A stretch of 64,000 bases of DNA from Candidatus Limnocylindrales bacterium. Its GTDB lineage: Bacteria > Chloroflexota > Limnocylindria > Limnocylindrales > CSP1-4. The DNA lies in the NCBI GenBank assembly GCA_036504355.1, contig DASXVG010000083.1, forward strand, positions 8,902-72,901. The letters are read 5' to 3'. Positions 1 to 64,000 of this stretch are shown here, in pieces. The notes under the pieces are model-generated. The model searched no databases, was not told the DNA's origin, and was given only the letters and a program-made list of their open reading frames with translations. The position numbers were made by a program, and so were the translations under genes. Each line of letters begins with the position of its first letter. Within the stretch, counting starts at the first letter, position 1.

Positions 1-1
1 G

Positions 2-247
2 GTCGAGGACGCCCTGCGGGGCAGCTTCCTCCGGGTCCGCGTCCGCGATGGCAGCCAGCCCGCCCTGACCGAGGGAGCGCTGCCTCCCGCCGAGACGATC
101 GCCGGGGCGTTCATCCGCAACGTCGAGGGCCGGATCGCGGACCTCGAGGCGTCCGGGGACACGCTCGGCGAGCGCGAGGCGCACGAGCTGCGCGACGTGC
201 TCCGCCTCGGCCGCCTGCTGCTCGCCGGAGAGGAGGTCACGCTGTGA
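2..247 (+). CDS. 3' end of an upstream gene (partial). Possibly the nuclease/metallophosphoesterase partner of the downstream SMC-like ATPase.
   Basis: Frame is open from the window edge with high third-position GC. Stop TGA 245-247 overlaps the GTG start of the next gene (GTGA). The product guess rests only on operon context; no catalytic motif is visible in the 81 aa. Confidence 0.5.
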   Translation, partial: VEDALRGSFLRVRVRDGSQPALTEGALPPAETIAGAFIRNVEGRIADLEASGDTLGEREAHELRDVLRLGRLLLAGEEVTL

Positions 248-2430
248 GGATCACCGACCTCACCCTGCGCGACCTGCGCCGGTACCAGGACGCCCAGCTC
301 GACCTCGCGCCCGGGCTCACGATCGTCCGCGGCCCCAACGAGGCCGGCAAGTCGACGCTCCAGCGGGCGATCGAGCTCGCCCTCACGCGCAAGGTCACGA
401 GCTCGGCCGCAGACCTCGCGACGCTCCAGCCGTGGGACGGCGGGGCCGACGCCCGGACCTCCATCGCGATGGGCTTCACGTGGGACGACGAGGAGGGCGG
501 CGCCCATGAAGGTCGCCTCGAGAAGTCGTTCCGTGGTGCAAAGGGCGAGGTCCGCCTCGAGCTCGACGGCGAGGTGATCACCGACCCGGCGCGGGCGGAC
601 GAGCTGCTCGCGGAGCTCTCGGGCGTGCCCACGGAGGGCTTCTTCCGCTCGACCGCCTCGATCCGCCACCACGAGCTGGCCGCGCTCCAGCGCGACGAGG
701 GCGCCCTCCGGGACCGTCTCCAGGCGTCGATCTCGGGCGCCGACCGGGGCACCAGCCGGGCGCGCAAGAAGCTGGACCGCGCGCTCTACGCGCTCCAGAC
801 CAAGGGGACCAAGAACCCCGGCCGTCTCAAGACCGCCGAGGACGCGGTGAACGACGTCACGGCGAAGCTCCAGGCGGGCGAGGACGCGCTCGCGCACCTC
901 GAGCGGGACCGCGACGCTCTCGCCGTCGCCCGCGAGCGGCGGGCGGAGTCGGACACCGCCCTCACGGAGCGTCGCGCCCTGCTCGAGAAGGCGCGCCAGG
1001 CCGAGCGCCTCATCGCGGAGCGGACCGCGGCCCAGGAGCGCTTCGAGCGCTACCGGTCTGCCGTCATCGTCCGGGACGAGATCACGGAGCTGGATCGCTC
1101 GCACCCGTCGCCGACGCCGCTCCCCGTGCTCAAATCCACGGTCGAGCGCCTGCGCTCCGTGGACAGCAAGGTGAGCACGTTCACCGCGATGCTCGAGGGC
1201 GAGGTCCAGGTCAGCTTCGACGTGCCGCCCGAGGTCCGCTGGCGCCCGCTGTCGCGCTGGGCCCTGGTCCTGATCGCCATCGGCGTCATCGTCGCCGTCG
1301 TTGGCTTCGTCCTCCCGCTCGTCGGGGTCGCGGCGGCCGGCATGGTGCCCGTCTACGCCGGCGGCGCGGTCGCGGGCATCGGCCTGGTGCTCGCGCTGGT
1401 CGGGTTCTGGCTGCGGCGCGGCGACCGCGTCCACAGCCAGCTCAAGGACGCCGAGGTCAACCGCCGGCTGCGTGGCCGCTCGGAGATCGAGCAGGACCTG
1501 CGCGAGGCCCAGGCGGAGCACGACGACCTGCTGTCGCGACTCGGCCTCGAGACGAGCGAGGAGGCCGAGGAGCGGCTGGCGGCGCAGGAGGCGCATGTCG
1601 CCGAGATCGAGACCCGCCGGGCGCACCTTTCGGGCCTGATCGGCGAGGAGCCGCTCGACGCGCTGCCCGGTCGGCGCGACACGGCGGCACTCGAGGTCGA
1701 CCAGAAGACCTCGGCGCTCGACGCGCTGGGGCCCATCGCAAAGGAGCCGCGGGCGCGCGAGCGCCTCGAGGTGGAGGTCTCTGATGCCGAGCGGGCGCTC
1801 GACCGCGCACGCGATGACGAGGCGACCGCGAAGGCGCGCGTCGAGCAGAACCCCGTCGACGCCGAGGAGGTCGCCGGCCTCGCCGAACGCCTGGCCGGGT
1901 GGAAGGACGAGCTCTCCGCGCTCCGCCGCCGGGAGCGGATCTACGCGCGGACGCTCCAGGAGATCAACGCGGCCGAGCAGACGACGATGCAGCGCGCCAC
2001 CCGCTACCTCGAGCGGCGGATGGTGGGCGACATCGCCCGCATCACGGACGGCCGCTACCGGCGCGTCCGCGTGGACGACACGAACCTGGGCATCGACGTG
2101 TTCTCCCCCGAGCGCAACGACTGGGTGCCCGTGACCGAGCTCTCGCAGGGAACGCTGGACACGATCTATCTCGCGGCCCGGCTCGGGCTCGTGCGGCTCG
2201 TGACGGGCGACAGGCGGCCGCCGCTGATCCTCGACGACCCGTTCGTGACCCTCGACGATGCCCGCGCGCCACGCGCCCTCGAGCTCCTGCGCGAGGTCTC
2301 GGCCGACTTCCAGGTCATCTATCTCACGACGTCGGACCGCTACGACGAGATCGCCGACAAGGTGATCGTCCTCGATGGGCCGACGGCCGCGGACACGCAC
2401 GAGGAGCCGCAGGAGGCGACCCCTGCCTGA
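244..2430 (+). CDS. SMC/SbcC/YhaN-like AAA ATPase with a central transmembrane hairpin
   Basis: 728-aa ORF with N-terminal Walker A GPNEAGKST and long E/R/A/L-rich coiled-coil stretches. Two adjacent hydrophobic helices sit mid-protein (WALVLIAIGVIVAVVGFVLPLVG, VYAGGAVAGIGLVLALVGFWL). The C-terminus has the signature-like LSQGTLD and Walker B PPLILDDPF. Confidence 0.85.
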   Translation: MRITDLTLRDLRRYQDAQLDLAPGLTIVRGPNEAGKSTLQRAIELALTRKVTSSAADLATLQPWDGGADARTSIAMGFTWDDEEGGAHEGRLEKSFRGAKGEVRLELDGEVITDPARADELLAELSGVPTEGFFRSTASIRHHELAALQRDEGALRDRLQASISGADRGTSRARKKLDRALYALQTKGTKNPGRLKTAEDAVNDVTAKLQAGEDALAHLERDRDALAVARERRAESDTALTERRALLEKARQAERLIAERTAAQERFERYRSAVIVRDEITELDRSHPSPTPLPVLKSTVERLRSVDSKVSTFTAMLEGEVQVSFDVPPEVRWRPLSRWALVLIAIGVIVAVVGFVLPLVGVAAAGMVPVYAGGAVAGIGLVLALVGFWLRRGDRVHSQLKDAEVNRRLRGRSEIEQDLREAQAEHDDLLSRLGLETSEEAEERLAAQEAHVAEIETRRAHLSGLIGEEPLDALPGRRDTAALEVDQKTSALDALGPIAKEPRARERLEVEVSDAERALDRARDDEATAKARVEQNPVDAEEVAGLAERLAGWKDELSALRRRERIYARTLQEINAAEQTTMQRATRYLERRMVGDIARITDGRYRRVRVDDTNLGIDVFSPERNDWVPVTELSQGTLDTIYLAARLGLVRLVTGDRRPPLILDDPFVTLDDARAPRALELLREVSADFQVIYLTTSDRYDEIADKVIVLDGPTAADTHEEPQEATPA

Positions 2431-3292
2431 CCCGTTCGGGCCGGGCTCAGCCGTCATCCTTCTCGGCCTCGCGAGCGCACTGGCGTGGGGCGCAGGCGAC
2501 TTCGGTGGCGGGACGATCGCGCGCCGTGCGCCGGTGCTGGGCATCGTCCTCGGGACCCAGCTCGTCGGGATGGTCATCGCGCTCGCGATCGCGCTCGCAC
2601 GCGGCGAGCCGTTCCCGCAGGGGTCGGACCTCGGCTGGTCGATCGTCGCCGGCCTGGCCGGCGTCATCGGGATCACGACGCTGTACCGCGGCCTCGCGGT
2701 CGGCCGGATGGGCGTGGTCGCGCCCACGACGGGCGTCATCGCCGCGGTCATCCCCGTCGTCGTCGGGTTCGTGCTCGAGGGCGTCCCGCGGCCCGCGACC
2801 GTCGCCGGGATCCTGATCGCGCTCGTCGCGGTCGTGCTCGTGACGCGCGCCCCGAGCCACGACGATGGCCGTTCGTCCGGGCTGCCGTGGGCGCTCGCGT
2901 CGGGCCTCATGATCGGCGTCTTCAACGTGTGCATCGGCCAGCTGTCGGGGGAGAGCGCCCTCGCGCCGCTCGTCGTCATCCGGCTCGTCCAGGCGATCGC
3001 GCTGGTGACGTTCGTGCTCGTCGCGCGCCAGCCGTGGCGAGTGGGCCGGAATCTCCTGCCGCTGCTCGTCGTCGTGGGCGCGCTCGACATGACCGGCAAC
3101 GCCGCGTTCATCCTCGCGACGCAGGCAGGGCAGCTCGCGATCGCCGCCGTCCTCTCCTCGCTCTACCCGGTGACCACGGTCATCCTCGCGATCGCGATCC
3201 ACCGCGAGCGGCTGACCCGCAGCCACGTGGCCGGCATCGCGCTCACGGCGGTGGCGATCGCCCTGATCGGGCTCGGCACCGCTACGCTGTGA
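2375..3292 (+). CDS. EamA/DMT family transporter
   Basis: Polytopic hydrophobic protein with two EamA-like halves (ASALAWGAGDFGGG..., ...LSSLYPVTTVILAIAIHRERL). ATG 2375 overlaps the upstream gene by 56 nt. No ATG/GTG lies between it and the first helix, so the start is uncertain. Confidence 0.85.
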   Translation: MGRRPRTRTRSRRRRPLPDPFGPGSAVILLGLASALAWGAGDFGGGTIARRAPVLGIVLGTQLVGMVIALAIALARGEPFPQGSDLGWSIVAGLAGVIGITTLYRGLAVGRMGVVAPTTGVIAAVIPVVVGFVLEGVPRPATVAGILIALVAVVLVTRAPSHDDGRSSGLPWALASGLMIGVFNVCIGQLSGESALAPLVVIRLVQAIALVTFVLVARQPWRVGRNLLPLLVVVGALDMTGNAAFILATQAGQLAIAAVLSSLYPVTTVILAIAIHRERLTRSHVAGIALTAVAIALIGLGTATL

Positions 3293-3294
3293 CG

Positions 3295-3612
3295 ATGACC
3301 GACACGCCAGCGCCCGACCACGCGATCGAGCCCGCCTGGCTCGTCGAGTGCACGTACGCGCCCGACGCGGAGGAGACCCGCGTCCCGTTCCGCGCGGCGC
3401 ACCTCGCTCGAGCCGCGGAGCTCAAGCGGCAAGGCGTGATCATCGAGGTCGGGGCGTTCGCGGACGTGTCCGCGTCCGTGCTCATCATCCGCGCCGCGAC
3501 CGAGGCGGACGCGCTCGAGGTCTGCCGCCAGGACGTGTACATGCAGAACGGCGTCTGGGTGGAGCTCCGGGCGAAGCCGTTCGGACGGCTGCGGCTCGCC
3601 GAGGAAGGCTGA
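3295..3612 (+). CDS. YciI-like protein
   Basis: 105 aa with a YciI-like pattern (RVPFRAAHLARAAELKRQGVIIEVGAF...EADALEVCRQDVYMQNGVW). ATG lies 3 nt after the DMT stop. Confidence 0.8.
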   Translation: MTDTPAPDHAIEPAWLVECTYAPDAEETRVPFRAAHLARAAELKRQGVIIEVGAFADVSASVLIIRAATEADALEVCRQDVYMQNGVWVELRAKPFGRLRLAEEG

Positions 3613-3622
3613 CCAGGCGCGC

Positions 3623-4168
3623 TCAGCGGGGCCGGGCCGGCTCGCGGCGCACCAGCACCCGGTCCACGTCCTCCGCTGCGGAGAGCCGGTGGACGGCGGC
3701 GAATCCGGGCCACCCGGTCTCGCGCTCGCGTTCGATCGTCCGGGAAAGATCGCCGAGCTGGGCCAGGACCGCCGCATCGGGGATCGCCGCGCTGCCGTCC
3801 CTTGCCAGGTTGCGCGCCCGCACGAGGTCGGCGGGCAGGTCGAGCACGATCGCGACCGCGGGGACGCGGGCGGCAGCCGCGCGTGCCAGGAGCCCCCGGC
3901 GCGCGTAGGCGGTCAAGCTCGTCGCGTCCACGACCGTCAGCTGCCCGGCCGCGAGGCGTCGCCCGAGCGAGCGGTGGAGCGCGGCGAAGGCCGGTCGGGT
4001 CGCGCGCTGATCCGCGGCGTCGCCCGAGACAAGGGCTCGGAACACGTCCGAGGAGAGCACCTCGCCGGGCGCGAAGTGCCGTGCTGCGAACGTGGACTTG
4101 CCGGCGCCGGCCGCGCCCACGAGCACGACGAGCGACGGGTCGGGCACGACGATCACGAGCGGGTCCAT
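3623..4168 (-). CDS. Stand-alone polynucleotide 5'-kinase-like P-loop protein (homologue of the Pnkp kinase domain)
   Basis: 181 aa: SLVVLVGAAGAGKSTFAARHFAPGEVLSSDVFRALVSGDAADQ...LTVVDATSL...VPAVAIVLDLP...RARNLAR. It is co-linear with my recollection of the Clostridium thermocellum Pnkp kinase module. The rest of the 465-aa track ORF is upstream non-coding read-through. Confidence 0.8.
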   Translation of the reverse strand: MDPLVIVVPDPSLVVLVGAAGAGKSTFAARHFAPGEVLSSDVFRALVSGDAADQRATRPAFAALHRSLGRRLAAGQLTVVDATSLTAYARRGLLARAAAARVPAVAIVLDLPADLVRARNLARDGSAAIPDAAVLAQLGDLSRTIERERETGWPGFAAVHRLSAAEDVDRVLVRREPARPR

Positions 4169-4226
4169 GGCGCGATGATGACGTCCCGCCGCCCGTCCGG
4201 GGACCCCGCTCGTGCGAAGGAGAGGC

Positions 4227-5639
4227 ATGCCGAGCATCGCGATCGCCTGGTTTCGCCGTGACCTGCGCCTCCACGACCATCCGGCCCTCACCGCGACCAT
4301 CGAGGCCGCCGACGTGGTGATCCCGCTGTTCGTGTTCGACGAGACGCTGCTCGGCGGGCGGTTCGCATCCGCCAACCGGACGTGGTTCATGCGCGAGAGC
4401 GTCGCCGGGCTGTCGCGCGCGCTGGCCGAGCGCGGAGCCGCCCTCCGGCTCGTCGTCGGGCGGCCCGCCGACGTGGTCCCGGCGTTCGCGTGCGAGACGG
4501 GCGCGACCCAGGTTTTCGTGACCCGCGACGCGGCCCCGTACGGCCGGCGGCGGGACCGCGAGCTGGCGCACAGGCTGGCTGCCGACGGCGTCACCATGCG
4601 GGCGAGGCGGGGGCTGTACGTCCACGAGCCCGACGAGGTCCTGACCCGGGATGGCCGCCCGTTCACCGTGTACAGCCCGTTCCGCCGCGCGTGGGAGGCG
4701 CTCGAGCGAAGGCCGGTCCTGGCCGCGCCCGACCGGATCCCGGGCCCGGCGACCGGTGCGCGACGCCGCGACCCGATCCCCGAGGTGCCGCCGCCGACCG
4801 CCGACCGAGCCCTCATCCCAGTCCCGGGCGAGGCCGCGGCGCGCGATCGCCTGGCTGCCTGGCTCGCCCGAGGCGTCGACGGGTACGCGGACACGCGGAA
4901 CCGGCTGGACGACGAGGACGGCACGTCGCGCCTGTCCCAGGACCTGCGCTGGGGGCTGCTCTCGCCGCTCGAGATCGTCGAGCGGGCGGACGGTGCGGGC
5001 GAGGGCCGTCGCGTGTTCACCGGCGAGGTCGTCTGGCGGGAGTTCTACGCGCACGTGCTGTGGCACTACCCGCGCGTGCTGCACGAGCCGTTCCAGGAGG
5101 CGTTCGCCGGGCTTCGAGTCGCCGACGACCCGGCGGCGCTCGAGGCCTGGGCGGCGGGCCGGACCGGCTACCCGATCGTCGATGCGGCGATGCGCCAGCT
5201 CCGCGCGTCGGGCTTCGTGCACAACCGCGCCCGGATGATCGCGGCCAGCTTCCTGGCCAAGGACCTCCTGCTGGGCTACCGCCTCGGCGAGGCCGAGTTC
5301 ATGCGCCATCTCACGGACGGCGACGTGGCGTCGAACAATGGCGGCTGGCAGTGGACGGCGTCGACGGGCACGGACCCGCAGCCCTACTTCCGGATCTTCA
5401 ACCCGGTGCTCCAGGGCCGCCGCTTCGACCCCGACGGGGCCTATGTGCGCCGCTGGGTGCCCGAGCTCGCCCTCGTCCCTGGCGCCCGCATCCACGAGCC
5501 GTGGACGATGACCGCGGACGAGCAGACGGCGGCGCGCGTGCGGATCGGCACGGACTACCCGGCCCCGATCGTGGATCACCCGAGCGCACGCGAACGGGCG
5601 CTCGCGGCATACGCGGCCGCAAGGGTCGCGGCCCAGTAG
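4227..5639 (+). CDS. phr: Deoxyribodipyrimidine photolyase (photolyase/cryptochrome family)
   Basis: IAWFRRDLRLHDHPAL at the N-terminus and the FAD-binding C-terminus ...ASNNGGWQWTASTGTDPQPYFRIFNPVLQGRRFDPDGAYVRRWVPEL. SD AAGGAG lies 5 nt upstream of ATG 4227. Confidence 0.93.
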   Translation: MPSIAIAWFRRDLRLHDHPALTATIEAADVVIPLFVFDETLLGGRFASANRTWFMRESVAGLSRALAERGAALRLVVGRPADVVPAFACETGATQVFVTRDAAPYGRRRDRELAHRLAADGVTMRARRGLYVHEPDEVLTRDGRPFTVYSPFRRAWEALERRPVLAAPDRIPGPATGARRRDPIPEVPPPTADRALIPVPGEAAARDRLAAWLARGVDGYADTRNRLDDEDGTSRLSQDLRWGLLSPLEIVERADGAGEGRRVFTGEVVWREFYAHVLWHYPRVLHEPFQEAFAGLRVADDPAALEAWAAGRTGYPIVDAAMRQLRASGFVHNRARMIAASFLAKDLLLGYRLGEAEFMRHLTDGDVASNNGGWQWTASTGTDPQPYFRIFNPVLQGRRFDPDGAYVRRWVPELALVPGARIHEPWTMTADEQTAARVRIGTDYPAPIVDHPSARERALAAYAAARVAAQ

Positions 5640-5755
5640 GTGGACCCGCGTGCCCGTCACCCCCCGACCTCGACGGGCACGCGGTCCTCCTGCGACGCCG
5701 AGGCGGCCGGCGGCGTGACGTCCTTCACGCCGCCGGCGTCCGGTACCTTCGCCCG

Positions 5756-7009
5756 ATGAGCTCGTCGCCGCCGCGCAACACCCAGGACTGGCGCGTCCTC
5801 GTCGCCGTGTTCTGGGTCACCCAGCTCATCGAGAGCCTCGGCGTCAGCCAGGTGTTCGCGCTGCTGCCGTCGTACCTGCGCGAGCTCGGCGTCCCGGAGG
5901 CGGATCGGCTGGCGTTCGTCGGCCTGTACGGGTCGCTGGTGTTCGTGCTCGGCCTGCCGCTCGTCCCGCTGTGGGGCGTGTGGGCGGACAAGTACAGCCG
6001 CAAGGCGGTGATCGTCCGGAGCGCGCTCGTGGAGATGGGCGTGTTCGGAGTTGCGGCGCTCGCCCGGGAGCCCTGGGTGATGGCGCTGGCGGTCCTCGGG
6101 ATCGGGTTCCAGCTTGGCAACACGGGCGTGATGCTCGCGGCGATCCGCGACGTCAGTCCGCACCACCGCGTCGGCACCACGATCGCCATCTTCGGGGCCG
6201 CGGGGCCGATCGGCTTCGCGGTCGGACCGGCGCTCGCGGGCCTCCTCATCGACGGCGCAGGCTGGCCGATCGCGGGCGTGTTCGGGCTGTCGGCGGTCTT
6301 CTCGCTCGGGACCGCCCTGCTCGTCTGGTTCGGCACCCGCGAGGTGCGGCCGGCGGTCGTTCCCGAAGGCGGCACGATCGCGCTCGCGTTCGGCGCCCTG
6401 CGGGGCGTGCTCGACGACCACATCGTGCGCCGGCTGTTCCTCGTATATGGGGTCGTGTTCCTCGCGAACCAGGTGTCGCGGCCGTACACCCCGGTGCTGG
6501 TGGAGGGGATCGTCGGCACGGGCCCCGGGCTCGCGGCGTCGATCGGGGTCGTCATGGGCGTGGCGTCGCTGGTGGGTGCGCTCATGTCGCCGCTGGCGGG
6601 CTACCTGGGCGATCGGGTCGGGTTCCGGCCGGTCCTCGTCGTCGCGCTCGTGGCGGGCTCGGCGGCGAGCCTCCTGATGCCGCTCATGCCGGCGCTCGCG
6701 CCACTCGCGGGGGCCGCCCTGCTGCTCGGGGCGGCGGCCGCGACGACGGGCGCAATGGTGTTCAGCCTGCTCGCGACCGAGGTCCCGGTCGAGCGCCGTT
6801 CCCAGACGCTCAACCTCGTCTACCTGCCGCTGTACATCGCTGGGATCATCGGGCCGGCCGTCGGGGCGGCGATCGCAGCCCTCGCCGGGCCGCGGGGGCC
6901 ATTCGTGGCGGGTGCCATCGTATTCGCGGCCGGGGCGATCGCCGTGGCGTCGAAACGGAGCGTCGGCGCGAGGCGGGCCGCGGAGGAGGTGCCCACGCCG
7001 CTCGGCTGA
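5756..7009 (+). CDS. MFS transporter
   Basis: 417 aa with about 12 hydrophobic helices and the motif GVWADKYSRK after TM2. It is only the last part of the 875-aa track ORF. TACCTT-6 nt-ATG start context. Confidence 0.85.
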   Translation: MSSSPPRNTQDWRVLVAVFWVTQLIESLGVSQVFALLPSYLRELGVPEADRLAFVGLYGSLVFVLGLPLVPLWGVWADKYSRKAVIVRSALVEMGVFGVAALAREPWVMALAVLGIGFQLGNTGVMLAAIRDVSPHHRVGTTIAIFGAAGPIGFAVGPALAGLLIDGAGWPIAGVFGLSAVFSLGTALLVWFGTREVRPAVVPEGGTIALAFGALRGVLDDHIVRRLFLVYGVVFLANQVSRPYTPVLVEGIVGTGPGLAASIGVVMGVASLVGALMSPLAGYLGDRVGFRPVLVVALVAGSAASLLMPLMPALAPLAGAALLLGAAAATTGAMVFSLLATEVPVERRSQTLNLVYLPLYIAGIIGPAVGAAIAALAGPRGPFVAGAIVFAAGAIAVASKRSVGARRAAEEVPTPLG

Positions 7010-7079
7010 GGCGCATCGACCGTCGCGGCGTTCATCCGCCTGCGTTACGATCCGGGCATGCGGACAGGGATGCCTCCAA

Positions 7080-8084
7080 GTGCCGAACATCGCGCTGCGA
7101 CCGCGCCTGCGCGGAGCACGACCGGGCGTCTTCGACGGGTCCCTCGAACCGCTCGCGGCTGACGAGTCCCAGCCGGACGTCATCACCGCCGGTGGCGTCC
7201 GGTGGCTCCACCTGGAGCGTCCCCGCGAAGCGGACCGCGAGTGGCTGGAGCGCGAGTTCGGCTTCCACCCGCTGGCGATCGAGGATGTCGCGTCCCGCAA
7301 CCAGCGACCCAAGCTGGACGCGTACGACGACTACCTGTTCATCGTTCTCCACTTCGCGGTGTTCGACAAGGCCAGTGGCCGGCTCATGACCGCGGAGCTG
7401 GACCTGTTCGTCGGGCCCGACTACCTGATCACCCTTCCCGACCAGACGATCCCGCCGCTCGCGGCGATGTTCGAGCGCTACCGCGAGCGCGAGGAGGTCC
7501 GGACCGGGATCTTCTCCAAGGGGACCGGGTACCTGCTGTACAAGATCGTCGACACCTGCGTCGACGCCTCGTTCCCGATGCTGCGCAAGATGGGCGCGAA
7601 GCTCGATCAGCTCGAGGACGACATCTTCGAGGGACGCTCGGACAAGATCGTCCAGGACATCTCCAACGCGAAGCAGGAGATCATCAACTTCCGCCGTGTC
7701 GTACGCCCGATGCGCGCGGTGCTCAGGGACCTCGAGCGCACGAAGCAGCGGTACATCGAGGACGACCTCGACATCTACTTCGACGACATCACCGATGCCG
7801 CTGAGCGGATCTGGGACGTCCTCGAGAACTACAAGGAGGTCGCGGAGGCGCTCGAGGACTCGAACGAGTCCGTCCTCTCGCACCGTCTCAACGAGTCGCT
7901 CCGGGTGCTGACGGCGTTCAGCGTGGCGATGCTCCCGCTGACGCTGCTGGCGTCGATCTTCGGCATGAACGTGACGCTGCCCGGCCAGCCAGGGAGCCAG
8001 ATCGAGTTCATCGTGATCATCGGGATCATGCTCGTGACGCTGCTCGGCGTGCTGCTGTTCTTCCGCCGCCGCGGATACCTCTAG
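7080..8084 (+). CDS. corA: Magnesium/cobalt transporter CorA
   Basis: CorA layout with HPLAIEDV..., two C-terminal TM helices and the GMN motif (ASIFGMNV). In-frame GTG 7080 chosen because it lies downstream of the MFS stop. Confidence 0.9.
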   Translation: MPNIALRPRLRGARPGVFDGSLEPLAADESQPDVITAGGVRWLHLERPREADREWLEREFGFHPLAIEDVASRNQRPKLDAYDDYLFIVLHFAVFDKASGRLMTAELDLFVGPDYLITLPDQTIPPLAAMFERYREREEVRTGIFSKGTGYLLYKIVDTCVDASFPMLRKMGAKLDQLEDDIFEGRSDKIVQDISNAKQEIINFRRVVRPMRAVLRDLERTKQRYIEDDLDIYFDDITDAAERIWDVLENYKEVAEALEDSNESVLSHRLNESLRVLTAFSVAMLPLTLLASIFGMNVTLPGQPGSQIEFIVIIGIMLVTLLGVLLFFRRRGYL

Positions 8085-8086
8085 GG

Positions 8087-8139
8087 GTCGCGTTTCACCG
8101 GGCGCGTCCGCGTTTCCCCGGGCGCGTCCGCGTTTCCGC
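8087..8139. repeat. Tandem direct repeat, about 20-nt unit, 2.7 copies (GTCSGCGTTTCMCCGGGCGC)
   Basis: Read directly: gtcgcgtttcaccgggcgc / gtccgcgtttccccgggcgc / gtccgcgtttccgc, immediately after the corA stop. Confidence 0.8.
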
Positions 8140-8556
8140 ATCTCGCCGCGCCACGCCGCACCCGCGCCGCACCCCGTCCGGCCCGCCTGTCTCTTCCCAA
8201 GGATCGCAGGGCCGCCCGCCGCGTCATCGCTGCCCCCAATCCTGGCCGGAACGGTCGGGATGTTCGCTCCGCAGGAACAAGCCGGGTGTTGCGGGCATCG
8301 ACGGTCTCCGCCCGTCGCCCCGTGCCAGCGGGCTGTTCCTTCGCAACGGAAACACGCGACGGCGGCGCCGTTCGGCGGCATCCCGTCAGGCACAACTGGA
8401 GCGAGTACTGGCCGGGGATCATCCTCGTTGCCCGGACGATCCGGGCGCACCTACTCGTTCCAGGCGTAGGTGATTGGGATCGCTCCGCCAACACTCGCCC
8501 GAGGCGTAGGTGACTGAAACCTCGCGACCGACGAACCTGAGCGCGAGGACGCGACC

Positions 8557-8663
8557 GCAGCGCGATGGACGGGGCGGATCTGCGGAGAGCCGACCGAGTT
8601 GACGCGCCCGCAGGGCGATTGGCGGGGGCGGATCTGCGGAGACCCGCCCGAGTGGACGCGCCC
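8557..8663. repeat. Two tandem units of about 53 nt sharing the core GGGGCGGATCTGCGGAGA ... GACGCGCCC
   Basis: Unit A is 8557-8609 and unit B is 8610-8663, roughly 80% identical by eye. They lie in a non-coding convergent spacer. Confidence 0.75.
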
Positions 8664-8711
8664 GGATGGATCGCGACCCGCGACGGCGCCCAGTCACGAA
8701 CGACCGGACGT

Positions 8712-9830
8712 CTACGCCTCGGCGAGCGGCCGGGGGCCCGGGCCGATGTACTTGACGTCCGGGCGGATGAGCCGGTTGTTGGCGCCCTGCTCGATCGCGT
8801 GGGCCGTCCAGCCCGCGTGCCTGGCGAGCGCGAACGTCGCCGGGAACAGGTCCGGGGTGAGACCAACGCCCATCAGCACCGGCGCCGCGTAGTACTCGAC
8901 GTTGGTCTTGAGCGCGCGATCGGGGTGCTTCTCCGCCAGCACGCGCAGCGCAACGTCCTCGATCGCGATCGCCAGCTCCAGCCACTCGGGCTTGTGCTCC
9001 ATGCCCTCGGCGACCTCGCGCAGCGCGGCGGCGCGAGGGTCGTACGCTCGGTACACGCGGTGGCCGAAGCCCATGAGGCGGGTCCCGGACGCAACCGCGT
9101 TTCGGACCCACTCCTCGGCTCGCTCGGGCGAACCCACCTGGTGGATCTGCTCCACGACCTCCGACGGGGCGCCGCCGTGGAGCGGCCCCTTCATCGCGCC
9201 GATCGCGCCGCACACCGCGGACGCGATGTCGGACCGCGTCGAGGTGATGACGCGCGCGGTGAACGTCGACGCATTGAACCCGTGCTCCGCGCCCACGACG
9301 AAGTACGCATCGAGCGCGCGCGCGGTCTCGGGCTCGGGCGCCTCGCCGGTGATCTGGTAGAGGTACCCGGCGACGAGGTCCAGCTCGGGGTCCGGCGCGA
9401 CAGGCTCGAGACCCTGGCGCAGACGCGCGAACGCGGCGAGCGCGGACGGGGAGAAGGCGGTGAGGGCGCGGGCCTGCTCGGGGGTCGGCGGCCACGACGG
9501 GTTGGTCACGGCGCCCCACACGGAGACGGCGGTGCGCAGGGCGTCCATCGGCCGGGCGTCGGCGGGCAGCACGCGGAGGGCCGTCATCACCGCGTCCGGG
9601 ACGGGCGTGCACGGCAGCTTCGCGTCGGCGACCCACTCGCCGGTCCATAGCAGCTCCGCGATGGCGGCGTACGAGCCCTCGTGGACGAGCTCGCCGATCG
9701 AGTAGCCGCGATAGAGGAGGCGGCCGGCCTCGCCGTCGATGTACGAGAGGGCGGTCTCGCCGGCGATCACGCCCTCGAGGCCCGGGGAGTAGGGACGGGT
9801 GTCGGCAGGTGCCGCGGCCAGCTCGCTCAT
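8712..9830 (-). CDS. gltA: Citrate synthase
   Basis: 372 aa: PGLEGVIAGETALSYIDG..LLYRGYSI, GFGHRVYRAYDPRA, ...NRLIRPDVKYIGP. Confidence 0.92.
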   Translation of the reverse strand: MSELAAAPADTRPYSPGLEGVIAGETALSYIDGEAGRLLYRGYSIGELVHEGSYAAIAELLWTGEWVADAKLPCTPVPDAVMTALRVLPADARPMDALRTAVSVWGAVTNPSWPPTPEQARALTAFSPSALAAFARLRQGLEPVAPDPELDLVAGYLYQITGEAPEPETARALDAYFVVGAEHGFNASTFTARVITSTRSDIASAVCGAIGAMKGPLHGGAPSEVVEQIHQVGSPERAEEWVRNAVASGTRLMGFGHRVYRAYDPRAAALREVAEGMEHKPEWLELAIAIEDVALRVLAEKHPDRALKTNVEYYAAPVLMGVGLTPDLFPATFALARHAGWTAHAIEQGANNRLIRPDVKYIGPGPRPLAEA

Positions 9831-9949
9831 GCGTGGATGGTAGACCTACGGGCCAGCCCGTGACGGGCCGGTCGTCCCCTGCGACCGTGCCGAACGGCGT
9901 GGATCGGTCGACCCGGCGGGCGCGAGCGTCGACCCCGCGACGGACGCTC

Positions 9950-10207
9950 CTAGCGGTTGCCCTCGATCGCGCGCAGGACCAGCCGGACCGCGACCGCGCC
10001 GATCGTCGCGAACAGCAGCGCGCCGATGAACCCCTCCACGCGACCGAAGCCCATCGCGCCGCTCAGCCAGCCGCCGATCACGCCGCCGATGACGCCGACG
10101 ATCATCGTGGGCAGGCAGCCCTGGACGGAGCGCGACCCGACGAACCAGCCCGAGATGGAGCCGGCGAGGAAGCCGATGACGATCCAGCCGATGAGTCCCA
10201 TGTCCAT
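9950..10207 (-). CDS. GlsB/YeaQ/YmgE family stress-response membrane protein
   Basis: 85 aa: MDMGLIGWIVIGFLAGSISGW...IVGVIGGVIGGWL, the typical Gly-zipper transglycosylase-associated family pattern. Confidence 0.85.
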   Translation of the reverse strand: MDMGLIGWIVIGFLAGSISGWFVGSRSVQGCLPTMIVGVIGGVIGGWLSGAMGFGRVEGFIGALLFATIGAVAVRLVLRAIEGNR

Positions 10208-10232
10208 GGCCTGAGTCTGCCACGGGAAGCGC

Positions 10233-11077
10233 TCAGGATGCGAGGAACCGCTCGATCGCCGCGAGGAACGCGTCGGGGTGGCTGTGGTGGGCCGCGTGCC
10301 GGGCGCCATCGATGACCTCGAGCCGCCCGCCCGGCAGCCGGGCTTGCAGCCGCTGGGCCCCTTCGCGGAACCCGGCCGTGCCTGCGGACCCGACGAGCTG
10401 GAGCACGGGGACGGTCACGCGGGCAAGCGCGCTGATCCCGATCGCCGGGTCCCCATCGGCGGCCTCGAGCTCGCGACGATCGTCGGGGCGGCGGCGGCCC
10501 GGGGCGCCCAGATCGCGTCCGCGCGGAAGGCCGCCAGCTCGGCTGCGGGCATTCCCACCGCCTGCGTCATGAACCGTGCGAGCAGTCCGTCCCTGTCGCC
10601 GCGGGCGAGTTCCGCGCGGAGCGCATCGAGCAGCGTGTCTCGTTCCCGCGTCGCGCGCGCCTCGACCGGCGCGCTCTCGTACGCGGCGACGCGACGGATC
10701 GCCGCCGTGCGCACCGACGCCGCGAGCGCGATCCGCCCGCCGAGCGAGTGACCGATGACGTCCACGGGTCCGCCGGCGTCGGCGGCGAGCGCCTCGGCGA
10801 CCGTGGCGAGATCCTCGAGCTCGCGCTCGATCGAGTACCCGCCCGGCGGCCCGTCCGTGGAGTCGCCGCGGCCCCGACGGTCGATGGCGTGGACGGCGTG
10901 CCCCCTCGCGAGGTCGGGCGCGACGACGCGCCAGGTCCGGTGGTCGGCGGTCGTGCCGTGGACGAGCAGGAGCGGCGGCCCGGGGGCGTCCGGGAGCCCA
11001 GCCGAGAACACCGCGATCCGGGCGCCATCCGGCGCAGTGACGTGGCACGACGGCGCGTCCGGGAACGGGGCGACCAT
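10233..11077 (-). pseudogene. Alpha/beta hydrolase interrupted by a 1-nt frameshift (or assembly error)
   Basis: The N-terminal 2/3 (LLLVHGTTADHRTW, nucleophile elbow GHSLGG) is in one frame that stops at 10415. The canonical C-terminus (VPVLQLVGSAGT...LEVIDGARHAAHHSHPDAFLAAIERFL) is in the -1 frame and ends at 10233. The switch lies in the GC-rich run near 10480-10505. Confidence 0.75.
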
Positions 11078-11138
11078 GCTTCCAGCGTACCGCCGTGCCG
11101 CGGGTCCGCCGGTGGCGCCTCGCCCCCGACCCGCGCCC

Positions 11139-11963
11139 TCAGGAGAGCGTGAGCTCCGCGGCAGCGGCCGGATCGAGGAGCCACACGGCGTTCGGGAGGC
11201 GGGCCGCACGGAGCGGCAGCTCGCGGACGTCGTCGCCGGACCAGGCCCTGCCGACGTTCGACGCCTTTCCGGCGCCCGTCGTCACGACGAGCACCTCGCC
11301 GGCGGCCGCGAGCAGGCGCGGGTGGATCGTGACGCGCTCCACGTGCGGCTCGACGTGCTCCGGCGCGGGGACCGGCGCCACGTTCGTGCCCGCGTCCCAC
11401 ACCGCCGAGCCCGGGAACACGGACAGGATGTGCCCGTCGGGCCCGACGCCCAGCCAGACGAGGTCGAACGACGGCAGCCCGTCCGCGCCCGGGGGAACGG
11501 CCTCGGCGAGCTCTGCGGCGTAGGCCGCGGCCGCGCCGACGACGCCCGTTCCATGGCCGATCGCCGCAGACATCGGGATCGGGTGGAGGTTGCCCGCCGG
11601 GATGCGCACACCCAGCCCGAGCTGGCCCACGTCCGAGGCCGTCGCCCCGTTGTCGGACCCGTCACCGCCGCTGTCGAGGAGGATCTGCTCGAGCGGCAGG
11701 ACGTTGGACAGCGGGTGGTCCACGGGCACGAAGCGGTCGTCGCCCCACCATACGTGAACGCGACTCCAGTCGAGCGCCTCGCGCAGCGGCGGCGCGCCCA
11801 GCAGCCGGTACACGGGCGGCGCGGCCGACCCGCCGGTCGTCGCCCAGTGCGCGACGCCGCGTGCCGCGATTGCCGCGGCGAGCACGCGGACGATCTCCTC
11901 GGCAGCCGCCCGGGCGACCTCGTCGGCGGTCGGGAGGACGCGGACCTGGGGCACGGACGACAT
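11139..11963 (-). CDS. pgl: 6-phosphogluconolactonase
   Basis: ...GGSAAPPVYRLL, WWGDDRFVPVDHPLSN, WLGVGPDGHILSVFPGS. GAGG lies 6 nt upstream of ATG 11963. The track start 11969 is a TTG. Confidence 0.9.
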   Translation of the reverse strand: MSSVPQVRVLPTADEVARAAAEEIVRVLAAAIAARGVAHWATTGGSAAPPVYRLLGAPPLREALDWSRVHVWWGDDRFVPVDHPLSNVLPLEQILLDSGGDGSDNGATASDVGQLGLGVRIPAGNLHPIPMSAAIGHGTGVVGAAAAYAAELAEAVPPGADGLPSFDLVWLGVGPDGHILSVFPGSAVWDAGTNVAPVPAPEHVEPHVERVTIHPRLLAAAGEVLVVTTGAGKASNVGRAWSGDDVRELPLRAARLPNAVWLLDPAAAAELTLS

Positions 11964-11988
11964 GGGCAACCTCGAGTGTGCGGAGGGG

Positions 11989-13329
11989 TCAGTCGCGATG
12001 TCGATGGCCGATGAGCTCGGCCGCCTTGCGGATCGTCTCGACGGCGAGCGGGTCCCGCCCGCCGGTCTCGAGGGCCTCGCCGAGCAGGTCGACCTCGCCG
12101 CGGCGCGGCGCCTTGAACGTGCGGTCGATGGCCTGAACGCCGTCGAGCCAGGTGTGGACGTGGACGTTGTCGGCCTCGGCGGTGACGTCGGTGCGAAGCT
12201 CGGAGCCGCGGCGCTCGGCGAGGATCTCGACCCGGAGCGTCGTCCCGGGCGGCATCGGCGAGGAGACGGGGCGCATGACCACGGTCACCTCGCCGGACGC
12301 GCCCCGGAGCTTGCCGGCGAGTCCCCGGTCCATCGGCGGCTTCTCGCCGGGCCGGAGACGCAGTGGCGCGCCCGGGCGGCGCGCGTCCACGTGCGCGAGC
12401 GGCGACGTCACCCGCATCCCCAGCCGGGAGGCGAGCCACGCCACGTGGTACAGCGGCTTGACGACGTTCGTGGACCCGGGCAGCCCGATCTCGTCGTGGG
12501 TGCCGTACGTGACGGAGATGCGCCTGATCGACCAGAGGAACGGAAGGAACTCCGGGAGGTCGAACACGGACGCGATCGCCTCTCGCCAGCGTGACTGCCG
12601 GACCAGCGCGAAGTCGCGGATCGCGAGGCGGTCGAACTCGTCGTACAGCGCGGCGAGCTGGTGGAGGCGCGCGAGCCCGTCGCCGCTCCACGAGGACGCA
12701 TCCACGACCAGGCGGTCGGTGACCTCCAGCAGCTCGCGCGCCGGCTCGCGATCGAGCGGCGGCTCGCCCGGCCACCAGACGGTGACCGGAAGGTCATGGA
12801 CGAGCAGGGGCTCCACGAGCGCGGTCAGGTGTCGTCCGGTCTCGCCGCCTGCCGTGAGGAAGATCATCTCGGTGCAGGTCTCGGGCGCGTCCTCGCGCGG
12901 GAGCACGCAGTGGGCCTGGATCCGCGCCTCGAGCCACGGCGGGCCGTCCGGGTCCGCGGACAGCACGATGAGCGTCCGCGACGGGTGGCGACCGGTCAGG
13001 CGCTGGATCGTCTCGGCGGTGCGCTCGCCGACCTCGGGCTGGCGCGCGACGACCACGAGGTTCATCACCGACGTCCGCGCGGCGATATGGCGGAAGGGCC
13101 GCTCCTCGTCCGACCCGACGACCAGGTCGGGCTGGGCCCAGATCCGGTTGAGCTCCTTCTCGATGTCGTCGATCGAGTGGGCGTGGCTGAGCCAGCGCAT
13201 CGTGGGCTCGCCGGGCGTCGGCGGCTCGACGAGCGCGACCCGGCCGCCGCCCGCGGGGCGCACGCCGACCGCGACGATGTCCCCCGGCTGGTGGCCGCCC
13301 GCGTTCGGGCTGGTCAGATCCTTCGCCAC
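11989..13329 (-). CDS. opcA: Glucose-6-phosphate dehydrogenase assembly protein OpcA
   Basis: IEKELNRIW..., ARTSVMNLVVVA, RHPSRTLIV, HDLPVTVWWPGEPP. Its position between zwf and pgl is classical. GC3 stays high up to GTG 13329 (16-nt overlap with zwf). ATG 13200 is an alternative start. Confidence 0.85.
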   Translation of the reverse strand: MAKDLTSPNAGGHQPGDIVAVGVRPAGGGRVALVEPPTPGEPTMRWLSHAHSIDDIEKELNRIWAQPDLVVGSDEERPFRHIAARTSVMNLVVVARQPEVGERTAETIQRLTGRHPSRTLIVLSADPDGPPWLEARIQAHCVLPREDAPETCTEMIFLTAGGETGRHLTALVEPLLVHDLPVTVWWPGEPPLDREPARELLEVTDRLVVDASSWSGDGLARLHQLAALYDEFDRLAIRDFALVRQSRWREAIASVFDLPEFLPFLWSIRRISVTYGTHDEIGLPGSTNVVKPLYHVAWLASRLGMRVTSPLAHVDARRPGAPLRLRPGEKPPMDRGLAGKLRGASGEVTVVMRPVSSPMPPGTTLRVEILAERRGSELRTDVTAEADNVHVHTWLDGVQAIDRTFKAPRRGEVDLLGEALETGGRDPLAVETIRKAAELIGHRHRD

Positions 13330-15077
13330 CGTCGGCCCTCGCGGGCAAGCAGGTCGTCCGCCGCCTCCGGGCCCCACGTGCCCGCCTCGTAGTTGGGGAA
13401 GTCAGGGGCCGGCATCTCCGCCCATGCCGAGATGACCGGGTCCACGATCGACCACGCCTCCTCCACCTCGTCCGCCCGGGTGAACAGCGAGGCGTCGCCG
13501 AGGAGCACGTCGAGGATCAGCGTCTCGTACGCGTCCGGGCTGTCCACCTGGAACGCGGAGCCGTAGGTGAAGTCCATGGTGACGTTTCGGACGTCGATGC
13601 CGAGGCCCGGGACCTTCGCCCCGAAGCGGAGCATGATCCCCTCGTCGGGCTGGATCCGCATCGCGAGCAGGTTCGGCTCGGGGTCGGTCGCGCTGTCCTT
13701 GAACAGCTGGTGGGGGACCTCCTTGAACTGGATCGCGATCTCGGTGGCGCGCTTCGGGAGGCGCTTGCCCATCCGGAGGTAGAACGGGACGCCCGACCAG
13801 CGCCAGTCGTCCACGGTGAGCCGAGCCGCGATGAACGTCTCGGTCTCGGACTCCGGGTTGACCTCGGCTTCCTGGCGATACCCCACGACGGGCTTGGCCG
13901 AGACCCAGCCGGGCCCGTACTGGCCGCGGATGACGTCCGTGCGGATCTGCTGGGGCGAGAGCTCGGCAACGGCGCGGATGACCTTCACCTTCTCGTCGCG
14001 CAGCGCATCGGCCTCGAACGTCGCGGGCGGCTCCATCGCCACGAGGCTCAGGAGCTGGAGGAGGTGGTTCTGGAGGAAGTCGCGCGAGGCGCCCGTCTCC
14101 TCGTAGAACGAGCCGCGGTTCTCGATCCCGATCGACTCCGCCACGGTGATCTGCACGTGGTCGATGTGGCGGCGGTTCCAGATGGGCTCGAAGATCCCGT
14201 TGCCGAACCGGAACACCAACAGGTTGCGGACGGTCTCCTTGCCCAGGTAGTGGTCGATGCGGTAGACCTGCCGCTCGCGGAAGACCTTGCCCACCTCCCG
14301 GTTGAGGCGGATCGCCGAGTCGAGGTCGTGGCCGAACGGCTTCTCGATGACGACCCGCCGCCAGCCGCCCTCGTGGCGCTCGTGGTCCAGGCCCGCCTTG
14401 CCCAGCTGCTGGACGATCTCCGGGAACGCGGACGGCTGGGTCGCGAGGTAGTAGACGCGATTGCCGCGGGTGCCTCGCTGCTCGTCGAGCGTGTCCAGCC
14501 GACGGGCGAGCTCGCTGTAGGTGACCGGGTCGGCGAAGTCACCGCGGTGGTAGACGATCCGCTCCGCGAGGTCGTCCCACGTCTCCTTGTCCACGGGCTG
14601 GACGCGGCTGTACTTGTCCAGCGCGTCCTTGATCTCCGCCCGGAACGCGTCGTTCGTGTACGGCCTGCGTCCGACCGCGACGATCGTGAACTCGTGCGGC
14701 AGGAGGTGGGTCCGCCACAGCTGGAACAGGGCCGGGAGGACCTTGCGGTGCGACAGGTCGCCCGTCGCGCCGAACAGGACGAAGATCGCGGGGTCGGGGA
14801 CGCGCTCGAGGCGTAGGCCTTCGCGGAGCGGGTTCTCGAGCGTCTTCGGGGCGGTCGTGCGGCGCTTGCTCTCCGTCGCCAGCCGCAGGTCGCGCATCGT
14901 TCGCGGGGCGTCCTTCCGGGGGACGGATGCAGGGGCGGGCGTCGAAAGCGGCTCCTTCTGCGGGGCTTCCACCGCTGCCGCGTGCGGGACCGCCAGCGGT
15001 GCCTGCTTCGCGGCCTCCTTCTCGGCCTTCGGTGCCGTGGTCGCCTTGGACGCCTTCGCGGGGGTCATCGCCGCCAT
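13314..15077 (-). CDS. zwf: Glucose-6-phosphate dehydrogenase, with a possible Lys/Ala/Pro-rich N-terminal extension
   Basis: VLFGATGDLSHRKVLPAL, RIDHYLGKE, ...WRRI C-terminus. The conserved core starts near ATG 14897. High GC3 continues upstream to ATG 15077, so the start is uncertain between 14897, 15068 and 15077. Confidence 0.92.
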   Translation of the reverse strand: MAAMTPAKASKATTAPKAEKEAAKQAPLAVPHAAAVEAPQKEPLSTPAPASVPRKDAPRTMRDLRLATESKRRTTAPKTLENPLREGLRLERVPDPAIFVLFGATGDLSHRKVLPALFQLWRTHLLPHEFTIVAVGRRPYTNDAFRAEIKDALDKYSRVQPVDKETWDDLAERIVYHRGDFADPVTYSELARRLDTLDEQRGTRGNRVYYLATQPSAFPEIVQQLGKAGLDHERHEGGWRRVVIEKPFGHDLDSAIRLNREVGKVFRERQVYRIDHYLGKETVRNLLVFRFGNGIFEPIWNRRHIDHVQITVAESIGIENRGSFYEETGASRDFLQNHLLQLLSLVAMEPPATFEADALRDEKVKVIRAVAELSPQQIRTDVIRGQYGPGWVSAKPVVGYRQEAEVNPESETETFIAARLTVDDWRWSGVPFYLRMGKRLPKRATEIAIQFKEVPHQLFKDSATDPEPNLLAMRIQPDEGIMLRFGAKVPGLGIDVRNVTMDFTYGSAFQVDSPDAYETLILDVLLGDASLFTRADEVEEAWSIVDPVISAWAEMPAPDFPNYEAGTWGPEAADDLLAREGRRWRRI

Positions 15078-15371
15078 CCGCGAACGTGAAGCGTGCCATA
15101 TCGCGCCCGATCGCGAGCCTCGGTCCGCGACGCGCGGATCCCGGCCGGTCGGACGCTCAGCCGTACGGGGCCGACGACCACACACGACCGGGCTTCGTGC
15201 ACGGCGCGGGCGCGCGACCAGGCCGCTCCCGTGGACGATCCCGGGTCGTTGCTGAACGTGAACCGGGGCGCGCGCGTGGTCACCACGACTGCTGTTCGTT
15301 GCCGGGGCCACTGGCGGATCGGCTGGGGGCTGGCACGACACACCCTCGTAGATGGGATCGGGCGAAGGCGC

Positions 15372-16271
15372 CTATTCGGTCTTGACCGCGTGGCCGCCGA
15401 ACTCGTTGCGCAGGGCCGCGAGCACCTTGGCGCCGTACGAGTCATCCTGGCGAGACCGGAACCGGGTGAGGAGCGAGAGGGTGATGACCGGGGCCGGAAC
15501 GTCCTTGTCGATCGCCTCCTGGACCGTCCAGCGCCCCTCGCCCGAGTCGGCCACCCAGCCCTTGAGATGGGCGAGGTCCTGGCCCTGGCTCTTGAACGCG
15601 CTCGCGGCGAGCTCGAGCAGCCACGACCGGACCACCGAGCCGTGCATCCACATGTCGGAGATCGCGGCGAGGTCCAGCGGGTAGTCGCTCGCGTGCATGA
15701 TCTCGAAGCCCTCGGCATACGCCTGCATCAGGCCGTACTCGATGCCGTTGTGGACCATCTTCACGTAGTGGCCCGCCCCCGGCCCGCCGACGTGCAGGTA
15801 GCCGCCCTCCGGGGCCAGCGAGAGGAACACGGGCTCGAGCGGCTTCACCCACTGCTCGTCGCCGCCGACCATGAGGCAGTAGCCCACCTGGAGACCCCAG
15901 ATCCCGCCCGACGTCCCGGCGTCCACGTACCCGATGCCCTTCTCGGCGAGCAGCTTCTGGCGCCGGACGTCGTCGTGGAAGTTGGTGTTGCCGCCATCGA
16001 TGATCGTGTCGCCTGCCTCCAGGTGCTCGAGCAGCTCCTCGATCTGCGCCTCGGTCGCATCACCCGCGGGGACCATGATCCAGACCGCGCGCGGCTTCTC
16101 GAGCTTGGCGACGAGCTCGGCGATCGTGAACGCCGCATCGGCACCCTCGCCCGCGATCTCCTTCGTCTTCTCCGGCGTCCGGTTGTAGGCGACGATCTCG
16201 TGCCCGTCGCGGAGCAGGCGGCGAACCATGTTCGCGCCCATCCGCCCGAGTCCGATGAAGCCGATGCGCAT
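15372..16271 (-). CDS. gnd: 6-phosphogluconate dehydrogenase (decarboxylating), short form of about 300 aa
   Basis: MRIGFIGLGRMGANMVRRL, ...IDGGNTNFHDD, GTSGGIWG, HYVKMVHNGIEYG. SD GGAGA lies 8 nt upstream of ATG 16271. Confidence 0.9.
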   Translation of the reverse strand: MRIGFIGLGRMGANMVRRLLRDGHEIVAYNRTPEKTKEIAGEGADAAFTIAELVAKLEKPRAVWIMVPAGDATEAQIEELLEHLEAGDTIIDGGNTNFHDDVRRQKLLAEKGIGYVDAGTSGGIWGLQVGYCLMVGGDEQWVKPLEPVFLSLAPEGGYLHVGGPGAGHYVKMVHNGIEYGLMQAYAEGFEIMHASDYPLDLAAISDMWMHGSVVRSWLLELAASAFKSQGQDLAHLKGWVADSGEGRWTVQEAIDKDVPAPVITLSLLTRFRSRQDDSYGAKVLAALRNEFGGHAVKTE

Positions 16272-16572
16272 GGCGGGGATCTCCGTGGGCTGGGGGAGCG
16301 TCGGGATGGTCGGTAGAGCATAGGACCCGGGATCGCGTCTCGTGTTTCGGGATGGTTGCAACCGCTCCTGTCACCGCGGCTCAGGTCCTCCCGGGAGCGG
16401 GCAGGTTCCCGTGGGTGGCCATCAGGCGCTCGAGGGACTCGCCCTCCGGTGGGAGCGCGTCGCGCTGCCCCTGAACCGTCGGCCGAACAGGAGCAACGAC
16501 CCCACGAGGGAGTCCGGTTCGAGCGCCAGGCGCAGCCGCGTGTCGGAGGAACCCGGCTCGACATCGCCCGGG

Positions 16573-17052
16573 TCAGGCGTCCTCGGCCGGACCCATCGAG
16601 TCGGCCTCGATCGCCAGCACCTTGCCCAGCCGGCGGACGTGGCGCGGCTCGCCGGAGAAGCGGGCCGCGAGGAACGCGAGCGAGCACTCCGCGGCGGGCT
16701 CGATGCCGATGACCCGGGCGCCGAGGGTCAGGACGTTCATGTCGTCGTGCTCCACGCCCTGGTGCGCGCTGTACGTGTCGTGGCAGACGGCGGTCCGGAT
16801 CCCGCGCATCTTGTTCGCCGCGACCGAGGCACCCACGCCCGACCCGCAGATCAGGATGCCGCGGTCGGCGCGGCCCTCCTGGATCTCGAGCCCCAGCCGC
16901 TGGGCGAAGTCCGGGTAGTCGTCCTCGGGGTCGGAGCCGTCGCCGCCCAGGTCCTGCAGCTCGTGCTCGCCCGCCGTGAGGCCGGCCAGCTTCGCGATGA
17001 GCTCGTCCTTGAACCGCGCCCCGGCGTGATCGGCGGCGAACGCGACGCGCAT
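16573..17052 (-). CDS. rpiB: Ribose-5-phosphate isomerase B
   Basis: 159 aa: [11 protein letters not shown]..., [33 protein letters not shown] upstream, 14 nt after the tkt stop. Confidence 0.92.
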
Positions 17053-17066
17053 CGTCAGGCTCCTGC

Positions 17067-19208
17067 TCAGTCGTGCCCGGGGTCGCTGGACGGCGTTCGG
17101 CCCGTGCCGGAGTCCCCGGTCCCGAGGGTCGGGTGGTCGCCGTGCGGCAGGCTCAGCGTCTTCTGGCGGCCGTGGAGCCCGTCGCGGACGACCCTGCGGC
17201 CGACGTCGGCGACGCGCTCCGTCGTGAACCCGAACTCCTTGAAAATCGTGCCGGCCGGTGCGCTCGCGCCAAAGTGGTCGATGCCGATGATCGCCCCTTC
17301 ATCGCCGACCCAGCGCTCCCACCCGAGCGAGATCCCCGCCTCGACCGAGACGCGCTTGTTGACCGCCGGTGGCAGGACGCGGTCGCGGTACGCCTGGTCC
17401 TGGGCGTCGAAGCGCTCCCAGCACGGGAGGCTCACGACCCGGGTCGGGATGCCGTCCGCCTCGAGCGCGTCCGCCGCCGTGACGCACAGCTGGAGCTCGG
17501 AGCCGGTCCCGATGAGGATGAGCTGCGGGGTGCCGCCGCCCGCCTCGCGCAGGATGTACCCGCCGCGGCGGACGCCTTCGCGGGCGTGCTCGCTCGTCCC
17601 GGCGAGGGTCGGGAGCTTCTGTCGGGTCAGCGCCAGCGCCACCGGTCCGACGGACGCCCCGGCGATCGCCGGCCGCTCCACCGCGAGCGCCCACGCGGCG
17701 GAGGCTTCGTTCGGGTCGCCCGGGCGCACGAACCACAGGTTGGGGATCGCCCGCAGCGCCGCGTAGTGCTCCACGGGCTGATGCGTGGGCCCGTCCTCGC
17801 CGAGGCCCACGGAGTCGTGGGTCCAGACATACGTGACGTGGAGCCCGGAGAGTGCGGCGAGCCGGACCGACCCGCGCATGTAGTCGCTGAAGGTGAGGAA
17901 TGTCGCCGCGTACGGCAGGAACCCCCCGTGGTACGCGATGCCGTTGACGATGCCGCCCATCGCGTGCTCGCGGACCCCGAACCGGAGGTTGCGCCCGGCG
18001 TGCCCGGCCTCGAAGTGGTCGGGGCCCTTGGCCTTGACGTCGGTGAGGTTGGACTCCGACAGGTCCGCTGACCCGCCGAACAGCTCGGGCAAGGCCGCGG
18101 CGAGGACCTGGATCGCGTCCTGGCTCACGTTGCGGGTCGCGGCCTCCGAGCCCGTGGCGAAGGACGGGAGCCCGGCGTCCCAGCCGTCGGGGAGCCGGCC
18201 GGCGATGCGGCGCCGCAGCTCAGCGGCCTCGGCCGGATAGGCCTCGGCGTAGGCGGCGAGGGCGGTCTCCCACTCGGACACGAGCTCCTTGCCCGCCGGG
18301 ACCGCCCGGAGGAACAGCGCGGCGGCCTCGTCGGGGACGAAGAACGTCTTGTCGGGGTCCCAGCCGTAGGCCTCCTTGGTCAGGCGGACCTCGTCCGGGC
18401 CGAGCGGCGCTCCGTGCGCCTTCTGGGTGCCCTGCTTGTTCGGGGACCCGTAGCCGATGACGGTCCGGACCGCGATGATCGACGGCCGCTCGTCGACCTT
18501 CGCGGCCGCGATGGCGGCGTCGATCGCCGCGACGTCGTTGCCGTCGTCCACGCGCTGGACGTGCCAGCCGTACGCCGCGTACCGCCCCAGGACGTCCTCG
18601 GTGAACGCCCAGGCCGTCGGCCCGTCGAGCTGGATCCGGTTGTCGTCGTACAGCGCGATCAGCTTGCCCAGCTGCAGGTGGCCAGCGAGCGAGCTCGCCT
18701 CCGCGCTGAGGCCCTCCTGGAGGTCGCCGTCGGAGCAGATGACGTACGTGTGGTGGTCGATGAGCTCGTGGCCCTCGCGATTGAACTCCGCGGCCAGCCG
18801 CCGCTCCGCGATCGCCATGCCCACGGCGTTCGTGAGGCCCTGGCCGAGCGGGCCGGTCGTCGCCTCGACACCCGGGGTGAGCCCGTACTCCGGGTGACCC
18901 GGCGTGATCGAGCCCCACTGGCGGAATGACTTCAGGTCGTCGAGGGTGACCCCGTAGCCGGTCAGGTGGAGCATCGAGTACAGGAGCATCGAGGCGTGCC
19001 CGGCGCTGAGCACGAACCGGTCGCGGTTGGGCCAGGCGGGGTTGGTCGGCGCGTGGCGGAGGTGGCGGGTCCACAGCGCATACGTCATCGGCGCCATGCC
19101 CATCGGCGCTCCGGGATGCCCGGAGTTGGCCTGCTGGACGCCATCGATCGAGAGGGTGCGGATCGTGTCGACCGCCAGCTGGTCGAGCTGGTCCGTGGCG
19201 GTTGTCAT
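17067..19208 (-). CDS. tkt: Transketolase
   Basis: [62 protein letters not shown] upstream of ATG 19208. The C-terminal tail is about 30 aa beyond the usual end. Confidence 0.95.
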
Positions 19209-19330
19209 CGCTGTCTCCGGGGTTCGCGGGACGCTGGACGGACCGGCGCGCCGTGCGGTGGCGCGTGCGGCGCGGCGCGTGCGGCCGCGAGCCTCCATCG
19301 TACCGCGCACCGGTCGCTAGACTCAGCGCG

Positions 19331-20311
19331 ATGCCGAGACTGCCAGCTCCAGGGCGCCTCGCGGCCCGCCGGCGCCCGGCGTCCGCGGACCGCCTGGCCG
19401 TCGTGGTGGTCGGTGATCTCGTCGTGGACGTCATGCTCCTGCCGGCGCGGGACCTCGAGCGGGGCACCGACGTCCCCGGCCGCGTCCGACTCCGCCAGGG
19501 CGGCAGCGCGACGACGACCGCGCGCTGGCTCGGGCGACTCGGCGCGCGGACCAGCCTCGTGTGCGCGATCGGGCGTGACGCGGTGGGCCGGGCGCTCGTG
19601 ACCGCGGTCTCCGGCGACGGGGTCGTCGTGCGCGCGGTGCGCGTGGCGGGAGCGCCGACGGGGCGCATCGGGGTGGTCGTGGAGCCCGGCGGCGAGCGGT
19701 CGTTCGTCCAGGACCGGGGTGCCGCGCTCCGGCTCCGGCCCGAGGACCTCAGGCCCGAGTGGTTCGCCGGCGCGGACGCCGTCCACCTGCCCGCCTACTC
19801 GCTGCTCGACCAGCCGCTGGGCCTCGCCGGGATGGCCGCGACGCGGCTCGCGCGTGACGCCGGCGCGCTCGTGACGCTCGATCTCAGCTCGACGGCACCG
19901 CTCCTCGCGAAGGGCCGCCGCGCCGCGCTCGCGCTCATCGAGGAGGCGCACCCCGACCTCATCTTCGCGACGAAGGACGAGTCGCGGGCGCTGGTGGGGT
20001 CCAAGAAGGGCGAGGAGTCGCTGCTGGACCTGGCCCCGATCGCCGTCGTGAAGCGCGGTCGCAAGGGGGCGACGGTCCTCGCCCGGGACGGCAAGCGTGC
20101 GCTCCGGTTCGAGATCGCCACGACGCCCGTCAGGGCATCGGACACCACGGGCGCGGGCGACGCGTTCAGCGCCGGGTTCCTCCACGGCTGGCTCGACGGC
20201 AGGCGCAAGGGCCTGGCCCCGGCCGCGGCGCTCCAGCGTGGCGCCGTCGCGGGCAACCGGGCAGCGCTGCGCCACCTGTCGAACCCGCCGGGCGAGCTCC
20301 CGCTCGGCTGA
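19331..20311 (+). CDS. PfkB-family carbohydrate/nucleoside kinase (ribokinase-like)
   Basis: VVVVGDLVVDV..., GGSATTTARWL, C-terminal DTTGAGDAFSAGFL. TAGACT-7 nt-ATG start context. Confidence 0.85.
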   Translation: MPRLPAPGRLAARRRPASADRLAVVVVGDLVVDVMLLPARDLERGTDVPGRVRLRQGGSATTTARWLGRLGARTSLVCAIGRDAVGRALVTAVSGDGVVVRAVRVAGAPTGRIGVVVEPGGERSFVQDRGAALRLRPEDLRPEWFAGADAVHLPAYSLLDQPLGLAGMAATRLARDAGALVTLDLSSTAPLLAKGRRAALALIEEAHPDLIFATKDESRALVGSKKGEESLLDLAPIAVVKRGRKGATVLARDGKRALRFEIATTPVRASDTTGAGDAFSAGFLHGWLDGRRKGLAPAAALQRGAVAGNRAALRHLSNPPGELPLG

Positions 20312-20337
20312 ATCGCCCCGGCTCGCAGCGCCCGCGC

Positions 20338-22380
20338 CTACGCGCGCACGAAGCGATCGAACCAGTCGAGCATCCGGGTCATGCGGTCGATCCGGCGGTC
20401 GATCCGGCCGCTTGCCTGGAGCACGTGGTACTCCTCGGGGTAGAGCACGTACTCCACCGTGCGCCCCATCCAGCGGAGCGTGACGAAGAACTGCTCGTTG
20501 TCGCCGGACGGGCACCGCTTGTCCGCCTCCGACTGGAGCATCAGCAGCGGCGTATGCACGTTCCCCACGTTGCGCAGGGGCGACTGGCGCCACAGGTGCT
20601 CCACGCCCACGGGCGTCGTCGGGTCGCCCATCCGCGAGGAGCGGCAGTACTCCGGGCCGGAATCGCTGTTGGCCCAGGCGGCGACCTGGTTGGTGACGCC
20701 GTTCTCGGACACCGCGGCACGGAACCGGTCGGTCGTCCCGACCAGCCAGTTGACCATGAACCCGCCGTATGACAGCCCGAGCGCGCCGAGCCGCTCCGGG
20801 TCCGCGAGCCCCAGCGAGACGATGTGGTCGAGCGCCGCGTGGACGTCGTCTGCGTCAGGCCCGCCCCACTCGCCCAGCTGGGGCCTGATCCACGCGCCGC
20901 CGTACGACGCCGAGCCCCGGATGTTCGGCAGCACGACGCGGTAGCCTCGCGCGCACAGCAGCACGACCTCGAGCGACGGCGCCGGGGCCCACGCACCGAG
21001 CGGGCCACCGTGGACGTCGACGATGGTGGGGAGCGCCGCATCGCCCGCGCCCGCGGGGGAGGCGATCCAGGTCTCGATCGGGCCGCCGGGACCGGGCGCC
21101 TCGACGACCTGCATCTCGGGCCATGCCAGCCCGTCGATCCACGACGAGCCCATCGTCGTGACCGGGCGGAGCGTCCCGTCGCTGTCGACGACGCACAGCT
21201 CCGGCGGCCGCGCACCGACCGTCGCGAGGACGGTCACCCGTCCCGCGCCCACCGCGAGCGAGTGCGCCATGACGTCGCCGACGGCGAGCCGCTCGGGCTC
21301 GGCGGGCGCGCGGCCCGTCGTGGGGTCCACGCAGAAGCGCCACGGGTGCGTCCGCCCGCGATCGGTGACGAGGGCGACGATCGCCTCGCCGTCCCACGCC
21401 GGCCCCGGGCGGGAGTCGACCATCCACCCGGTGAGGTCGCAGTCCGCCCAGCTCTCGACCGGCCGGTCGAGGTCCGGCGCGAGCGCGACGGCCGGTGCGG
21501 ACTCATCGGCGCGGCCCACGTAGAGGGTGGGGGACTGGTCGTCGTAGCAGTCCGGGTCGTCCACCCCCACGCCCGCGATGAGCACGCAGTCGCGCGAGTA
21601 CACGGGCCGCCGCACCGGTCCGCGGAGCGCGAGGATCTCGCGCGGTTCGCGGCCCGCGTCGCCCGCTCCCCGCTCCGCCGCAACCTCCCAGATCGACGTG
21701 CGCGGCGTCCGGTCCGCGTCCGGCCTCGGGTCCGCGACGAACGCGATCGCCCGGGAGTCCGGCCGCCACGCGATCCCCGACACGCCGCCGGCGATCGAGG
21801 TGAGCTGGCGTGGCTTGGCTCCCCGTCGTGCCGCGACGACGAACAGCTGTGACCGGCGGTCGAGGTAGTCCTCCTCGTCCCAGCGATAGTCGATCACGGT
21901 GATACGTCGGGCGCGCGGCTGCTGGCCTGCCTTCGGCTTCGGGCCGACGAGGAACCGCTCCGGTCCGGTCTCCGCGGTGAACGCGATCGTGCGCCCGTCC
22001 GGCGACCAGGCGAGCTCCCCCGGGGACAGCTCGCCGAGCGCGAGCTCCACCGGCTCGCCGCCAGCGAGGTCGAGGAGCATGAGCACCGGGTCGCGGCTGC
22101 CGTCGGCCTTGCGCGTGAACGCGACGCGGGCGCCGTCCGGGGAGACGCGCGGCTGCCGGTCGCGGCTCGCCCCGTTGGTGAGGCGTCGCGGCTCCCCGCC
22201 GTCGAGGGGCACCAGCCACAGGTCGGAGACGTAGCGGGCCCCGTCGACGGTCCGCCGGGAGACGACCGCGAGCGACCCGTCGGCCGCGGTGTCGTGCTCC
22301 TCGAGGACCACCTGGTCGCGCAGGGTCCGGGGCTCCGGCGGACGGAGGATGCGGCGCGAGGGCCGGGTGCGTGCTGCCAT
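20338..22380 (-). CDS. S9 family serine peptidase (acylaminoacyl-peptidase/prolyl oligopeptidase type) with an N-terminal PD40/TolB-like propeller
   Basis: 680 aa with PD40 repeats (VSPDGARVAF, WSPDGRTIAF) and the catalytic triad context GLSYGGFM, SEADKRCP, EEYHVL. The upper third of the 1029-aa track ORF is antisense to psuG. Confidence 0.88.
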   Translation of the reverse strand: MAARTRPSRRILRPPEPRTLRDQVVLEEHDTAADGSLAVVSRRTVDGARYVSDLWLVPLDGGEPRRLTNGASRDRQPRVSPDGARVAFTRKADGSRDPVLMLLDLAGGEPVELALGELSPGELAWSPDGRTIAFTAETGPERFLVGPKPKAGQQPRARRITVIDYRWDEEDYLDRRSQLFVVAARRGAKPRQLTSIAGGVSGIAWRPDSRAIAFVADPRPDADRTPRTSIWEVAAERGAGDAGREPREILALRGPVRRPVYSRDCVLIAGVGVDDPDCYDDQSPTLYVGRADESAPAVALAPDLDRPVESWADCDLTGWMVDSRPGPAWDGEAIVALVTDRGRTHPWRFCVDPTTGRAPAEPERLAVGDVMAHSLAVGAGRVTVLATVGARPPELCVVDSDGTLRPVTTMGSSWIDGLAWPEMQVVEAPGPGGPIETWIASPAGAGDAALPTIVDVHGGPLGAWAPAPSLEVVLLCARGYRVVLPNIRGSASYGGAWIRPQLGEWGGPDADDVHAALDHIVSLGLADPERLGALGLSYGGFMVNWLVGTTDRFRAAVSENGVTNQVAAWANSDSGPEYCRSSRMGDPTTPVGVEHLWRQSPLRNVGNVHTPLLMLQSEADKRCPSGDNEQFFVTLRWMGRTVEYVLYPEEYHVLQASGRIDRRIDRMTRMLDWFDRFVRA

Positions 22381-22458
22381 GCGCGGAGCGTAGAGCGGTC
22401 GGGCGGACCCCGTCCGGCGCAGGTGCACGGGCCGGTCCTCGGACGTACCCTCAGGGCC

Positions 22459-23403
22459 ATGATCACGCCCGACCGTCTCGCCATCGCCCCCGAGGTCGCC
22501 GACGCGCTCGCGGCAGGGACCCCCGTCGTCGCCCTCGAGTCCACGCTCATCAGCCACGGGCTCGCGTACCCGCACAACGTGGAGGTCGCGACGGCATCGG
22601 AGCAGGCGATCCGGTCGACTGGGGCCGTCCCGGCGACGGTGGCGCTCAACCGGGGGCGGCTGCTCGTCGGCCTGTCTGCAGACGAGCTCGAGCAGCTCGC
22701 GACGGCGCCCCATGGCTCGGTGCGCAAGGTCTCGCGCCCGAACCTCGGCGCGGCGATCGCATCCGGCGGTTGGGGGGCGACGACCGTCGCCGCGACGATG
22801 ATCGCCGCGCACGCGTGCGGGATCCGCGTCTTCGCGACCGGCGGCATCGGCGGCGTCCACCGGGGCGCCCTCGGTTCTGCGAGCGGCACGCATGCGGCGA
22901 CCTTCGATATCTCGGCGGACCTCGACGAGCTCGCCCGGACGCCGGTCGCAGTCGTGTGCGCCGGGCCAAAGGCGATCCTCGACGTGCCGCTGACGCTCGA
23001 ATACCTCGAGACGCGCGGCGTGCCCGTGGTGACCGTGGGTATCGACGAGATCCCGGGGTTCTATGCGCGGCGGTCGGGGATCCCGGCGCCGGTCTCGGTC
23101 CCGGACGTCGCCGCGGCCGCCGACGTGATCCGCGCCCACGAGGCGATGGGCCTCGAGTCCGGGCTCGTGATCTGCAACCCAGTCCCCGAGGCAGACGCCC
23201 TCGACCACGCGCTCGCGCGGGACTCGATCGAGCAGGCCATCCGCGAGGCCGAGCACACGGGGGTCAGCGGCGCCGCCCTCACGCCCTGGCTCCTGGCCCG
23301 CGTCGCGGCGCTCACGGACGGGGCGTCCGTGAAGGCGAATGTCTCGCTCATCGTGAACAACGCGAGGACCGGCGGCGAGCTGGGGGCCGCGCTCCTCCGC
23401 TGA
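22459..23403 (+). CDS. psuG: Pseudouridine-5'-phosphate glycosidase
   Basis: VVALESTLISHGLAYPHN, GWGATTVAATMIAAH..GIRVFATGGIGGVHRG, DISADLDELARTPVAVVCAGPKAILD. Confidence 0.9.
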   Translation: MITPDRLAIAPEVADALAAGTPVVALESTLISHGLAYPHNVEVATASEQAIRSTGAVPATVALNRGRLLVGLSADELEQLATAPHGSVRKVSRPNLGAAIASGGWGATTVAATMIAAHACGIRVFATGGIGGVHRGALGSASGTHAATFDISADLDELARTPVAVVCAGPKAILDVPLTLEYLETRGVPVVTVGIDEIPGFYARRSGIPAPVSVPDVAAAADVIRAHEAMGLESGLVICNPVPEADALDHALARDSIEQAIREAEHTGVSGAALTPWLLARVAALTDGASVKANVSLIVNNARTGGELGAALLR

Positions 23404-23481
23404 CGACCGCGGACGCCGGCCGGCCACGGACGCGCGGATGCGCCGGCCCGGGGCGGTCCGGACCGGCGCGCGTGCGGTGGG

Positions 23482-23904
23482 CTACTTGCCGGCGATGCCG
23501 ACTGGCTGCTGGTTGCCCGGCGAGAGGCGGAAGTCGCCGGCTGCCGGCTCGGGGAGCTGGAGCTCAACGAGGAGGCCAGGGCCCGGCTCGTTGCCCGGCC
23601 CGAGCCGGTACTCCCCGATGACCTGGTCGAGGTTGACGGGCGACCCGTCGACCTTGGACACCGGGCCGCCGCCGATGCCGCCGTCGGCCTCGACGGGGAC
23701 GGGCGTGCTCACCGCCGGGGTGGATGCCACGGCGAAGCCGCCGATGACGTAGCCAGTCGCCAGCAGCGCGGCCGCCGCGAGCAGCTTGAGCGAGGCGCCG
23801 GCGCCCCCCTCGTCCTCGCGCGGGAACGCCACGGACGGGCCGGCCGGGGACTGGTAGTAGATCCGGATCGCCTGCGAGGGATCGACGGGGTTGGACGCGA
23901 GCAT
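23482..23904 (-). CDS. Hypothetical single-pass membrane protein
   Basis: 140 aa. SD GGAGA lies 7 nt upstream of ATG 23904. One TM helix (LKLLAAAALLATGYVIGGFAV) is followed by a Gly/Pro-rich ectodomain. Divergent from the TetR gene. No recognisable family. Confidence 0.6.
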   Translation of the reverse strand: MLASNPVDPSQAIRIYYQSPAGPSVAFPREDEGGAGASLKLLAAAALLATGYVIGGFAVASTPAVSTPVPVEADGGIGGGPVSKVDGSPVNLDQVIGEYRLGPGNEPGPGLLVELQLPEPAAGDFRLSPGNQQPVGIAGK

Positions 23905-23942
23905 CGGGAGTGTCTCCTGGACGTGGGATCGGTCCGTCTCTG

Positions 23943-23999
23943 CAGTACGTCCGGTCGTGCTAAGTGGCTGCCAGAACAGTACGAACGGTCGTGCTAACT
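23943..23999. promoter_or_regulatory. Two direct copies of a 23-nt operator-like element (CAGTACGWMCGGTCGTGCTAASt), each an imperfect palindrome
   Basis: Copies at 23943-23965 and 23977-23999 in the divergent TetR / membrane-protein intergenic region. The core AGTACGnnCGgtCGTGCT is 14/18 self-complementary. Confidence 0.45.
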
Positions 24000-24043
24000 T
24001 CCGCATGGACGAGGCGCCATCGAACCGCGGAGACAAATGACGT

Positions 24044-24658
24044 ATGCCTCCCACGAAGGCCATCCGGGCGACCCGCAGCGACGGTGAGCGGACTCGTCGC
24101 GAGATCCTGACGACGGCCGCGCGCCTCGCGACGGTGGAGGGGATACGGCATCTCTCGATCGCGCGGCTGGCGGACGAGGTTGGCATCAGCAAGAGCGGGC
24201 TGTACGCGCACTTCGGGTCGAAGCAGGAGCTCCAGCTCGCGACGATCGACACGGCCGAGGAGATCTACGAACGCGACGTGTACGACGCGATCGCACCGGT
24301 GCCCGCCGGCCACGACGGCGCGATCGCCCTCGCCGACGCCCACCTCGACCACATGCGCCGGCGCGTGTTCCCCGGCGGCTGCTTCTTCGATGCGGCGGCC
24401 GGCGACCTCGCCCTGGAGCGGGGGATCGTGCGGGACAAGGTGGCGGCGTTCCAGGCGGGCTGGGTCGCGCGCCTCCGGACGAACCTCGAGGCCGCCGTCA
24501 CCAAGGGCGAGCTGCCCGCCGACGCAGACCTCGTCCAGATCCTGTACGACATCACGTCGTACCTCGTTCTGGCGCACTCACGGCTCGTGTTCGATGGCAA
24601 CGACAGCGGCTTGCCGCTCGCCGCGCGGGCGGTGAGGCTCCGACTGGGGCGAGCGTAG
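24044..24658 (+). CDS. TetR/AcrR family transcriptional regulator
   Basis: N-terminal HTH: RTRREILTTAARLATVEGIRHLSIARLADEVGISKSGLYAHFGSKQEL. Confidence 0.9.
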   Translation: MPPTKAIRATRSDGERTRREILTTAARLATVEGIRHLSIARLADEVGISKSGLYAHFGSKQELQLATIDTAEEIYERDVYDAIAPVPAGHDGAIALADAHLDHMRRRVFPGGCFFDAAAGDLALERGIVRDKVAAFQAGWVARLRTNLEAAVTKGELPADADLVQILYDITSYLVLAHSRLVFDGNDSGLPLAARAVRLRLGRA

Positions 24659-24697
24659 CCGGCGCCGTTCCCTGTTCGATGAAGCTCACGCCGGTGT

Positions 24698-24711
24698 AAG
24701 ACGGTCGTCTT
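24698..24711. promoter_or_regulatory. Perfect palindrome AAGACG-GT-CGTCTT upstream of the ABC operon; shares the ACGGTCGT core with the TetR operator-like repeats
   Basis: Read directly. Lies 62 nt upstream of the ABC ATPase GTG start and overlaps a possible TTCCAT-N18-TACGCT promoter. Confidence 0.3.
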
Positions 24712-24772
24712 CCATCGCCCGTCTGATCCGTGCTACGCTCCCGGACCCGCCGACCCCTCGCGAGGGCTGCCC

Positions 24773-25837
24773 GTGTCCGTCGATCCCCAAGGCGCCGCCC
24801 TGCCGCCGGCCATCTCCGTGCGCGGCGTCCGCCGTGTCTACGACGCGAAGCCCAAGGCCGTCACGGCCCTCGCCGGCGTCGACCTCGAGGTCGCCCCGGG
24901 CGAGTTCTTCGGGCTCCTCGGGCCGAACGGCGCGGGCAAGACGACGCTGATCAAGATCCTCACGACACTCCTGCTCCCGACGAGCGGTGAGGCGCGGATC
25001 TTCGGCTTCGATGTGGTCGAGGAGACGCGCCGGATTCGACGGATCATGAACATGGTCGCGGGCGGCGAGCAGTCGGGCTACGGGATCCTCACCGTCCGCG
25101 AGCAGCTGTGGATGTTCAGCCAGTTCTATGGCCTGCACACGGGCGAGGGCTGGACGCGCGTCGACGAGCTCATCGAGGCGGTGGGCCTCCAGGACCAGCG
25201 CATCCAGCGCGTCAGCACCCTGTCCACCGGCCAGCGTCAGAAGATGAACATGGCCCGCGGCCTGCTCAACGACCCGTGGATCCTGTTCCTCGACGAGCCC
25301 ACGCTGGGTCTGGACGTCGCGGCGGCCCGCTCGATCCGCGAGCTCGTCCTCGATTGGAAGGCCGCGGTCCCGGGTCGGACGGTCCTGCTCACCACCCACT
25401 ACATGGCCGAGGCCGACGAGCTGTGCGACCGGATCGCGATCGTGGACCACGGCCGGATCCTCGCAATCGGCACGCCCGACGAGCTCAAGAAGCGCGTCCA
25501 GCGGGAGTCGATCTTCCGGCTCGAGCTCGACCACCTCGACGGGGGAGCGGCGACGCTCGCCCGGCTCCCGGGCGTGGAATCCGCGGCGCTGGCGGCCGAT
25601 GCCGACTCGGAGGCCCAGCGGGTCGTGGTCAACCTCGTGCTCACCGACGATGCCGCGCTCGGCGCCGTGGTCACGGCCCTCGGGGGGACCGGCTCCCAGA
25701 TCCTCGCGCTGCGCAAGTCCGAGCCCACGCTCGAGGACGTGTTCGTGGAGCTCGTGGGCCGCGGGTTCGGTGACGAGGGCGACGCCGGTGGCGGGGCCGA
25801 CGCCGGCGAGACGCCCGAGCACGTCGGTGCCGCCTGA
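24773..25837 (+). CDS. ABC transporter ATP-binding protein (DrrA-like)
   Basis: Walker A GPNGAGKTT, Q-loop, signature LSTGQRQK, Walker B ILFLDEPT, H-loop TTHYM. GTG start. Confidence 0.92.
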   Translation: MSVDPQGAALPPAISVRGVRRVYDAKPKAVTALAGVDLEVAPGEFFGLLGPNGAGKTTLIKILTTLLLPTSGEARIFGFDVVEETRRIRRIMNMVAGGEQSGYGILTVREQLWMFSQFYGLHTGEGWTRVDELIEAVGLQDQRIQRVSTLSTGQRQKMNMARGLLNDPWILFLDEPTLGLDVAAARSIRELVLDWKAAVPGRTVLLTTHYMAEADELCDRIAIVDHGRILAIGTPDELKKRVQRESIFRLELDHLDGGAATLARLPGVESAALAADADSEAQRVVVNLVLTDDAALGAVVTALGGTGSQILALRKSEPTLEDVFVELVGRGFGDEGDAGGGADAGETPEHVGAA

Positions 25838-26736
25838 TGGGCGCGCGCCCGGCGAACCCGGTGTTCGCGACGACGCGCGGCGGGACCGACCCGCGCAGCG
25901 CCTCGGACTGGACCGCCAGCCACGTCATGGGCACGAACCTGCGCTCGCTCGTCGGGCGCGCCTACCCCCGCGTCCGGGGGATGGTCCGCGAGCCGTCGTG
26001 GCTGCTGTTCGAGATCCTGCTGCCGTTCCTCACGACGTCGGCGTTTGTGCTCGTCTACCGCGCGCTCGGCGCGCCGGACGCGTACGTCGGCTTCGTCGTG
26101 CTCGGCGGGGCGATGGCCGCGTTCTGGCTCAACGTCGTGTGGATGATGGCCGGCCAGCTCTACTGGGAGAAGAGCCAGGGCAACCTCGAGCTCTACTTCG
26201 CCGCCCCGATGAACCTCATGGCGATCCTGCTGGGGATGGCCGTTGGCGGGCTCGTCATGAGCTCCGTCCGCGCGGCCGCCGTCCTCGTGATCTCCACGAT
26301 CGTGTTCGGGGTCACGTTCCAGGTCGAGCAGTGGCTGCTCGTCGCCGTCGTGTTCGCGCTGACGCTGTCGGCGCTGTACGGCCTCGGGATGATGCTCGCA
26401 AGCCTGTTCCTGCTGTGGGGCCGGGAGGCGTTCCACCTCACGAACCTGGTGATCGAGCCCGTGTACTTCCTGTCCGGGCTCAACTTCCCGGTCGGGCGTC
26501 TGGGCGCGATCGGCGCGCTCGCGATCGCGACGATCCCGTTCGCCGTTGGCCTCGACGCGATGCGCCAGCTCGTGTTCGCGGGCCAGCCGTACATCACCGG
26601 GACGCCGCCGCCCGAGGTGGAGGCGTGGATCCTCGTCGTCATGACCGTCGTGTTCACGCTGCTCGCGCGCTGGATGATCCGGCGCATCGAGCGGATGGCC
26701 CGCAGCCGCGGCAGCCTGTCGATCCGATGGCAGTGA
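25837..26736 (+). CDS. ABC-2 type transporter permease (1 of 2)
   Basis: Six-helix hydrophobic protein. ATG overlaps the ATPase stop (ATGA). ATG 25927 is an alternative start. Confidence 0.8.
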   Translation: MGARPANPVFATTRGGTDPRSASDWTASHVMGTNLRSLVGRAYPRVRGMVREPSWLLFEILLPFLTTSAFVLVYRALGAPDAYVGFVVLGGAMAAFWLNVVWMMAGQLYWEKSQGNLELYFAAPMNLMAILLGMAVGGLVMSSVRAAAVLVISTIVFGVTFQVEQWLLVAVVFALTLSALYGLGMMLASLFLLWGREAFHLTNLVIEPVYFLSGLNFPVGRLGAIGALAIATIPFAVGLDAMRQLVFAGQPYITGTPPPEVEAWILVVMTVVFTLLARWMIRRIERMARSRGSLSIRWQ

Positions 26737-27662
26737 CCACCTTGTTCGACCCGGCGCGTACCGATGGCGCGGGCCTCGCCGACACCGTCCGCACCCTGCG
26801 CACCGCGCTGTTCCTGGGCTGGCGCGTGGAGGCGAACTGGACCGACCCGCTGCTGTTCGTCATCTACACGGTGGTGAAGCCGATCGCGAGCCTGCTCCTG
26901 CTGGTGATGATGATCCAGATCATCGGCGCGGGCGCCACGGGCTCCGGCAACGACACGATCCGGACGTTCGTCGTCCTGGGGTCGGCGCTGTGGGCGATGC
27001 TCGTGGCGGGGATCGCCGGTCCCGCCTGGTCGGTGCTCGAGGACCGCGAGCGGTACCGGATGCTCAAGTACCTGTACGTCTCGCCGTCGACGTTCCTCGT
27101 GGTCCTCGTCGGACGCGGCGGGGCCCGGCTCGTCGCGGGCGCGATGGGCACGCTCGTCGCGCTCGTGTTTGCCGTCATCGTGCTCGGGCTCCGGATCGAC
27201 CTCGGCGCCGTCAACTGGCCGCTGCTCCTGGTCTCGCTGGTCCTCGGCATCGTGCCGATCCTCGCGATCGGGGTGCTCCTCGCAGCGATCTGCCTCCAGA
27301 CGCGCCAGGAGAGCTGGTCGTACCCGGACGCGTTCGCGGGCGCCCTGTTCCTGGTCACGGGCGTCGTGTTCCCGCTCGCCGTCCTGCCCGACCCGATCGA
27401 GGTCGTCGGGCTCGTGAACCCGGTGACGTGGTGGGTGGCCGGGGTCCGGCTGGCCGTGCTGCCCGACGGGCCGTCGTCGATCGGCGGACCGGGCTCGGTG
27501 TGGACAGCTGTCACCGCTTCCGCCGCCCCGGACACGACGACGATCGTCCTCGCGTTGTGCGTGACCGGAGCGCTGGCTACACTCGCGGCGACCGCCATCT
27601 TCCGATCGAGCGAGCATCACGCGAGGGACCTCGGCCTGCTCGACCGGACGACTGGCTCGTAG
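26727..27662 (+). CDS. ABC-2 type transporter permease (2 of 2)
   Basis: 311 aa, polytopic. ATG 26727 overlaps the previous permease by 10 nt. It is the only coding part of the 687-aa track ORF. Confidence 0.8.
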   Translation: MAVTTLFDPARTDGAGLADTVRTLRTALFLGWRVEANWTDPLLFVIYTVVKPIASLLLLVMMIQIIGAGATGSGNDTIRTFVVLGSALWAMLVAGIAGPAWSVLEDRERYRMLKYLYVSPSTFLVVLVGRGGARLVAGAMGTLVALVFAVIVLGLRIDLGAVNWPLLLVSLVLGIVPILAIGVLLAAICLQTRQESWSYPDAFAGALFLVTGVVFPLAVLPDPIEVVGLVNPVTWWVAGVRLAVLPDGPSSIGGPGSVWTAVTASAAPDTTTIVLALCVTGALATLAATAIFRSSEHHARDLGLLDRTTGS

Positions 27663-27714
27663 CGGCCCGGCGTTCGACCCGGGTGCGGCGACCGCCGCAG
27701 CGAGGGAGCAGGCG

Positions 27715-28323
27715 ATGCGCATCTACGAAGGAAGCCCGCGCCAGGACTTCGAGGAGGTCTTCCGGTCCATCGGGGCGTTCCTCGATGCGCGCGGCATGCG
27801 GGACATCCTCCTGCTCGAGGTCCCGGACGGGTTCGTCGTCCAGGGGCTCGTGACGGCGGGCGGATCGGCCGGTGCCTGGTCGGACACGATCGGGACCGTC
27901 ACCAAGGAGACGCTGACGTTCCTCGACGACGACATCGCGAAGTTCATGGAGGAGGCAGCTGCCCGCCGCGGCACCGGCGCCCCGACGGGCCCGAATGCCG
28001 GCAACCACGAGCGCGCCCTGCGGGTCATGGGCCGCTGGATGGACGAGCAGAAGCCGCACGACGTGTTCCTGTTCGAGCAGGAGGGCGCCTACGTCGTGAG
28101 GCTCCACCACGCCGGGCAGGCGGGCTCGCACCACACGCTCGCCGAGTTCACCCGCGACGACATCCAGGGCCTCGTCTCGCAGGGCCCGTCCCTGCGTGGC
28201 AAGCCGAGCGCCGCGAGCTCCCCGGCCGCCGCGCTCGCCCAGGCCGCCGCGCCCGCCCCGGTCCCGGCCGCACCGCCTGCCGCGCCATCCGACGACCCCG
28301 GCTGGGGTGGCACGCAGGGCTGA
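27715..28323 (+). CDS. Hypothetical protein with two tandem copies of a domain of about 65 aa and an Ala/Pro-rich tail
   Basis: SD GAGGGAG upstream. Internal duplication: FEEVFRSIGAFLDARGMRDILLLEVPDGFVVQG...TLTFLDDDI versus HERALRVMGRWMDEQKPHDVFLFEQEGAYVVRL...TLAEFTRDDI. No family recognised. Confidence 0.7.
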   Translation: MRIYEGSPRQDFEEVFRSIGAFLDARGMRDILLLEVPDGFVVQGLVTAGGSAGAWSDTIGTVTKETLTFLDDDIAKFMEEAAARRGTGAPTGPNAGNHERALRVMGRWMDEQKPHDVFLFEQEGAYVVRLHHAGQAGSHHTLAEFTRDDIQGLVSQGPSLRGKPSAASSPAAALAQAAAPAPVPAAPPAAPSDDPGWGGTQG

Positions 28324-28395
28324 CCGGCGGGTGACAGCACGCCCCGCAGGGGGCACAATCGTCTCCCAGACGTCGTAGTGAAGGAGGTCCAGCCC

Positions 28396-28551
28396 ATGAA
28401 GGCCTTGCGGACCGTCGCCGTTGCCCTTGGCGTGACGCTCGGCGCCCTGATCGTGATCCCGCTCGTCGTGCTTGCCGGCCTGTTCGTGTGGCTCAAGCTG
28501 ACCGAGGAGGATGACGAGGAGGCGCTGGAGCTCGAGCAGGAAGGCATCTGA
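28396..28551 (+). CDS. Small (51 aa) single-pass membrane protein with an acidic C-terminal tail
   Basis: Not in the ORF track (under 60 aa). Strong SD GAAGGAGG lies 6 nt upstream of the ATG. Sequence MKALRTVAVALGVTLGALIVIPLVVLAGLFVWLKLTEEDDEEALELEQEGI. High GC3. Followed by a hairpin. Confidence 0.6.
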   Translation: MKALRTVAVALGVTLGALIVIPLVVLAGLFVWLKLTEEDDEEALELEQEGI

Positions 28552-28612
28552 TCGAGACGCCGCCGCCGACGGGTCCCGATCGCGGACCCGACGCGCATCT
28601 CGAGATCGAGTC

Positions 28613-28643
28613 GACGCCCGCCGGTGAGGCGGGCGTCTTCGCG
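28613..28643 (+). terminator. Stem-loop (10-bp perfect stem GACGCCCGCC/GGCGGGCGTC, 5-nt loop) followed by TTCGCGTCT
   Basis: Read directly, 60 nt downstream of the small ORF. The U-tract is weak. Confidence 0.45.
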
Positions 28644-28685
28644 TCTCCCTCCGGCGCCGGGCGGGGCGGGCGCGCACCCGCGCCC

Positions 28686-29657
28686 ATGGAGACGCGCCCG
28701 CGCCGAGCGGTGGCGCCGCCGCACGTCCACGCCCGCGCGACGCCGCGCGAGCGCCGGCTCGCCGAGATCGGCGTCCTGGTCACGGTCCTCATCTGGTCCG
28801 CGAACTTCGTCGTGGTCAAGGCGGCGATCGGGGAGCTCGGGCCGCTCACCTTCACCGCCGCCCGGTACGTCGTCGCGGCGGTGACGCTGCTCCTGATCCT
28901 CCGGCTCCGGCAGGGCTCGTTCCGTTTCCCGCACGGCCACGGCCGGCAGCTGTTCCTCATGGGCTCGCTCGGGTTCGGGGCCTACCAGGTGCTGTGGACG
29001 CTGGGCCTGACGCAGATCACCGCTGGCGACTCGGCACTCCTCATCGCCGCGTCGCCGGTGTTCGTCGCGCTGCTTGCCGGTGCGGTCGGGATGGACGTCC
29101 TCTCCCCGCCGAAGGTTGCCGGAGCGCTCATCTCGTTCGCGGGCGTCGCCGTGGTCGTCGCCGGGGGTCACGAGCTGTCGCTCGGCGCGAACCTCCTCGG
29201 GGATGCGCTCACGCTCGCGGCGGCGGGACTGTGGGCGGTGTACACGACGGCCGGCGCGCGGATCCTGCGCGTCGTGGACCCGCTCCAGGCGACGGCGTGG
29301 ACCGTCATGAGTGGCGCGATCGTGCTTGCGCCGTTCGGTGCCTGGGAGGTCGTCACCGCGCCGCCCGCGGCGGTCACCCTCCCGGCGATCATCGCGATCC
29401 TGTACTCGGGAGCGCTCGCCGCCGGCATCGCGAACGTGTTCGTGTTCAACGCGATCCGGCTCGTCGGGCCGACCCGCGTCACCGCGACGCAGTTCCTCGT
29501 GCCGGCAGGCGCGGTGATCCTCGGGGCCGTGTTCCTGACCGAGCCGGTGGGGTGGGCGCAGGTCGTCGGCGGGGCGATCATCGTGCTCGGCGTGTGGCTG
29601 ACCCGCCGCGCCCGCGTGCTGCCGGCGCTCGGATCGCGGCCCGGGCTCGTCGCGTGA
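28686..29657 (+). CDS. EamA/DMT family transporter
   Basis: 10-TM profile: IWSANFVVVKAAI..., duplicated EamA halves. Confidence 0.88.
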   Translation: METRPRRAVAPPHVHARATPRERRLAEIGVLVTVLIWSANFVVVKAAIGELGPLTFTAARYVVAAVTLLLILRLRQGSFRFPHGHGRQLFLMGSLGFGAYQVLWTLGLTQITAGDSALLIAASPVFVALLAGAVGMDVLSPPKVAGALISFAGVAVVVAGGHELSLGANLLGDALTLAAAGLWAVYTTAGARILRVVDPLQATAWTVMSGAIVLAPFGAWEVVTAPPAAVTLPAIIAILYSGALAAGIANVFVFNAIRLVGPTRVTATQFLVPAGAVILGAVFLTEPVGWAQVVGGAIIVLGVWLTRRARVLPALGSRPGLVA

Positions 29658-30475
29658 GCTACCCCCTGCCCGAGCCGCCGCTCACGCCACCCGGCCCGCC
29701 CGCGCCGGTGCCCCCGCTCCTGCCCGGCGCGCCGCCGATCGTCTTCCTCGTCGACTACGACGGCACGATCGCCCAGACGGACGTCTCGGACGCGCTCATG
29801 GCGGAGTTCGTGAACGCGGACTGGGAGTCGCACGTCGCCGCGTACGACGCCGGGATCGTCGGATCGCGGCGGCTCATGGCCTGGGAGGCCGGGCTGATCA
29901 CCGCCGATCCAGGCGCCCTCAGCGCGAAGGCGGCCGCCCAGCCGCACGACGGGTCGTTCGTGGCGTTCGCCGAGGCGGCGCGCGCGGCGGGGATCCCCGT
30001 CGAGGTGGTCTCGGACGGGTTCGGGTTCTTCATCGAGCCCGCGCTCGCGGCGCTGGGAACGCCGTGGATCCCCGTGGTCACGGCGACCATGGCGTTCGAC
30101 GGCGAGCGGCCGGTCATGGCCTTCCCGAACGGCAATCCGGACTGCTTCCTGTGCGGGACGTGCAAGCGCAACCGCGTGCTCGCGCACCAGGCCGTGGGCC
30201 GGAGGGTCGTGTTCGTCGGCGACGGCGAGTCGGACCGCTTCGCCGCCGGCTACGCGGACGTCGTGTTCGCGAAGCACTCGCTGGAGCGGTTCATGCTCGA
30301 ACAGGGCTGGCCGTTCGAGCGATGGACGGCGTTTTCGGAGATCAAGCGCTGGCTCGACGCGGAGCTGGCGAGGTTCGCCGCCGACCCCGGCTCGCTGCCG
30401 GGGCCGGTCGCCCGGCCGCTGTTCTGCGGCGCCGAGGTGTGGGGCCCAGGCAGGATCGACCCGCCGACGGGCTGA
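29654..30475 (+). CDS. HAD-IB family phosphatase, MtnX-like
   Basis: GTG overlaps the DMT stop (GTGA). HAD motif I VDYDGTI and motif IV VGDGESD. The CFLCGTCKRN cysteine cluster matches MtnX-type proteins. The first 30 aa are Pro-rich. Confidence 0.8.
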   Translation: MSYPLPEPPLTPPGPPAPVPPLLPGAPPIVFLVDYDGTIAQTDVSDALMAEFVNADWESHVAAYDAGIVGSRRLMAWEAGLITADPGALSAKAAAQPHDGSFVAFAEAARAAGIPVEVVSDGFGFFIEPALAALGTPWIPVVTATMAFDGERPVMAFPNGNPDCFLCGTCKRNRVLAHQAVGRRVVFVGDGESDRFAAGYADVVFAKHSLERFMLEQGWPFERWTAFSEIKRWLDAELARFAADPGSLPGPVARPLFCGAEVWGPGRIDPPTG

Positions 30476-30764
30476 CGGTCCCGATCGAGCCGCGCGCTGA
30501 GGACGGGTCATCCGCGCGGACGTCGAACGATTGCGGCTCGTTCACGGTCGTGTTCCGTTAGGACCGGCCCAACGCGACTCCGCCGCGGATTCGGAAGGAT
30601 CGAACGATTCGACCCGTTCCGGCGCCCATACGAAGCAGCAGCAGCGCACACGACACTTCCCGGCGGATCGCGACGGCGCCTCCAGCGCGATCGGCCGACG
30701 GCCGGCCGGTGCCCCACGCTCTCGGGTGCCGGCCGGCTGTCACCTCATCGTCACCTGGGGCCGG

Positions 30765-31352
30765 CTACTGCCATTGATCCCAGTGGACGAAGTCCTCGAA
30801 CGCCACCCAGCCGCGCCGGAGACTCGGAGAGCGCACGTCGGGCAGGGGCCTGCCCAGCGGAATCACTCCGATCGGGGTGAACTCCGTGGGGATCCCGAGC
30901 TGCGCCTTGAGCGGCTCGACGTCCGGCCCCACGAAGCCGCAGCCGAGGCCCTCGCTCACCGCGGCGAGCATGATGTTCTGCATCGTCGCGCCGATGTCGA
31001 CCCACCAGAACGGGACCGGCCACTCGATCTCGTTGCCGTCGTCGTCGAGCTTGTCGGACTCCCGGTAGCGCCGGCGGTAGATCTCCTCGCTGACGCACGG
31101 GATGAACTGCGCGGCGCACTCGCTGATCCAGGGGCCGAAGTCATCGACATAGAACAGCTCGCCGCAGATGCGCGCCACGTCGCGCCGGGCTGACGGGTCC
31201 ATGACGACGACCAGCCGCTGACCCTGGCTGAACCCGGCGGAGGGCGTTCGCTGGGCGAGCCGCGCGATGCGCTCGATGACCTCCGCGTCGACCCCGCCTT
31301 CCTCGAACCGGCGGACGGCCCGACGCTTCATGACGACCTCGGTGAACTCCAC
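30765..31352 (-). CDS. Nitroreductase family protein
   Basis: MKRRAVRRF..., RTPSAGFSQ, WWVDIGATMQNIMLAAVSEGLGCGFVG. SD AGGAGG lies 6 nt upstream of GTG 31352. Confidence 0.85.
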   Translation of the reverse strand: MEFTEVVMKRRAVRRFEEGGVDAEVIERIARLAQRTPSAGFSQGQRLVVVMDPSARRDVARICGELFYVDDFGPWISECAAQFIPCVSEEIYRRRYRESDKLDDDGNEIEWPVPFWWVDIGATMQNIMLAAVSEGLGCGFVGPDVEPLKAQLGIPTEFTPIGVIPLGRPLPDVRSPSLRRGWVAFEDFVHWDQWQ

Positions 31353-31404
31353 GGGCAGCCTCCTGCGCGTGGATCGTCGCACGCCGGTGCCCATTGCACT
31401 CGTT

Positions 31405-31432
31405 GGGACACTTGCGCCTTGTGGCGCATCTA
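31405..31432 (+). promoter_or_regulatory. ECF-type promoter candidate GGGACA-N16-CATCTA, 6 nt upstream of the sigma-factor ATG (leaderless)
   Basis: Read directly. The same motif with the same spacing to an ATG recurs at 35677-35705 in front of a sigma-factor remnant. Confidence 0.4.
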
Positions 31433-31438
31433 CCTCGC

Positions 31439-31984
31439 ATGACCGACATCACGATCGGCGACGCACCGGCTGCCGACGCGACCGTCCGCCTCGCGGCGAA
31501 CGGGGACGAGGTCGCCTTTGCGCGTCTCGTGGAGCGGCACCACGCGTCGATGGCCAAGGTCGCCTACGCGGTGTGCGGCGACGCCGAGGTCGCTCGTGAC
31601 GCCACCCAGAACGCGTGGACGATCGCCTGGCGCCGCCTGCCGACCCTCCGTGATCACGCGCAGGTTCGTGCGTGGCTTGTCGCGATCGCCGCGAACGAGG
31701 CCCGCCAGGCGATCCGCAAGGGCGGCCGACGCATCGTCGTCGACATCAGCGAGTCGCTGGACGCGGCGCCCGGCGCCGATCCGGCGGACCGCATCGGCAC
31801 AGTGGACCTGGCACGTGCGCTCGCTGGCCTCAAGCCCGACGACCGCGCGCTTCTCGCCCTGCGCTTCGTCGCCGGTCTCGACTCCACCGAGATCGCCGCG
31901 CAGCTCGGCATGTCGGCCTCGGGCGTGCGCAGCCGGCTCTCCCGCCTCATCGAGCGACTCCGGACGGAGCTCGACCATGCCTGA
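31439..31984 (+). CDS. ECF (group IV) RNA polymerase sigma factor
   Basis: 181 aa. Region 2: FARLVERHHASMAKVAYAVCGD..ARDATQNAWTIAWRRLPTLRD...WLVAIAANEAR. Region 4: LKPDDRALLALRFVAGLDSTEIAAQLGMSASGVRSRLSR. Confidence 0.9.
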   Translation: MTDITIGDAPAADATVRLAANGDEVAFARLVERHHASMAKVAYAVCGDAEVARDATQNAWTIAWRRLPTLRDHAQVRAWLVAIAANEARQAIRKGGRRIVVDISESLDAAPGADPADRIGTVDLARALAGLKPDDRALLALRFVAGLDSTEIAAQLGMSASGVRSRLSRLIERLRTELDHA

Positions 31985-33344
31985 GCGTGACCCGATGACC
32001 TTCGAAACCCGTCTCGCCGACGCCTTCGGCCGCTACGTGGTCGCGGCGCCCGTCGACGTCGACGCCCGCACGCTCGCGGCCGTCGCCGCGGCGGACGCTC
32101 CCCGACGGTATCGCGGCAAGTGGGGTTTCGCACCCCGGTGGGCTATTGCCCTCGGACTCCTCGCCGCCCTCGCGCTGGGTGGCGCCCTGGTGGCCGGGGC
32201 CCTGCTACGCGCCCAACCGGGGCCGCTCGGCGGCGGTGGCCGCCTCATGGTGTTCACCCGAGGCACTGCGATCGTGCTCGGCGCGGACGGGAGCATGCAG
32301 GGCAGTCGTAGCGTGGAGACCCGGGGCGGCAGTTGCCCCCGGCTCGTGGCGGGCGGCGCCGGACTTGCCGCCAGCACGTTTGGCGGGATCCGCGTCGGCG
32401 GGATCGACGCACCCGGCAAGGCCACGATGCTGGGAACAAACTACTCGGGCGGTGAGCGCTGGTCGCGAGACGGCCGCGTGCTCGCACGGGTCCGGTTTAC
32501 CGAGGGGATCACGTTCACGACCTTCCCGGACGGCCCGACGGGCGATCCCGTGAACGTGGACGTCGCTCCCGGAGCCATCGGGTCGGGGATCGGCGTCATC
32601 GAGGCGAACCTCTCACCTGACGGCTCGACACTCGCCGTGCTAGCTGCCACCACCCCCGAGCAGGTGACGGCCGATCCGCGCGGCGCAGTCGATGTCCTGC
32701 TCGTCGACAGTGCCTCAGGTTCGGTGCGGACAGTCGGCCGGCACGAGCGCGGTTCCCCCTGGCTCCCGACCTGGAGCCCGGGCGGCAGGTGGGCGGGGTT
32801 GGTCACGGCTGCGCCGGACGGGTCGGCGACGGGCTGGATCGTCGATGCTTTCGATGGTAGTGAGCGCTCGGTGCCGCTCGGAACAAGCGACCCAGAACTC
32901 CAGCTGCTCGCCATCAGCGCCGATGGCGCCCGGGTGCTCGTCCTGGGCGGCGCCATCCTCCGTCTCCTGGACGCCGTGGATGGGCGCGCGATCGCCAGCG
33001 TCGCGGCGACGGACGTAAGCGACGCGGCCTGGGGGCCCGATGGGCGATCGTTCGCCTGGGTCGGTCGCGAGGTCGACCCATCGTCCGGCGTTGCCGGATC
33101 CGCCACGCCTGGGTCGGTGCTCCACGTGCACGCCGCGGACGGCGCCCTTCTCCGCGACATCCCGGTCGCCGATTTCCGCTTCGCGTGGTCGCCGGACGGG
33201 TCCGCCATCGCGGTCATCGGCCAGGACCAGCGCGTGCTCGTGCACTTCCCCTGGACCGGCTCGCCGCCGCTGGCTGTCGCGACGCTCGATCTCGGCGGCG
33301 TCGACGACAGCACTTGCATCGCATGGACTGGAGACGTCCCGTGA
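31977..33344 (+). CDS. Membrane-anchored beta-propeller (PD40/WD40-like) protein; candidate anti-sigma partner
   Basis: ATG overlaps the sigma stop by 8 nt. A short cytoplasmic head is followed by one TM helix (WAIALGLLAALALGGALVAGALL) and an ectodomain with SPDGS/WSPGG/WGPDG/WSPDGS repeats. No HxxxCxxC ZAS motif. Confidence 0.75.
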   Translation: MPERDPMTFETRLADAFGRYVVAAPVDVDARTLAAVAAADAPRRYRGKWGFAPRWAIALGLLAALALGGALVAGALLRAQPGPLGGGGRLMVFTRGTAIVLGADGSMQGSRSVETRGGSCPRLVAGGAGLAASTFGGIRVGGIDAPGKATMLGTNYSGGERWSRDGRVLARVRFTEGITFTTFPDGPTGDPVNVDVAPGAIGSGIGVIEANLSPDGSTLAVLAATTPEQVTADPRGAVDVLLVDSASGSVRTVGRHERGSPWLPTWSPGGRWAGLVTAAPDGSATGWIVDAFDGSERSVPLGTSDPELQLLAISADGARVLVLGGAILRLLDAVDGRAIASVAATDVSDAAWGPDGRSFAWVGREVDPSSGVAGSATPGSVLHVHAADGALLRDIPVADFRFAWSPDGSAIAVIGQDQRVLVHFPWTGSPPLAVATLDLGGVDDSTCIAWTGDVP

Positions 33345-34435
33345 CCCGTCGACTCCTCGTGGCGAGCGGGCTCGCCGTCGCCTTGGCCGCCTGCGGCTCG
33401 CCGGCATCGGACACGGCCACAGGTGCAGCGTCACCCGTCGCACCGAGCGCCTCGGCCGCGGCGTCCTCAGCGCTGATGTCATCTTTGGAGCCAGCATCTC
33501 CGACCGCGACGCCCAGGCCCGCGGTCTTCCCCGGCGAGTCGTGGATCGCCTTCCAGAGCGACACCGGCGGCGGAACGTACGGCGTTCGGCTGGTGCGCCC
33601 GGACGGGACCGGCCTGTTCTTCCCCACCAATACCGCCGAGGGCACCGAGCAGCTCCACCCCGACTGGTCGCCCGATGGCACGAAGCTCGTATTCAGCACG
33701 CTGGGCGCGGCCGCCCGCGACCTGTGGGTGACCGATGCCGACGGCGGCAACGCCGACCACATCGTCGCCTGTGACGTGTGCTCGCTCGCGGATGAGCCCG
33801 CGTGGTCGCCCGACGGCACGCAGATCGCCTACCACGCGCACCGGCTCGAGGACGACTGGGTCTCGACGCTCGAGATCTACGACGTGGGAACCCGGACATC
33901 ACGTGTCGTCTGGACGGCGCCGTCCGATCACGCCGTCTACGCGATGCGCTGGTCCCCCGACGGGACGAGGCTCGTCGCGGAGTACGTCCATCGACGCAAC
34001 GGCACGAAGGACCTCGACGACTTCGACAGTGGCGCCCTCGTGATCTTCGACCTGACCGCAGCCAAGCCCCGACCGACAGTGATCACCGACGACTCGTACT
34101 GGCCGGCCAACCCTGACTGGAGCCCGGATGGCTCGCGCATCGTGTTCTTCCGGCCCGTAGACCCGGAGCGCTTCGACGCGGAGGCAGACCTGTGGACGAT
34201 CAAGCCGGACGGGAGCGGCCTGACTCGGCTCACGCACTACGCGGACGACCACGCCTTTGCCGTCCAGGCGACGTACACGCCGGACGGTGCGCGGATCGCG
34301 TTCGTCACGGCGAAGGTCGGGTCCGACGACCCGTGGGTGATGGCGACCGTGGCCGCGGACGGCAGCGACCCCCAGCCCGCCACGAGCAACGGCTACATCG
34401 CGGGCGTGCATCCCCGCTTCCGCCCGACGCCCTGA
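33341..34435 (+). CDS. PD40/TolB-like beta-propeller lipoprotein
   Basis: GTG overlaps the upstream stop (GTGA). Lipobox LAVALAAC. Repeated DWSPDGTKLVF, AWSPDGTQIAY, RWSPDGTRLVA, DWSPDGSRIVF, YTPDGARIAF. Confidence 0.85.
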   Translation: MTRRLLVASGLAVALAACGSPASDTATGAASPVAPSASAAASSALMSSLEPASPTATPRPAVFPGESWIAFQSDTGGGTYGVRLVRPDGTGLFFPTNTAEGTEQLHPDWSPDGTKLVFSTLGAAARDLWVTDADGGNADHIVACDVCSLADEPAWSPDGTQIAYHAHRLEDDWVSTLEIYDVGTRTSRVVWTAPSDHAVYAMRWSPDGTRLVAEYVHRRNGTKDLDDFDSGALVIFDLTAAKPRPTVITDDSYWPANPDWSPDGSRIVFFRPVDPERFDAEADLWTIKPDGSGLTRLTHYADDHAFAVQATYTPDGARIAFVTAKVGSDDPWVMATVAADGSDPQPATSNGYIAGVHPRFRPTP

Positions 34436-34574
34436 CCGCTGGGGGCGAATCGGCGCGCAACGAACCCGGGTGCGCCGACGCCATACCCTTCGAACCCGGC
34501 GCAGCCCGCGCCGGCACCAGGGTGAGGGACCAGGGCCGTCGTCGTCCGCCGACGGATCGGGCTGGATCGCGATC

Positions 34575-34793
34575 ATGCCGGCGGACGGCTCGTCCGTCGC
34601 GCGTGACATCGGCGCCCGCATCGACCATACGCAGAACCCCGACACGGTCAAGGTCTGGTCGCCCGACGGGACCCAGGTCATCCAGCGCATCGACGCCACC
34701 GCGAAGACGTACCTCGTGGACCCGGTGACGGGCGGCGCGACGGAGCTCGCGTGGGCCGAGGACATGCCCGATTGGCAGCGGCGGGCGAAGTAG
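34575..34793 (+). pseudogene. Short PD40-repeat remnant (about 1.5 blades)
   Basis: ...WIAIMPADGSSVARDIG...VKVWSPDGTQVIQRID..TYLVDPVTGGATEL. The ORF upstream of this is Arg-rich nonsense, and there is no signal peptide or SD. Confidence 0.35.
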
Positions 34794-34947
34794 CCCGCCC
34801 GGTAACGCCGGGGCGCCCGTGGCGTCTTGGGGGAGCACCGGCCTGTCGATCGTGCCGGCAGGCGAGGCTCATTGAACGTTTGATGGCTCCCTCCTGCCCA
34901 TAGGGGGCAGCCGCGGCGATGATCGCAGCGGCTCGGAGGACGAGCCG

Positions 34948-35112
34948 GTGCGAGACGTCGTCGAACGGGCGATGCGCGGTGATCGCGAGGCGTTCGGGGT
35001 GCTGGTCGGTCAGATCAGCGACCGGATGTACGCGGTCGCCTCGCGGATCCTGCGCGACACCCATCTCGCGGAAGACGCCCTGCAGGGCGCTCTGATCACC
35101 GCCTGGCGTTCC
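34948..35112 (+). pseudogene. Truncated ECF sigma factor (region 2 only)
   Basis: SD GGAGGA plus GTG. GDREAFGVLVGQISDRMYAVASRILRDTHLAEDALQGALITAWR then loses homology and runs straight into the SD of the next ORF. Regions 3/4 are absent. Confidence 0.6.
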
Positions 35113-35135
35113 GGATCAGGTAGGAGGTTCAGGAC

Positions 35136-35566
35136 ATGCGTTCCCAGCTCATCATGGCGCTCGCGACCGCTTCAGTCCTTGCGGCGGTGGCGGCACCTGC
35201 AGCAGTCGCCGCGTCGCCGGGGTTCGTTGACATCGTGCTCGACTCGAACTTCGCCACAGGCGTCGAGACGTTCACCGCAACGGGGGCGTTCTGCGCGTCG
35301 GGCACGGCCCAGTCGAGCGATCTGCGCGTCGTTGGCGGCTAAGGCGGCCTCACGTTCCACCTCGTCAAGACCCTGACCTGCGATGACGCCTCAGGCTCGT
35401 TGCTGATCGCCGTCGATGCGGCAACCTCCCGTGGCAGGACCAGGGTGGCTGGTCGGTGCAGGGTGGCACTGGTCAGTGGGCGAACGCGAGCGGCGGGGGC
35501 AACCTCGTTGGCGCGTACGTCCCGGACGGCGTGATCGACGAGTACACCGGCGTCATCGCGCGCTGA
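35136..35566 (+). pseudogene. Secreted protein gene disrupted by an in-frame TAA (35340) and a frameshift (about 35425-35430)
   Basis: SD TAGGAGG and signal peptide MRSQLIMALATASVLAAVAAPAAVAA. Sense continues after the TAA (GGLTFHLVKTLTCDDASGSLLIAVDAATS). It then continues in another frame (WQDQGGWSVQGGTGQWANASGGGNLVGAYVPDGVIDEYTGVIAR*). Confidence 0.6.
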
Positions 35567-35676
35567 TCCGCGGGCGTTACCGGGCAAGCCCGCACCATCC
35601 GTGCCGGCGAGGCGATCTCGGACCGCCTCGACGGCTTCCGCGATCTCGCGCGGCCTGAAGATCGCGCTGGCCATCT

Positions 35677-35705
35677 GGGACACTTCGCGCCTGTCGCCGT
35701 ATCTA
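35677..35705 (+). promoter_or_regulatory. Second copy of the ECF-type promoter motif: GGGACA-N17-TATCTA, 6 nt upstream of an ATG
   Basis: tCTGGGACACTTCGCGCCTGTCGCCGTATCTAtggggcATG compared with gTTGGGACACTTGCGCCTTGTGGCGCATCTAcctcgcATG at 31403. Confidence 0.35.
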
Positions 35706-35711
35706 TGGGGC

Positions 35712-35834
35712 ATGGTGAGCGAGCTCTCCTCCGCAGGCGCGGTCCCGTCCTCGGTCGTTGCGGCCGCGGTCAGCGGGGACGCGGTTGCGTTCGCCCGGAT
35801 CGTGAGCGCCCATCACGACGATATGGCGCGCGTC
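35712..35834 (+). pseudogene. N-terminal remnant of a paralogue of the 31439 ECF sigma factor
   Basis: AAVSGDAVAFARIVSAHHDDMARV parallels LAANGDEVAFARLVERHHASMAKV. Homology ends after about 41 codons. Confidence 0.55.
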
Positions 35835-36200
35835 TGGCGATTCGTGTGCTGCGCATCGATCCGGATGGCAACGTCGAGTTCCAGGCCGGCCCGAGCCAGC
35901 TCAGCGACTACTACGCTGGCCATCGTCGCGGACCCGTGCACGACGCTTGGCGCCGGCTGATCGAGCCACACCTGGACGCGGCCGGTGCGATGGCGCCGGC
36001 CGCGTCGCCGTTCGCGCGCCCCGGGCTCCTCGGGCGGCTGAGCCGTGGCACCGTGCCACCGGGTTGCCGCAGGGCGGGTCGGCGGTGGCACCTGGTCCCG
36101 CCGCCGCAATCGATCGCCCGCCGGACGGCCGGTCCGACGCCTTCATGCCATCGACCAGCCGGTGGGCGGCGGCAGAGCGGTGCGCAACCGCACGAGAACC

Positions 36201-37975
<1,775 letters not shown>

Positions 37976-37981
37976 CGCCCA

Positions 37982-38011
37982 TTGACGCCGTGCATCGACG
38001 TCCGATATGCT
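37982..38011 (+). promoter_or_regulatory. Sigma-70-like promoter candidate TTGACG-N18-TATGCT upstream of rho
   Basis: Read directly, 7 nt after the pyrG stop. It predicts a rho leader of about 125 nt. Confidence 0.4.
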
Positions 38012-38141
38012 CCAAGCATCCCCAATGGCCGCGCGCGACGGTTCGCCGATTCTGCGCGACGCACGGCCCTTGGCGCGCCCAACCCCGCTTCCCGCCCGGA
38101 CCGCCGGGCCGGACCCCACCCGCTGAGGTCAGCCGACCCTT

Positions 38142-39548
38142 ATGCCGAACGGCCCCGACCAGCGCGCAAGCCGCAACCGCCGCCCGCGCCGTCGATCCCA
38201 GACCGCGAACCGCCTGCCGGTCACCGAGCAGGACGAGGTAGCCGAGCTCGAAGCCGCCCGCGAGCGAAACGACCTGGACATCTCCGACCTGCGCGAGATG
38301 TCGGTCAAGGAGCTCCAGCAGGTCGGCAAGAAGCTGGAGATCGAGGGCGGCGCCCGTCGTGACGACCTCGTCGACCAGATCCTCCAGGCGCAGACCGAGC
38401 GTGCGGGCCTCGACTACGCCTTCGGCATCCTCGACGTCGTGGACGACGGCTACGGCTTCATCCGCCGCCATGGCCTCCTCCCGAGCGCGGAAGACGTCTA
38501 CGTCTCCAGCTCCCAGGTCCGCCGGTTCGGGCTCCGGATCGGCGACCGCGTCGCGGGCGCCGTCCGCGCCCCGCGCGAGGGCGAGAAGTTCTTCGGCCTC
38601 ATCCGCGTCGACAGCGTCAACGGCGTCGACACCGAGACGGCCCGCCGCCGCCCGGTGTTCAACGACCTGACCCCGATCCATCCGATCGAGCTGATCAACC
38701 TGGAGTCGGACCCGAAGAACCTGAGCCAGCGCCTGGTCAACCTCGTCAACCCGCTGGGCAAGGGCCAGCGCGCGCTGATCGTCAGCCCGCCCAAGGCCGG
38801 CAAGACGATGCTGCTCAAGAACATCGCCAACGGCATCAGCTCCAACTACCCGGACATCCTGCTCATGGTCGCCCTCATCGGCGAGCGGCCGGAGGAGGTC
38901 ACGGACATGCGACGGTCCGTCCACGGCGAGGTCATCAGCTCGACCTTCGACGAGCCGACCGAGAACCACACCCACGTCGCCGAGATGGCGCTCGAGATCG
39001 CGAAGCGCCAGGTGGAGACCGGCCGGGACGTCGTGATCCTGCTCGACTCGATCACGAGGCTCGCGCGCGCGTACAACCTGGCGCTGCCGCCCTCCGGCCG
39101 GACCCTGTCCGGCGGCATCGACCCGATCGCCCTCTATCCGCCCAAGCGGTTCTTCGGCGCCGCGCGCAAGATCGAGGAGGGCGGGTCGCTCACGATCATC
39201 GCGACCTGTCTCGTCGACACCGGCTCGCGCATGGACGACGTCATCTACGAAGAGTTCAAGGGCACCGGGAACTCGGAGCTCATCCTCGATCGAAAGCTGG
39301 CCGAGAAGCGCATCTTCCCGGCGATCGACGTCCAGCGCTCGGGCACCCGCCGCGAGGAGCTGCTGCTCGAGGAGGGCACGCTCAAGATGGTCTGGACGAT
39401 GCGCCGGATGCTGTCCGCGGTCGGCACCAACGAGGGCATCGAGCTGCTGCTCAACCGGATCGCCAAGACCGAGAACAACGCGCAGTTCCTGGGAACGCTG
39501 ACCAAGAGCCTGGACGATGCGTCCGCGGGGCGACGCGGCGGCGACTGA
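38142..39548 (+). CDS. rho: Transcription termination factor Rho
   Basis: Rho N-terminal and CSD domain ([31 protein letters not shown]), Walker A SPPKAGKT, ...[21 protein letters not shown], ...[19 protein letters not shown]. Confidence 0.95.
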
Positions 39549-39707
39549 CCGCGATCGCCCAGCTGAGCGCGACCGAGATTCGGCGGAATCGCCCGCCAAC
39601 CGGCCCCCAATTGCATGCCATCTGGCCCCCAGCCGCAAGGCCCGGCGGGTTTGCACGGACTGCAACGTGTCTGGTACGGTTCGGGGCGAGTTGAAGGGTC
39701 GTCCCCA

Positions 39708-41222
39708 ATGCGGGATCGGCCTCGGGGGAAGAGACCGAGCACCGAGAGCGACCCCGGGATGTCGGACGTGTGCCACCGCGGTGGTGCCAGTCCTGGGTCC
39801 GACATCTCCTCCAGGGAGACCGTATTGCAGAAGCCAACGGTTGGCGCGCCGCGTCCCGATGACGCCGGACAGACCGACCGCCTCCAGGCACCCGCGACCT
39901 CTCCGCTGCGCCGCCTGACAAGTAGCGCCACGCGCGCCGTCCGGGGCTGGGCGCGGAAGCGCACCGCCGCCGTGACGGGCACCGTCGCGTCGTCGCTGCG
40001 CCCGTTCGCATCTGCAGAGCGCGCCCTCCCGATCGCCGTCGCGTCGATCGTGGCGGTCGCGGCGCTCCTCGCGTTCCTGCCGAGCACCCCCCAGGGGGCC
40101 GTGAGCGGCATCCAGGGCACCAGCTCCGCGCCCCGACTCGCCGTCGGGGGCACCGAGCGTGCCACCCAGCCCGATCGCGTCGACGGCACCAGCATCGACG
40201 CCGCCCAGGCGCCCGCCGGCCTCGTGGGACCCTCGACAAGCTTCACCCCGGTCTCGCTCCCGGGCACCGTCGCCAACGACCCCGCCGTCGAGCCGTCGGG
40301 TGGAGTCGACGCCGCCACGCTCCCCGGGTCCGCGGTCGCACCGGCAGCCACCACCGAGCCCGAGAGCGCCGTCCTCGACGACGGCACGCTGCTGACCGGC
40401 TACGCCCCCGAGACGATCGTCGAGGATGGCGCGAACCTCATCCGCGCCTACACGGTCCAGAAGGGGGACACCCTCGCGGCGGTCGCGAAGAAGTTCGACG
40501 TCTCGCTGATGACCCTGTGGTGGGCCAACAAGCTCAAGACGAAGGACGTCAAGTCGGGCCAGGTCCTGCGGATCCCGCCGGTCTCCGGGCTCGTGTACAC
40601 GGTCAAGGACACGGACACGCTCGACACCGTCGCCAAGAGCTTCAAGGTCGACGCCTCGAAGATCGTGGAGCTCAACGGCCTCGAGGACCCCACGCTCGTC
40701 GTCGGCCAGGTGCTCGTGCTCCCCGGCGCCAAGGGCGCCCCGATGCCCACACCCAAGCTCGTCGCGAAGCCCGGTGCCGGGACCTCAGCGGTCGGCAGCG
40801 CCGGCGGCGGCGTGCTCGGCGGTGGTCCGTCCACGTACCCGGGCGGCAAGTTCCACTGGCCCGTCGTCGGCGGCAACAACTACGTCAGCCAGTACTTCCA
40901 CTACGGCCACTGGGCCATCGACATCGCGGCCGACTACGGCTCGAAGGTCGTCGCCGCGGCGCCGGGCAAGGTGATCTTCGCCGGCTGGAAGTCCAACGGC
41001 GGCGGGTACCAGGTCTGGATGTCCCACGGCTCAGGGATCTACACGACGTACAACCACATGTCTGCGGTCACGGTGTCCAACGGCGCGACCGTCGGGCGTG
41101 GCCAGCAGGTCGGGCGCATCGGCGCAAGCGGCAATGCCACCGGCCCGCACCTCCACTTCGAGGTGTGGAACGGACCCGTCTGGAACGGCGGCACCCGGGT
41201 CAACCCGCTGAAGTACTTCTAG
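39708..41222 (+). CDS. LysM-domain M23 family peptidoglycan metalloendopeptidase
   Basis: One TM helix, two LysM repeats (YTVQKGDTLAAVAKKF, YTVKDTDTLDTVAKSF) and an M23 core (HYGHWAIDIAA, TYNHMS, GNATGPHLHFEV). The start is uncertain (39708, 39759 or GTG 39972). Confidence 0.85.
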   Translation: MRDRPRGKRPSTESDPGMSDVCHRGGASPGSDISSRETVLQKPTVGAPRPDDAGQTDRLQAPATSPLRRLTSSATRAVRGWARKRTAAVTGTVASSLRPFASAERALPIAVASIVAVAALLAFLPSTPQGAVSGIQGTSSAPRLAVGGTERATQPDRVDGTSIDAAQAPAGLVGPSTSFTPVSLPGTVANDPAVEPSGGVDAATLPGSAVAPAATTEPESAVLDDGTLLTGYAPETIVEDGANLIRAYTVQKGDTLAAVAKKFDVSLMTLWWANKLKTKDVKSGQVLRIPPVSGLVYTVKDTDTLDTVAKSFKVDASKIVELNGLEDPTLVVGQVLVLPGAKGAPMPTPKLVAKPGAGTSAVGSAGGGVLGGGPSTYPGGKFHWPVVGGNNYVSQYFHYGHWAIDIAADYGSKVVAAAPGKVIFAGWKSNGGGYQVWMSHGSGIYTTYNHMSAVTVSNGATVGRGQQVGRIGASGNATGPHLHFEVWNGPVWNGGTRVNPLKYF

Positions 41223-41298
41223 CGGGTCTCGCGCTCCACGGCCTCGCCACCGGCCCGTCTGCCCGGTCGCCGGGGGGCCGCGTGCGACAATCACCTCG

Positions 41299-42588
41299 AT
41301 GTTTCTCGATGATGTCCGGATCTTCGTGCGTGCGGGCGCGGGCGGCGATGGCGCAGCGACGATGCGCCGGGAGGCCCACGTGCCCCGAGGAGGGCCGGAC
41401 GGCGGCGACGGCGGTCGGGGCGGCTCCATCTACCTCCGAGTGGATGCAGGCCAGACCGCCCTCCACGACTTCCGCTACAAGCACCACTTCGGCGCGACGC
41501 CGGGCGGCCGCGGCGAGCGGCAGAAGCGCCACGGCAAGGCCGGGGACGACCTCTACCTCGCCGTCCCGCCTGGCACCGCGGTCCTCGACGGCGAGACGGG
41601 CGCCCTGATCGCCGACCTCGTGGCGGTGGGCCAGGAGGTCATGGTGGCGAAGGGCGGCCGGGGCGGGCTCGGCAACACCCACTTCGCGACCGCGGTGCAC
41701 CAGGCGCCCAAGCATGCGCAACGCGGCGAGCCAGGCGAGGAGCGATGGCTCCGGCTCGAGCTCCGGCTCATCGCCGATGTCGGCCTCGTGGGGCTGCCCA
41801 ACGCCGGCAAGTCCACGCTGCTCGCGGCGCTGACCAACGCCACGCCGAAGATCGCCTCCTACCCGTTCACCACCCTGGAGCCCAACCTCGGCGTCATGGA
41901 CCTCGGCGTCGACGACGGCCGGCAGCCGACGATCGCGGACGTCCCGGGGCTCATCGAGGGTGCGTCCGCGGGTGCGGGCCTCGGCCATGCGTTCCTGCGC
42001 CACGTCGAGCGCACGCGGATCCTGCTCCACGTCGTGGATGGCTCCGCCAAGGATCCCGCCTGGGACCACTCGATCATCCGCGACGAGCTCGAGGCGCACG
42101 ACCCGGCGTTGCTGCGTAAGCCGATGCTCGTGGTGTTCAACAAGCTCGATCTCGCGGCGGCGCGCGAGGCGTGGCCGGCATTCCGGGCCGCGATGGATGC
42201 GGCGGGGACCGGCGTGGTGGCCATCTCCGCGGACGATGGCGAGGGGCTCGACGAGCTGCGCGCGGCGGTCGCCGACCTGCTGCCCGACCTCGAGGGCCTC
42301 CAGGCACCGCCCGATCCCGCGGGGGTCGTCGTCCACCGGCTCGAGGCTGCAGGGGACGGCTACACCGTCGAACGCGAGGACGGGGCATTCCGCGTGCGCG
42401 GCAAGCGCGTCGAGCGGCTCACGAACCAGACGAACTTCGACAACGAGGAGTCGGCCGAGCGGTTCCAGCGAGAGCTGGTGCGGACGGGGATCGACGCGGC
42501 GCTGCGCAAGGCCGGGATCCGACAGGGCGACCAGGTCCGGATCGCGGCGCATGAGCTGGAATGGGAGCCCCCGGAGGACGACGAGTGA
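41299..42588 (+). CDS. obg: GTPase Obg/CgtA
   Basis: MFLDDVRIFVRAGAGGDGAATMRREAHVPRGGPDGGDGGRGGSIYL. G-domain GLPNAGKST, DVPGLIEGA, NKLD. Confidence 0.95.
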   Translation: MFLDDVRIFVRAGAGGDGAATMRREAHVPRGGPDGGDGGRGGSIYLRVDAGQTALHDFRYKHHFGATPGGRGERQKRHGKAGDDLYLAVPPGTAVLDGETGALIADLVAVGQEVMVAKGGRGGLGNTHFATAVHQAPKHAQRGEPGEERWLRLELRLIADVGLVGLPNAGKSTLLAALTNATPKIASYPFTTLEPNLGVMDLGVDDGRQPTIADVPGLIEGASAGAGLGHAFLRHVERTRILLHVVDGSAKDPAWDHSIIRDELEAHDPALLRKPMLVVFNKLDLAAAREAWPAFRAAMDAAGTGVVAISADDGEGLDELRAAVADLLPDLEGLQAPPDPAGVVVHRLEAAGDGYTVEREDGAFRVRGKRVERLTNQTNFDNEESAERFQRELVRTGIDAALRKAGIRQGDQVRIAAHELEWEPPEDDE

Positions 42589-43253
42589 CATCCGCCCCGG
42601 CCGTCATCGCGCCGCCCGCCCGGGTGGTCCGCGGGTCGGTGGGGATCTTCGGTGGGACATTCGACCCGGTGCATCACGGGCACCTGGCGATCGCCGAGGA
42701 GGCGCGCGAGGCGCTGGGCCTCGAGGTGGTGCGGTTCGTCCCCGCTGCGGCGTCACCGTTCAAGGCGGATCGCCCGGTGACGGACGCGGCCCACCGGCTC
42801 GCCATGGTCGAGGCGGCGATCGAGGGCAACCCGGCCTTCGAGGCGAGCCGGATCGAGCTCGACCGGCCGGGGCCGTCGTACACGGTGGACACGCTCGAGG
42901 CCATCGCCGCGAACGGCGTCACCGACGCCTGGCTCATCGTCTCGTCCGAGGCGCTGGCCGGGTTGCCGCGGTGGCGCGAACCGGCGCGGATTCTCGAGCT
43001 CGCGCGAGTCGCGGTGGTGCCTCGCTCGGGGTTCGATCCGCTCGGCGACACGTGGGTGACCGAGCAGTTCCCGGGTCGGGATGACCGGTTCGCCTTCCTG
43101 CCGGGGCCCCTCTTGCCCATCTCGGGTAGCGTGGTGCGACGCCGGGCGGCCGCGGGCCGCTCCGTCCGCTATCTCGTGCCGGAGGCGGTCGCCGCCTACA
43201 TCGCCACGCATCGCCTGTACGCTGACCACGCATCGAGGACCAACGCCACGTGA
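42585..43253 (+). CDS. nadD: Nicotinate-nucleotide adenylyltransferase
   Basis: GIFGGTFDPVHHGHL, ...SYTVDTL. GTG overlaps the obg stop (GTGA). Confidence 0.9.
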   Translation: MTSAPAVIAPPARVVRGSVGIFGGTFDPVHHGHLAIAEEAREALGLEVVRFVPAAASPFKADRPVTDAAHRLAMVEAAIEGNPAFEASRIELDRPGPSYTVDTLEAIAANGVTDAWLIVSSEALAGLPRWREPARILELARVAVVPRSGFDPLGDTWVTEQFPGRDDRFAFLPGPLLPISGSVVRRRAAAGRSVRYLVPEAVAAYIATHRLYADHASRTNAT

Positions 43254-43672
43254 CCGATCCCGTTTCGTCCACCGTCCCGCGCCCGGACGGCCTCCCGGCG
43301 CGCGACACCGCCGCACCGAAGTCGGACCTCGTGCCGCTCGATCTCGCCCGGCGGATCGTCGAGCTCGCGGAGGACAAGAAAGCGGCCGACATCGTGCTCC
43401 TCGACCTCGGCGAGCTGACGACCGTGGCTGACGCGTTCGTCATCTGCTCCGGGGGGTCGGAGCGCCAGATCAGCGCCATCGCCGACGGCATCCTCCAGGG
43501 GCTCCGCGACGAGGGCGTGAAGCCCATCGGACGCGAGGGTACGGCCGAGTCCCACTGGGTGCTCGTGGACTTCGGGTCCGTGATCGTGCACGTGTTCACC
43601 CCGCCCGAGCGCGACTACTACCAACTGGAGAAGCACTGGGCCGGCGCCAGGACGATCCTCCGCGTCCAGTAG
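43250..43672 (+). CDS. rsfS: Ribosome silencing factor RsfS
   Basis: ...DKKAADIVLLDLGELTTVADAFVICSGGSERQ..., WVLVDFGSVIVHVFTPPERDYYQLE. GTG overlaps the nadD stop. Confidence 0.9.
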   Translation: MTDPVSSTVPRPDGLPARDTAAPKSDLVPLDLARRIVELAEDKKAADIVLLDLGELTTVADAFVICSGGSERQISAIADGILQGLRDEGVKPIGREGTAESHWVLVDFGSVIVHVFTPPERDYYQLEKHWAGARTILRVQ

Positions 43673-43804
43673 CGTCTGGGCCGCTTCGGCGGCGCGTGCC
43701 GCGGGGTACGGGGAGGACCGGTACCGCTGGGTCATGTCCCCCGCGCACCACCCTTCCTAGCATCCATCCCAAGTCGTAGGCCACCATGGTCGACGCCACC
43801 GGAG

Positions 43805-44068
43805 ATGGACCCGATGTCGGGCCTGCGAGATCGCTGCCCCAGCTGCAGCCGGCGCCTCATCATCACCCGCTTCGATACGACGTTCCGGCTTGCGGACCGC
43901 TCGGAGCGGCTGTGCTTCGGCATCCCCGGCGGGCTGTGCGAGGACTGCCACCAGCTGTATATCGATCCGGAGTTGATCGAGCTCCTGGACCTCGCCGACG
44001 GCCGGTGCGTGTTCGCGATCGAGAGCGACATCGTGCTCCAGGAAGAGGCCTGGTCCTCGGCCGACTGA
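43805..44068 (+). CDS. Small YgiT-type (MqsA N-terminal-like) zinc-finger protein without an HTH domain
   Basis: 87 aa with high GC3: CPSC-x36-CEDC, as in CPSCSRRLIITRFDTTFRLADRSERLCFGIPGGLCEDCHQLYIDPE. GGAG lies 9 nt upstream of the alternative ATG 43814. Confidence 0.6.
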   Translation: MDPMSGLRDRCPSCSRRLIITRFDTTFRLADRSERLCFGIPGGLCEDCHQLYIDPELIELLDLADGRCVFAIESDIVLQEEAWSSAD

Positions 44069-44091
44069 CCGGCGTCACCCGTCACGTCCGC

Positions 44092-44134
44092 GGCGCCGCG
44101 TCGAGCGGCGCCGCGTCGAGCGGCGCCGTTTCGA
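44092..44134. repeat. Tandem 15-nt repeat GGCGCCGCGTCGAGC, 2.8 copies
   Basis: Read directly in the convergent spacer between the zinc-finger ORF and holA. Confidence 0.7.
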
Positions 44135-44158
44135 TTCCGGGTCGGATCGTCGGTGGGG

Positions 44159-45223
44159 TCAGCTGCCGCCGGCGTCCCTCCGCCGCCCAGGTGCGACGCA
44201 CTCTTCGACCCACAGCGCGAAGGCGAGCCGCCGCTGGCGCTCGGTGGACCCCGAGTCCGGGGCGCCCTTGACCATCGCATCGAGGGCCTGGACGCCCTCG
44301 AGCGCGTCCTCGAGCTCCGCCACCGTCCACGAGCGGGCCTGGTCGGCGAGCTTCTGGGCTCGGAACGGGTGGCCACCGATGGCGGTGACGATGTCCGCCG
44401 GCCGGGCGCGGCGGCTCGTGAGGTCCGCGGCGATGAGCAGCTCCCGCAACCGGCGATGGAGCTGGACGGTGACGACCGGCTCGGGCGTCGTCTCGAGCAG
44501 GCGGTCGAGGGCCGGTGCGGCCATCGCGGTCCGGCGTTCGGCGACGGCGTCGAGAAACGCCCACGTGGAGTCCGGGACGACCTCCGGGACGAGCGCCCTG
44601 ACGTCGTCCTCGCTGACCGGGTCGAACGGGCGGTAGAGCGCGAGCTTGTCGAGCTCGCCCACGGCGAGCACGCCCATCCGCTGGCGGTCGACGTCGCCCT
44701 CGTTGACGAACCCGCCGACGCGCCGGGCGAGCTCCCTGGCGGCGCCGGGCCCGAGCTGCATGTCGCGCTCCGTTGCGCGCGCGACGATCCAGCCCGCGAG
44801 GTCCGACGGCCGCGGCGCCTTGAACGCCCGCGCCTCGCCACCTGCCTTCAGGACCGCGGCCTCGAGCGCGCGGAGCGCCGCGGACCGACGGCTGCCGGCG
44901 TCGCCCTGCTCGACGAACACGAGCGCGTTCCCGGGCGCAACCGTCGCGATGGCCGCCTCGAGCGACTCGCGCTCGGCCTTCGCCCGGAGGAGGGGTGCCG
45001 GGTCCACCACCACGGCGACCGTCCCGCCGCCGAACAGCGGCGTCGTGGCGACTCGCTCGCCGATCGCGGCCGCGCTCGTCTCCGTTCCGGTGACCCGCCA
45101 GCGATCGGGTGGGGCGCCCGTGTCCTGCTCGATCCTTCGGGCGACGAGGGTTGCGGCCCGATCGAGCGCCCAGCCGTCGTCGCCGCGGTAGTACGCGATG
45201 ATCGGGACGTCGCCGCTCATCAC
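44159..45223 (-). CDS. holA: DNA polymerase III subunit delta
   Basis: 354 aa of typical length and layout (...TPLFGGGTVAVVVD..., ...AFKAPRPSDLAGWI..., ...FRAQKLADQARSWT...). Conserved position after comEC. The start GTG/ATG overlaps the HD-gene stop (ATGTGATGA). Confidence 0.85.
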   Translation of the reverse strand: MMSGDVPIIAYYRGDDGWALDRAATLVARRIEQDTGAPPDRWRVTGTETSAAAIGERVATTPLFGGGTVAVVVDPAPLLRAKAERESLEAAIATVAPGNALVFVEQGDAGSRRSAALRALEAAVLKAGGEARAFKAPRPSDLAGWIVARATERDMQLGPGAARELARRVGGFVNEGDVDRQRMGVLAVGELDKLALYRPFDPVSEDDVRALVPEVVPDSTWAFLDAVAERRTAMAAPALDRLLETTPEPVVTVQLHRRLRELLIAADLTSRRARPADIVTAIGGHPFRAQKLADQARSWTVAELEDALEGVQALDAMVKGAPDSGSTERQRRLAFALWVEECVAPGRRRDAGGS

Positions 45224-45858
45224 ATCGCCCCTGCGAGCGCGCGTCGCGACCAGCGGAGCCGGCGGACGTCGCCCGGCGCCACGCGTGCGTCCCGGCAGAC
45301 GCGCTGCTCCAGGTCGCGGGCTCTCGCTTCGACGAGGCCCGCGAGCCCGTCATCCCAGCCTCGACCCATCGGCGCCGTGCCGGCATCTCCCGGTACGGGA
45401 TCGGCGGGCCCGTCCGGGTAGCGCCGGCGCCAGGACGAGAACCGCGCGTCCATCGACTCGAGCCGCTGGCCCGCCCGCTTGTCCGCGTAGGCCACGATCC
45501 GCGCCTCGGGCGACGCGGCCTTCGTCCATGCGGCGCCGTCGGGCTGCGTGAGCCGGGTGACGGGGTGGTCACGGACCACGGGCCCCAGCTCCGGCATCCC
45601 GTGGGCAGCGAGCCAGGCCGCCGAGCCATCGCCGTGGCGCAGGTGGGCCGGGGCCTGCGCCCGGGGAAGCTTGTCCACGTCGTGCAGCAGCGCCGCCGCC
45701 TCGACCAGCGCGACGTCCACCCTGACCCCGCTCTCCGCCGTGCGGGCAGCGAGCCACGCTGCGACGTCGGCGACCGCGCACGCGTGCCCCAGAAACCAGG
45801 CTGGGGGTTCCAGCGAGGTCAGCAGGCGGGCGGCCTCTCGGCGTCCGGGGATCGTCAT
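45220..45858 (-). CDS. HD/HDIG-domain phosphohydrolase
   Basis: 212 aa: H...HD motif (LGHACAVADVAAWLA...AAALLHDVDK), later ...VAYADKR. Confidence 0.8.
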   Translation of the reverse strand: MTIPGRREAARLLTSLEPPAWFLGHACAVADVAAWLAARTAESGVRVDVALVEAAALLHDVDKLPRAQAPAHLRHGDGSAAWLAAHGMPELGPVVRDHPVTRLTQPDGAAWTKAASPEARIVAYADKRAGQRLESMDARFSSWRRRYPDGPADPVPGDAGTAPMGRGWDDGLAGLVEARARDLEQRVCRDARVAPGDVRRLRWSRRALAGAM

Positions 45859-48442
45859 GCCGACGATCGTAGCCGGTGGGCAGGGCCCAGTCTCCCGAGC
45901 CGGCGCCACCGCCGGTCGACGGGCCCGCCAGCGCGTGCACGGAGAGCGCAAGCGGCGAGCCGGCCGGGGTCGGGATCGCGCAGGTGAACGCGGCCGTGCC
46001 ACGCGGTGTCACCGGCGCCGACGCCGTGCGGGCGGTCGCCGTCGGGATCGCCGCCCGTCCGCCCGTCGCCGACACGTGGAGCCCGTCCTCGCCCAGCTCC
46101 ACGGCAACCGATCCGTCCCGGTCCGTCCGATAGACGCGAGCGCCTGCCGCCCGCAGCCGGTCGAGCGTCGGCTTGGCAGGATGCCCGTACGTGTTGCCCG
46201 CGCCCGCGGACGCCACCGCAACCCGCGGGCGCACCGCGTCCACGAACGCCTGGGTCGTCGCCGTGCGGCTGCCGTGATGCGCGACCTTGAGGAGGTCGAC
46301 GTGCGGGAGCCCGCGCGAGAGGAGCCCGGGGTCGATGCCCTCCTCGACGTCGCCCATCAGGAGGAACCGCCGGCCGTTCGCCTCGCCGAGGAGCACGATG
46401 GAGACGTTGTTGATCCCGGTGCCGGTATCCGGCGGATCGAGCGGGACCGTCCCCGGGTCGGGCCACAGGACGGACATCGACACCTCTCCGAGGCGCAGGC
46501 GGGCACCCGTCGCGAGCAGTCCGTGCGGCGGCCCGTCGCGCAGCTCGGCGTGCCATGCGGCCCAGCCCGGTCCCGGCCCCCGCATCCCGGGCTCGTAGAT
46601 GCGACCGATCGTGTATCGCTCGAGGATCCGTGCGAGTCCGGCGACGTGGTCCTCGTGCGGGTGCGTCAGGATCACGACGTCGAGCCGTCGATCCCATGGC
46701 GGGATGCGCTCGTCGAGGGTGACGAGGATCCGATCGGGGTCAGGTCCACCGTCGACGAGCATCCGTGCGCCGGTCCGAGTCTCGAGGAGGATCGCGTCCC
46801 CCTGGCCGACGTCGAGCACGGTGATGCGAGTCGTCCGCCCCGCAGCATCACCGAGTCCGGCAACGCAGATCGCGACCAGGACCGACGCCGCGACGAGCGC
46901 GGCGCGGTGGCGGGGCGACAGGACGGGCACGCCGCGCGTGCGGGGGGTCGTGGCCGGCGGCCGTGGCCCGGGCGACGACCTTGGCCCTGTGCGCCCACGA
47001 CGCAGGGCGTGCATCGCCGACGGCGTGGCGAGGAGCGCGACGGCCGCGGCGATTGCGAGCGGCTGCGCGGCGCCCGGCGGGAGCGTCACCGCGGCGAACG
47101 GGACCGACGCCCCGGCCCGGACGATCGCGATGATCACGTGGAGCACGAGCCAGCCGGGCAGGCCCGCGAGCGTCGCGACCACCGGCGGAAGGCCGAGCGA
47201 GCCGGCTGCACCGCCGACGAGCGCAAGGACGCCGCCCGCCATGGCGACCGGGACGAGCGGCACCACCGCGAGGTTGACGACGGGGGACACGATGGACAGC
47301 CGGCCGAACGTCGCGAGGACGTCGGGCAGGGTCGCCGCCTGGGCCGCGAGCGAGATCCCGAGGCTCTCGGCCAGCCAGCGTGGCACGCGTCCGCCCGCGC
47401 GTCGTCCGATCCAGGCGCCCAGCGGGTTCGCCCATGCGAGCAGGCCCGCCGTCGCGAGGACCGACAGCCGGAACCCGGCGTCGCCGATGAGCGCCGGGTC
47501 GATCAGGAGCAGGATTGCCGCGGCCGCGCCAAGGGCGGCAGCCGCCCGCCCCGCCCGTCCCGACTCCCGCGCCAGGAGGACGACGCCGGCCATCACCGCC
47601 GCCCGGACGACCGACGGCGAGCCACCGGCCGCCACGACGTACGCCACGACTGTCCCGAGGACGACGATCGTGACGACCCGGCGCGGCCGGCCGCGCAGCG
47701 CCGCGCCGACGAGTGCGGCGACGATCGCGATGTTCCAGCCCGAGATCGCGACGACGTGGCTCACGCCCGCAGTCGAGAAGTCCGCGGCAAGGCTTCGGTC
47801 GACCCGCTCCCGCAGGCCGATGAGGATCCCGGCTGCGAGCCCGGCCTCCGGCTCCGGCAGGGCGAGGCGGAGGGCATCACCCGCGCCGTCGCGGGCCGCC
47901 TGGAGTGAGAACACGGGTGGCTCGAGGACGCGCAGCGAGCATGCATCGAGCGAGCCGGAGGCGCCTGTCCGCCGGAGATACTCGCCGTAGGGATCGTCCT
48001 CGGGCGGTGGACGGAGCCGGCCGTCGACCTCCACGACCGCTCCCGCAGCCACGGCCGGGTACGCGGGCAGGGTCGCCGCAACGACGACCTCGCCGGTCTC
48101 TCCCTCGAGGCGGACCCGGACGACCTGCTTGCCGTCGCGCGGAGCGCCCAGCGACTCGATGATGCCTGTCCACGGCCCGCCGTCGACGGGGAGTGGTGGC
48201 GGCGGTGCAGCACCCGGTCCGAGCAGCACGCGCACGCCAACGAGCAGGGCACCGATGCCGCCGGCGAGCATTGAGGCCCGCCTGCCGTGGCCGAGTCGTG
48301 ACCCGAGCCCAGTGGCCACTGCCACCGTCACCAGCCCTGCGACGAGCACCGGCAGCGGGCCCGTGCCGGCGCTCGAGAAGCTTGCGCCAGCCGCGGCCCC
48401 GACCGCGACCCAGGCGGCCCGCGGCCACCTTGCGCCGCTCAT
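45569..48442 (-). CDS. comEC: DNA internalization-related competence protein ComEC/Rec2 (the ORF formally reads 290 nt into the HD gene)
   Basis: Polytopic competence domain plus MBL domain (VLDVGQGDAILLE, VILTHPHEDHVAGL, LKVAHHGS...). ATG overlaps the comEA stop (ATGA). The first in-frame stop is only at 45569. See the finding. Confidence 0.88.
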   Translation of the reverse strand: MSGARWPRAAWVAVGAAAGASFSSAGTGPLPVLVAGLVTVAVATGLGSRLGHGRRASMLAGGIGALLVGVRVLLGPGAAPPPPLPVDGGPWTGIIESLGAPRDGKQVVRVRLEGETGEVVVAATLPAYPAVAAGAVVEVDGRLRPPPEDDPYGEYLRRTGASGSLDACSLRVLEPPVFSLQAARDGAGDALRLALPEPEAGLAAGILIGLRERVDRSLAADFSTAGVSHVVAISGWNIAIVAALVGAALRGRPRRVVTIVVLGTVVAYVVAAGGSPSVVRAAVMAGVVLLARESGRAGRAAAALGAAAAILLLIDPALIGDAGFRLSVLATAGLLAWANPLGAWIGRRAGGRVPRWLAESLGISLAAQAATLPDVLATFGRLSIVSPVVNLAVVPLVPVAMAGGVLALVGGAAGSLGLPPVVATLAGLPGWLVLHVIIAIVRAGASVPFAAVTLPPGAAQPLAIAAAVALLATPSAMHALRRGRTGPRSSPGPRPPATTPRTRGVPVLSPRHRAALVAASVLVAICVAGLGDAAGRTTRITVLDVGQGDAILLETRTGARMLVDGGPDPDRILVTLDERIPPWDRRLDVVILTHPHEDHVAGLARILERYTIGRIYEPGMRGPGPGWAAWHAELRDGPPHGLLATGARLRLGEVSMSVLWPDPGTVPLDPPDTGTGINNVSIVLLGEANGRRFLLMGDVEEGIDPGLLSRGLPHVDLLKVAHHGSRTATTQAFVDAVRPRVAVASAGAGNTYGHPAKPTLDRLRAAGARVYRTDRDGSVAVELGEDGLHVSATGGRAAIPTATARTASAPVTPRGTAAFTCAIPTPAGSPLALSVHALAGPSTGGGAGSGDWALPTGYDRRHDDPRTPRGRPPADLAGTPSLVSGARVRGRRRRSVARCPHGGERGQGGRRAGRGGGAAARRGQASPGAGPGPPAPRRWLGGLARCPRDAGAGARGP

Positions 48443-49137
48443 GGCCCGACGCTGACGAGCGCCCGGATCTTCTCGAGCGTGGCCGGGCCGACGACCTTGC
48501 GCGTGCCGAGGTCATCGACGGACGAGAACCGCTGCTCCTCGCGCGCGGCGATGATCTTGGCGGCGGTCGCCGGCCCGATCCCGGGCAGCGTGTCGAGCGC
48601 CTCGGCGGTGGCTGTGTTGAGATCGATCGCGCCCGATGTCCCGCCGCCGCCCGATGTCCCCGCGCCGGACCCGCCGCTCCCGGTCGCGGTCTCGCCGCGT
48701 GCAGGCACGTGGATCTCGTCGCCGTCCTTCAGCGGGGCGGCAAGGTTCAGCCGGGAGTCCGCGAGCACGGCGTCGACCCGGGGCCCGAACCCGCCGGCGG
48801 CCGTCACGGCGTCCAGGATCCGCGACCCGCCCGGCAAGCGGTAGACGCCCGGGTGGACGACCGCGCCTCCGACCTCGACGACGAGCATCGTGGCGGCCGC
48901 CGCGCCACCGGGCTGGCTCGCGCCCGGCAGGTCGCCGCTCGAGCCCGTGGCACCATCGATCTCGACCGCCGGATCGGGCCGCAGTCCGAGCAACAGAGCC
49001 GAGGCGCCGATGACGAGCGCGATGAGCAGGGCTCCGATTGCGACCCAGGGGAGGTCGCGCGGGGCGGCCTCGGACGCATCGCCTGGACGTTCGGGATCGG
49101 CATCGACGACGCGCCACGGCGCGCTGGACGGCTCCAC
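48439..49137 (-). CDS. comEA: ComEA family DNA-binding protein (SLBB plus helix-hairpin-helix)
   Basis: TM anchor, SLBB (VHPGVYRLPGGSRILDAVTAAGG) and C-terminal HhH (IDLNTATAEALDTLPGIGPATAAKIIAARE). Confidence 0.9.
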   Translation of the reverse strand: MEPSSAPWRVVDADPERPGDASEAAPRDLPWVAIGALLIALVIGASALLLGLRPDPAVEIDGATGSSGDLPGASQPGGAAAATMLVVEVGGAVVHPGVYRLPGGSRILDAVTAAGGFGPRVDAVLADSRLNLAAPLKDGDEIHVPARGETATGSGGSGAGTSGGGGTSGAIDLNTATAEALDTLPGIGPATAAKIIAAREEQRFSSVDDLGTRKVVGPATLEKIRALVSVGP

Positions 49138-49183
49138 GGGTGGGGGATCTCCCCGGCGGGCCGCGGCGGGCGGTGGGGAGGAT

Positions 49184-49221
49184 CACCTGCCCCGTAGGGG
49201 GCACTTCCGACGGGGCAGGTG
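49184..49221 (-). terminator. Perfect 11-bp stem-loop (CACCTGCCCCG ... CGGGGCAGGTG, 16-nt loop) downstream of the small-ORF pair; no U-tract
   Basis: Read directly. Lies between the stop of ORF 49273 and the comEA start. Confidence 0.3.
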
Positions 49222-49272
49222 TCCGGGCCGGATCGTAGGGAGCCCCGCTTATCTGCGACTTACCTGTGCGAT

Positions 49273-49491
49273 CTACGCGGGTCCGTCCGCCTGCTCGTTG
49301 GCGATCTCGCGTTCGGCCACGGTCTTGGGCACGATCGCGCGCGCGACCTGCTCGGCCTCCTCGGACAGCGTGACGAGCTCCGGATGGCCCTCGGGCAGCT
49401 CCTGCTTCCGTTCCTCGATGTCGCGTAGCCGCTCGGCGTCGGCAACGATCGCCTCGCTCGTCGCCCGCAGGTCGTCACCTGTCTCGGTCAA
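49273..49491 (-). CDS. Hypothetical small acidic helical protein (72 aa), TTG start
   Basis: SD GGAGGGAG lies 6-9 nt upstream of TTG 49491. High GC3. No family recognised. Confidence 0.55.
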   Translation of the reverse strand: MTETGDDLRATSEAIVADAERLRDIEERKQELPEGHPELVTLSEEAEQVARAIVPKTVAEREIANEQADGPA

Positions 49492-49515
49492 CGTCTCTCC
49501 CTCCTCGGTTGCTGC

Positions 49516-49737
49516 TCAGGCGCGTGGCACCCAATGCCCGTCACGGTAGACATACCAGACCGTCGTCCGCTCGCTTGACAGGTCGCGCGGACGGACGCTC
49601 GCCAGCGGATAGCGCTCGCGGAGCTGCCGCTGGAGATCGTCGTGCGTGAGATCTGCGGCGTTCACCAGCTCCGTCGCGTAGCCGGTGAACGTGGCGTCGT
49701 CTCTGGGGTTCAGGATGAGGACCGGTCGGGAGGCCAT
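49516..49737 (-). CDS. Hypothetical small protein (73 aa)
   Basis: High GC3, plausible globular sequence (...TTVWYVYRDGHWVPRA). 24 nt upstream of the next small ORF. Weak SD. Confidence 0.5.
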   Translation of the reverse strand: MASRPVLILNPRDDATFTGYATELVNAADLTHDDLQRQLRERYPLASVRPRDLSSERTTVWYVYRDGHWVPRA

Positions 49738-49858
49738 GATTGCAGTCGTCCGTGGCGAGCGTCGCCGGGGGATGCGCGCCCGCTGTCGCCACGCTACGGC
49801 AACACCCGTTGCAGGCGCGTTAACGGCGATGGCGCAATCGTCGGGCTACGATCCGCGC

Positions 49859-50650
49859 ATGACCGAGGATCCGTTCCCGCGCGAGCGTGTCACCACGATG
49901 CTGCGGCGCATGCCCGCGTACCTCCGCCTGTCGTGGCGCCTGGCCAAGGACCCATTGCTCTCGAAGGCGCGCCGTGCCGCCGTCGTTGGGGCGGCGGGTT
50001 ACCTCGCCTCGCCGATCGACCTGGTGCCGGGCGTGATCCCTGTCATCGGGCAGCTGGACGACATCGCGGTCGCGCTCGCAGCCATCCGGATCGCGCTCGC
50101 GGGTTTGAGCCCGGAGCGCCGTGCCGTCCACCTCGACGCCGTGGGGCTTGCCGACCAGGACCTCGCGGATGACCTGCGCACGGTGGGCGCCACCGCGGGC
50201 TGGATCGGCCGCGCGGGCTTCCGGACGACGAAGCGGGTCGCGGTCGCGGGCGCCCGTGCGGCGGGTGCCGCGGCGCGGACGACGAAGGCCGGGCTGGACC
50301 GGGCCACGCCGATGGCGAAGGCGACCGCGGATCGAGTCACGCCGACAGCGAGGGCGATGGCCGCTCGCGCGGCACCCGTGACGAACGCGGCATCACCCGC
50401 GATCCGCGCGGTGTCCGATCGGGCGGGACCGGCGGCGAACGCGGTCGTGGCGAAGGCCGCGCCAGTGGCGAGAGCCACCGGTCGCACGGCGAAGGGCGCG
50501 GGCGCCACCGCGATGAAGGTCGGTGGCAGGGTCGCCGGCGCAACGATCCGCCGCCTGCCGAAGCGGGGATCACCGCAGCCACGAATGTCCATCAGCCGGG
50601 TCGACGTGCGGCTGCTGCCGCCCCCGCCGCCGAGAGGCGTCGAGGGCTGA
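49859..50650 (+). CDS. DUF1232/YkvA-family membrane protein with a long Ala-rich repeat tail
   Basis: DUF1232 core YLASPIDLVPGVIPVIGQLDDIAVAL, then about 110 aa of 11-residue-periodic A/R/T/P repeats. TACGAT-6 nt-ATG start context. Confidence 0.8.
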   Translation: MTEDPFPRERVTTMLRRMPAYLRLSWRLAKDPLLSKARRAAVVGAAGYLASPIDLVPGVIPVIGQLDDIAVALAAIRIALAGLSPERRAVHLDAVGLADQDLADDLRTVGATAGWIGRAGFRTTKRVAVAGARAAGAAARTTKAGLDRATPMAKATADRVTPTARAMAARAAPVTNAASPAIRAVSDRAGPAANAVVAKAAPVARATGRTAKGAGATAMKVGGRVAGATIRRLPKRGSPQPRMSISRVDVRLLPPPPPRGVEG

Positions 50651-50662
50651 TCCGGGCGCCCG

Positions 50663-51070
50663 TCAGACCGGGAGCTGCTCCCACTCGACCCAGCGGGCAC
50701 CGTCCCACCAGCGATGCCACGTCGCACGGTCGGCGCCGGCCGCGAAGACGTCCAGGCGGTCCGCGCCCCATGACGACGCCGCGGGCGTGGGGCCAAGGGC
50801 CAGCTCGCCGCCCAGCGACTCCCACGGATGCCACGACGCACCGTCCCAGTACCGGTCCCACAGCGTCCCGTCGGGGAAGACCGCGAATACCTCCATCTGG
50901 TCGGGCGCCCACGCCGTCACCGCGGGTCCCGATGCGAGCGTGCCTCCGAGGTTCTCGGCCGCGCTCCACCCGATCCCGTCGAACGACCGGTGCCACAGCG
51001 CGTCGGCGTCATCGCGCCAGAACAGGTCGATCCGGCCCTCGCCCCATGACACTGCCGCCTCGTCACGCAT
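50663..51070 (-). CDS. Three-blade Trp-rich beta-propeller-repeat protein (DUF346 / PLL- or tectonin-like lectin blades)
   Basis: 135 aa. SD GGAGG lies 8 nt upstream of ATG 51070. Three repeats of about 45 aa: SWGEGRIDLFWRDDADALWHRSFDGIGWSAAENLGG / AWAPDQMEVFAVFPDGTLWDRYWDGASWHPWESLGG / SWGADRLDVFAAGADRATWHRWWDGARWVEWEQL. Confidence 0.75.
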   Translation of the reverse strand: MRDEAAVSWGEGRIDLFWRDDADALWHRSFDGIGWSAAENLGGTLASGPAVTAWAPDQMEVFAVFPDGTLWDRYWDGASWHPWESLGGELALGPTPAASSWGADRLDVFAAGADRATWHRWWDGARWVEWEQLPV

Positions 51071-51090
51071 CGTGCACCTCCAGGCGGACC

Positions 51091-51342
51091 TTACGCGGTC
51101 CGCCGGTCCAGCCGCGTGGCCGCGTTGCACGCCGCATCGGAGACGCTGCCGAACGCGCCCGACACGGCGCGCAGGACGGTGGCGACGACGACTCGCGGCC
51201 GGCCGGGTGCGACCGGCAGGTGGTGGCGTCGGGCCTCGGCGGCCGCATGCGCCCGGGCCTGGTTGGCGAGCGCCTGCTGCCGGGCCTCCTCCGCGCGCTC
51301 ACGCGCGATGTCGAGCGCGAGCTGCGCCTGGATCTGCCACAT
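51091..51342 (-). CDS. Hypothetical small protein (83 aa)
   Basis: Strong SD GAGGAGG lies 7 nt upstream of ATG 51342. N-terminal charged helix (QLALDIARERAEEARQQALANQARA) and a hydrophobic segment VVVATVLRAVSGAFGSV. Confidence 0.6.
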   Translation of the reverse strand: MWQIQAQLALDIARERAEEARQQALANQARAHAAAEARRHHLPVAPGRPRVVVATVLRAVSGAFGSVSDAACNAATRLDRRTA

Positions 51343-51353
51343 GGGTCGCCTCC

Positions 51354-51512
51354 TCAGCGAGAACGGGATTCGAGGGGATGGAACGGGTCGCGAGGCGCGC
51401 CGGCGTCAAACCGGTCGCGGTCGAAGCCGTCGCGGCTCTCCACGCCGGCAAGCGCCGCCACGATGCCGAACACGGCCAGCGCGGAGAGGACGAAGGGGAC
51501 GAGTGCGTCCAT
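51354..51512 (-). CDS. Hypothetical small membrane protein (52 aa)
   Basis: Not in the ORF track. MDALVPFVLSALAVFGIVAALAGVESRDGFDRDRFDAGAPRDPFHPLESRSR. Its TGA is embedded in the SD of the next gene (CGCTGAGGAGG). High GC3. Confidence 0.55.
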   Translation of the reverse strand: MDALVPFVLSALAVFGIVAALAGVESRDGFDRDRFDAGAPRDPFHPLESRSR

Positions 51513-51531
51513 GTCGGGTTGCTCCGGGGTT

Positions 51532-51620
51532 CCGGTTGCGGTAACCGGATTGGACGATGTGAACAGTTACATCCTACCCGGTTGCCAGTAACCCGTCAAG
51601 GCGTATATATTGGTTACCGA
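51532..51620. promoter_or_regulatory. Three GGTAACC/GGTTACC-containing sites plus an AT-rich TATATATT box in the divergent intergenic region
   Basis: CCGGTTGCGGTAACCGG (51532-51548), CCGGTTGCCAGTAACCCG (51578-51595), TTGGTTACCGA (51610-51620), and gtatatattgg (51602-51612). Confidence 0.4.
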
Positions 51621-51625
51621 TAGCG

Positions 51626-52294
51626 ATGACATCCCCCGACATCAGCCTCCTCGACCGGGCCGCGACCGTCGACCACGCCCACGTGGCCGACCTCGACGCG
51701 TGTCTCGACCTCATCAACAGCATCGAGTACACCGACGGTGTCCCGCAGGACCACATCCCCGCGGCCGACGACGCCATCACGTTCCTCGCGAGCCGCCACC
51801 TGGCGCACGAGGACGCCCTGCGGGCGCAGGCGGCCGCCCGCCCCGCGGCGTGGCTGGACCGCGTGCGCGTCGCGCGCGGCGCGCTCCGCGAGGTCTGGGA
51901 CGCCGCGGTCGAGGGACGGACCGTCCGGGGCGGGGCGGTCGACACCCTCAACGGCGTCCTCGCGCATGCGCCCCACCCCACGTTGCGTGCGACGCTCGCC
52001 GGGGTCGCCGTCGACCACCGTCACGAGGACGATGTCGTGGCCGAGGCGCTCGCCCGGGTGGCCGAGCCGCTCGTCGCGGCCATCGCCGCGGGCGACACCG
52101 CCCGCTTCCGGATCTGCGCCAACGACGGCTGCCGCTGGGTGTTCGAGGACACGTCGCGCGGTGGCCGGCGCCGATGGTGCGACATGAGCTCGTGTGGCAA
52201 CCGCGCGAAGGTGCGGCGCTTCCGCTCGAGGCGCCGGGACGCGGACGCGACCGGGCAGCCCGAGGCCGGCGGGGCGGACGAGGCCGGAGCCTAG
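51626..52294 (+). CDS. CGNR zinc-finger domain protein (ABATE-type putative regulator)
   Basis: C-terminal RICANDGCRWVFEDTSRGGRRRWCDMSSCGNRAKVRRFRSR is the CGNR zinc-finger signature. Confidence 0.88.
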   Translation: MTSPDISLLDRAATVDHAHVADLDACLDLINSIEYTDGVPQDHIPAADDAITFLASRHLAHEDALRAQAAARPAAWLDRVRVARGALREVWDAAVEGRTVRGGAVDTLNGVLAHAPHPTLRATLAGVAVDHRHEDDVVAEALARVAEPLVAAIAAGDTARFRICANDGCRWVFEDTSRGGRRRWCDMSSCGNRAKVRRFRSRRRDADATGQPEAGGADEAGA

Positions 52295-53277
52295 CCGCGC
52301 TCGAGCAGCGGCTTGACCTCGGTCGCGAAGCGGGCCATCGACTCCTCGTCGTAGTCCGCGGGCATCCCGGCGATGAGGTGCCGGTATCCGAGATCCAGGT
52401 ATGGCGCGAGCTTCTCCGCGACGTCCCCCGGCGTGCCCACCGGCTGGTTCGTCCAGCGATTGGCGACGCGGTTCCGGTCGAACGCCTCGCGGAACAGCCG
52501 CTCGGCCTCGGCGCGGTCGTCCCGGATGAACACCGTCCCGATGCCCATCGTCCGCTCGATCTCGGCCGGGTCGCGCCCGACGGTCTCGCAGTGGCCGACG
52601 AGGATGTCGTCCTTGCGCTTGACCTGCTCGACGGTCCCGCCGATGTTGTTCATGTCGCCGTACTTCGCGACGAGCTTGAGCGTCACCTGCTCGCCGCCCC
52701 CGCCGATGCAGATCGGCAGGTGCGCCTGGAGCGGCGCCGGCAGGTTCCGGGTGTCCCGGCCGTGGTAGTGCGGGCCCTTCGCCGTGGGCTCGGTCCCGTC
52801 GAGCATGCCGCGCATGACCGGCAGCGCCTCGCCCAGCCAGCGCAGTCGCTCGGGAAAGCCGGACCCGAAGTCGAGGCCGAAGTCCTCGTGCTCCTCCTCG
52901 AACCACGCGCCGCCGATGCCGAGAATCGCCCGCCCACCGGAGATGTGGTCGAGCGTGGTCGCCATCTTCGCGGTGAGCGTGGGTGGCCGGAACGTGTTCG
53001 CGCCGACCATCAGGCCGACGGTCGCCCGCTTCGTCGCCTGCGCCCACGCCGTGATCGTGAGCCAGCCCTCGTAGTTCGGCCCGTGCGAGTCGCCGACGAT
53101 GGGATACAGGTGATCCCACGTCCAGAGGCTGTCATACCCGAGCTCGTCCGCGCGGACGCCTGCGTGCAGCAGTTGCGGCCACTCGGCGTACTGGTTCCAG
53201 CATAGCGCGCCGATCTTGACGTTGATGACGAGAACCTCCGTGGCCGGCCACGAGGACGTGACCGTGACGATGGGCAC
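52291..53277 (-). CDS. Luciferase-like monooxygenase (LLM) family oxidoreductase, probably F420-dependent
   Basis: ...ADELGYDSLWTWDHL, ATLDHISGGRAILGIGGAWFEEEHEDFG... The start is problematic (see finding). GTG 53277 is the nearest canonical in-frame start. Confidence 0.85.
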   Translation of the reverse strand: MPIVTVTSSWPATEVLVINVKIGALCWNQYAEWPQLLHAGVRADELGYDSLWTWDHLYPIVGDSHGPNYEGWLTITAWAQATKRATVGLMVGANTFRPPTLTAKMATTLDHISGGRAILGIGGAWFEEEHEDFGLDFGSGFPERLRWLGEALPVMRGMLDGTEPTAKGPHYHGRDTRNLPAPLQAHLPICIGGGGEQVTLKLVAKYGDMNNIGGTVEQVKRKDDILVGHCETVGRDPAEIERTMGIGTVFIRDDRAEAERLFREAFDRNRVANRWTNQPVGTPGDVAEKLAPYLDLGYRHLIAGMPADYDEESMARFATEVKPLLERG

Positions 53278-53402
53278 GCGTGTCGCACGTGCCGGGAGCG
53301 GTGGGCGGTTCCAACGATACCGTGCGGACGTCGCAACCCGGCCCGGCGGGGCCCGGCGGCCGAACGCCACGGGGTGGCAGGTCGGCTACGCGCGGTCGAA
53401 GC

Positions 53403-53747
53403 TCACCCCTGGCTGACGATGTCGATCGAGATCTCCACCGCCGCGATGGTTCCCCGGTTCTCGAGCCAGTGTGTCGTGTCCCGATCCTCGCGCCAGCCCA
53501 CGCCCGGCCCATAGTCCGTGGCGACCCCGTCCCGGTGGTCGGTGATGGTTCCCTGCAGGACGTACACGGTGCCCGGCCTGCCGGCGTGGTCGTGGATCGG
53601 GCCGAACACGCCTCCGGGCTCGATGGTCACCATCCGCATCCGAAGCTGGCGCCCTGCCATCCCCTCGATCTCGCGGGCGAGGTCAACCGTCGCAAGGACC
53701 TCCACCGAGACACCCTTCGTCTCGGGTGCCACGTGCTCGTCGTCCAT
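53403..53747 (-). CDS. Cupin domain protein
   Basis: 114 aa: ...VTIEPGGVFGPIHDHAGRPGTVYVLQGTITDH..., ...HWLENRG. The ATG lies 8 nt after the leuS stop. Confidence 0.8.
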   Translation of the reverse strand: MDDEHVAPETKGVSVEVLATVDLAREIEGMAGRQLRMRMVTIEPGGVFGPIHDHAGRPGTVYVLQGTITDHRDGVATDYGPGVGWREDRDTTHWLENRGTIAAVEISIDIVSQG

Positions 53748-53755
53748 CGTCTGCG

Positions 53756-56428
53756 CTACCCGCGCAGGACGATGTTGACGAGCCTGCCGCCGCCCGCGTG
53801 GATGACCCGCGCGACGTGCGCGTCGCCGATCGCCGCCACAACCTTGTCCCGGCTCATGACGATCTGCTCCAGCTCGATCTCGCTGATGCCCACCGGGACC
53901 GTGATCCGGTCGCGCAGCTTGCCATTGACCTGGATCGGCACCTCGCGCGTCTGCTCCACGATGGCGCGCTCGTCGACCTCCGGCCAGCGCTGGACGTGGA
54001 TCGATTCCCACGGCTCCCCGCGGGCCGCGAGCCGTCGCGACCACAGCTCCTCGGTGATGTGTGGCGCGGACGGCGCCAGCATCAGGAGCAGCAGCCGGAC
54101 GGCCTCGTCCCACTCGGGCAGCTCGGTGATCGCCGTGCCGCGGTACCGGAACAGCGTGTTCGACAGCTCCATGAGCTTCGCGACCATCGTGTTCCAGCGG
54201 AAGCCCTCGATGTCCTCCGTGACGTCGCGCAGCGCGCGGTGGGTGGCCGCGCGGACGTGATCGCGGGCCGCGGCCTCGTCCTCGCCCTCGGGCAGCTCGC
54301 CCGAGGCCGGGTCGCCGGGCTCGCGGCCGGCGGGATCCAGCGCGATCGTCCACACGCGCGAGAGAAAGCGGGCCACGCCGCCGATGCCCGTCGGGCTCCA
54401 CGGCCCGCCCTGGTCCCACGGCCCCATGAACATCAGGTACAGCCGCACCGTGTCCGCACCGTAGCGCGCCACGAGCTCGTCCGGGTCCTGCACGTTGCCG
54501 CGGGACTTGGACATCCGCTCGCCGTCGGCGCCCAGGATCTGGCCCTGGTTGAACAGCCGTCGGAACGGCTCGCTCTCGTCCACCAGGCCCAGGTCGCGCA
54601 TCGCCTTGGTGAAGAAGCGGCTGTACAGCAGGTGCATCACCGCGTGCTCGGCACCGCCCGTGTACTGGTTGACCGGCGTCCACCTGTGGACCATCTCGCT
54701 GTCGACCGGTCCATCGTCCTTCCCAGGAGACAGGTAGCGGAACCAGTACCAGGAGCTGTCGATGAACGTGTCCAGCGTGTCCGTCTCGCGGCGTGCCGGG
54801 CCGCCGCAGCGTGGGCAGGCGACGTTGAGGAACGCGTCGTCCCGGTTGAGCGGGTTCTCGCCGCTGCCGCGGTAGTCCACGGTGTCCGGCAGCAGGACCG
54901 GCAGGTCCTCCTCCGGGACCGGCACGGCACCGTCGATCGGGCAATGGACGACCGGGATCGGCGTCCCCCAGTAGCGCTGGCGGCTCACCAGCCAGTCGCG
55001 CAGCCGATAGGTCACGGCCTGGCGGCCCAGCCCACGCTCCGCGAGGTCCGCGACGATGCCGTGCCACGCGTCGACCGCGGGCTTGCCGTCCCACGGCCCG
55101 GAATTGACGAGCACGAGCCTGCCCGCGCTGTCGCTTCCCATGTTGATCAGCTCGATGTCGCCCAGCGGGCCATCGTGGCGGCCGGTGCCCCGCGGCGCCT
55201 CGTCCGCGGCCTTGTCCACGAACGCCTCGGTCAGGGGCTCGTCCGGGTCGCTGTCGCGGGGCGCGATGACGCGCACGATCGGGAGGCCGAACGTCGTCGC
55301 GAACGCGAAGTCGCGCTCGTCGTGGGCGGGGACGGCCATGATCGCCCCCGTGCCGTACGTCCCCAGCACGTAATCGGCGATGAAGATCGGGATGCGCGCG
55401 CCGTTGACGGGGTTGATCGCGTCCGCGCCGATCGGCACGCCGGTCTTCTCGCGGTCCGCGGACAGGCGGTCGATCTCGGTCTTGTCCGCGGCCGCCTTGA
55501 CGTACGCCTCGACATCGGCCGTGCGATCCGGGGCGGTCAGCTCGGCGACGAGCGGGTGCTCCGGCGCGAGGACCATGAACGTCGCCCCGTACAGTGTGTC
55601 CGGGCGGGTCGTGAACACCCGCAGCTCGCTGCCGCCGGGGTGGTGCGCCGCGGGTGCCGTCGAGAACACGATCTCGGCGCCCGTGGATCGGCCGATCCAG
55701 TTCGTCTGCTGGATCCGGATGGGCTCCGGCCAGTCGATGCCCGAGAAGTCCAGCAGCTCGTCCGCGTAGCGGGTGGTTCGCAGGTACCACTGGGCGAGCT
55801 CGCGCTTCTCGACCTTTGCGCCACAGCGCCAGCAGTGGCGGTCCGCGCCCTCGACCTGTTCGCGCGCCAGCGTCCCGTCGTTGGGACACCAGTCGACCGG
55901 CGAGACCGCGCGGTAGGCGAGGCCATGCTCGAGGAAGCGCAGGAACAGCCACTGGTTCCAGCGGTAGTAGGACGGGTCGCAGGTCACGACCTCGGCAGTC
56001 CAGTCCCAGCCGGCGCCCATCGTCCGCAGCTGGCTGCGCATCGTCGCGATGTTGGCCATCGTCCAGTCGCGCGGGTTGATCCGGTTCTTGATCGCCGCGT
56101 TCTCGGCCGGCAGGCCGAACGCGTCGAACCCGATCGGCTGGAAGACGTTGTCGCCGCGCATCCGGTGATAGCGCCCGATGGCGTCGGTGGGCGTCTTGAC
56201 GTACCAGTGCCCGATGTGGAGCGACCCGGAGGGGTAGTCGTACATCGTGAGCAGGTAGAACCGGGGCCTCGACTCGTCGTCCAGGTCGGCCTCGTAGAGC
56301 CGGAGCTCGTCCCAGCGCGCCTGCCACTTCGGCTCGATGGCCGACGGGTCGTAGCGCTCCGCCCGGGAGCGGGGCTCCCGGGCGCCGTCGCTGGTCGTGC
56401 TGTCGCTCGTCGTCACTGCTGGCCCCAT
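53756..56428 (-). CDS. leuS: Leucine--tRNA ligase
   Basis: YDPSAIEPKWQARW, HIGH motif (PSGSLHIGHW), KMSKS motif (ERMSKSRGN). The ATG 56428 was chosen because the upstream TTG (56446) lies inside the terminator T-tract. Confidence 0.96.
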   Translation of the reverse strand: MGPAVTTSDSTTSDGAREPRSRAERYDPSAIEPKWQARWDELRLYEADLDDESRPRFYLLTMYDYPSGSLHIGHWYVKTPTDAIGRYHRMRGDNVFQPIGFDAFGLPAENAAIKNRINPRDWTMANIATMRSQLRTMGAGWDWTAEVVTCDPSYYRWNQWLFLRFLEHGLAYRAVSPVDWCPNDGTLAREQVEGADRHCWRCGAKVEKRELAQWYLRTTRYADELLDFSGIDWPEPIRIQQTNWIGRSTGAEIVFSTAPAAHHPGGSELRVFTTRPDTLYGATFMVLAPEHPLVAELTAPDRTADVEAYVKAAADKTEIDRLSADREKTGVPIGADAINPVNGARIPIFIADYVLGTYGTGAIMAVPAHDERDFAFATTFGLPIVRVIAPRDSDPDEPLTEAFVDKAADEAPRGTGRHDGPLGDIELINMGSDSAGRLVLVNSGPWDGKPAVDAWHGIVADLAERGLGRQAVTYRLRDWLVSRQRYWGTPIPVVHCPIDGAVPVPEEDLPVLLPDTVDYRGSGENPLNRDDAFLNVACPRCGGPARRETDTLDTFIDSSWYWFRYLSPGKDDGPVDSEMVHRWTPVNQYTGGAEHAVMHLLYSRFFTKAMRDLGLVDESEPFRRLFNQGQILGADGERMSKSRGNVQDPDELVARYGADTVRLYLMFMGPWDQGGPWSPTGIGGVARFLSRVWTIALDPAGREPGDPASGELPEGEDEAAARDHVRAATHRALRDVTEDIEGFRWNTMVAKLMELSNTLFRYRGTAITELPEWDEAVRLLLLMLAPSAPHITEELWSRRLAARGEPWESIHVQRWPEVDERAIVEQTREVPIQVNGKLRDRITVPVGISEIELEQIVMSRDKVVAAIGDAHVARVIHAGGGRLVNIVLRG

Positions 56429-56440
56429 TCCCTGCGAATG

Positions 56441-56472
56441 AAACAAAACCCCTCGCCGGTCCCGGCGAGGGG
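56441..56472 (-). terminator. Intrinsic terminator: perfect 11-bp GC stem (CCCCTCGCCGG/CCGGCGAGGGG), 2-nt loop, then TTTTGTTT on the minus strand
   Basis: Read directly. Lies 27 nt downstream of the tRNA-Ala 3' end. Confidence 0.75.
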
Positions 56473-56498
56473 TCAGGTTGTCGGCGTTAGCGGGGTGT

Positions 56499-56574
56499 TG
56501 GTGGAGCTAAAGGGATTCGAACCCTTGACCTTCTGAATGCCATTCAGACGCTCTCCCAGCTGAGCTATAGCCCC
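56499..56574 (-). tRNA. tRNA-Ala (anticodon GGC), CCA encoded
   Basis: Folded by hand: GGGGCTA acceptor stem with the G3:U70 alanine identity pair, D arm GCTC/GAGC, anticodon stem TCTGA/TCAGA with loop ATGGCAT, T arm AAGGG-TTCGAAT-CCCTT, 3' ACCA. 76 nt. Confidence 0.95.
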
Positions 56575-56906
56575 ACGCCGGACCGGGAGTATAGCGCACG
56601 AAACCGCGATGGCTGTGGCCCCGGAACCAGGTTTCCCCAGCGAACCGGGAGCTCGTCCACGCGGGGATCGGCGTGCTGCCAGGGCGATCCCGAATGCCGC
56701 CGCGGTGCGCGGGCGCCCCTATCCGTTCAGGCTCCCACGACACCGGCCGTCCCCGGACCCCCCATCTCCGACAGGACCTCCGGTGCCCCCGCGCACCCAC
56801 CTTGCAGGACCCCCGTACTATGCTCGGGCTGCCGACGGTGCGTCATCAGGCGACGGTCCCGCGGCGCGCCCGGTCGGGGCACTCGGGGATCCGGGGAGGT
56901 TGAGGC

Positions 56907-58703
56907 ATGTCGCTGACGCAGCGGGTCGAGCGGGCCCAGCAGGCCCTGTCGGGCGAGCCGGTGCCGCCTGGCGCCATGGTGCCCGCGCCCCCGCCGCCGA
57001 GCGCGAGGGGCCTCACCCAGCGCGAGGAGCTCCTGCGCGACCTGCGGATCGCCATGCTGGCCGAGATCGTGCGAGCGTTCGATGCGATCCTCGACGCGCC
57101 ACCGGACGAGATCAAGCCCCGCATCGAGAGCCTCGCTGACCGGGTCATCTCGCAGCAGGGAGCGGCCGTCACCCGCGACGAGCGCCAGCTCCTGGTCCAG
57201 CAGCTCCTCGACGAGGTCCGTGGCTTCGGCCCCATCGAGCCGTTCCTCAACGACGAGACCGTGACCGAGGTCATGGTCAACGGGCCCCAGCACATCTACA
57301 TCGAGCGGGGCGGCAAGATCCAGCGCGTCGACAGCGTGTTCCTCAACGACGAGCACGTGCTGCGGATCATCGACCGGATCATCACGCCGCTGGGCCGGCG
57401 CATCGACGAGACGAGCCCCCGGGTCGACGCCCGCCTCCCCGACGGCTCGCGCGTCAACGCCATCATCGAGCCGCTGTCGCTCATCGGGCCCGTCATCACG
57501 ATCCGCAAGTTCGCGGCGCGCCCGTTCACCGTCGAGGACCTGGTCCGGTTCGGCACGGCCTCGCCGGAGATGTTCGACTTCCTGCGGGCGTGCATCGAGG
57601 CCCGCCTCAACGTGTTCGTCTCGGGCGGCACGGGATCCGGCAAGACGACGACCCTCAACGTGCTGTCGTCGTTCATCCCCAACGGCGAGCGGATCGTCAC
57701 GATCGAGGACGCGGCCGAGCTCCAGCTTCGCCAGGACCACGTGCTGACCCTGGAGGCGCGACCGGCGAACCTCGAGGGCGAGGGCGAGATCACGATCCGG
57801 GACCTGCTGCGCAACGCGATGCACATGCGGCCCGACCGGATCATCGTCGGCGAGTGCCGGTCGGGCGAGGCGCTGGACATGCTCCAGGCCATGACCACGG
57901 GCCACGACGGATCCCTCTCGACGGGCCATGCGAACAGCCCCAACGACATGCTCCGCCGCCTCGAGACCATGGTGCTCATGACGGGCTACCAGATGCCGCT
58001 CCGCGCGATCCGGGAGCAGATCGCTTCGGCCGTGGACATCATCGTCCACACGGCGCGTCTCAAGGACGGCTCCCGGCGGATCACGAACATCACGGAGGTC
58101 TACGGGATCGAGGATGACGACATCCTGACCCAGGACGTGTTCACGTTCGAGCAGACGGGCTTCAGCGAGGGGAAGATCCAGGGCGACCTGCGGCCGACCG
58201 GCATCCGCCCGACCTTCATGGACCAGTTCAAGGTCAACGGCGTCGAGCTCCCGCCCGGTGACTTCGGCATCCCCCAGGTTGCCCCGGCGACCCAGCGCAC
58301 GATCAAGCCGATGAAGTCCCGCTGGGGCGGCGACGGCGCGAACACCGCCGGCGAGCTGCCGCGGGGGACGGGCCGCGTGGTCGCCGCGGGCGGGATGGTC
58401 TACATCACGACGGTGGGACCCGTGGACCTCGAGACCGGTGCCGTCGTCAGCCCGGCCCTCAACATCCAGGTGACGCAGTGCCTGCGCAACCTCAAGGCGC
58501 TCCTGGAGCAGCACGGCAGCTCGCTCGACAAGGTGGTGTGGGCGAACTGGTGCCTCCGGGACCAGGCGGACTTTGACGCCTTCAGCAACGAATGGAACAA
58601 GTGGTTCCCGGGTGACGCGCCGATCGGGCAGGGCACGCTGATGCCGGCCCTCCAGCGGCGCGCCGGGTTCCGTGCGTCCATCGGGGTCATCGCCCAGCAG
58701 TAG
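56907..58703 (+). CDS. CpaF/TadA-type secretion ATPase fused in frame to a C-terminal RidA/YjgF-like domain
   Basis: SD GGGGAGG. VTEVMVNGP, Walker A GGTGSGKTT, TIEDAAEL, RPDRIIVGECRSGEA, TGHDGSLSTGHAN. From about codon 470: GGMVYITTVGPVDLETGAVV...QVTQCLRNLKALLEQHGSSLDKVVWANWCLRD..DFDAFSNEW. Confidence 0.88.
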   Translation: MSLTQRVERAQQALSGEPVPPGAMVPAPPPPSARGLTQREELLRDLRIAMLAEIVRAFDAILDAPPDEIKPRIESLADRVISQQGAAVTRDERQLLVQQLLDEVRGFGPIEPFLNDETVTEVMVNGPQHIYIERGGKIQRVDSVFLNDEHVLRIIDRIITPLGRRIDETSPRVDARLPDGSRVNAIIEPLSLIGPVITIRKFAARPFTVEDLVRFGTASPEMFDFLRACIEARLNVFVSGGTGSGKTTTLNVLSSFIPNGERIVTIEDAAELQLRQDHVLTLEARPANLEGEGEITIRDLLRNAMHMRPDRIIVGECRSGEALDMLQAMTTGHDGSLSTGHANSPNDMLRRLETMVLMTGYQMPLRAIREQIASAVDIIVHTARLKDGSRRITNITEVYGIEDDDILTQDVFTFEQTGFSEGKIQGDLRPTGIRPTFMDQFKVNGVELPPGDFGIPQVAPATQRTIKPMKSRWGGDGANTAGELPRGTGRVVAAGGMVYITTVGPVDLETGAVVSPALNIQVTQCLRNLKALLEQHGSSLDKVVWANWCLRDQADFDAFSNEWNKWFPGDAPIGQGTLMPALQRRAGFRASIGVIAQQ

Positions 58704-58740
58704 CCGCACGGCGGCATGGTCGGCCGCTACGATCGCCGCG

Positions 58741-60366
58741 ATGGCCTTCGACCTCGTCCTGCGCAACGGCAGCCTCGCGGAGGGGTCCGGCGCGCCCCTC
58801 CGACCCCTGGACGTCGGCGTGACGGGCGATCGGATCACGGCGGTGGGGGACCTGTCCGCGGTCGACGGTGCCGAGGCGGCAGTCGTGCTCGACGTGCGCG
58901 GCCTCGTGGTCGCGCCCGGATTCGTGGACCCGCACGGGCACTCCGACGGCAACGTGCTCGTGGACGGGGCGCTCGCGAGCCACCTCCACCAGGGCTACAC
59001 GACCCAGCTCTCGGGCAACTGCGGGTTCACGCTCGCACCGTTCAACGACCGATCCGGGCCCGGCATCCAGCCGGACCTCGAGCCGCTCGGGCTGCACCCG
59101 GACTGGCGCACGTTCGGGGAGTATCTCGATGCCGTGGACGCGGTCGCCCTCGGGCCGAACGTGGCGTTCCTCGTGGGCCACGGGACGGTCCGCGGGGCGG
59201 TCCTCGGCCCCGCCGGCAGGGCGCCCGACGACGCGGAGCTTGCCGCCATGGTCGGGTACGTGGACGAGGCGATGGACGCGGGCGCGATCGGCCTCTCGAG
59301 CGGGCTGATCTATGCGCCCGGGATCCACGGCTCCCCCGACGAGGTGGCGACGCTCGTTGCGGCCGCCTACCGGCGCGACGGGCTGTACGCGACCCACATG
59401 CGCAACGAGTCGGACGGGGTGCACGGGGCCATCGAAGAGGCCATCGCGACGGCGCGGCGGGGCGGGCAGCTGGCCGGGCGCCCGGGGAGGCTCCAGGTCT
59501 CGCACCTCAAGGCAGGCGCCCGCTCCGTGTGGGGCCAGGGCCCGGCCCTCGTCGAACGGATCGAGCGGGCGCGCGCCGAGGGTCTCGATGCCGCCGCGGA
59601 CCAGTACCCGTACACGGCCGCCTCCACGACCCTCGCGACGATGCTCCCGCCCGAGCTTCTCGCCCTCGATCCCGAGGACGCGGCCATCGCCCTGCGCGAC
59701 ACGGCGACACGGGTCCGCGTCCGCCAGCTCCAGGCGAGCGGGATCAGCGGCTGGGAGAACGTCGCCCGGGACCCGGGCTGGGATGGGGTCGTCATCGCCC
59801 GGAGCACGTCGCGATCGGCGTGGAGCGGCCGGAGCCTCGGGGCGCTGGCCGACGAGCTGCGTGCGGACCCCATCGACCTCGCGCTCGACGTGCTGGCCGA
59901 CGACCGGCTCGCCGTCGACATCGTGCTCCACTGCATGGACGAGGCCGACGTCGAGGCGATCATGGCGATCCCGTGGATCGCCGTGTGCACGGACGCAGGC
60001 GGCCGTCGTCCGGGCCACCCGCTCCTCGACGAGGGCGTGCCCCACCCGCGCGCCTACGGGACCACCGCCCGCGTCCTCGGGCGGTACGTGCGCGAGCGGG
60101 GCGTCCTCGGGCTCGAAACGGCCGTCGCGAAGCTGAGCGCCGTCCCAGCGGCGCGGCTCGGGCTCGCGGACAGGGGCCAGGTCCGCGTGGGCTGGGCCGC
60201 AGACCTCGTCGTGTTCGACCCGCAGACGGTGATCGACACGGCGGCGTACCAGTCGCCCGCCCGCTTCGCCACGGGCATCGCGCACGTCGTCGTCAACGGG
60301 CGGCTCGCCATCCGCGACGGTGTCGAGACCGGCGACCGGCCGGGCCGGCTCCTGCGGCGCGCCTGA
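58741..60366 (+). CDS. N-acyl-D-amino-acid deacylase (D-aminoacylase) family amidohydrolase
   Basis: GFVDPHGHSDG, GYTTQLSGNCGFTLAP, ...YATHMRNE..., ...DLVVFDP. TACGAT-7 nt-ATG start context. Confidence 0.88.
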   Translation: MAFDLVLRNGSLAEGSGAPLRPLDVGVTGDRITAVGDLSAVDGAEAAVVLDVRGLVVAPGFVDPHGHSDGNVLVDGALASHLHQGYTTQLSGNCGFTLAPFNDRSGPGIQPDLEPLGLHPDWRTFGEYLDAVDAVALGPNVAFLVGHGTVRGAVLGPAGRAPDDAELAAMVGYVDEAMDAGAIGLSSGLIYAPGIHGSPDEVATLVAAAYRRDGLYATHMRNESDGVHGAIEEAIATARRGGQLAGRPGRLQVSHLKAGARSVWGQGPALVERIERARAEGLDAAADQYPYTAASTTLATMLPPELLALDPEDAAIALRDTATRVRVRQLQASGISGWENVARDPGWDGVVIARSTSRSAWSGRSLGALADELRADPIDLALDVLADDRLAVDIVLHCMDEADVEAIMAIPWIAVCTDAGGRRPGHPLLDEGVPHPRAYGTTARVLGRYVRERGVLGLETAVAKLSAVPAARLGLADRGQVRVGWAADLVVFDPQTVIDTAAYQSPARFATGIAHVVVNGRLAIRDGVETGDRPGRLLRRA

Positions 60367-60371
60367 AGCGC

Positions 60372-61172
60372 ATGGCGACGGCCCAGGGATCGCGGCTCTT
60401 GGTCGAGGAGACCGTCGCAGTGGCACGGCTCCCGGGCGGCAACCTGCCGTATGTCCTTCGCCGCTCCCCGAGGGCCCGCCGGCTGCGGGTGACCGTGCAC
60501 CCGGAGCGCGGGGTCGTCGTGTCGCTGCCCATCGCCGCGAGACGCGGGTGGGGGCGGCCCGATGCGCTCGTCGACCGCTTCCTCGCCGAGCGCGAGGACT
60601 GGATCCGCGGCCACCTCGATCGCCAGCAGGCGACCCGGGCGCGGCTGGATGACCGCCCCCACGTCGATGACGAGCGGCTCGTGCCGTACCTCGGCGAGCC
60701 GCACCGCGTGCGGGTCGTGCCGGCTCCGCAGGGCGTGCGGGCGACGCGCGTGTCCCGGGTGGGAGCCGAGGAGGGCGACGAGCTGCTGGTCGAGCGCGGC
60801 GCCCGGGACCGGCGGGAGACGGCCGAGGTCCTCGAGGCGTGGTTCCGCGCCCGCGCCCGCGCCGCCCTCGACGAGTCGATCGCGCGACACGCACCGGCGC
60901 TGGGCGTCATCCCGCGGAGCATCACGATCCGCGACACGACCTCGCGCTGGGGGAGCTGCTCGCGCCGCGGCGCGCTCTCGTTCAGCTGGAGGCTGATCCT
61001 GGCGCCGCCTGCCGCGCTCGATGCGGTCGCCGCCCACGAGCTGTGTCATCTCCGCGTGTTCGGGCATTCGCCCGCGTTCTGGGGGCTGCTCGAGACGCAC
61101 GTCCCGGACCACGCGGCGTGGCGCCGGTGGCTGCGGGGCCACGCGCCGGAGCTGCATGCGGCGCTCGACTGA
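60372..61172 (+). CDS. YgjP-like (DUF45/M48-related) zinc metallopeptidase
   Basis: ...RWGSCS..G.LSFSWRLILAP...AHELCHL (HExxH), with the typical C-terminal position. Confidence 0.85.
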   Translation: MATAQGSRLLVEETVAVARLPGGNLPYVLRRSPRARRLRVTVHPERGVVVSLPIAARRGWGRPDALVDRFLAEREDWIRGHLDRQQATRARLDDRPHVDDERLVPYLGEPHRVRVVPAPQGVRATRVSRVGAEEGDELLVERGARDRRETAEVLEAWFRARARAALDESIARHAPALGVIPRSITIRDTTSRWGSCSRRGALSFSWRLILAPPAALDAVAAHELCHLRVFGHSPAFWGLLETHVPDHAAWRRWLRGHAPELHAALD

Positions 61173-61320
61173 GCCGCGGCGTGTGCCGACCGTCCCGGGC
61201 GGAGGTGGACGTTTGACGGTCGCGTTCTCCACGATTCGGGGGAACCATACGGGCACGCCCGTCCGTCACAGGGACGCACGTCTCCACTCCCCGCCACGCG
61301 CCGCCGGTTCCAGGGGTCCA

Positions 61321-61974
61321 ATGCCGTCTCGGTTCGCACCCGTTCTCGCCGCCGCGATCACGCTGCTGGTCGTCGGCGCCTGCGCCGCCGCGCCCATCGC
61401 GCCGGCCTCGTCGCCCGTGACCGCCCCCACCGTCGTGCCCGCGCCGACGCCGGTGCCCACCGCGCCGCCCGAGCCGACCCCCACGCCGTCGCGCAACGCG
61501 GGCGACGTCGATGGACAGGGTCCTGGGGCGGAGCTGACGGTCGAGTTCCCGAAGCCGGACCTGCTCGACGTCACGCTCCAGGACGAACGCGCAAGGGCGT
61601 GGCGCGTCGTCGTGACCGGGACGAGCGACCTCGCCCAGGACCGGATGGAGGTCGTTGTCGAGGCGGGGGACGTCGGGCCGGTCATCACGGCGACCGAGAT
61701 CCAGCAGGGTGAGCTCGTGGGCTCGATCGACCTGTCCGGCTACCTCGACGCGACGATGGCCGCGGGCGGCTGCCATCACACCCTCGACGTGTGCATCGAC
61801 AGCTCCGCGTTCCAGTTCTCGGACGACGGCACCGGCCGCCTGCGGATCCGTCTCCAGATGCCGGACCCTGCCGCCGGACGGCTGCTCGTCACGGGCGGCA
61901 CGGCCGGCTGGCCGGGCGAGCCGTTCGTCCTCGGGCCATGGACCGACACGGACTCCTTCCCCTGGGGCGACTGA
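61321..61974 (+). CDS. Hypothetical lipoprotein
   Basis: Signal/lipobox MPSRFAPVLAAAITLLVVGAC, a Pro/Thr/Ala linker, then about 150 aa with no recognised family. Confidence 0.65.
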   Translation: MPSRFAPVLAAAITLLVVGACAAAPIAPASSPVTAPTVVPAPTPVPTAPPEPTPTPSRNAGDVDGQGPGAELTVEFPKPDLLDVTLQDERARAWRVVVTGTSDLAQDRMEVVVEAGDVGPVITATEIQQGELVGSIDLSGYLDATMAAGGCHHTLDVCIDSSAFQFSDDGTGRLRIRLQMPDPAAGRLLVTGGTAGWPGEPFVLGPWTDTDSFPWGD

Positions 61975-62154
61975 CGCTCGACCGCTGACCGACCACGTTC
62001 GTCGCGGGAACGGCGCCGCGTGCGCGATTGCCGCCACGACGTCCGACTGGCCCGGCGACGTCCCTCGACAGGCGACCGACGACGCAGGGCGCGAGGACGT
62101 CCGGCCCTTCTCGCCGCCACCTGGCAGCCCCTAGCGTGGCGGCAGGAGGAATCC

Positions 62155-63102
62155 ATGACGCTCGAGGTCCATGGGCTCCGCAAGCGGTTCGGCGATGTGC
62201 AGGCGCTTGACGGGGTCGAGTTTGCCGTCAAGCCGGGCGAGGTGTTCGGCTTCCTCGGTTCGAACGGCGCCGGCAAGACGACGACGATGCGCATCATCCT
62301 GGGGCTCCTGCGCGCCGACGAAGGCGAGGTGACCTGGCGGGGAACGCCCGCGAGCGCCTGGCCGTGCGGGACCTGGGGCTACATGCCCGAGGAGCGCGGC
62401 CTGTACCCGAGGATGCCCGTCCTCGAGCAGCTCCTCTTCTACGCCTCGCTGTACGGGATCGGCCGCGCCCGGGCCCGCCGCGACGCGGAGGAGTGGCTGC
62501 GCCGCTTCCGCATCGGCGAATACGCGGATCGCACCGCGGACAGCCTGTCCAAGGGGAACCAGCAGAAGGTCCAGTTCATCGCGACCGTGCTCCACGACCC
62601 CGATGTCCTGATCATGGACGAGCCGTTCACCGGCCTGGACCCGGTCAATGCCGCGCTGCTGCGGGCGGCGTTCCTCGAGATGCGCGACCGGGGCAAGACG
62701 CTCGTGTTCTCGACGCACCAGCTCGACACCGCAGAGGCCCTGTGCGAGACGGTGGCGATCATCGACCACGGTCGAGTCGTCACGGGCGGATCGACGCGCG
62801 AGGTCCGGCGCTCGACGGGTCACCAGGTGGTGCGCGTCGCCACCGCGGAGGACGGCGACGGCACGTGGCTGTCGTCGCTGCCACACGTGACGGTGACCCG
62901 TCCCGGTGAGGACTACACGGAGCTTCGCGTTGACGCCGGGAGCGACCCACAGGCGGTGCTGCGCGCCGCCATCGCGACCGGGCACGAGGTCCTGCGCTTC
63001 GAGGTCGCCGACCCATCGCTCGAGGAGGTCTTCGTCGAGCAGGTGGGTGCCGTCCAGGTCGACGAGGAGCGGACCCTGGCGGCGGCCGGAGGCGTGCGAT
63101 GA
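62155..63102 (+). CDS. ABC transporter ATP-binding protein (NatA-like)
   Basis: SD AGGAGG. Walker A GSNGAGKTT, signature LSKGNQQK, Walker B VLIMDEPF, H-loop STHQL. Confidence 0.92.
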   Translation: MTLEVHGLRKRFGDVQALDGVEFAVKPGEVFGFLGSNGAGKTTTMRIILGLLRADEGEVTWRGTPASAWPCGTWGYMPEERGLYPRMPVLEQLLFYASLYGIGRARARRDAEEWLRRFRIGEYADRTADSLSKGNQQKVQFIATVLHDPDVLIMDEPFTGLDPVNAALLRAAFLEMRDRGKTLVFSTHQLDTAEALCETVAIIDHGRVVTGGSTREVRRSTGHQVVRVATAEDGDGTWLSSLPHVTVTRPGEDYTELRVDAGSDPQAVLRAAIATGHEVLRFEVADPSLEEVFVEQVGAVQVDEERTLAAAGGVR

Positions 63103-64000
63103 ACAGCCTGCCCAACATCCGCGCGATCGCCCGACGTGAGCTGACCGTGCGCCTGCGCACCCGGGCGTTCCGGTTCGGGACGCTCGTGCTGCTGGCCGGC
63201 GTGCTCGCGATCGCGTTCGCCCCCCTCATCGTGCGGGCGATCGAGGGATCCACCACCGAGCGGATCGCCGTCGTCGACGCAAGCGGGCTGGCGGCCGACC
63301 CGGTGGCGACCCTGGACGCGATCCTCGCGCCGCCTGGCGGCGACCCGGACACGGCGATCCTCGTGACGGCGGTTCCGACGCTGGACGCCGGGCTGGGTGG
63401 GGAACGCGACGGCACCTACGTCGGTGTCCTGACCATCCGGCGCGCCGCCTCGGGCGAGCTCGAGTTCCGGTTGTACACGGACGAGCGGCCGGCGAATCGC
63501 ATCCCGCAGCTGATCGCCCAGGCGGCTGCGACCCTCACCGCGCAGGATCGCCTCGTGCGGCTCGGCGTCGGACCCGCGGCGCAGGCATCCCTGTTCGCGG
63601 GCACCGACTTCTCCGTCGAGGGCACCGACCCGGAGCGGGCAAGTGCCCCGGCATCGGTCGTGGAGGAGGGAGCTCAGGTCATGCTGGGCTTCGGGCTCAC
63701 GATCCTGATCTTCATGATGATCCTGCTCTATGGGAACTGGGTCGCCATGAGCGTCGTGGAGGAGAAGTCGTCGCGCGTCATGGAGGTCATCCTCAACGCC
63801 GCGACGCCGTTCCAGCTGCTGTCCGGGAAGGTGCTCGGCGTCGGCGGGGCTGCGGCCGTCCAGTACGCCGCGATCCTCCTGGTCGGCGGCATCGCCCTTG
63901 CCGTGCAGGACCCCGTGAGCTCGCTCGTGCTCGGCCAGAGTGCGAGCACGCTGGCGTTGCCAGAGGGGCTGACGATCGGCGTGCTGCTCATGTTCGTGAT
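63099..64000 (+). CDS. ABC-2 type permease (NatB-like), 3' end beyond the window
   Basis: ATG overlaps the ATPase stop (ATGA). An N-terminal TM helix is followed by a large extracytoplasmic loop and then ...YGNWVAMSVVEEKSSRVMEVIL... Not in the ORF track because no stop is reached. Confidence 0.8.
   Translation, partial: MNSLPNIRAIARRELTVRLRTRAFRFGTLVLLAGVLAIAFAPLIVRAIEGSTTERIAVVDASGLAADPVATLDAILAPPGGDPDTAILVTAVPTLDAGLGGERDGTYVGVLTIRRAASGELEFRLYTDERPANRIPQLIAQAAATLTAQDRLVRLGVGPAAQASLFAGTDFSVEGTDPERASAPASVVEEGAQVMLGFGLTILIFMMILLYGNWVAMSVVEEKSSRVMEVILNAATPFQLLSGKVLGVGGAAAVQYAAILLVGGIALAVQDPVSSLVLGQSASTLALPEGLTIGVLLMFV

Follow-up and report, generated by a model that had tools for sequence, protein, structure and literature searches.

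The question raised by this locus is whether a CpaF-type ATPase, CpaF being the single motor for both extension and retraction of the Tad pilus, is truly joined in one polypeptide to a domain of the Rid/YjgF family, and what such a protein might do. The locus lies in a stretch of 64,000 nucleotides from a Candidatus Limnocylindrales genome (contig DASXVG010000083.1), which is called the window below. The ORF runs over 56907..58703 on the plus strand and codes for 598 amino acids in one frame with no internal stop. All sequence motifs quoted in the earlier note, which was made from the DNA letters alone, were found in it, and a protein identical to its product is present in public collections (P0001). 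The elements of the gene are as follows:

56893..56899, plus strand: Shine-Dalgarno sequence GGGGAGG, 7 nt 5' of the ATG, read from the sequence
56907..58703, plus strand: whole fusion gene (CpaF-type ATPase, linker, Rid-like domain), 598 codons plus stop
56907..57020, plus strand: conserved N-terminal helix MSL(L/T)QRVERAQQ (aa 1-14) followed by a Pro-rich segment of variable sequence (aa 15-38)
57021..57221, plus strand: three-helix-bundle region (aa 39-105), whose C-terminal part aligns with the three-helix bundle (3HB) of CpaF
57222..57551, plus strand: N-terminal domain (NTD; aa 106-215), ungapped alignment to CpaF
57552..58106, plus strand: C-terminal ATPase domain (CAD; aa 216-400), with Walker A GGTGSGKT at 57624-57647
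57822..57824, plus strand: codon of His306, position of the inter-subunit arginine finger (C. crescentus R347)
58107..58277, plus strand: CpaF C-terminal motif (aa 401-457), ending in LPPG(D/E)FGIP, the approximate natural end of CpaF
58278..58364, plus strand: linker (aa 458-486), variable in sequence and constant in length at 29-32 residues
58365..58700, plus strand: Rid/YjgF-fold domain (aa 487-598; PF01042) with the motifs VVWANW, P(I/V)GQ.T.M and QRRAGF
58626..58628, plus strand: codon of Gly574, position of the catalytic Arg105 of RidA (alignment to 2csl, PAR vs PIG)

The same start and Shine-Dalgarno sequence were seen again in the 45 loci with full 5' ends, with GGGGA in 20/45 against 2.3 expected. 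By ungapped alignment, residue numbers of this protein equal those of C. crescentus CpaF minus 41.

The fusion architecture occurs in more than 120 protein clusters, with identities of 68-100%. PF00437 together with PF01042 was listed for 118 clusters, the exceptions being P0023 and P0026; P0023, the top-ranked match without a Rid domain, was dropped as a relative of the fusion, because it is a different protein, a tandem double-ATPase of a different system. Relatives of the linker-Rid region are encoded by 341 stretches of GTDB species-representative genomes; of the 80 best, almost all belong to Limnocylindria/Chloroflexota. With tblastn, a single HSP extended from the ATPase to the end of the Rid domain in 68 of the 80 loci; a further six were truncated by contig ends with the junction still continuous, and the other six had frameshifts at scattered positions in the ATPase part. 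A stop or an indel between the domains, considered in the earlier note as a sign of two separate genes, was present at the junction in 0/80 loci (best 80 of 341), as was any frameshift, and the orthologues are uniformly fused. No viral carriage of the fusion was found.

An assembly or sequencing error might in principle have joined two adjacent genes, or a free RidA might be translated from the in-frame ATG at 58311. This ATG (M469, within the linker) is present and lacks a Shine-Dalgarno sequence, as had been noted. Some public annotations call a 'RidA family protein' of 113-162 aa here, and P0123 begins at exactly ATG 58311. Yet the internal Met is not conserved, the position being Leu in 41/89 sequences and Met in 23/89, and although many 'RidA' proteins of 113-255 aa matched the C-terminal 150 aa and were candidates for free or split forms, 4/4 checked cases were spurious, arising from frameshifted assemblies or internal-start annotation. 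The ORF of L005 and L006 was unbroken in one frame over 597 residues, and the assemblies of L003 and L004 were frameshifted with further genes fragmented too. With no junction stop in any of the 80 loci the artefact is refuted, and we give it practically no credence. The fusion architecture is real and strongly conserved. Sequence, profile, fold and comparative evidence agree on a complete CpaF/TadA ATPase in frame with a Rid/YjgF-fold domain, which is what had been proposed, and the literature yielded no published account of this CpaF-Rid architecture, in line with the suggestion in the earlier note that it was undescribed.

The ATPase part was matched by T2SSE (PF00437) at aa 105-384 with E=2.8e-61 and 207.6 bits vs a gathering score of 24.9. 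C. crescentus CpaF matched with 400 bits in one stretch (q74-447 vs 36-411 of 423), residues 72/74 onward aligning from the 3HB and the alignment ending 11-12 residues short of the ends of the solved CpaF chains. The score for the NCBIfam model TIGR03819 (TadA family conjugal transfer-associated ATPase) was 326.7 bits, below the cut-off of 373.15. The fusion has the same body of 3HB, NTD and CAD as C. crescentus CpaF (PDB 8RKD, 8RJF, 9E24-9E29), with Walker A and B, the Asp and His boxes, R217/R223, G204, R205, R206, D208, E331 and G334 all kept. AF2 placed helices at aa 33-105, spanning the three-helix-bundle region, which had a dN/dS of 0.68. The NTD holds the loop-8 platform-contact residues G163, R164, R165 and D167 and the arginine fingers R176 and R182; the CAD holds the Asp box residue E271, the pore-loop residues E290/G293, the Walker B residue E316 and the His box residue H341. 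Across 89 sequences K246, T247, E271, E316, H341, R176, R182 and D174 were invariant, and so were the predicted platform-contact residues G163, R164, R165, D167, E290 and G293 (loop 8 GRRxD; pore loop E..G), the platform-contact residues and the role of R347 having been defined for CpaF (PMC12019362). The C-terminal motif was conserved as well (column conservation 0.83, dN/dS 0.38).

Unlike C. crescentus CpaF, the fusion has His in place of R347 and, in the window, Asn in place of R387, continues for 150 residues past the natural end (linker plus Rid) and is encoded by a gene that stands alone, outside a cpa/tad operon. All type IV filament (TFF) ATPases have been reported to share the inter-subunit arginine finger (PMC12019362). 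Arg was found at the R347 position in the unfused L087 relatives, solved CpaF, 2oap and 6bge; all 89 fused proteins have His (His306 here), a replacement that the earlier note does not mention. The change alongside the fusion suggests that ATP turnover was also retuned. Because the arginine finger is a His, the protein may not be a processive motor at all. The position of R387, a retraction-face residue in C. crescentus, is occupied by K or R in 71/89 sequences, in most by Lys.

The nearest unfused relatives are the CpaFs of the Chloroflexota locus L087, with 67-72% identity to the ATPase core of the fusion and the same C-terminal motif LPP(E/D)xF. Unlike the fusion, the L087 CpaF ends about 6 residues after this motif and has the Arg of the finger (LRMRPDR). 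Its tad operon also contains a TadZ-like fragment, a T2SSF gene and a further CpaF, which is a tandem double. When homologues of the L087 T2SSF protein were searched for, the named matches were only from Chloroflexi/Anaerolineae, none with a Limnocylindria label.

The C-terminal residues, for which a RidA-family match had been anticipated, gave a significant one by sequence and by fold. Ribonuc_L-PSP (PF01042) matched aa 491-572 with 46.6 bits (48.8 for the region alone) vs a cut-off of 27.3, and the PDB sequence matches of the Rid domain were YjgF/RidA proteins. An AF2 model of the domain had a pLDDT >90 over most residues. The top 50 Foldseek matches of this model were all Rid/YjgF-family entries. 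YabJ and RidA came first, with an rmsd of 1.3-1.7 A across about 108 residues and target-normalised TM scores reaching 0.93. The Rid domain is under purifying selection, with a dN/dS of 0.25 compared with 0.17 for the motor core and 0.79 for the linker. The linker had a pLDDT <50 in both AF2 models and contains the invariant residues K470 and R472 in K.RWGG. The full-length AF2 model, with a mean pLDDT of 65 and a disordered linker, left the Rid domain undocked on the ATPase, and we set its domain packing aside for that low pLDDT and that disorder.

The earlier note had read this part as a RidA enamine-imine deaminase fold. The fold stands and the activity does not: Arg105 (E. coli numbering) is essential for the deaminase activity of RidA (PMC4433059), and its position is Gly574 in 89/89 fused members. 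With the essential Arg lost the fused Rid domain is therefore not expected to be an active deaminase. Tyr17 of RidA falls on a variable position, Glu120 aligns with Ser591 (Ser/Thr in the family) and Glu122 with Gly593. The nearest free-standing Rid relatives (40-45% identity) retain the Arg in PPARQG. From these alignments the loss of the Arg looks like a separate, recent event within an Arg-bearing clade, restricted to the fused form. Rid subfamilies lacking the Arg 'presumably serve other functions' (Niehaus et al. 2015, PMC4433059). Like the fused domain, Rid4-Rid7 have the Rid fold without the catalytic Arg, and a non-deaminase function is presumed (PMC4433059); the Arg position is Trp in Rid4/Rid7 and varies in Rid5/Rid6, and the Glu is retained in all four, in contrast to Gly and Ser/Thr in the fusion. 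Members of the family are homotrimers with ligand clefts between the subunits (PMC4433059), and by analogy the fused domain would form trimers as well.

The surroundings of the gene in the window are the following:

45569-48442: comEC
48439-49137: comEA
53756-56446, minus strand: leuS
56499..56574, minus strand: tRNA-Ala(GGC), upstream neighbour on the opposite strand
58741-60366, plus strand: Amidohydro_3 gene, downstream, 38 nt after the fusion gene
60372-61172, plus strand: YgjP-like gene, downstream

The tRNA-Ala/leuS and D-aminoacylase-like flanks described before are thus present. No terminator-like site was found between the fusion gene and the Amidohydro_3 and YgjP-like genes. If the Rid domain were an active enamine/imine deaminase or a related enzyme tethered to the ATPase, it could be coupled to metabolism, perhaps together with the downstream amidohydrolase and YgjP-like hydrolase. 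The intact and selectively maintained fold, the invariant residues R584 and R585, an Arg pair close to where the active site used to be, and the closeness of the amidohydrolase gene are consistent with such a role. The residue losses described above argue against it, as do scores far under the curated cut-offs for RidA (TIGR00004, 37-39 bits vs 106.25) and RutC (30-32 bits vs 169.1). Moreover, neighbourhoods vary, and the amidohydrolase adjoins in only about 12/80 loci, so that its synteny gives no functional clue; the YgjP-like gene was downstream in about 29/80. We regard metabolic coupling as quite improbable.

An experiment with CpaF bears more closely on an appended C-terminal domain. With a CpaF-mCherry C-terminal fusion pili were extended, but retraction was not observed, and the C-terminal face has been proposed to engage the platform in retraction, for which the hexamer flips over (Whitfield et al., bioRxiv 2026, preprint, doi 10.64898/2026.02.24.707734). 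Like CpaF-mCherry, the Rid fusion has a folded domain on the CpaF C-terminus, at the proposed retraction face. Unlike the engineered protein it is natural, ancient and conserved, its tether is of fixed length, an active-site change occurred alongside, and the appended domain belongs to a normally trimeric family.

The likeliest reading, to which we would tentatively give slightly less than an even chance, is that the fusion is a lineage-specific variant of the Tad-pilus motor ATPase with a non-catalytic Rid module on its C-terminal face. The CpaF body is complete, with nucleotide-binding and predicted platform-contact residues intact, and the fusion would have been vertically maintained through the soil and freshwater class Limnocylindria (Chloroflexota). 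The flexible tether of 29-32 residues would place the Rid module at the C-terminal face, where it may occlude or gate retraction, possibly upon binding of a small ligand, and/or clamp the hexamer, so that the motor would be biased to one mode. Its platform partner would be encoded elsewhere. On the other hand, a face that is always blocked and unused would not obviously be expected to keep the C-terminal motif and the basic residue at the R387 position.

A narrower proposal, which we consider unlikely, casts the Rid module as a gate that responds to a ligand and sits at the retraction face of the Tad motor, formed by two pseudo-enzyme trimers on 30-residue tethers. A bound metabolite would decide between docking onto the C-terminal face and release from it, and engagement of the platform in the retraction orientation would occur only in certain metabolic conditions, alongside an ATPase cycle retuned by the His finger.

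The gene context speaks against a Tad motor, since tad-type genes were found neither within about 10 kb nor in the 64-kb window. Pfam profiles run on GC3-selected ORFs of the whole 64 kb detected no T2SSF, prepilin peptidase, TadE, CpaB or secretin, and a TadB profile had no match in six-frame translations; Flp pilins are too short to be excluded by such an ORF scan. In more than 80 loci no TadB/C, Flp, prepilin peptidase or TadZ gene was present within about 10 kb, and 1.39 Mb of loci, nearly all Limnocylindria flanks, contained neither a T2SSF nor a second T2SSE gene. The orphan status of the gene that had been noticed in the window thus extends to all examined loci. When the ORFs of the 80 loci were clustered, the recurrent clusters included no pilus gene; recurrent neighbours were leuS, YgjP-like, amidohydrolase, RNase PH, Ham1, MazG, LytR-CpsA-Psr, AraC, glyoxalase and adenylate cyclase-STAND protein genes. 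P0242, the most divergent fused member, was again surrounded by housekeeping genes. A literature search on pili of Limnocylindria found nothing usable, and in the 330-nt leader Rfam found the tRNA alone and no riboswitch.

These findings could mean that the ATPase was repurposed, i.e. that a CpaF descendant no longer drives a pilus and acts as an ATP-dependent switch or machine, alone or with non-Tad partners, in which a Rid trimer would serve oligomerisation or ligand sensing and the His finger would slow hydrolysis. The gene being an orphan in every examined context, among leuS, RNase PH, Ham1, MazG, LytR and enolase, would fit this, as would the empty 1.39 Mb of flanks, the loss of the arginine finger in all fused proteins and the presence of two fused copies apiece in two genomes. 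Yet many bacteria have their type IV filament genes dispersed over the chromosome, and because of this orphan status is weak evidence. Furthermore, the six predicted platform-contact residues are invariant in a core with strong constraint, the C-terminal motif has for the most part been retained, as has a basic residue in place of R387, and the nearest relatives reside within a tad operon. We therefore consider repurposing possible but somewhat unlikely.

The presence of comEA, comEC and holA in the window, comEA/comEC being 8-11 kb upstream of the fusion gene, allows a further proposal, namely that the ATPase powers a Tad-like or Com-like DNA-uptake filament working with the ComEA/ComEC channel. 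The comEA-comEC-holA group is a common housekeeping cluster in other bacteria, and this counts against a special link, as do the unrelated genes on both strands that separate the two loci. In addition, a filament used for transformation must retract, and a blocked C-terminal face would impede this. In favor are the implication of Tad pili in transformation of Micrococcus luteus, as cited in PMC12019362, and a link of Tad pili to DNA uptake in Liberibacter made in the title of PMC8513845. We rate the transformation motor lower still than metabolic coupling.

The preferred reading, a Tad-type motor with a non-catalytic Rid module, would make the fusion a natural counterpart of the CpaF-mCherry experiment, which could be used to test motor control and the inversion model. 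Limnocylindria (formerly Ellin6529/CSP1-4) are reported to be abundant in soils, and relatives of the linker-Rid region are present in hundreds of species-level genomes of the class. Work on the fusion would give a function to an arginine-less Rid domain and would show whether a major uncultured soil lineage has extend-only pili or regulated retraction. Should the gate proposal be true, the whole class would possess a natural means of switching the direction of a single-motor pilus under metabolite control; should the lineage lack platform genes, the fusion would document how a type IV filament motor was taken over for a different task.

Finally, we compared the fusion with the described classes of CpaF. 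In a survey of 292 orthologues with AlphaFold DB entries, Yen et al. 2025 (PMC12019362) distinguished proteins lacking an IDR (class I), those with an IDR at the N-terminus (class II) and those whose N-terminus has an FHA domain as well as the IDR (class III). The fusion resembles them in having an accessory region next to a 3HB-NTD-CAD core that is itself unchanged. It differs in that the variation described in the survey is all N-terminal and none of the classes has a folded C-terminal domain. The fusion also has a short disordered segment at its N-terminus: AF2 predicted a helix for aa 3-14 followed by a pLDDT <50 for aa 15-32, and column conservation dropped from 0.82 in the helix to 0.46 in the Pro-rich segment.

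The fusion gene and its flanks comprise the following features.

56499-56574, minus strand: tRNA-Ala(GGC), flanking the fusion gene, with leuS beyond it
56907-58703, plus strand: fusion ORF of 598 codons with no internal stop
7 nt upstream of the fusion ORF, plus strand: Shine-Dalgarno sequence GGGGAGG, read from the sequence
38 nt downstream of the fusion gene: start of an Amidohydro_3 gene, followed by a YgjP-like gene

Pfam and a tRNA match bore out the flanks named in the earlier note, tRNA-Ala/leuS and a D-aminoacylase (the Amidohydro_3 gene), and no terminator-like site was seen between the fusion gene and the downstream Amidohydro_3 and YgjP-like genes. The G+C content of the window is 72%; that of the ORF is 0.96 at the third and 0.44 at the second codon position, values typical of genuine genes in this genome. 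Pfam placed both domains in this single ORF above threshold, as had been claimed from the sequence: T2SSE (PF00437) at residues 105-384 with E = 2.8e-61, and Ribonuc_L-PSP (PF01042) at residues 491-572 with 46.6 bits and a gathering score of 27.3. A TadA-family model ranked first in NCBIfam with a score under its cut-off, while the RidA and RutC models matched weakly (RidA 37 vs 106 bits).

An identical protein (P0001) is present in public collections with the label Candidatus Limnocylindrales, and more than 120 protein clusters share 68-100% identity and a common length of about 600 aa. Databases already contain the fused proteins, under no other annotation than 'pilus assembly protein CpaF' or 'ATPase, T2SS/T4P/T4SS family'. 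Both Pfam domains are listed for 118 of the clusters, the exceptions being P0023, a different protein (a tandem double ATPase) that was ruled out as a relative of the fusion, and P0026. The latter runs out of frame for a brief stretch where the Rid domain begins and then returns to frame (alignment columns 601-650), with PF01042 unreported by Pfam; two sequencing errors that cancel out probably account for this excursion. A search with one genome per species yielded 341 stretches encoding relatives of the linker and Rid region. The best 80 of the 341 came almost entirely from Limnocylindria/Chloroflexota MAGs, and the three odd labels among them (Pseudonocardiales, Verrucomicrobiia and Anaerolineaceae) are most simply mis-binned contigs. 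With the full-length fusion protein as tblastn query against these 80 loci, a single match ran from the ATPase through the end of the Rid domain in 68; 6 were truncated by a contig end with the junction still continuous, and 6, all MFD-named MAG assemblies, had frame changes scattered within the ATPase. None of the 80 loci had a stop between the domains. The choice between a fusion and two separate genes, for which the earlier note had proposed a look at orthologous loci, therefore falls to the fusion, and the chance of an artefact is negligible. Two MAGs carry two fused copies each on different contigs, MFD05513.bin.2.203 (loci L035, L052) and MFD02416.bin.1.133 (L032, L085), which could reflect either paralogous genes in the class or bins that mix strains.

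When only the C-terminal region served as query, many short 'RidA' proteins were returned. Four apparent free-standing or split forms were examined (loci L003-L006) and all were artefacts. The assemblies at L003 and L004 carry frameshifts, and leuS or PfkB is broken in them too; in L005 and L006 the ORF is open for 597 residues and the deposited annotation begins at an internal codon. In L006 this is the same in-frame ATG that had been flagged as lacking a Shine-Dalgarno sequence. It has none, and the position is Leu in 41 and Met in only 23 of the 89 family members. For several Limnocylindrales MAGs the deposited annotation starts a 'RidA family protein' of 113-156 aa at an internal codon (L005 6001-6342; L006 6001-6393; P0123, P0202, P0160, P0162) and records no gene across the upstream 1.7 kb. 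This systematic mis-annotation conceals the fusion.

The ATPase part gave a 400-bit alignment to Caulobacter crescentus CpaF, ungapped over residues 74-447, which stops 11-12 residues short of the solved CpaF chain ends; window residues are numbered as C. crescentus minus 41. The nucleotide-binding positions of Yen et al. (PMC12019362), here K246, T247, E271, E316, R176, R182 and D174, and the predicted platform contacts, here G163, R164, R165, D167, E290 and G293, are all invariant in the 89-sequence alignment. One reportedly universal CpaF feature is missing. C. crescentus R347 is the inter-subunit arginine finger touching the ATP gamma-phosphate; all type IV filament ATPases are said to share it, and twitching requires the corresponding PilT residue (PMC12019362). 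This position is His306 in the window and His in 89/89 fused members; Arg occupies it in solved CpaF, in an archaeal GspE-like and a VirB11-like protein, and in the closest relatives that lack the fusion. The fusion protein is a CpaF-type ATPase in fold, in sequence and in most of the residues that define the group.

The closest unfused ATPases found, 67-72% identical to the fusion protein over the core, are encoded on a contig of 61% G+C (L087) in the order TadZ-like, double CpaF, CpaF, T2SSF, and the TadB homologues of L087 bear Chloroflexi/Anaerolineae names. Because these ATPases sit in a Chloroflexota tad operon, sequence comparison indicates that the fused gene descends from an ordinary Chloroflexota tad motor. 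The L087 operon itself holds three ATPase domains, two as tandem CpaF units of a 919-aa protein (631-3390) and one in a normal 460-aa CpaF (3480-4862), followed by the T2SSF gene (4913-5806).

Beyond the C-terminal motif the linker is low in sequence conservation (0.53) and fixed in length at 29-32 residues, with K470 and R472 invariant within the motif K.RWGG; it is disordered in both AF2 models. The Rid-like domain spans residues 487-598. Its AF2 model, from a 58-sequence alignment, had pLDDT >90 across most of its length, and the top Foldseek matches were Rid/YjgF-family structures only, including YabJ 5yu2 and RidA 5hp7 (rmsd 1.3-1.7 Å over about 108 residues, target-normalised TM-score up to 0.93). 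The 'PAR' motif of Thermus TTHA0137 (2csl) aligned with 'PIG' in the fusion protein. Residues were mapped with E. coli RidA numbering, which is self-consistent. RidA Arg105 corresponds to Gly574 (Gly in 89/89), Glu120 to Ser591 (Ser/Thr in 87/89) and Tyr17 to a variable position. The arginine is essential for imine hydrolysis, and subfamilies without it presumably do something else (Niehaus et al., PMC4433059). Judged by these residues the domain would not be a deaminase, and an active enzyme at this place is improbable. The fusion's C-terminal domain is in the Rid fold family and outside the RidA deaminase subfamily; of the proposed RidA/YjgF extension, the fold stood and the deaminase identity did not.

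The nearest free-standing Rid relatives, of about 125 aa and 40-45% identity, share the signature 'EW.KWFP' and have 'PPARQG' where the fusion has 'P(I/V)GQG'. Because they keep the Arg, the fused lineage seems to have lost it inside a clade whose other members retain it. Over 67 fused genes, Nei-Gojobori dN/dS was lowest in the ATPase core (0.17), followed by the Rid domain (0.25), the C-terminal motif (0.38) and the linker (0.79); the ranking alone is usable because extreme codon bias compresses dS. The Rid domain is not decaying. Nearer relatives of the Rid module also include proteins in which three Rid domains stand in tandem, about 400 aa in all (P0262, P0268, P0276 and others), the covalently linked '3x-RidA' trimers already described (Niehaus et al. 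2015, PMC4433059).

The whole 64-kb window was scanned with Pfam, ORFs being picked by codon-position G+C. Its contents include a pentose-phosphate cluster, photolyase, CorA, citrate synthase, CTP synthase, Rho, Obg and, 8-11 kb upstream of the fusion gene, a cluster with DNA-uptake channel genes (44159-49137, minus strand).

44159-45223, minus strand: holA
45569-48442, minus strand: comEC (Competence and Lactamase_B)
48439-49137, minus strand: comEA (SLBB and HHH_3)

Since Tad pili have been implicated in transformation in Micrococcus luteus, as cited in PMC12019362, comEA/comEC could conceivably be linked to a Tad-like filament; we give such a link a very low probability. T2SSF, prepilin peptidase, TadE, CpaB and secretin were absent from the window in the Pfam scan. 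The Limnocylindria flanks and the window contained no second T2SSE gene and, with a profile from 120 TadB homologues, no T2SSF, in agreement with the earlier claim that tad partners are missing around the gene. In the window and the 1.39 Mb of fetched loci, L087's own genes were the sole extra T2SSE/T2SSF matches, and no Limnocylindria-labelled TadB was among the matches of the TadB homologue search. Neighbourhoods differed among the 80 loci: 22 have leuS upstream, about 29 have a YgjP-like gene downstream and about 12 have an amidohydrolase; RNase PH, Ham1, MazG, LytR-CpsA-Psr, AraC, glyoxalase and an adenylate cyclase-STAND protein also recurred. P0242, the most divergent full-length member, is likewise alone amid housekeeping genes.

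No description of a T2SSE-Rid architecture turned up in the searchable literature, in line with the earlier note. Among 292 orthologues CpaF architecture varied solely at the N-terminus (Yen et al., PMC12019362), and this latest survey has no C-terminal class, in contrast to the C-terminal Rid domain of the fusion protein. In a proposed model, CpaF turns its N-terminal face to the platform, its TadB/TadC-type partner, when the pilus extends and its C-terminal face when the pilus retracts; pili did not visibly retract with R387A or with mCherry fused to the CpaF C-terminus (Whitfield et al., bioRxiv 10.64898/2026.02.24.707734). Tentatively, we favor a pilus motor carrying a non-catalytic Rid module. 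Six tethered Rid domains would form two trimers on the C-terminal face, where they might block or gate retraction-mode platform engagement and/or clamp the hexamer. The inter-subunit Rid clefts could, without catalysis, act as ligand sensors, and with His as the finger the ATP cycle may be retuned. A simple permanent block of the C-terminal face is at odds with the C-terminal motif (residues 401-457), which is still well conserved (0.83), with the R387 position, which is Lys/Arg in 71/89 members though Asn in the window protein, and with the missing platform in Limnocylindria flanks and window. The main rival to a pilus motor is a repurposed ATPase that has left pilus biology altogether; the gene's separation from tad partners favors this rival, its invariant platform-contact residues speak against it, and we consider it less likely than the pilus motor. 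The CpaF-Rid combination would surprise a specialist, and its putative function is directly testable against the current motor-reversal model.

In 12-13 of 45 loci, vs 2-3.5 expected, a (G)TCACG element precedes the Shine-Dalgarno sequence of the fused gene with constant spacing, at about -28 to -33 relative to the ATG (L018, L041, L072, L085, L045, L020, L055, L059, L062, L053, L043, L083; genomic contexts differ). It is absent from the leader of the fusion gene in the window and may serve as a promoter or operator. At about 10 loci a STAND-type protein of about 950-1180 aa with adenylate/guanylate cyclase, AAA/NB-ARC and TPR parts is encoded a few genes from the fusion gene and often adjacent (cluster c16; L068 2345-5197). 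The oxidative pentose-phosphate cluster of the window is compact (11139-19310, minus strand), with 6-phosphogluconolactonase, OpcA, glucose-6-phosphate dehydrogenase, a 6-phosphogluconate dehydrogenase-like gene, RpiB and transketolase.
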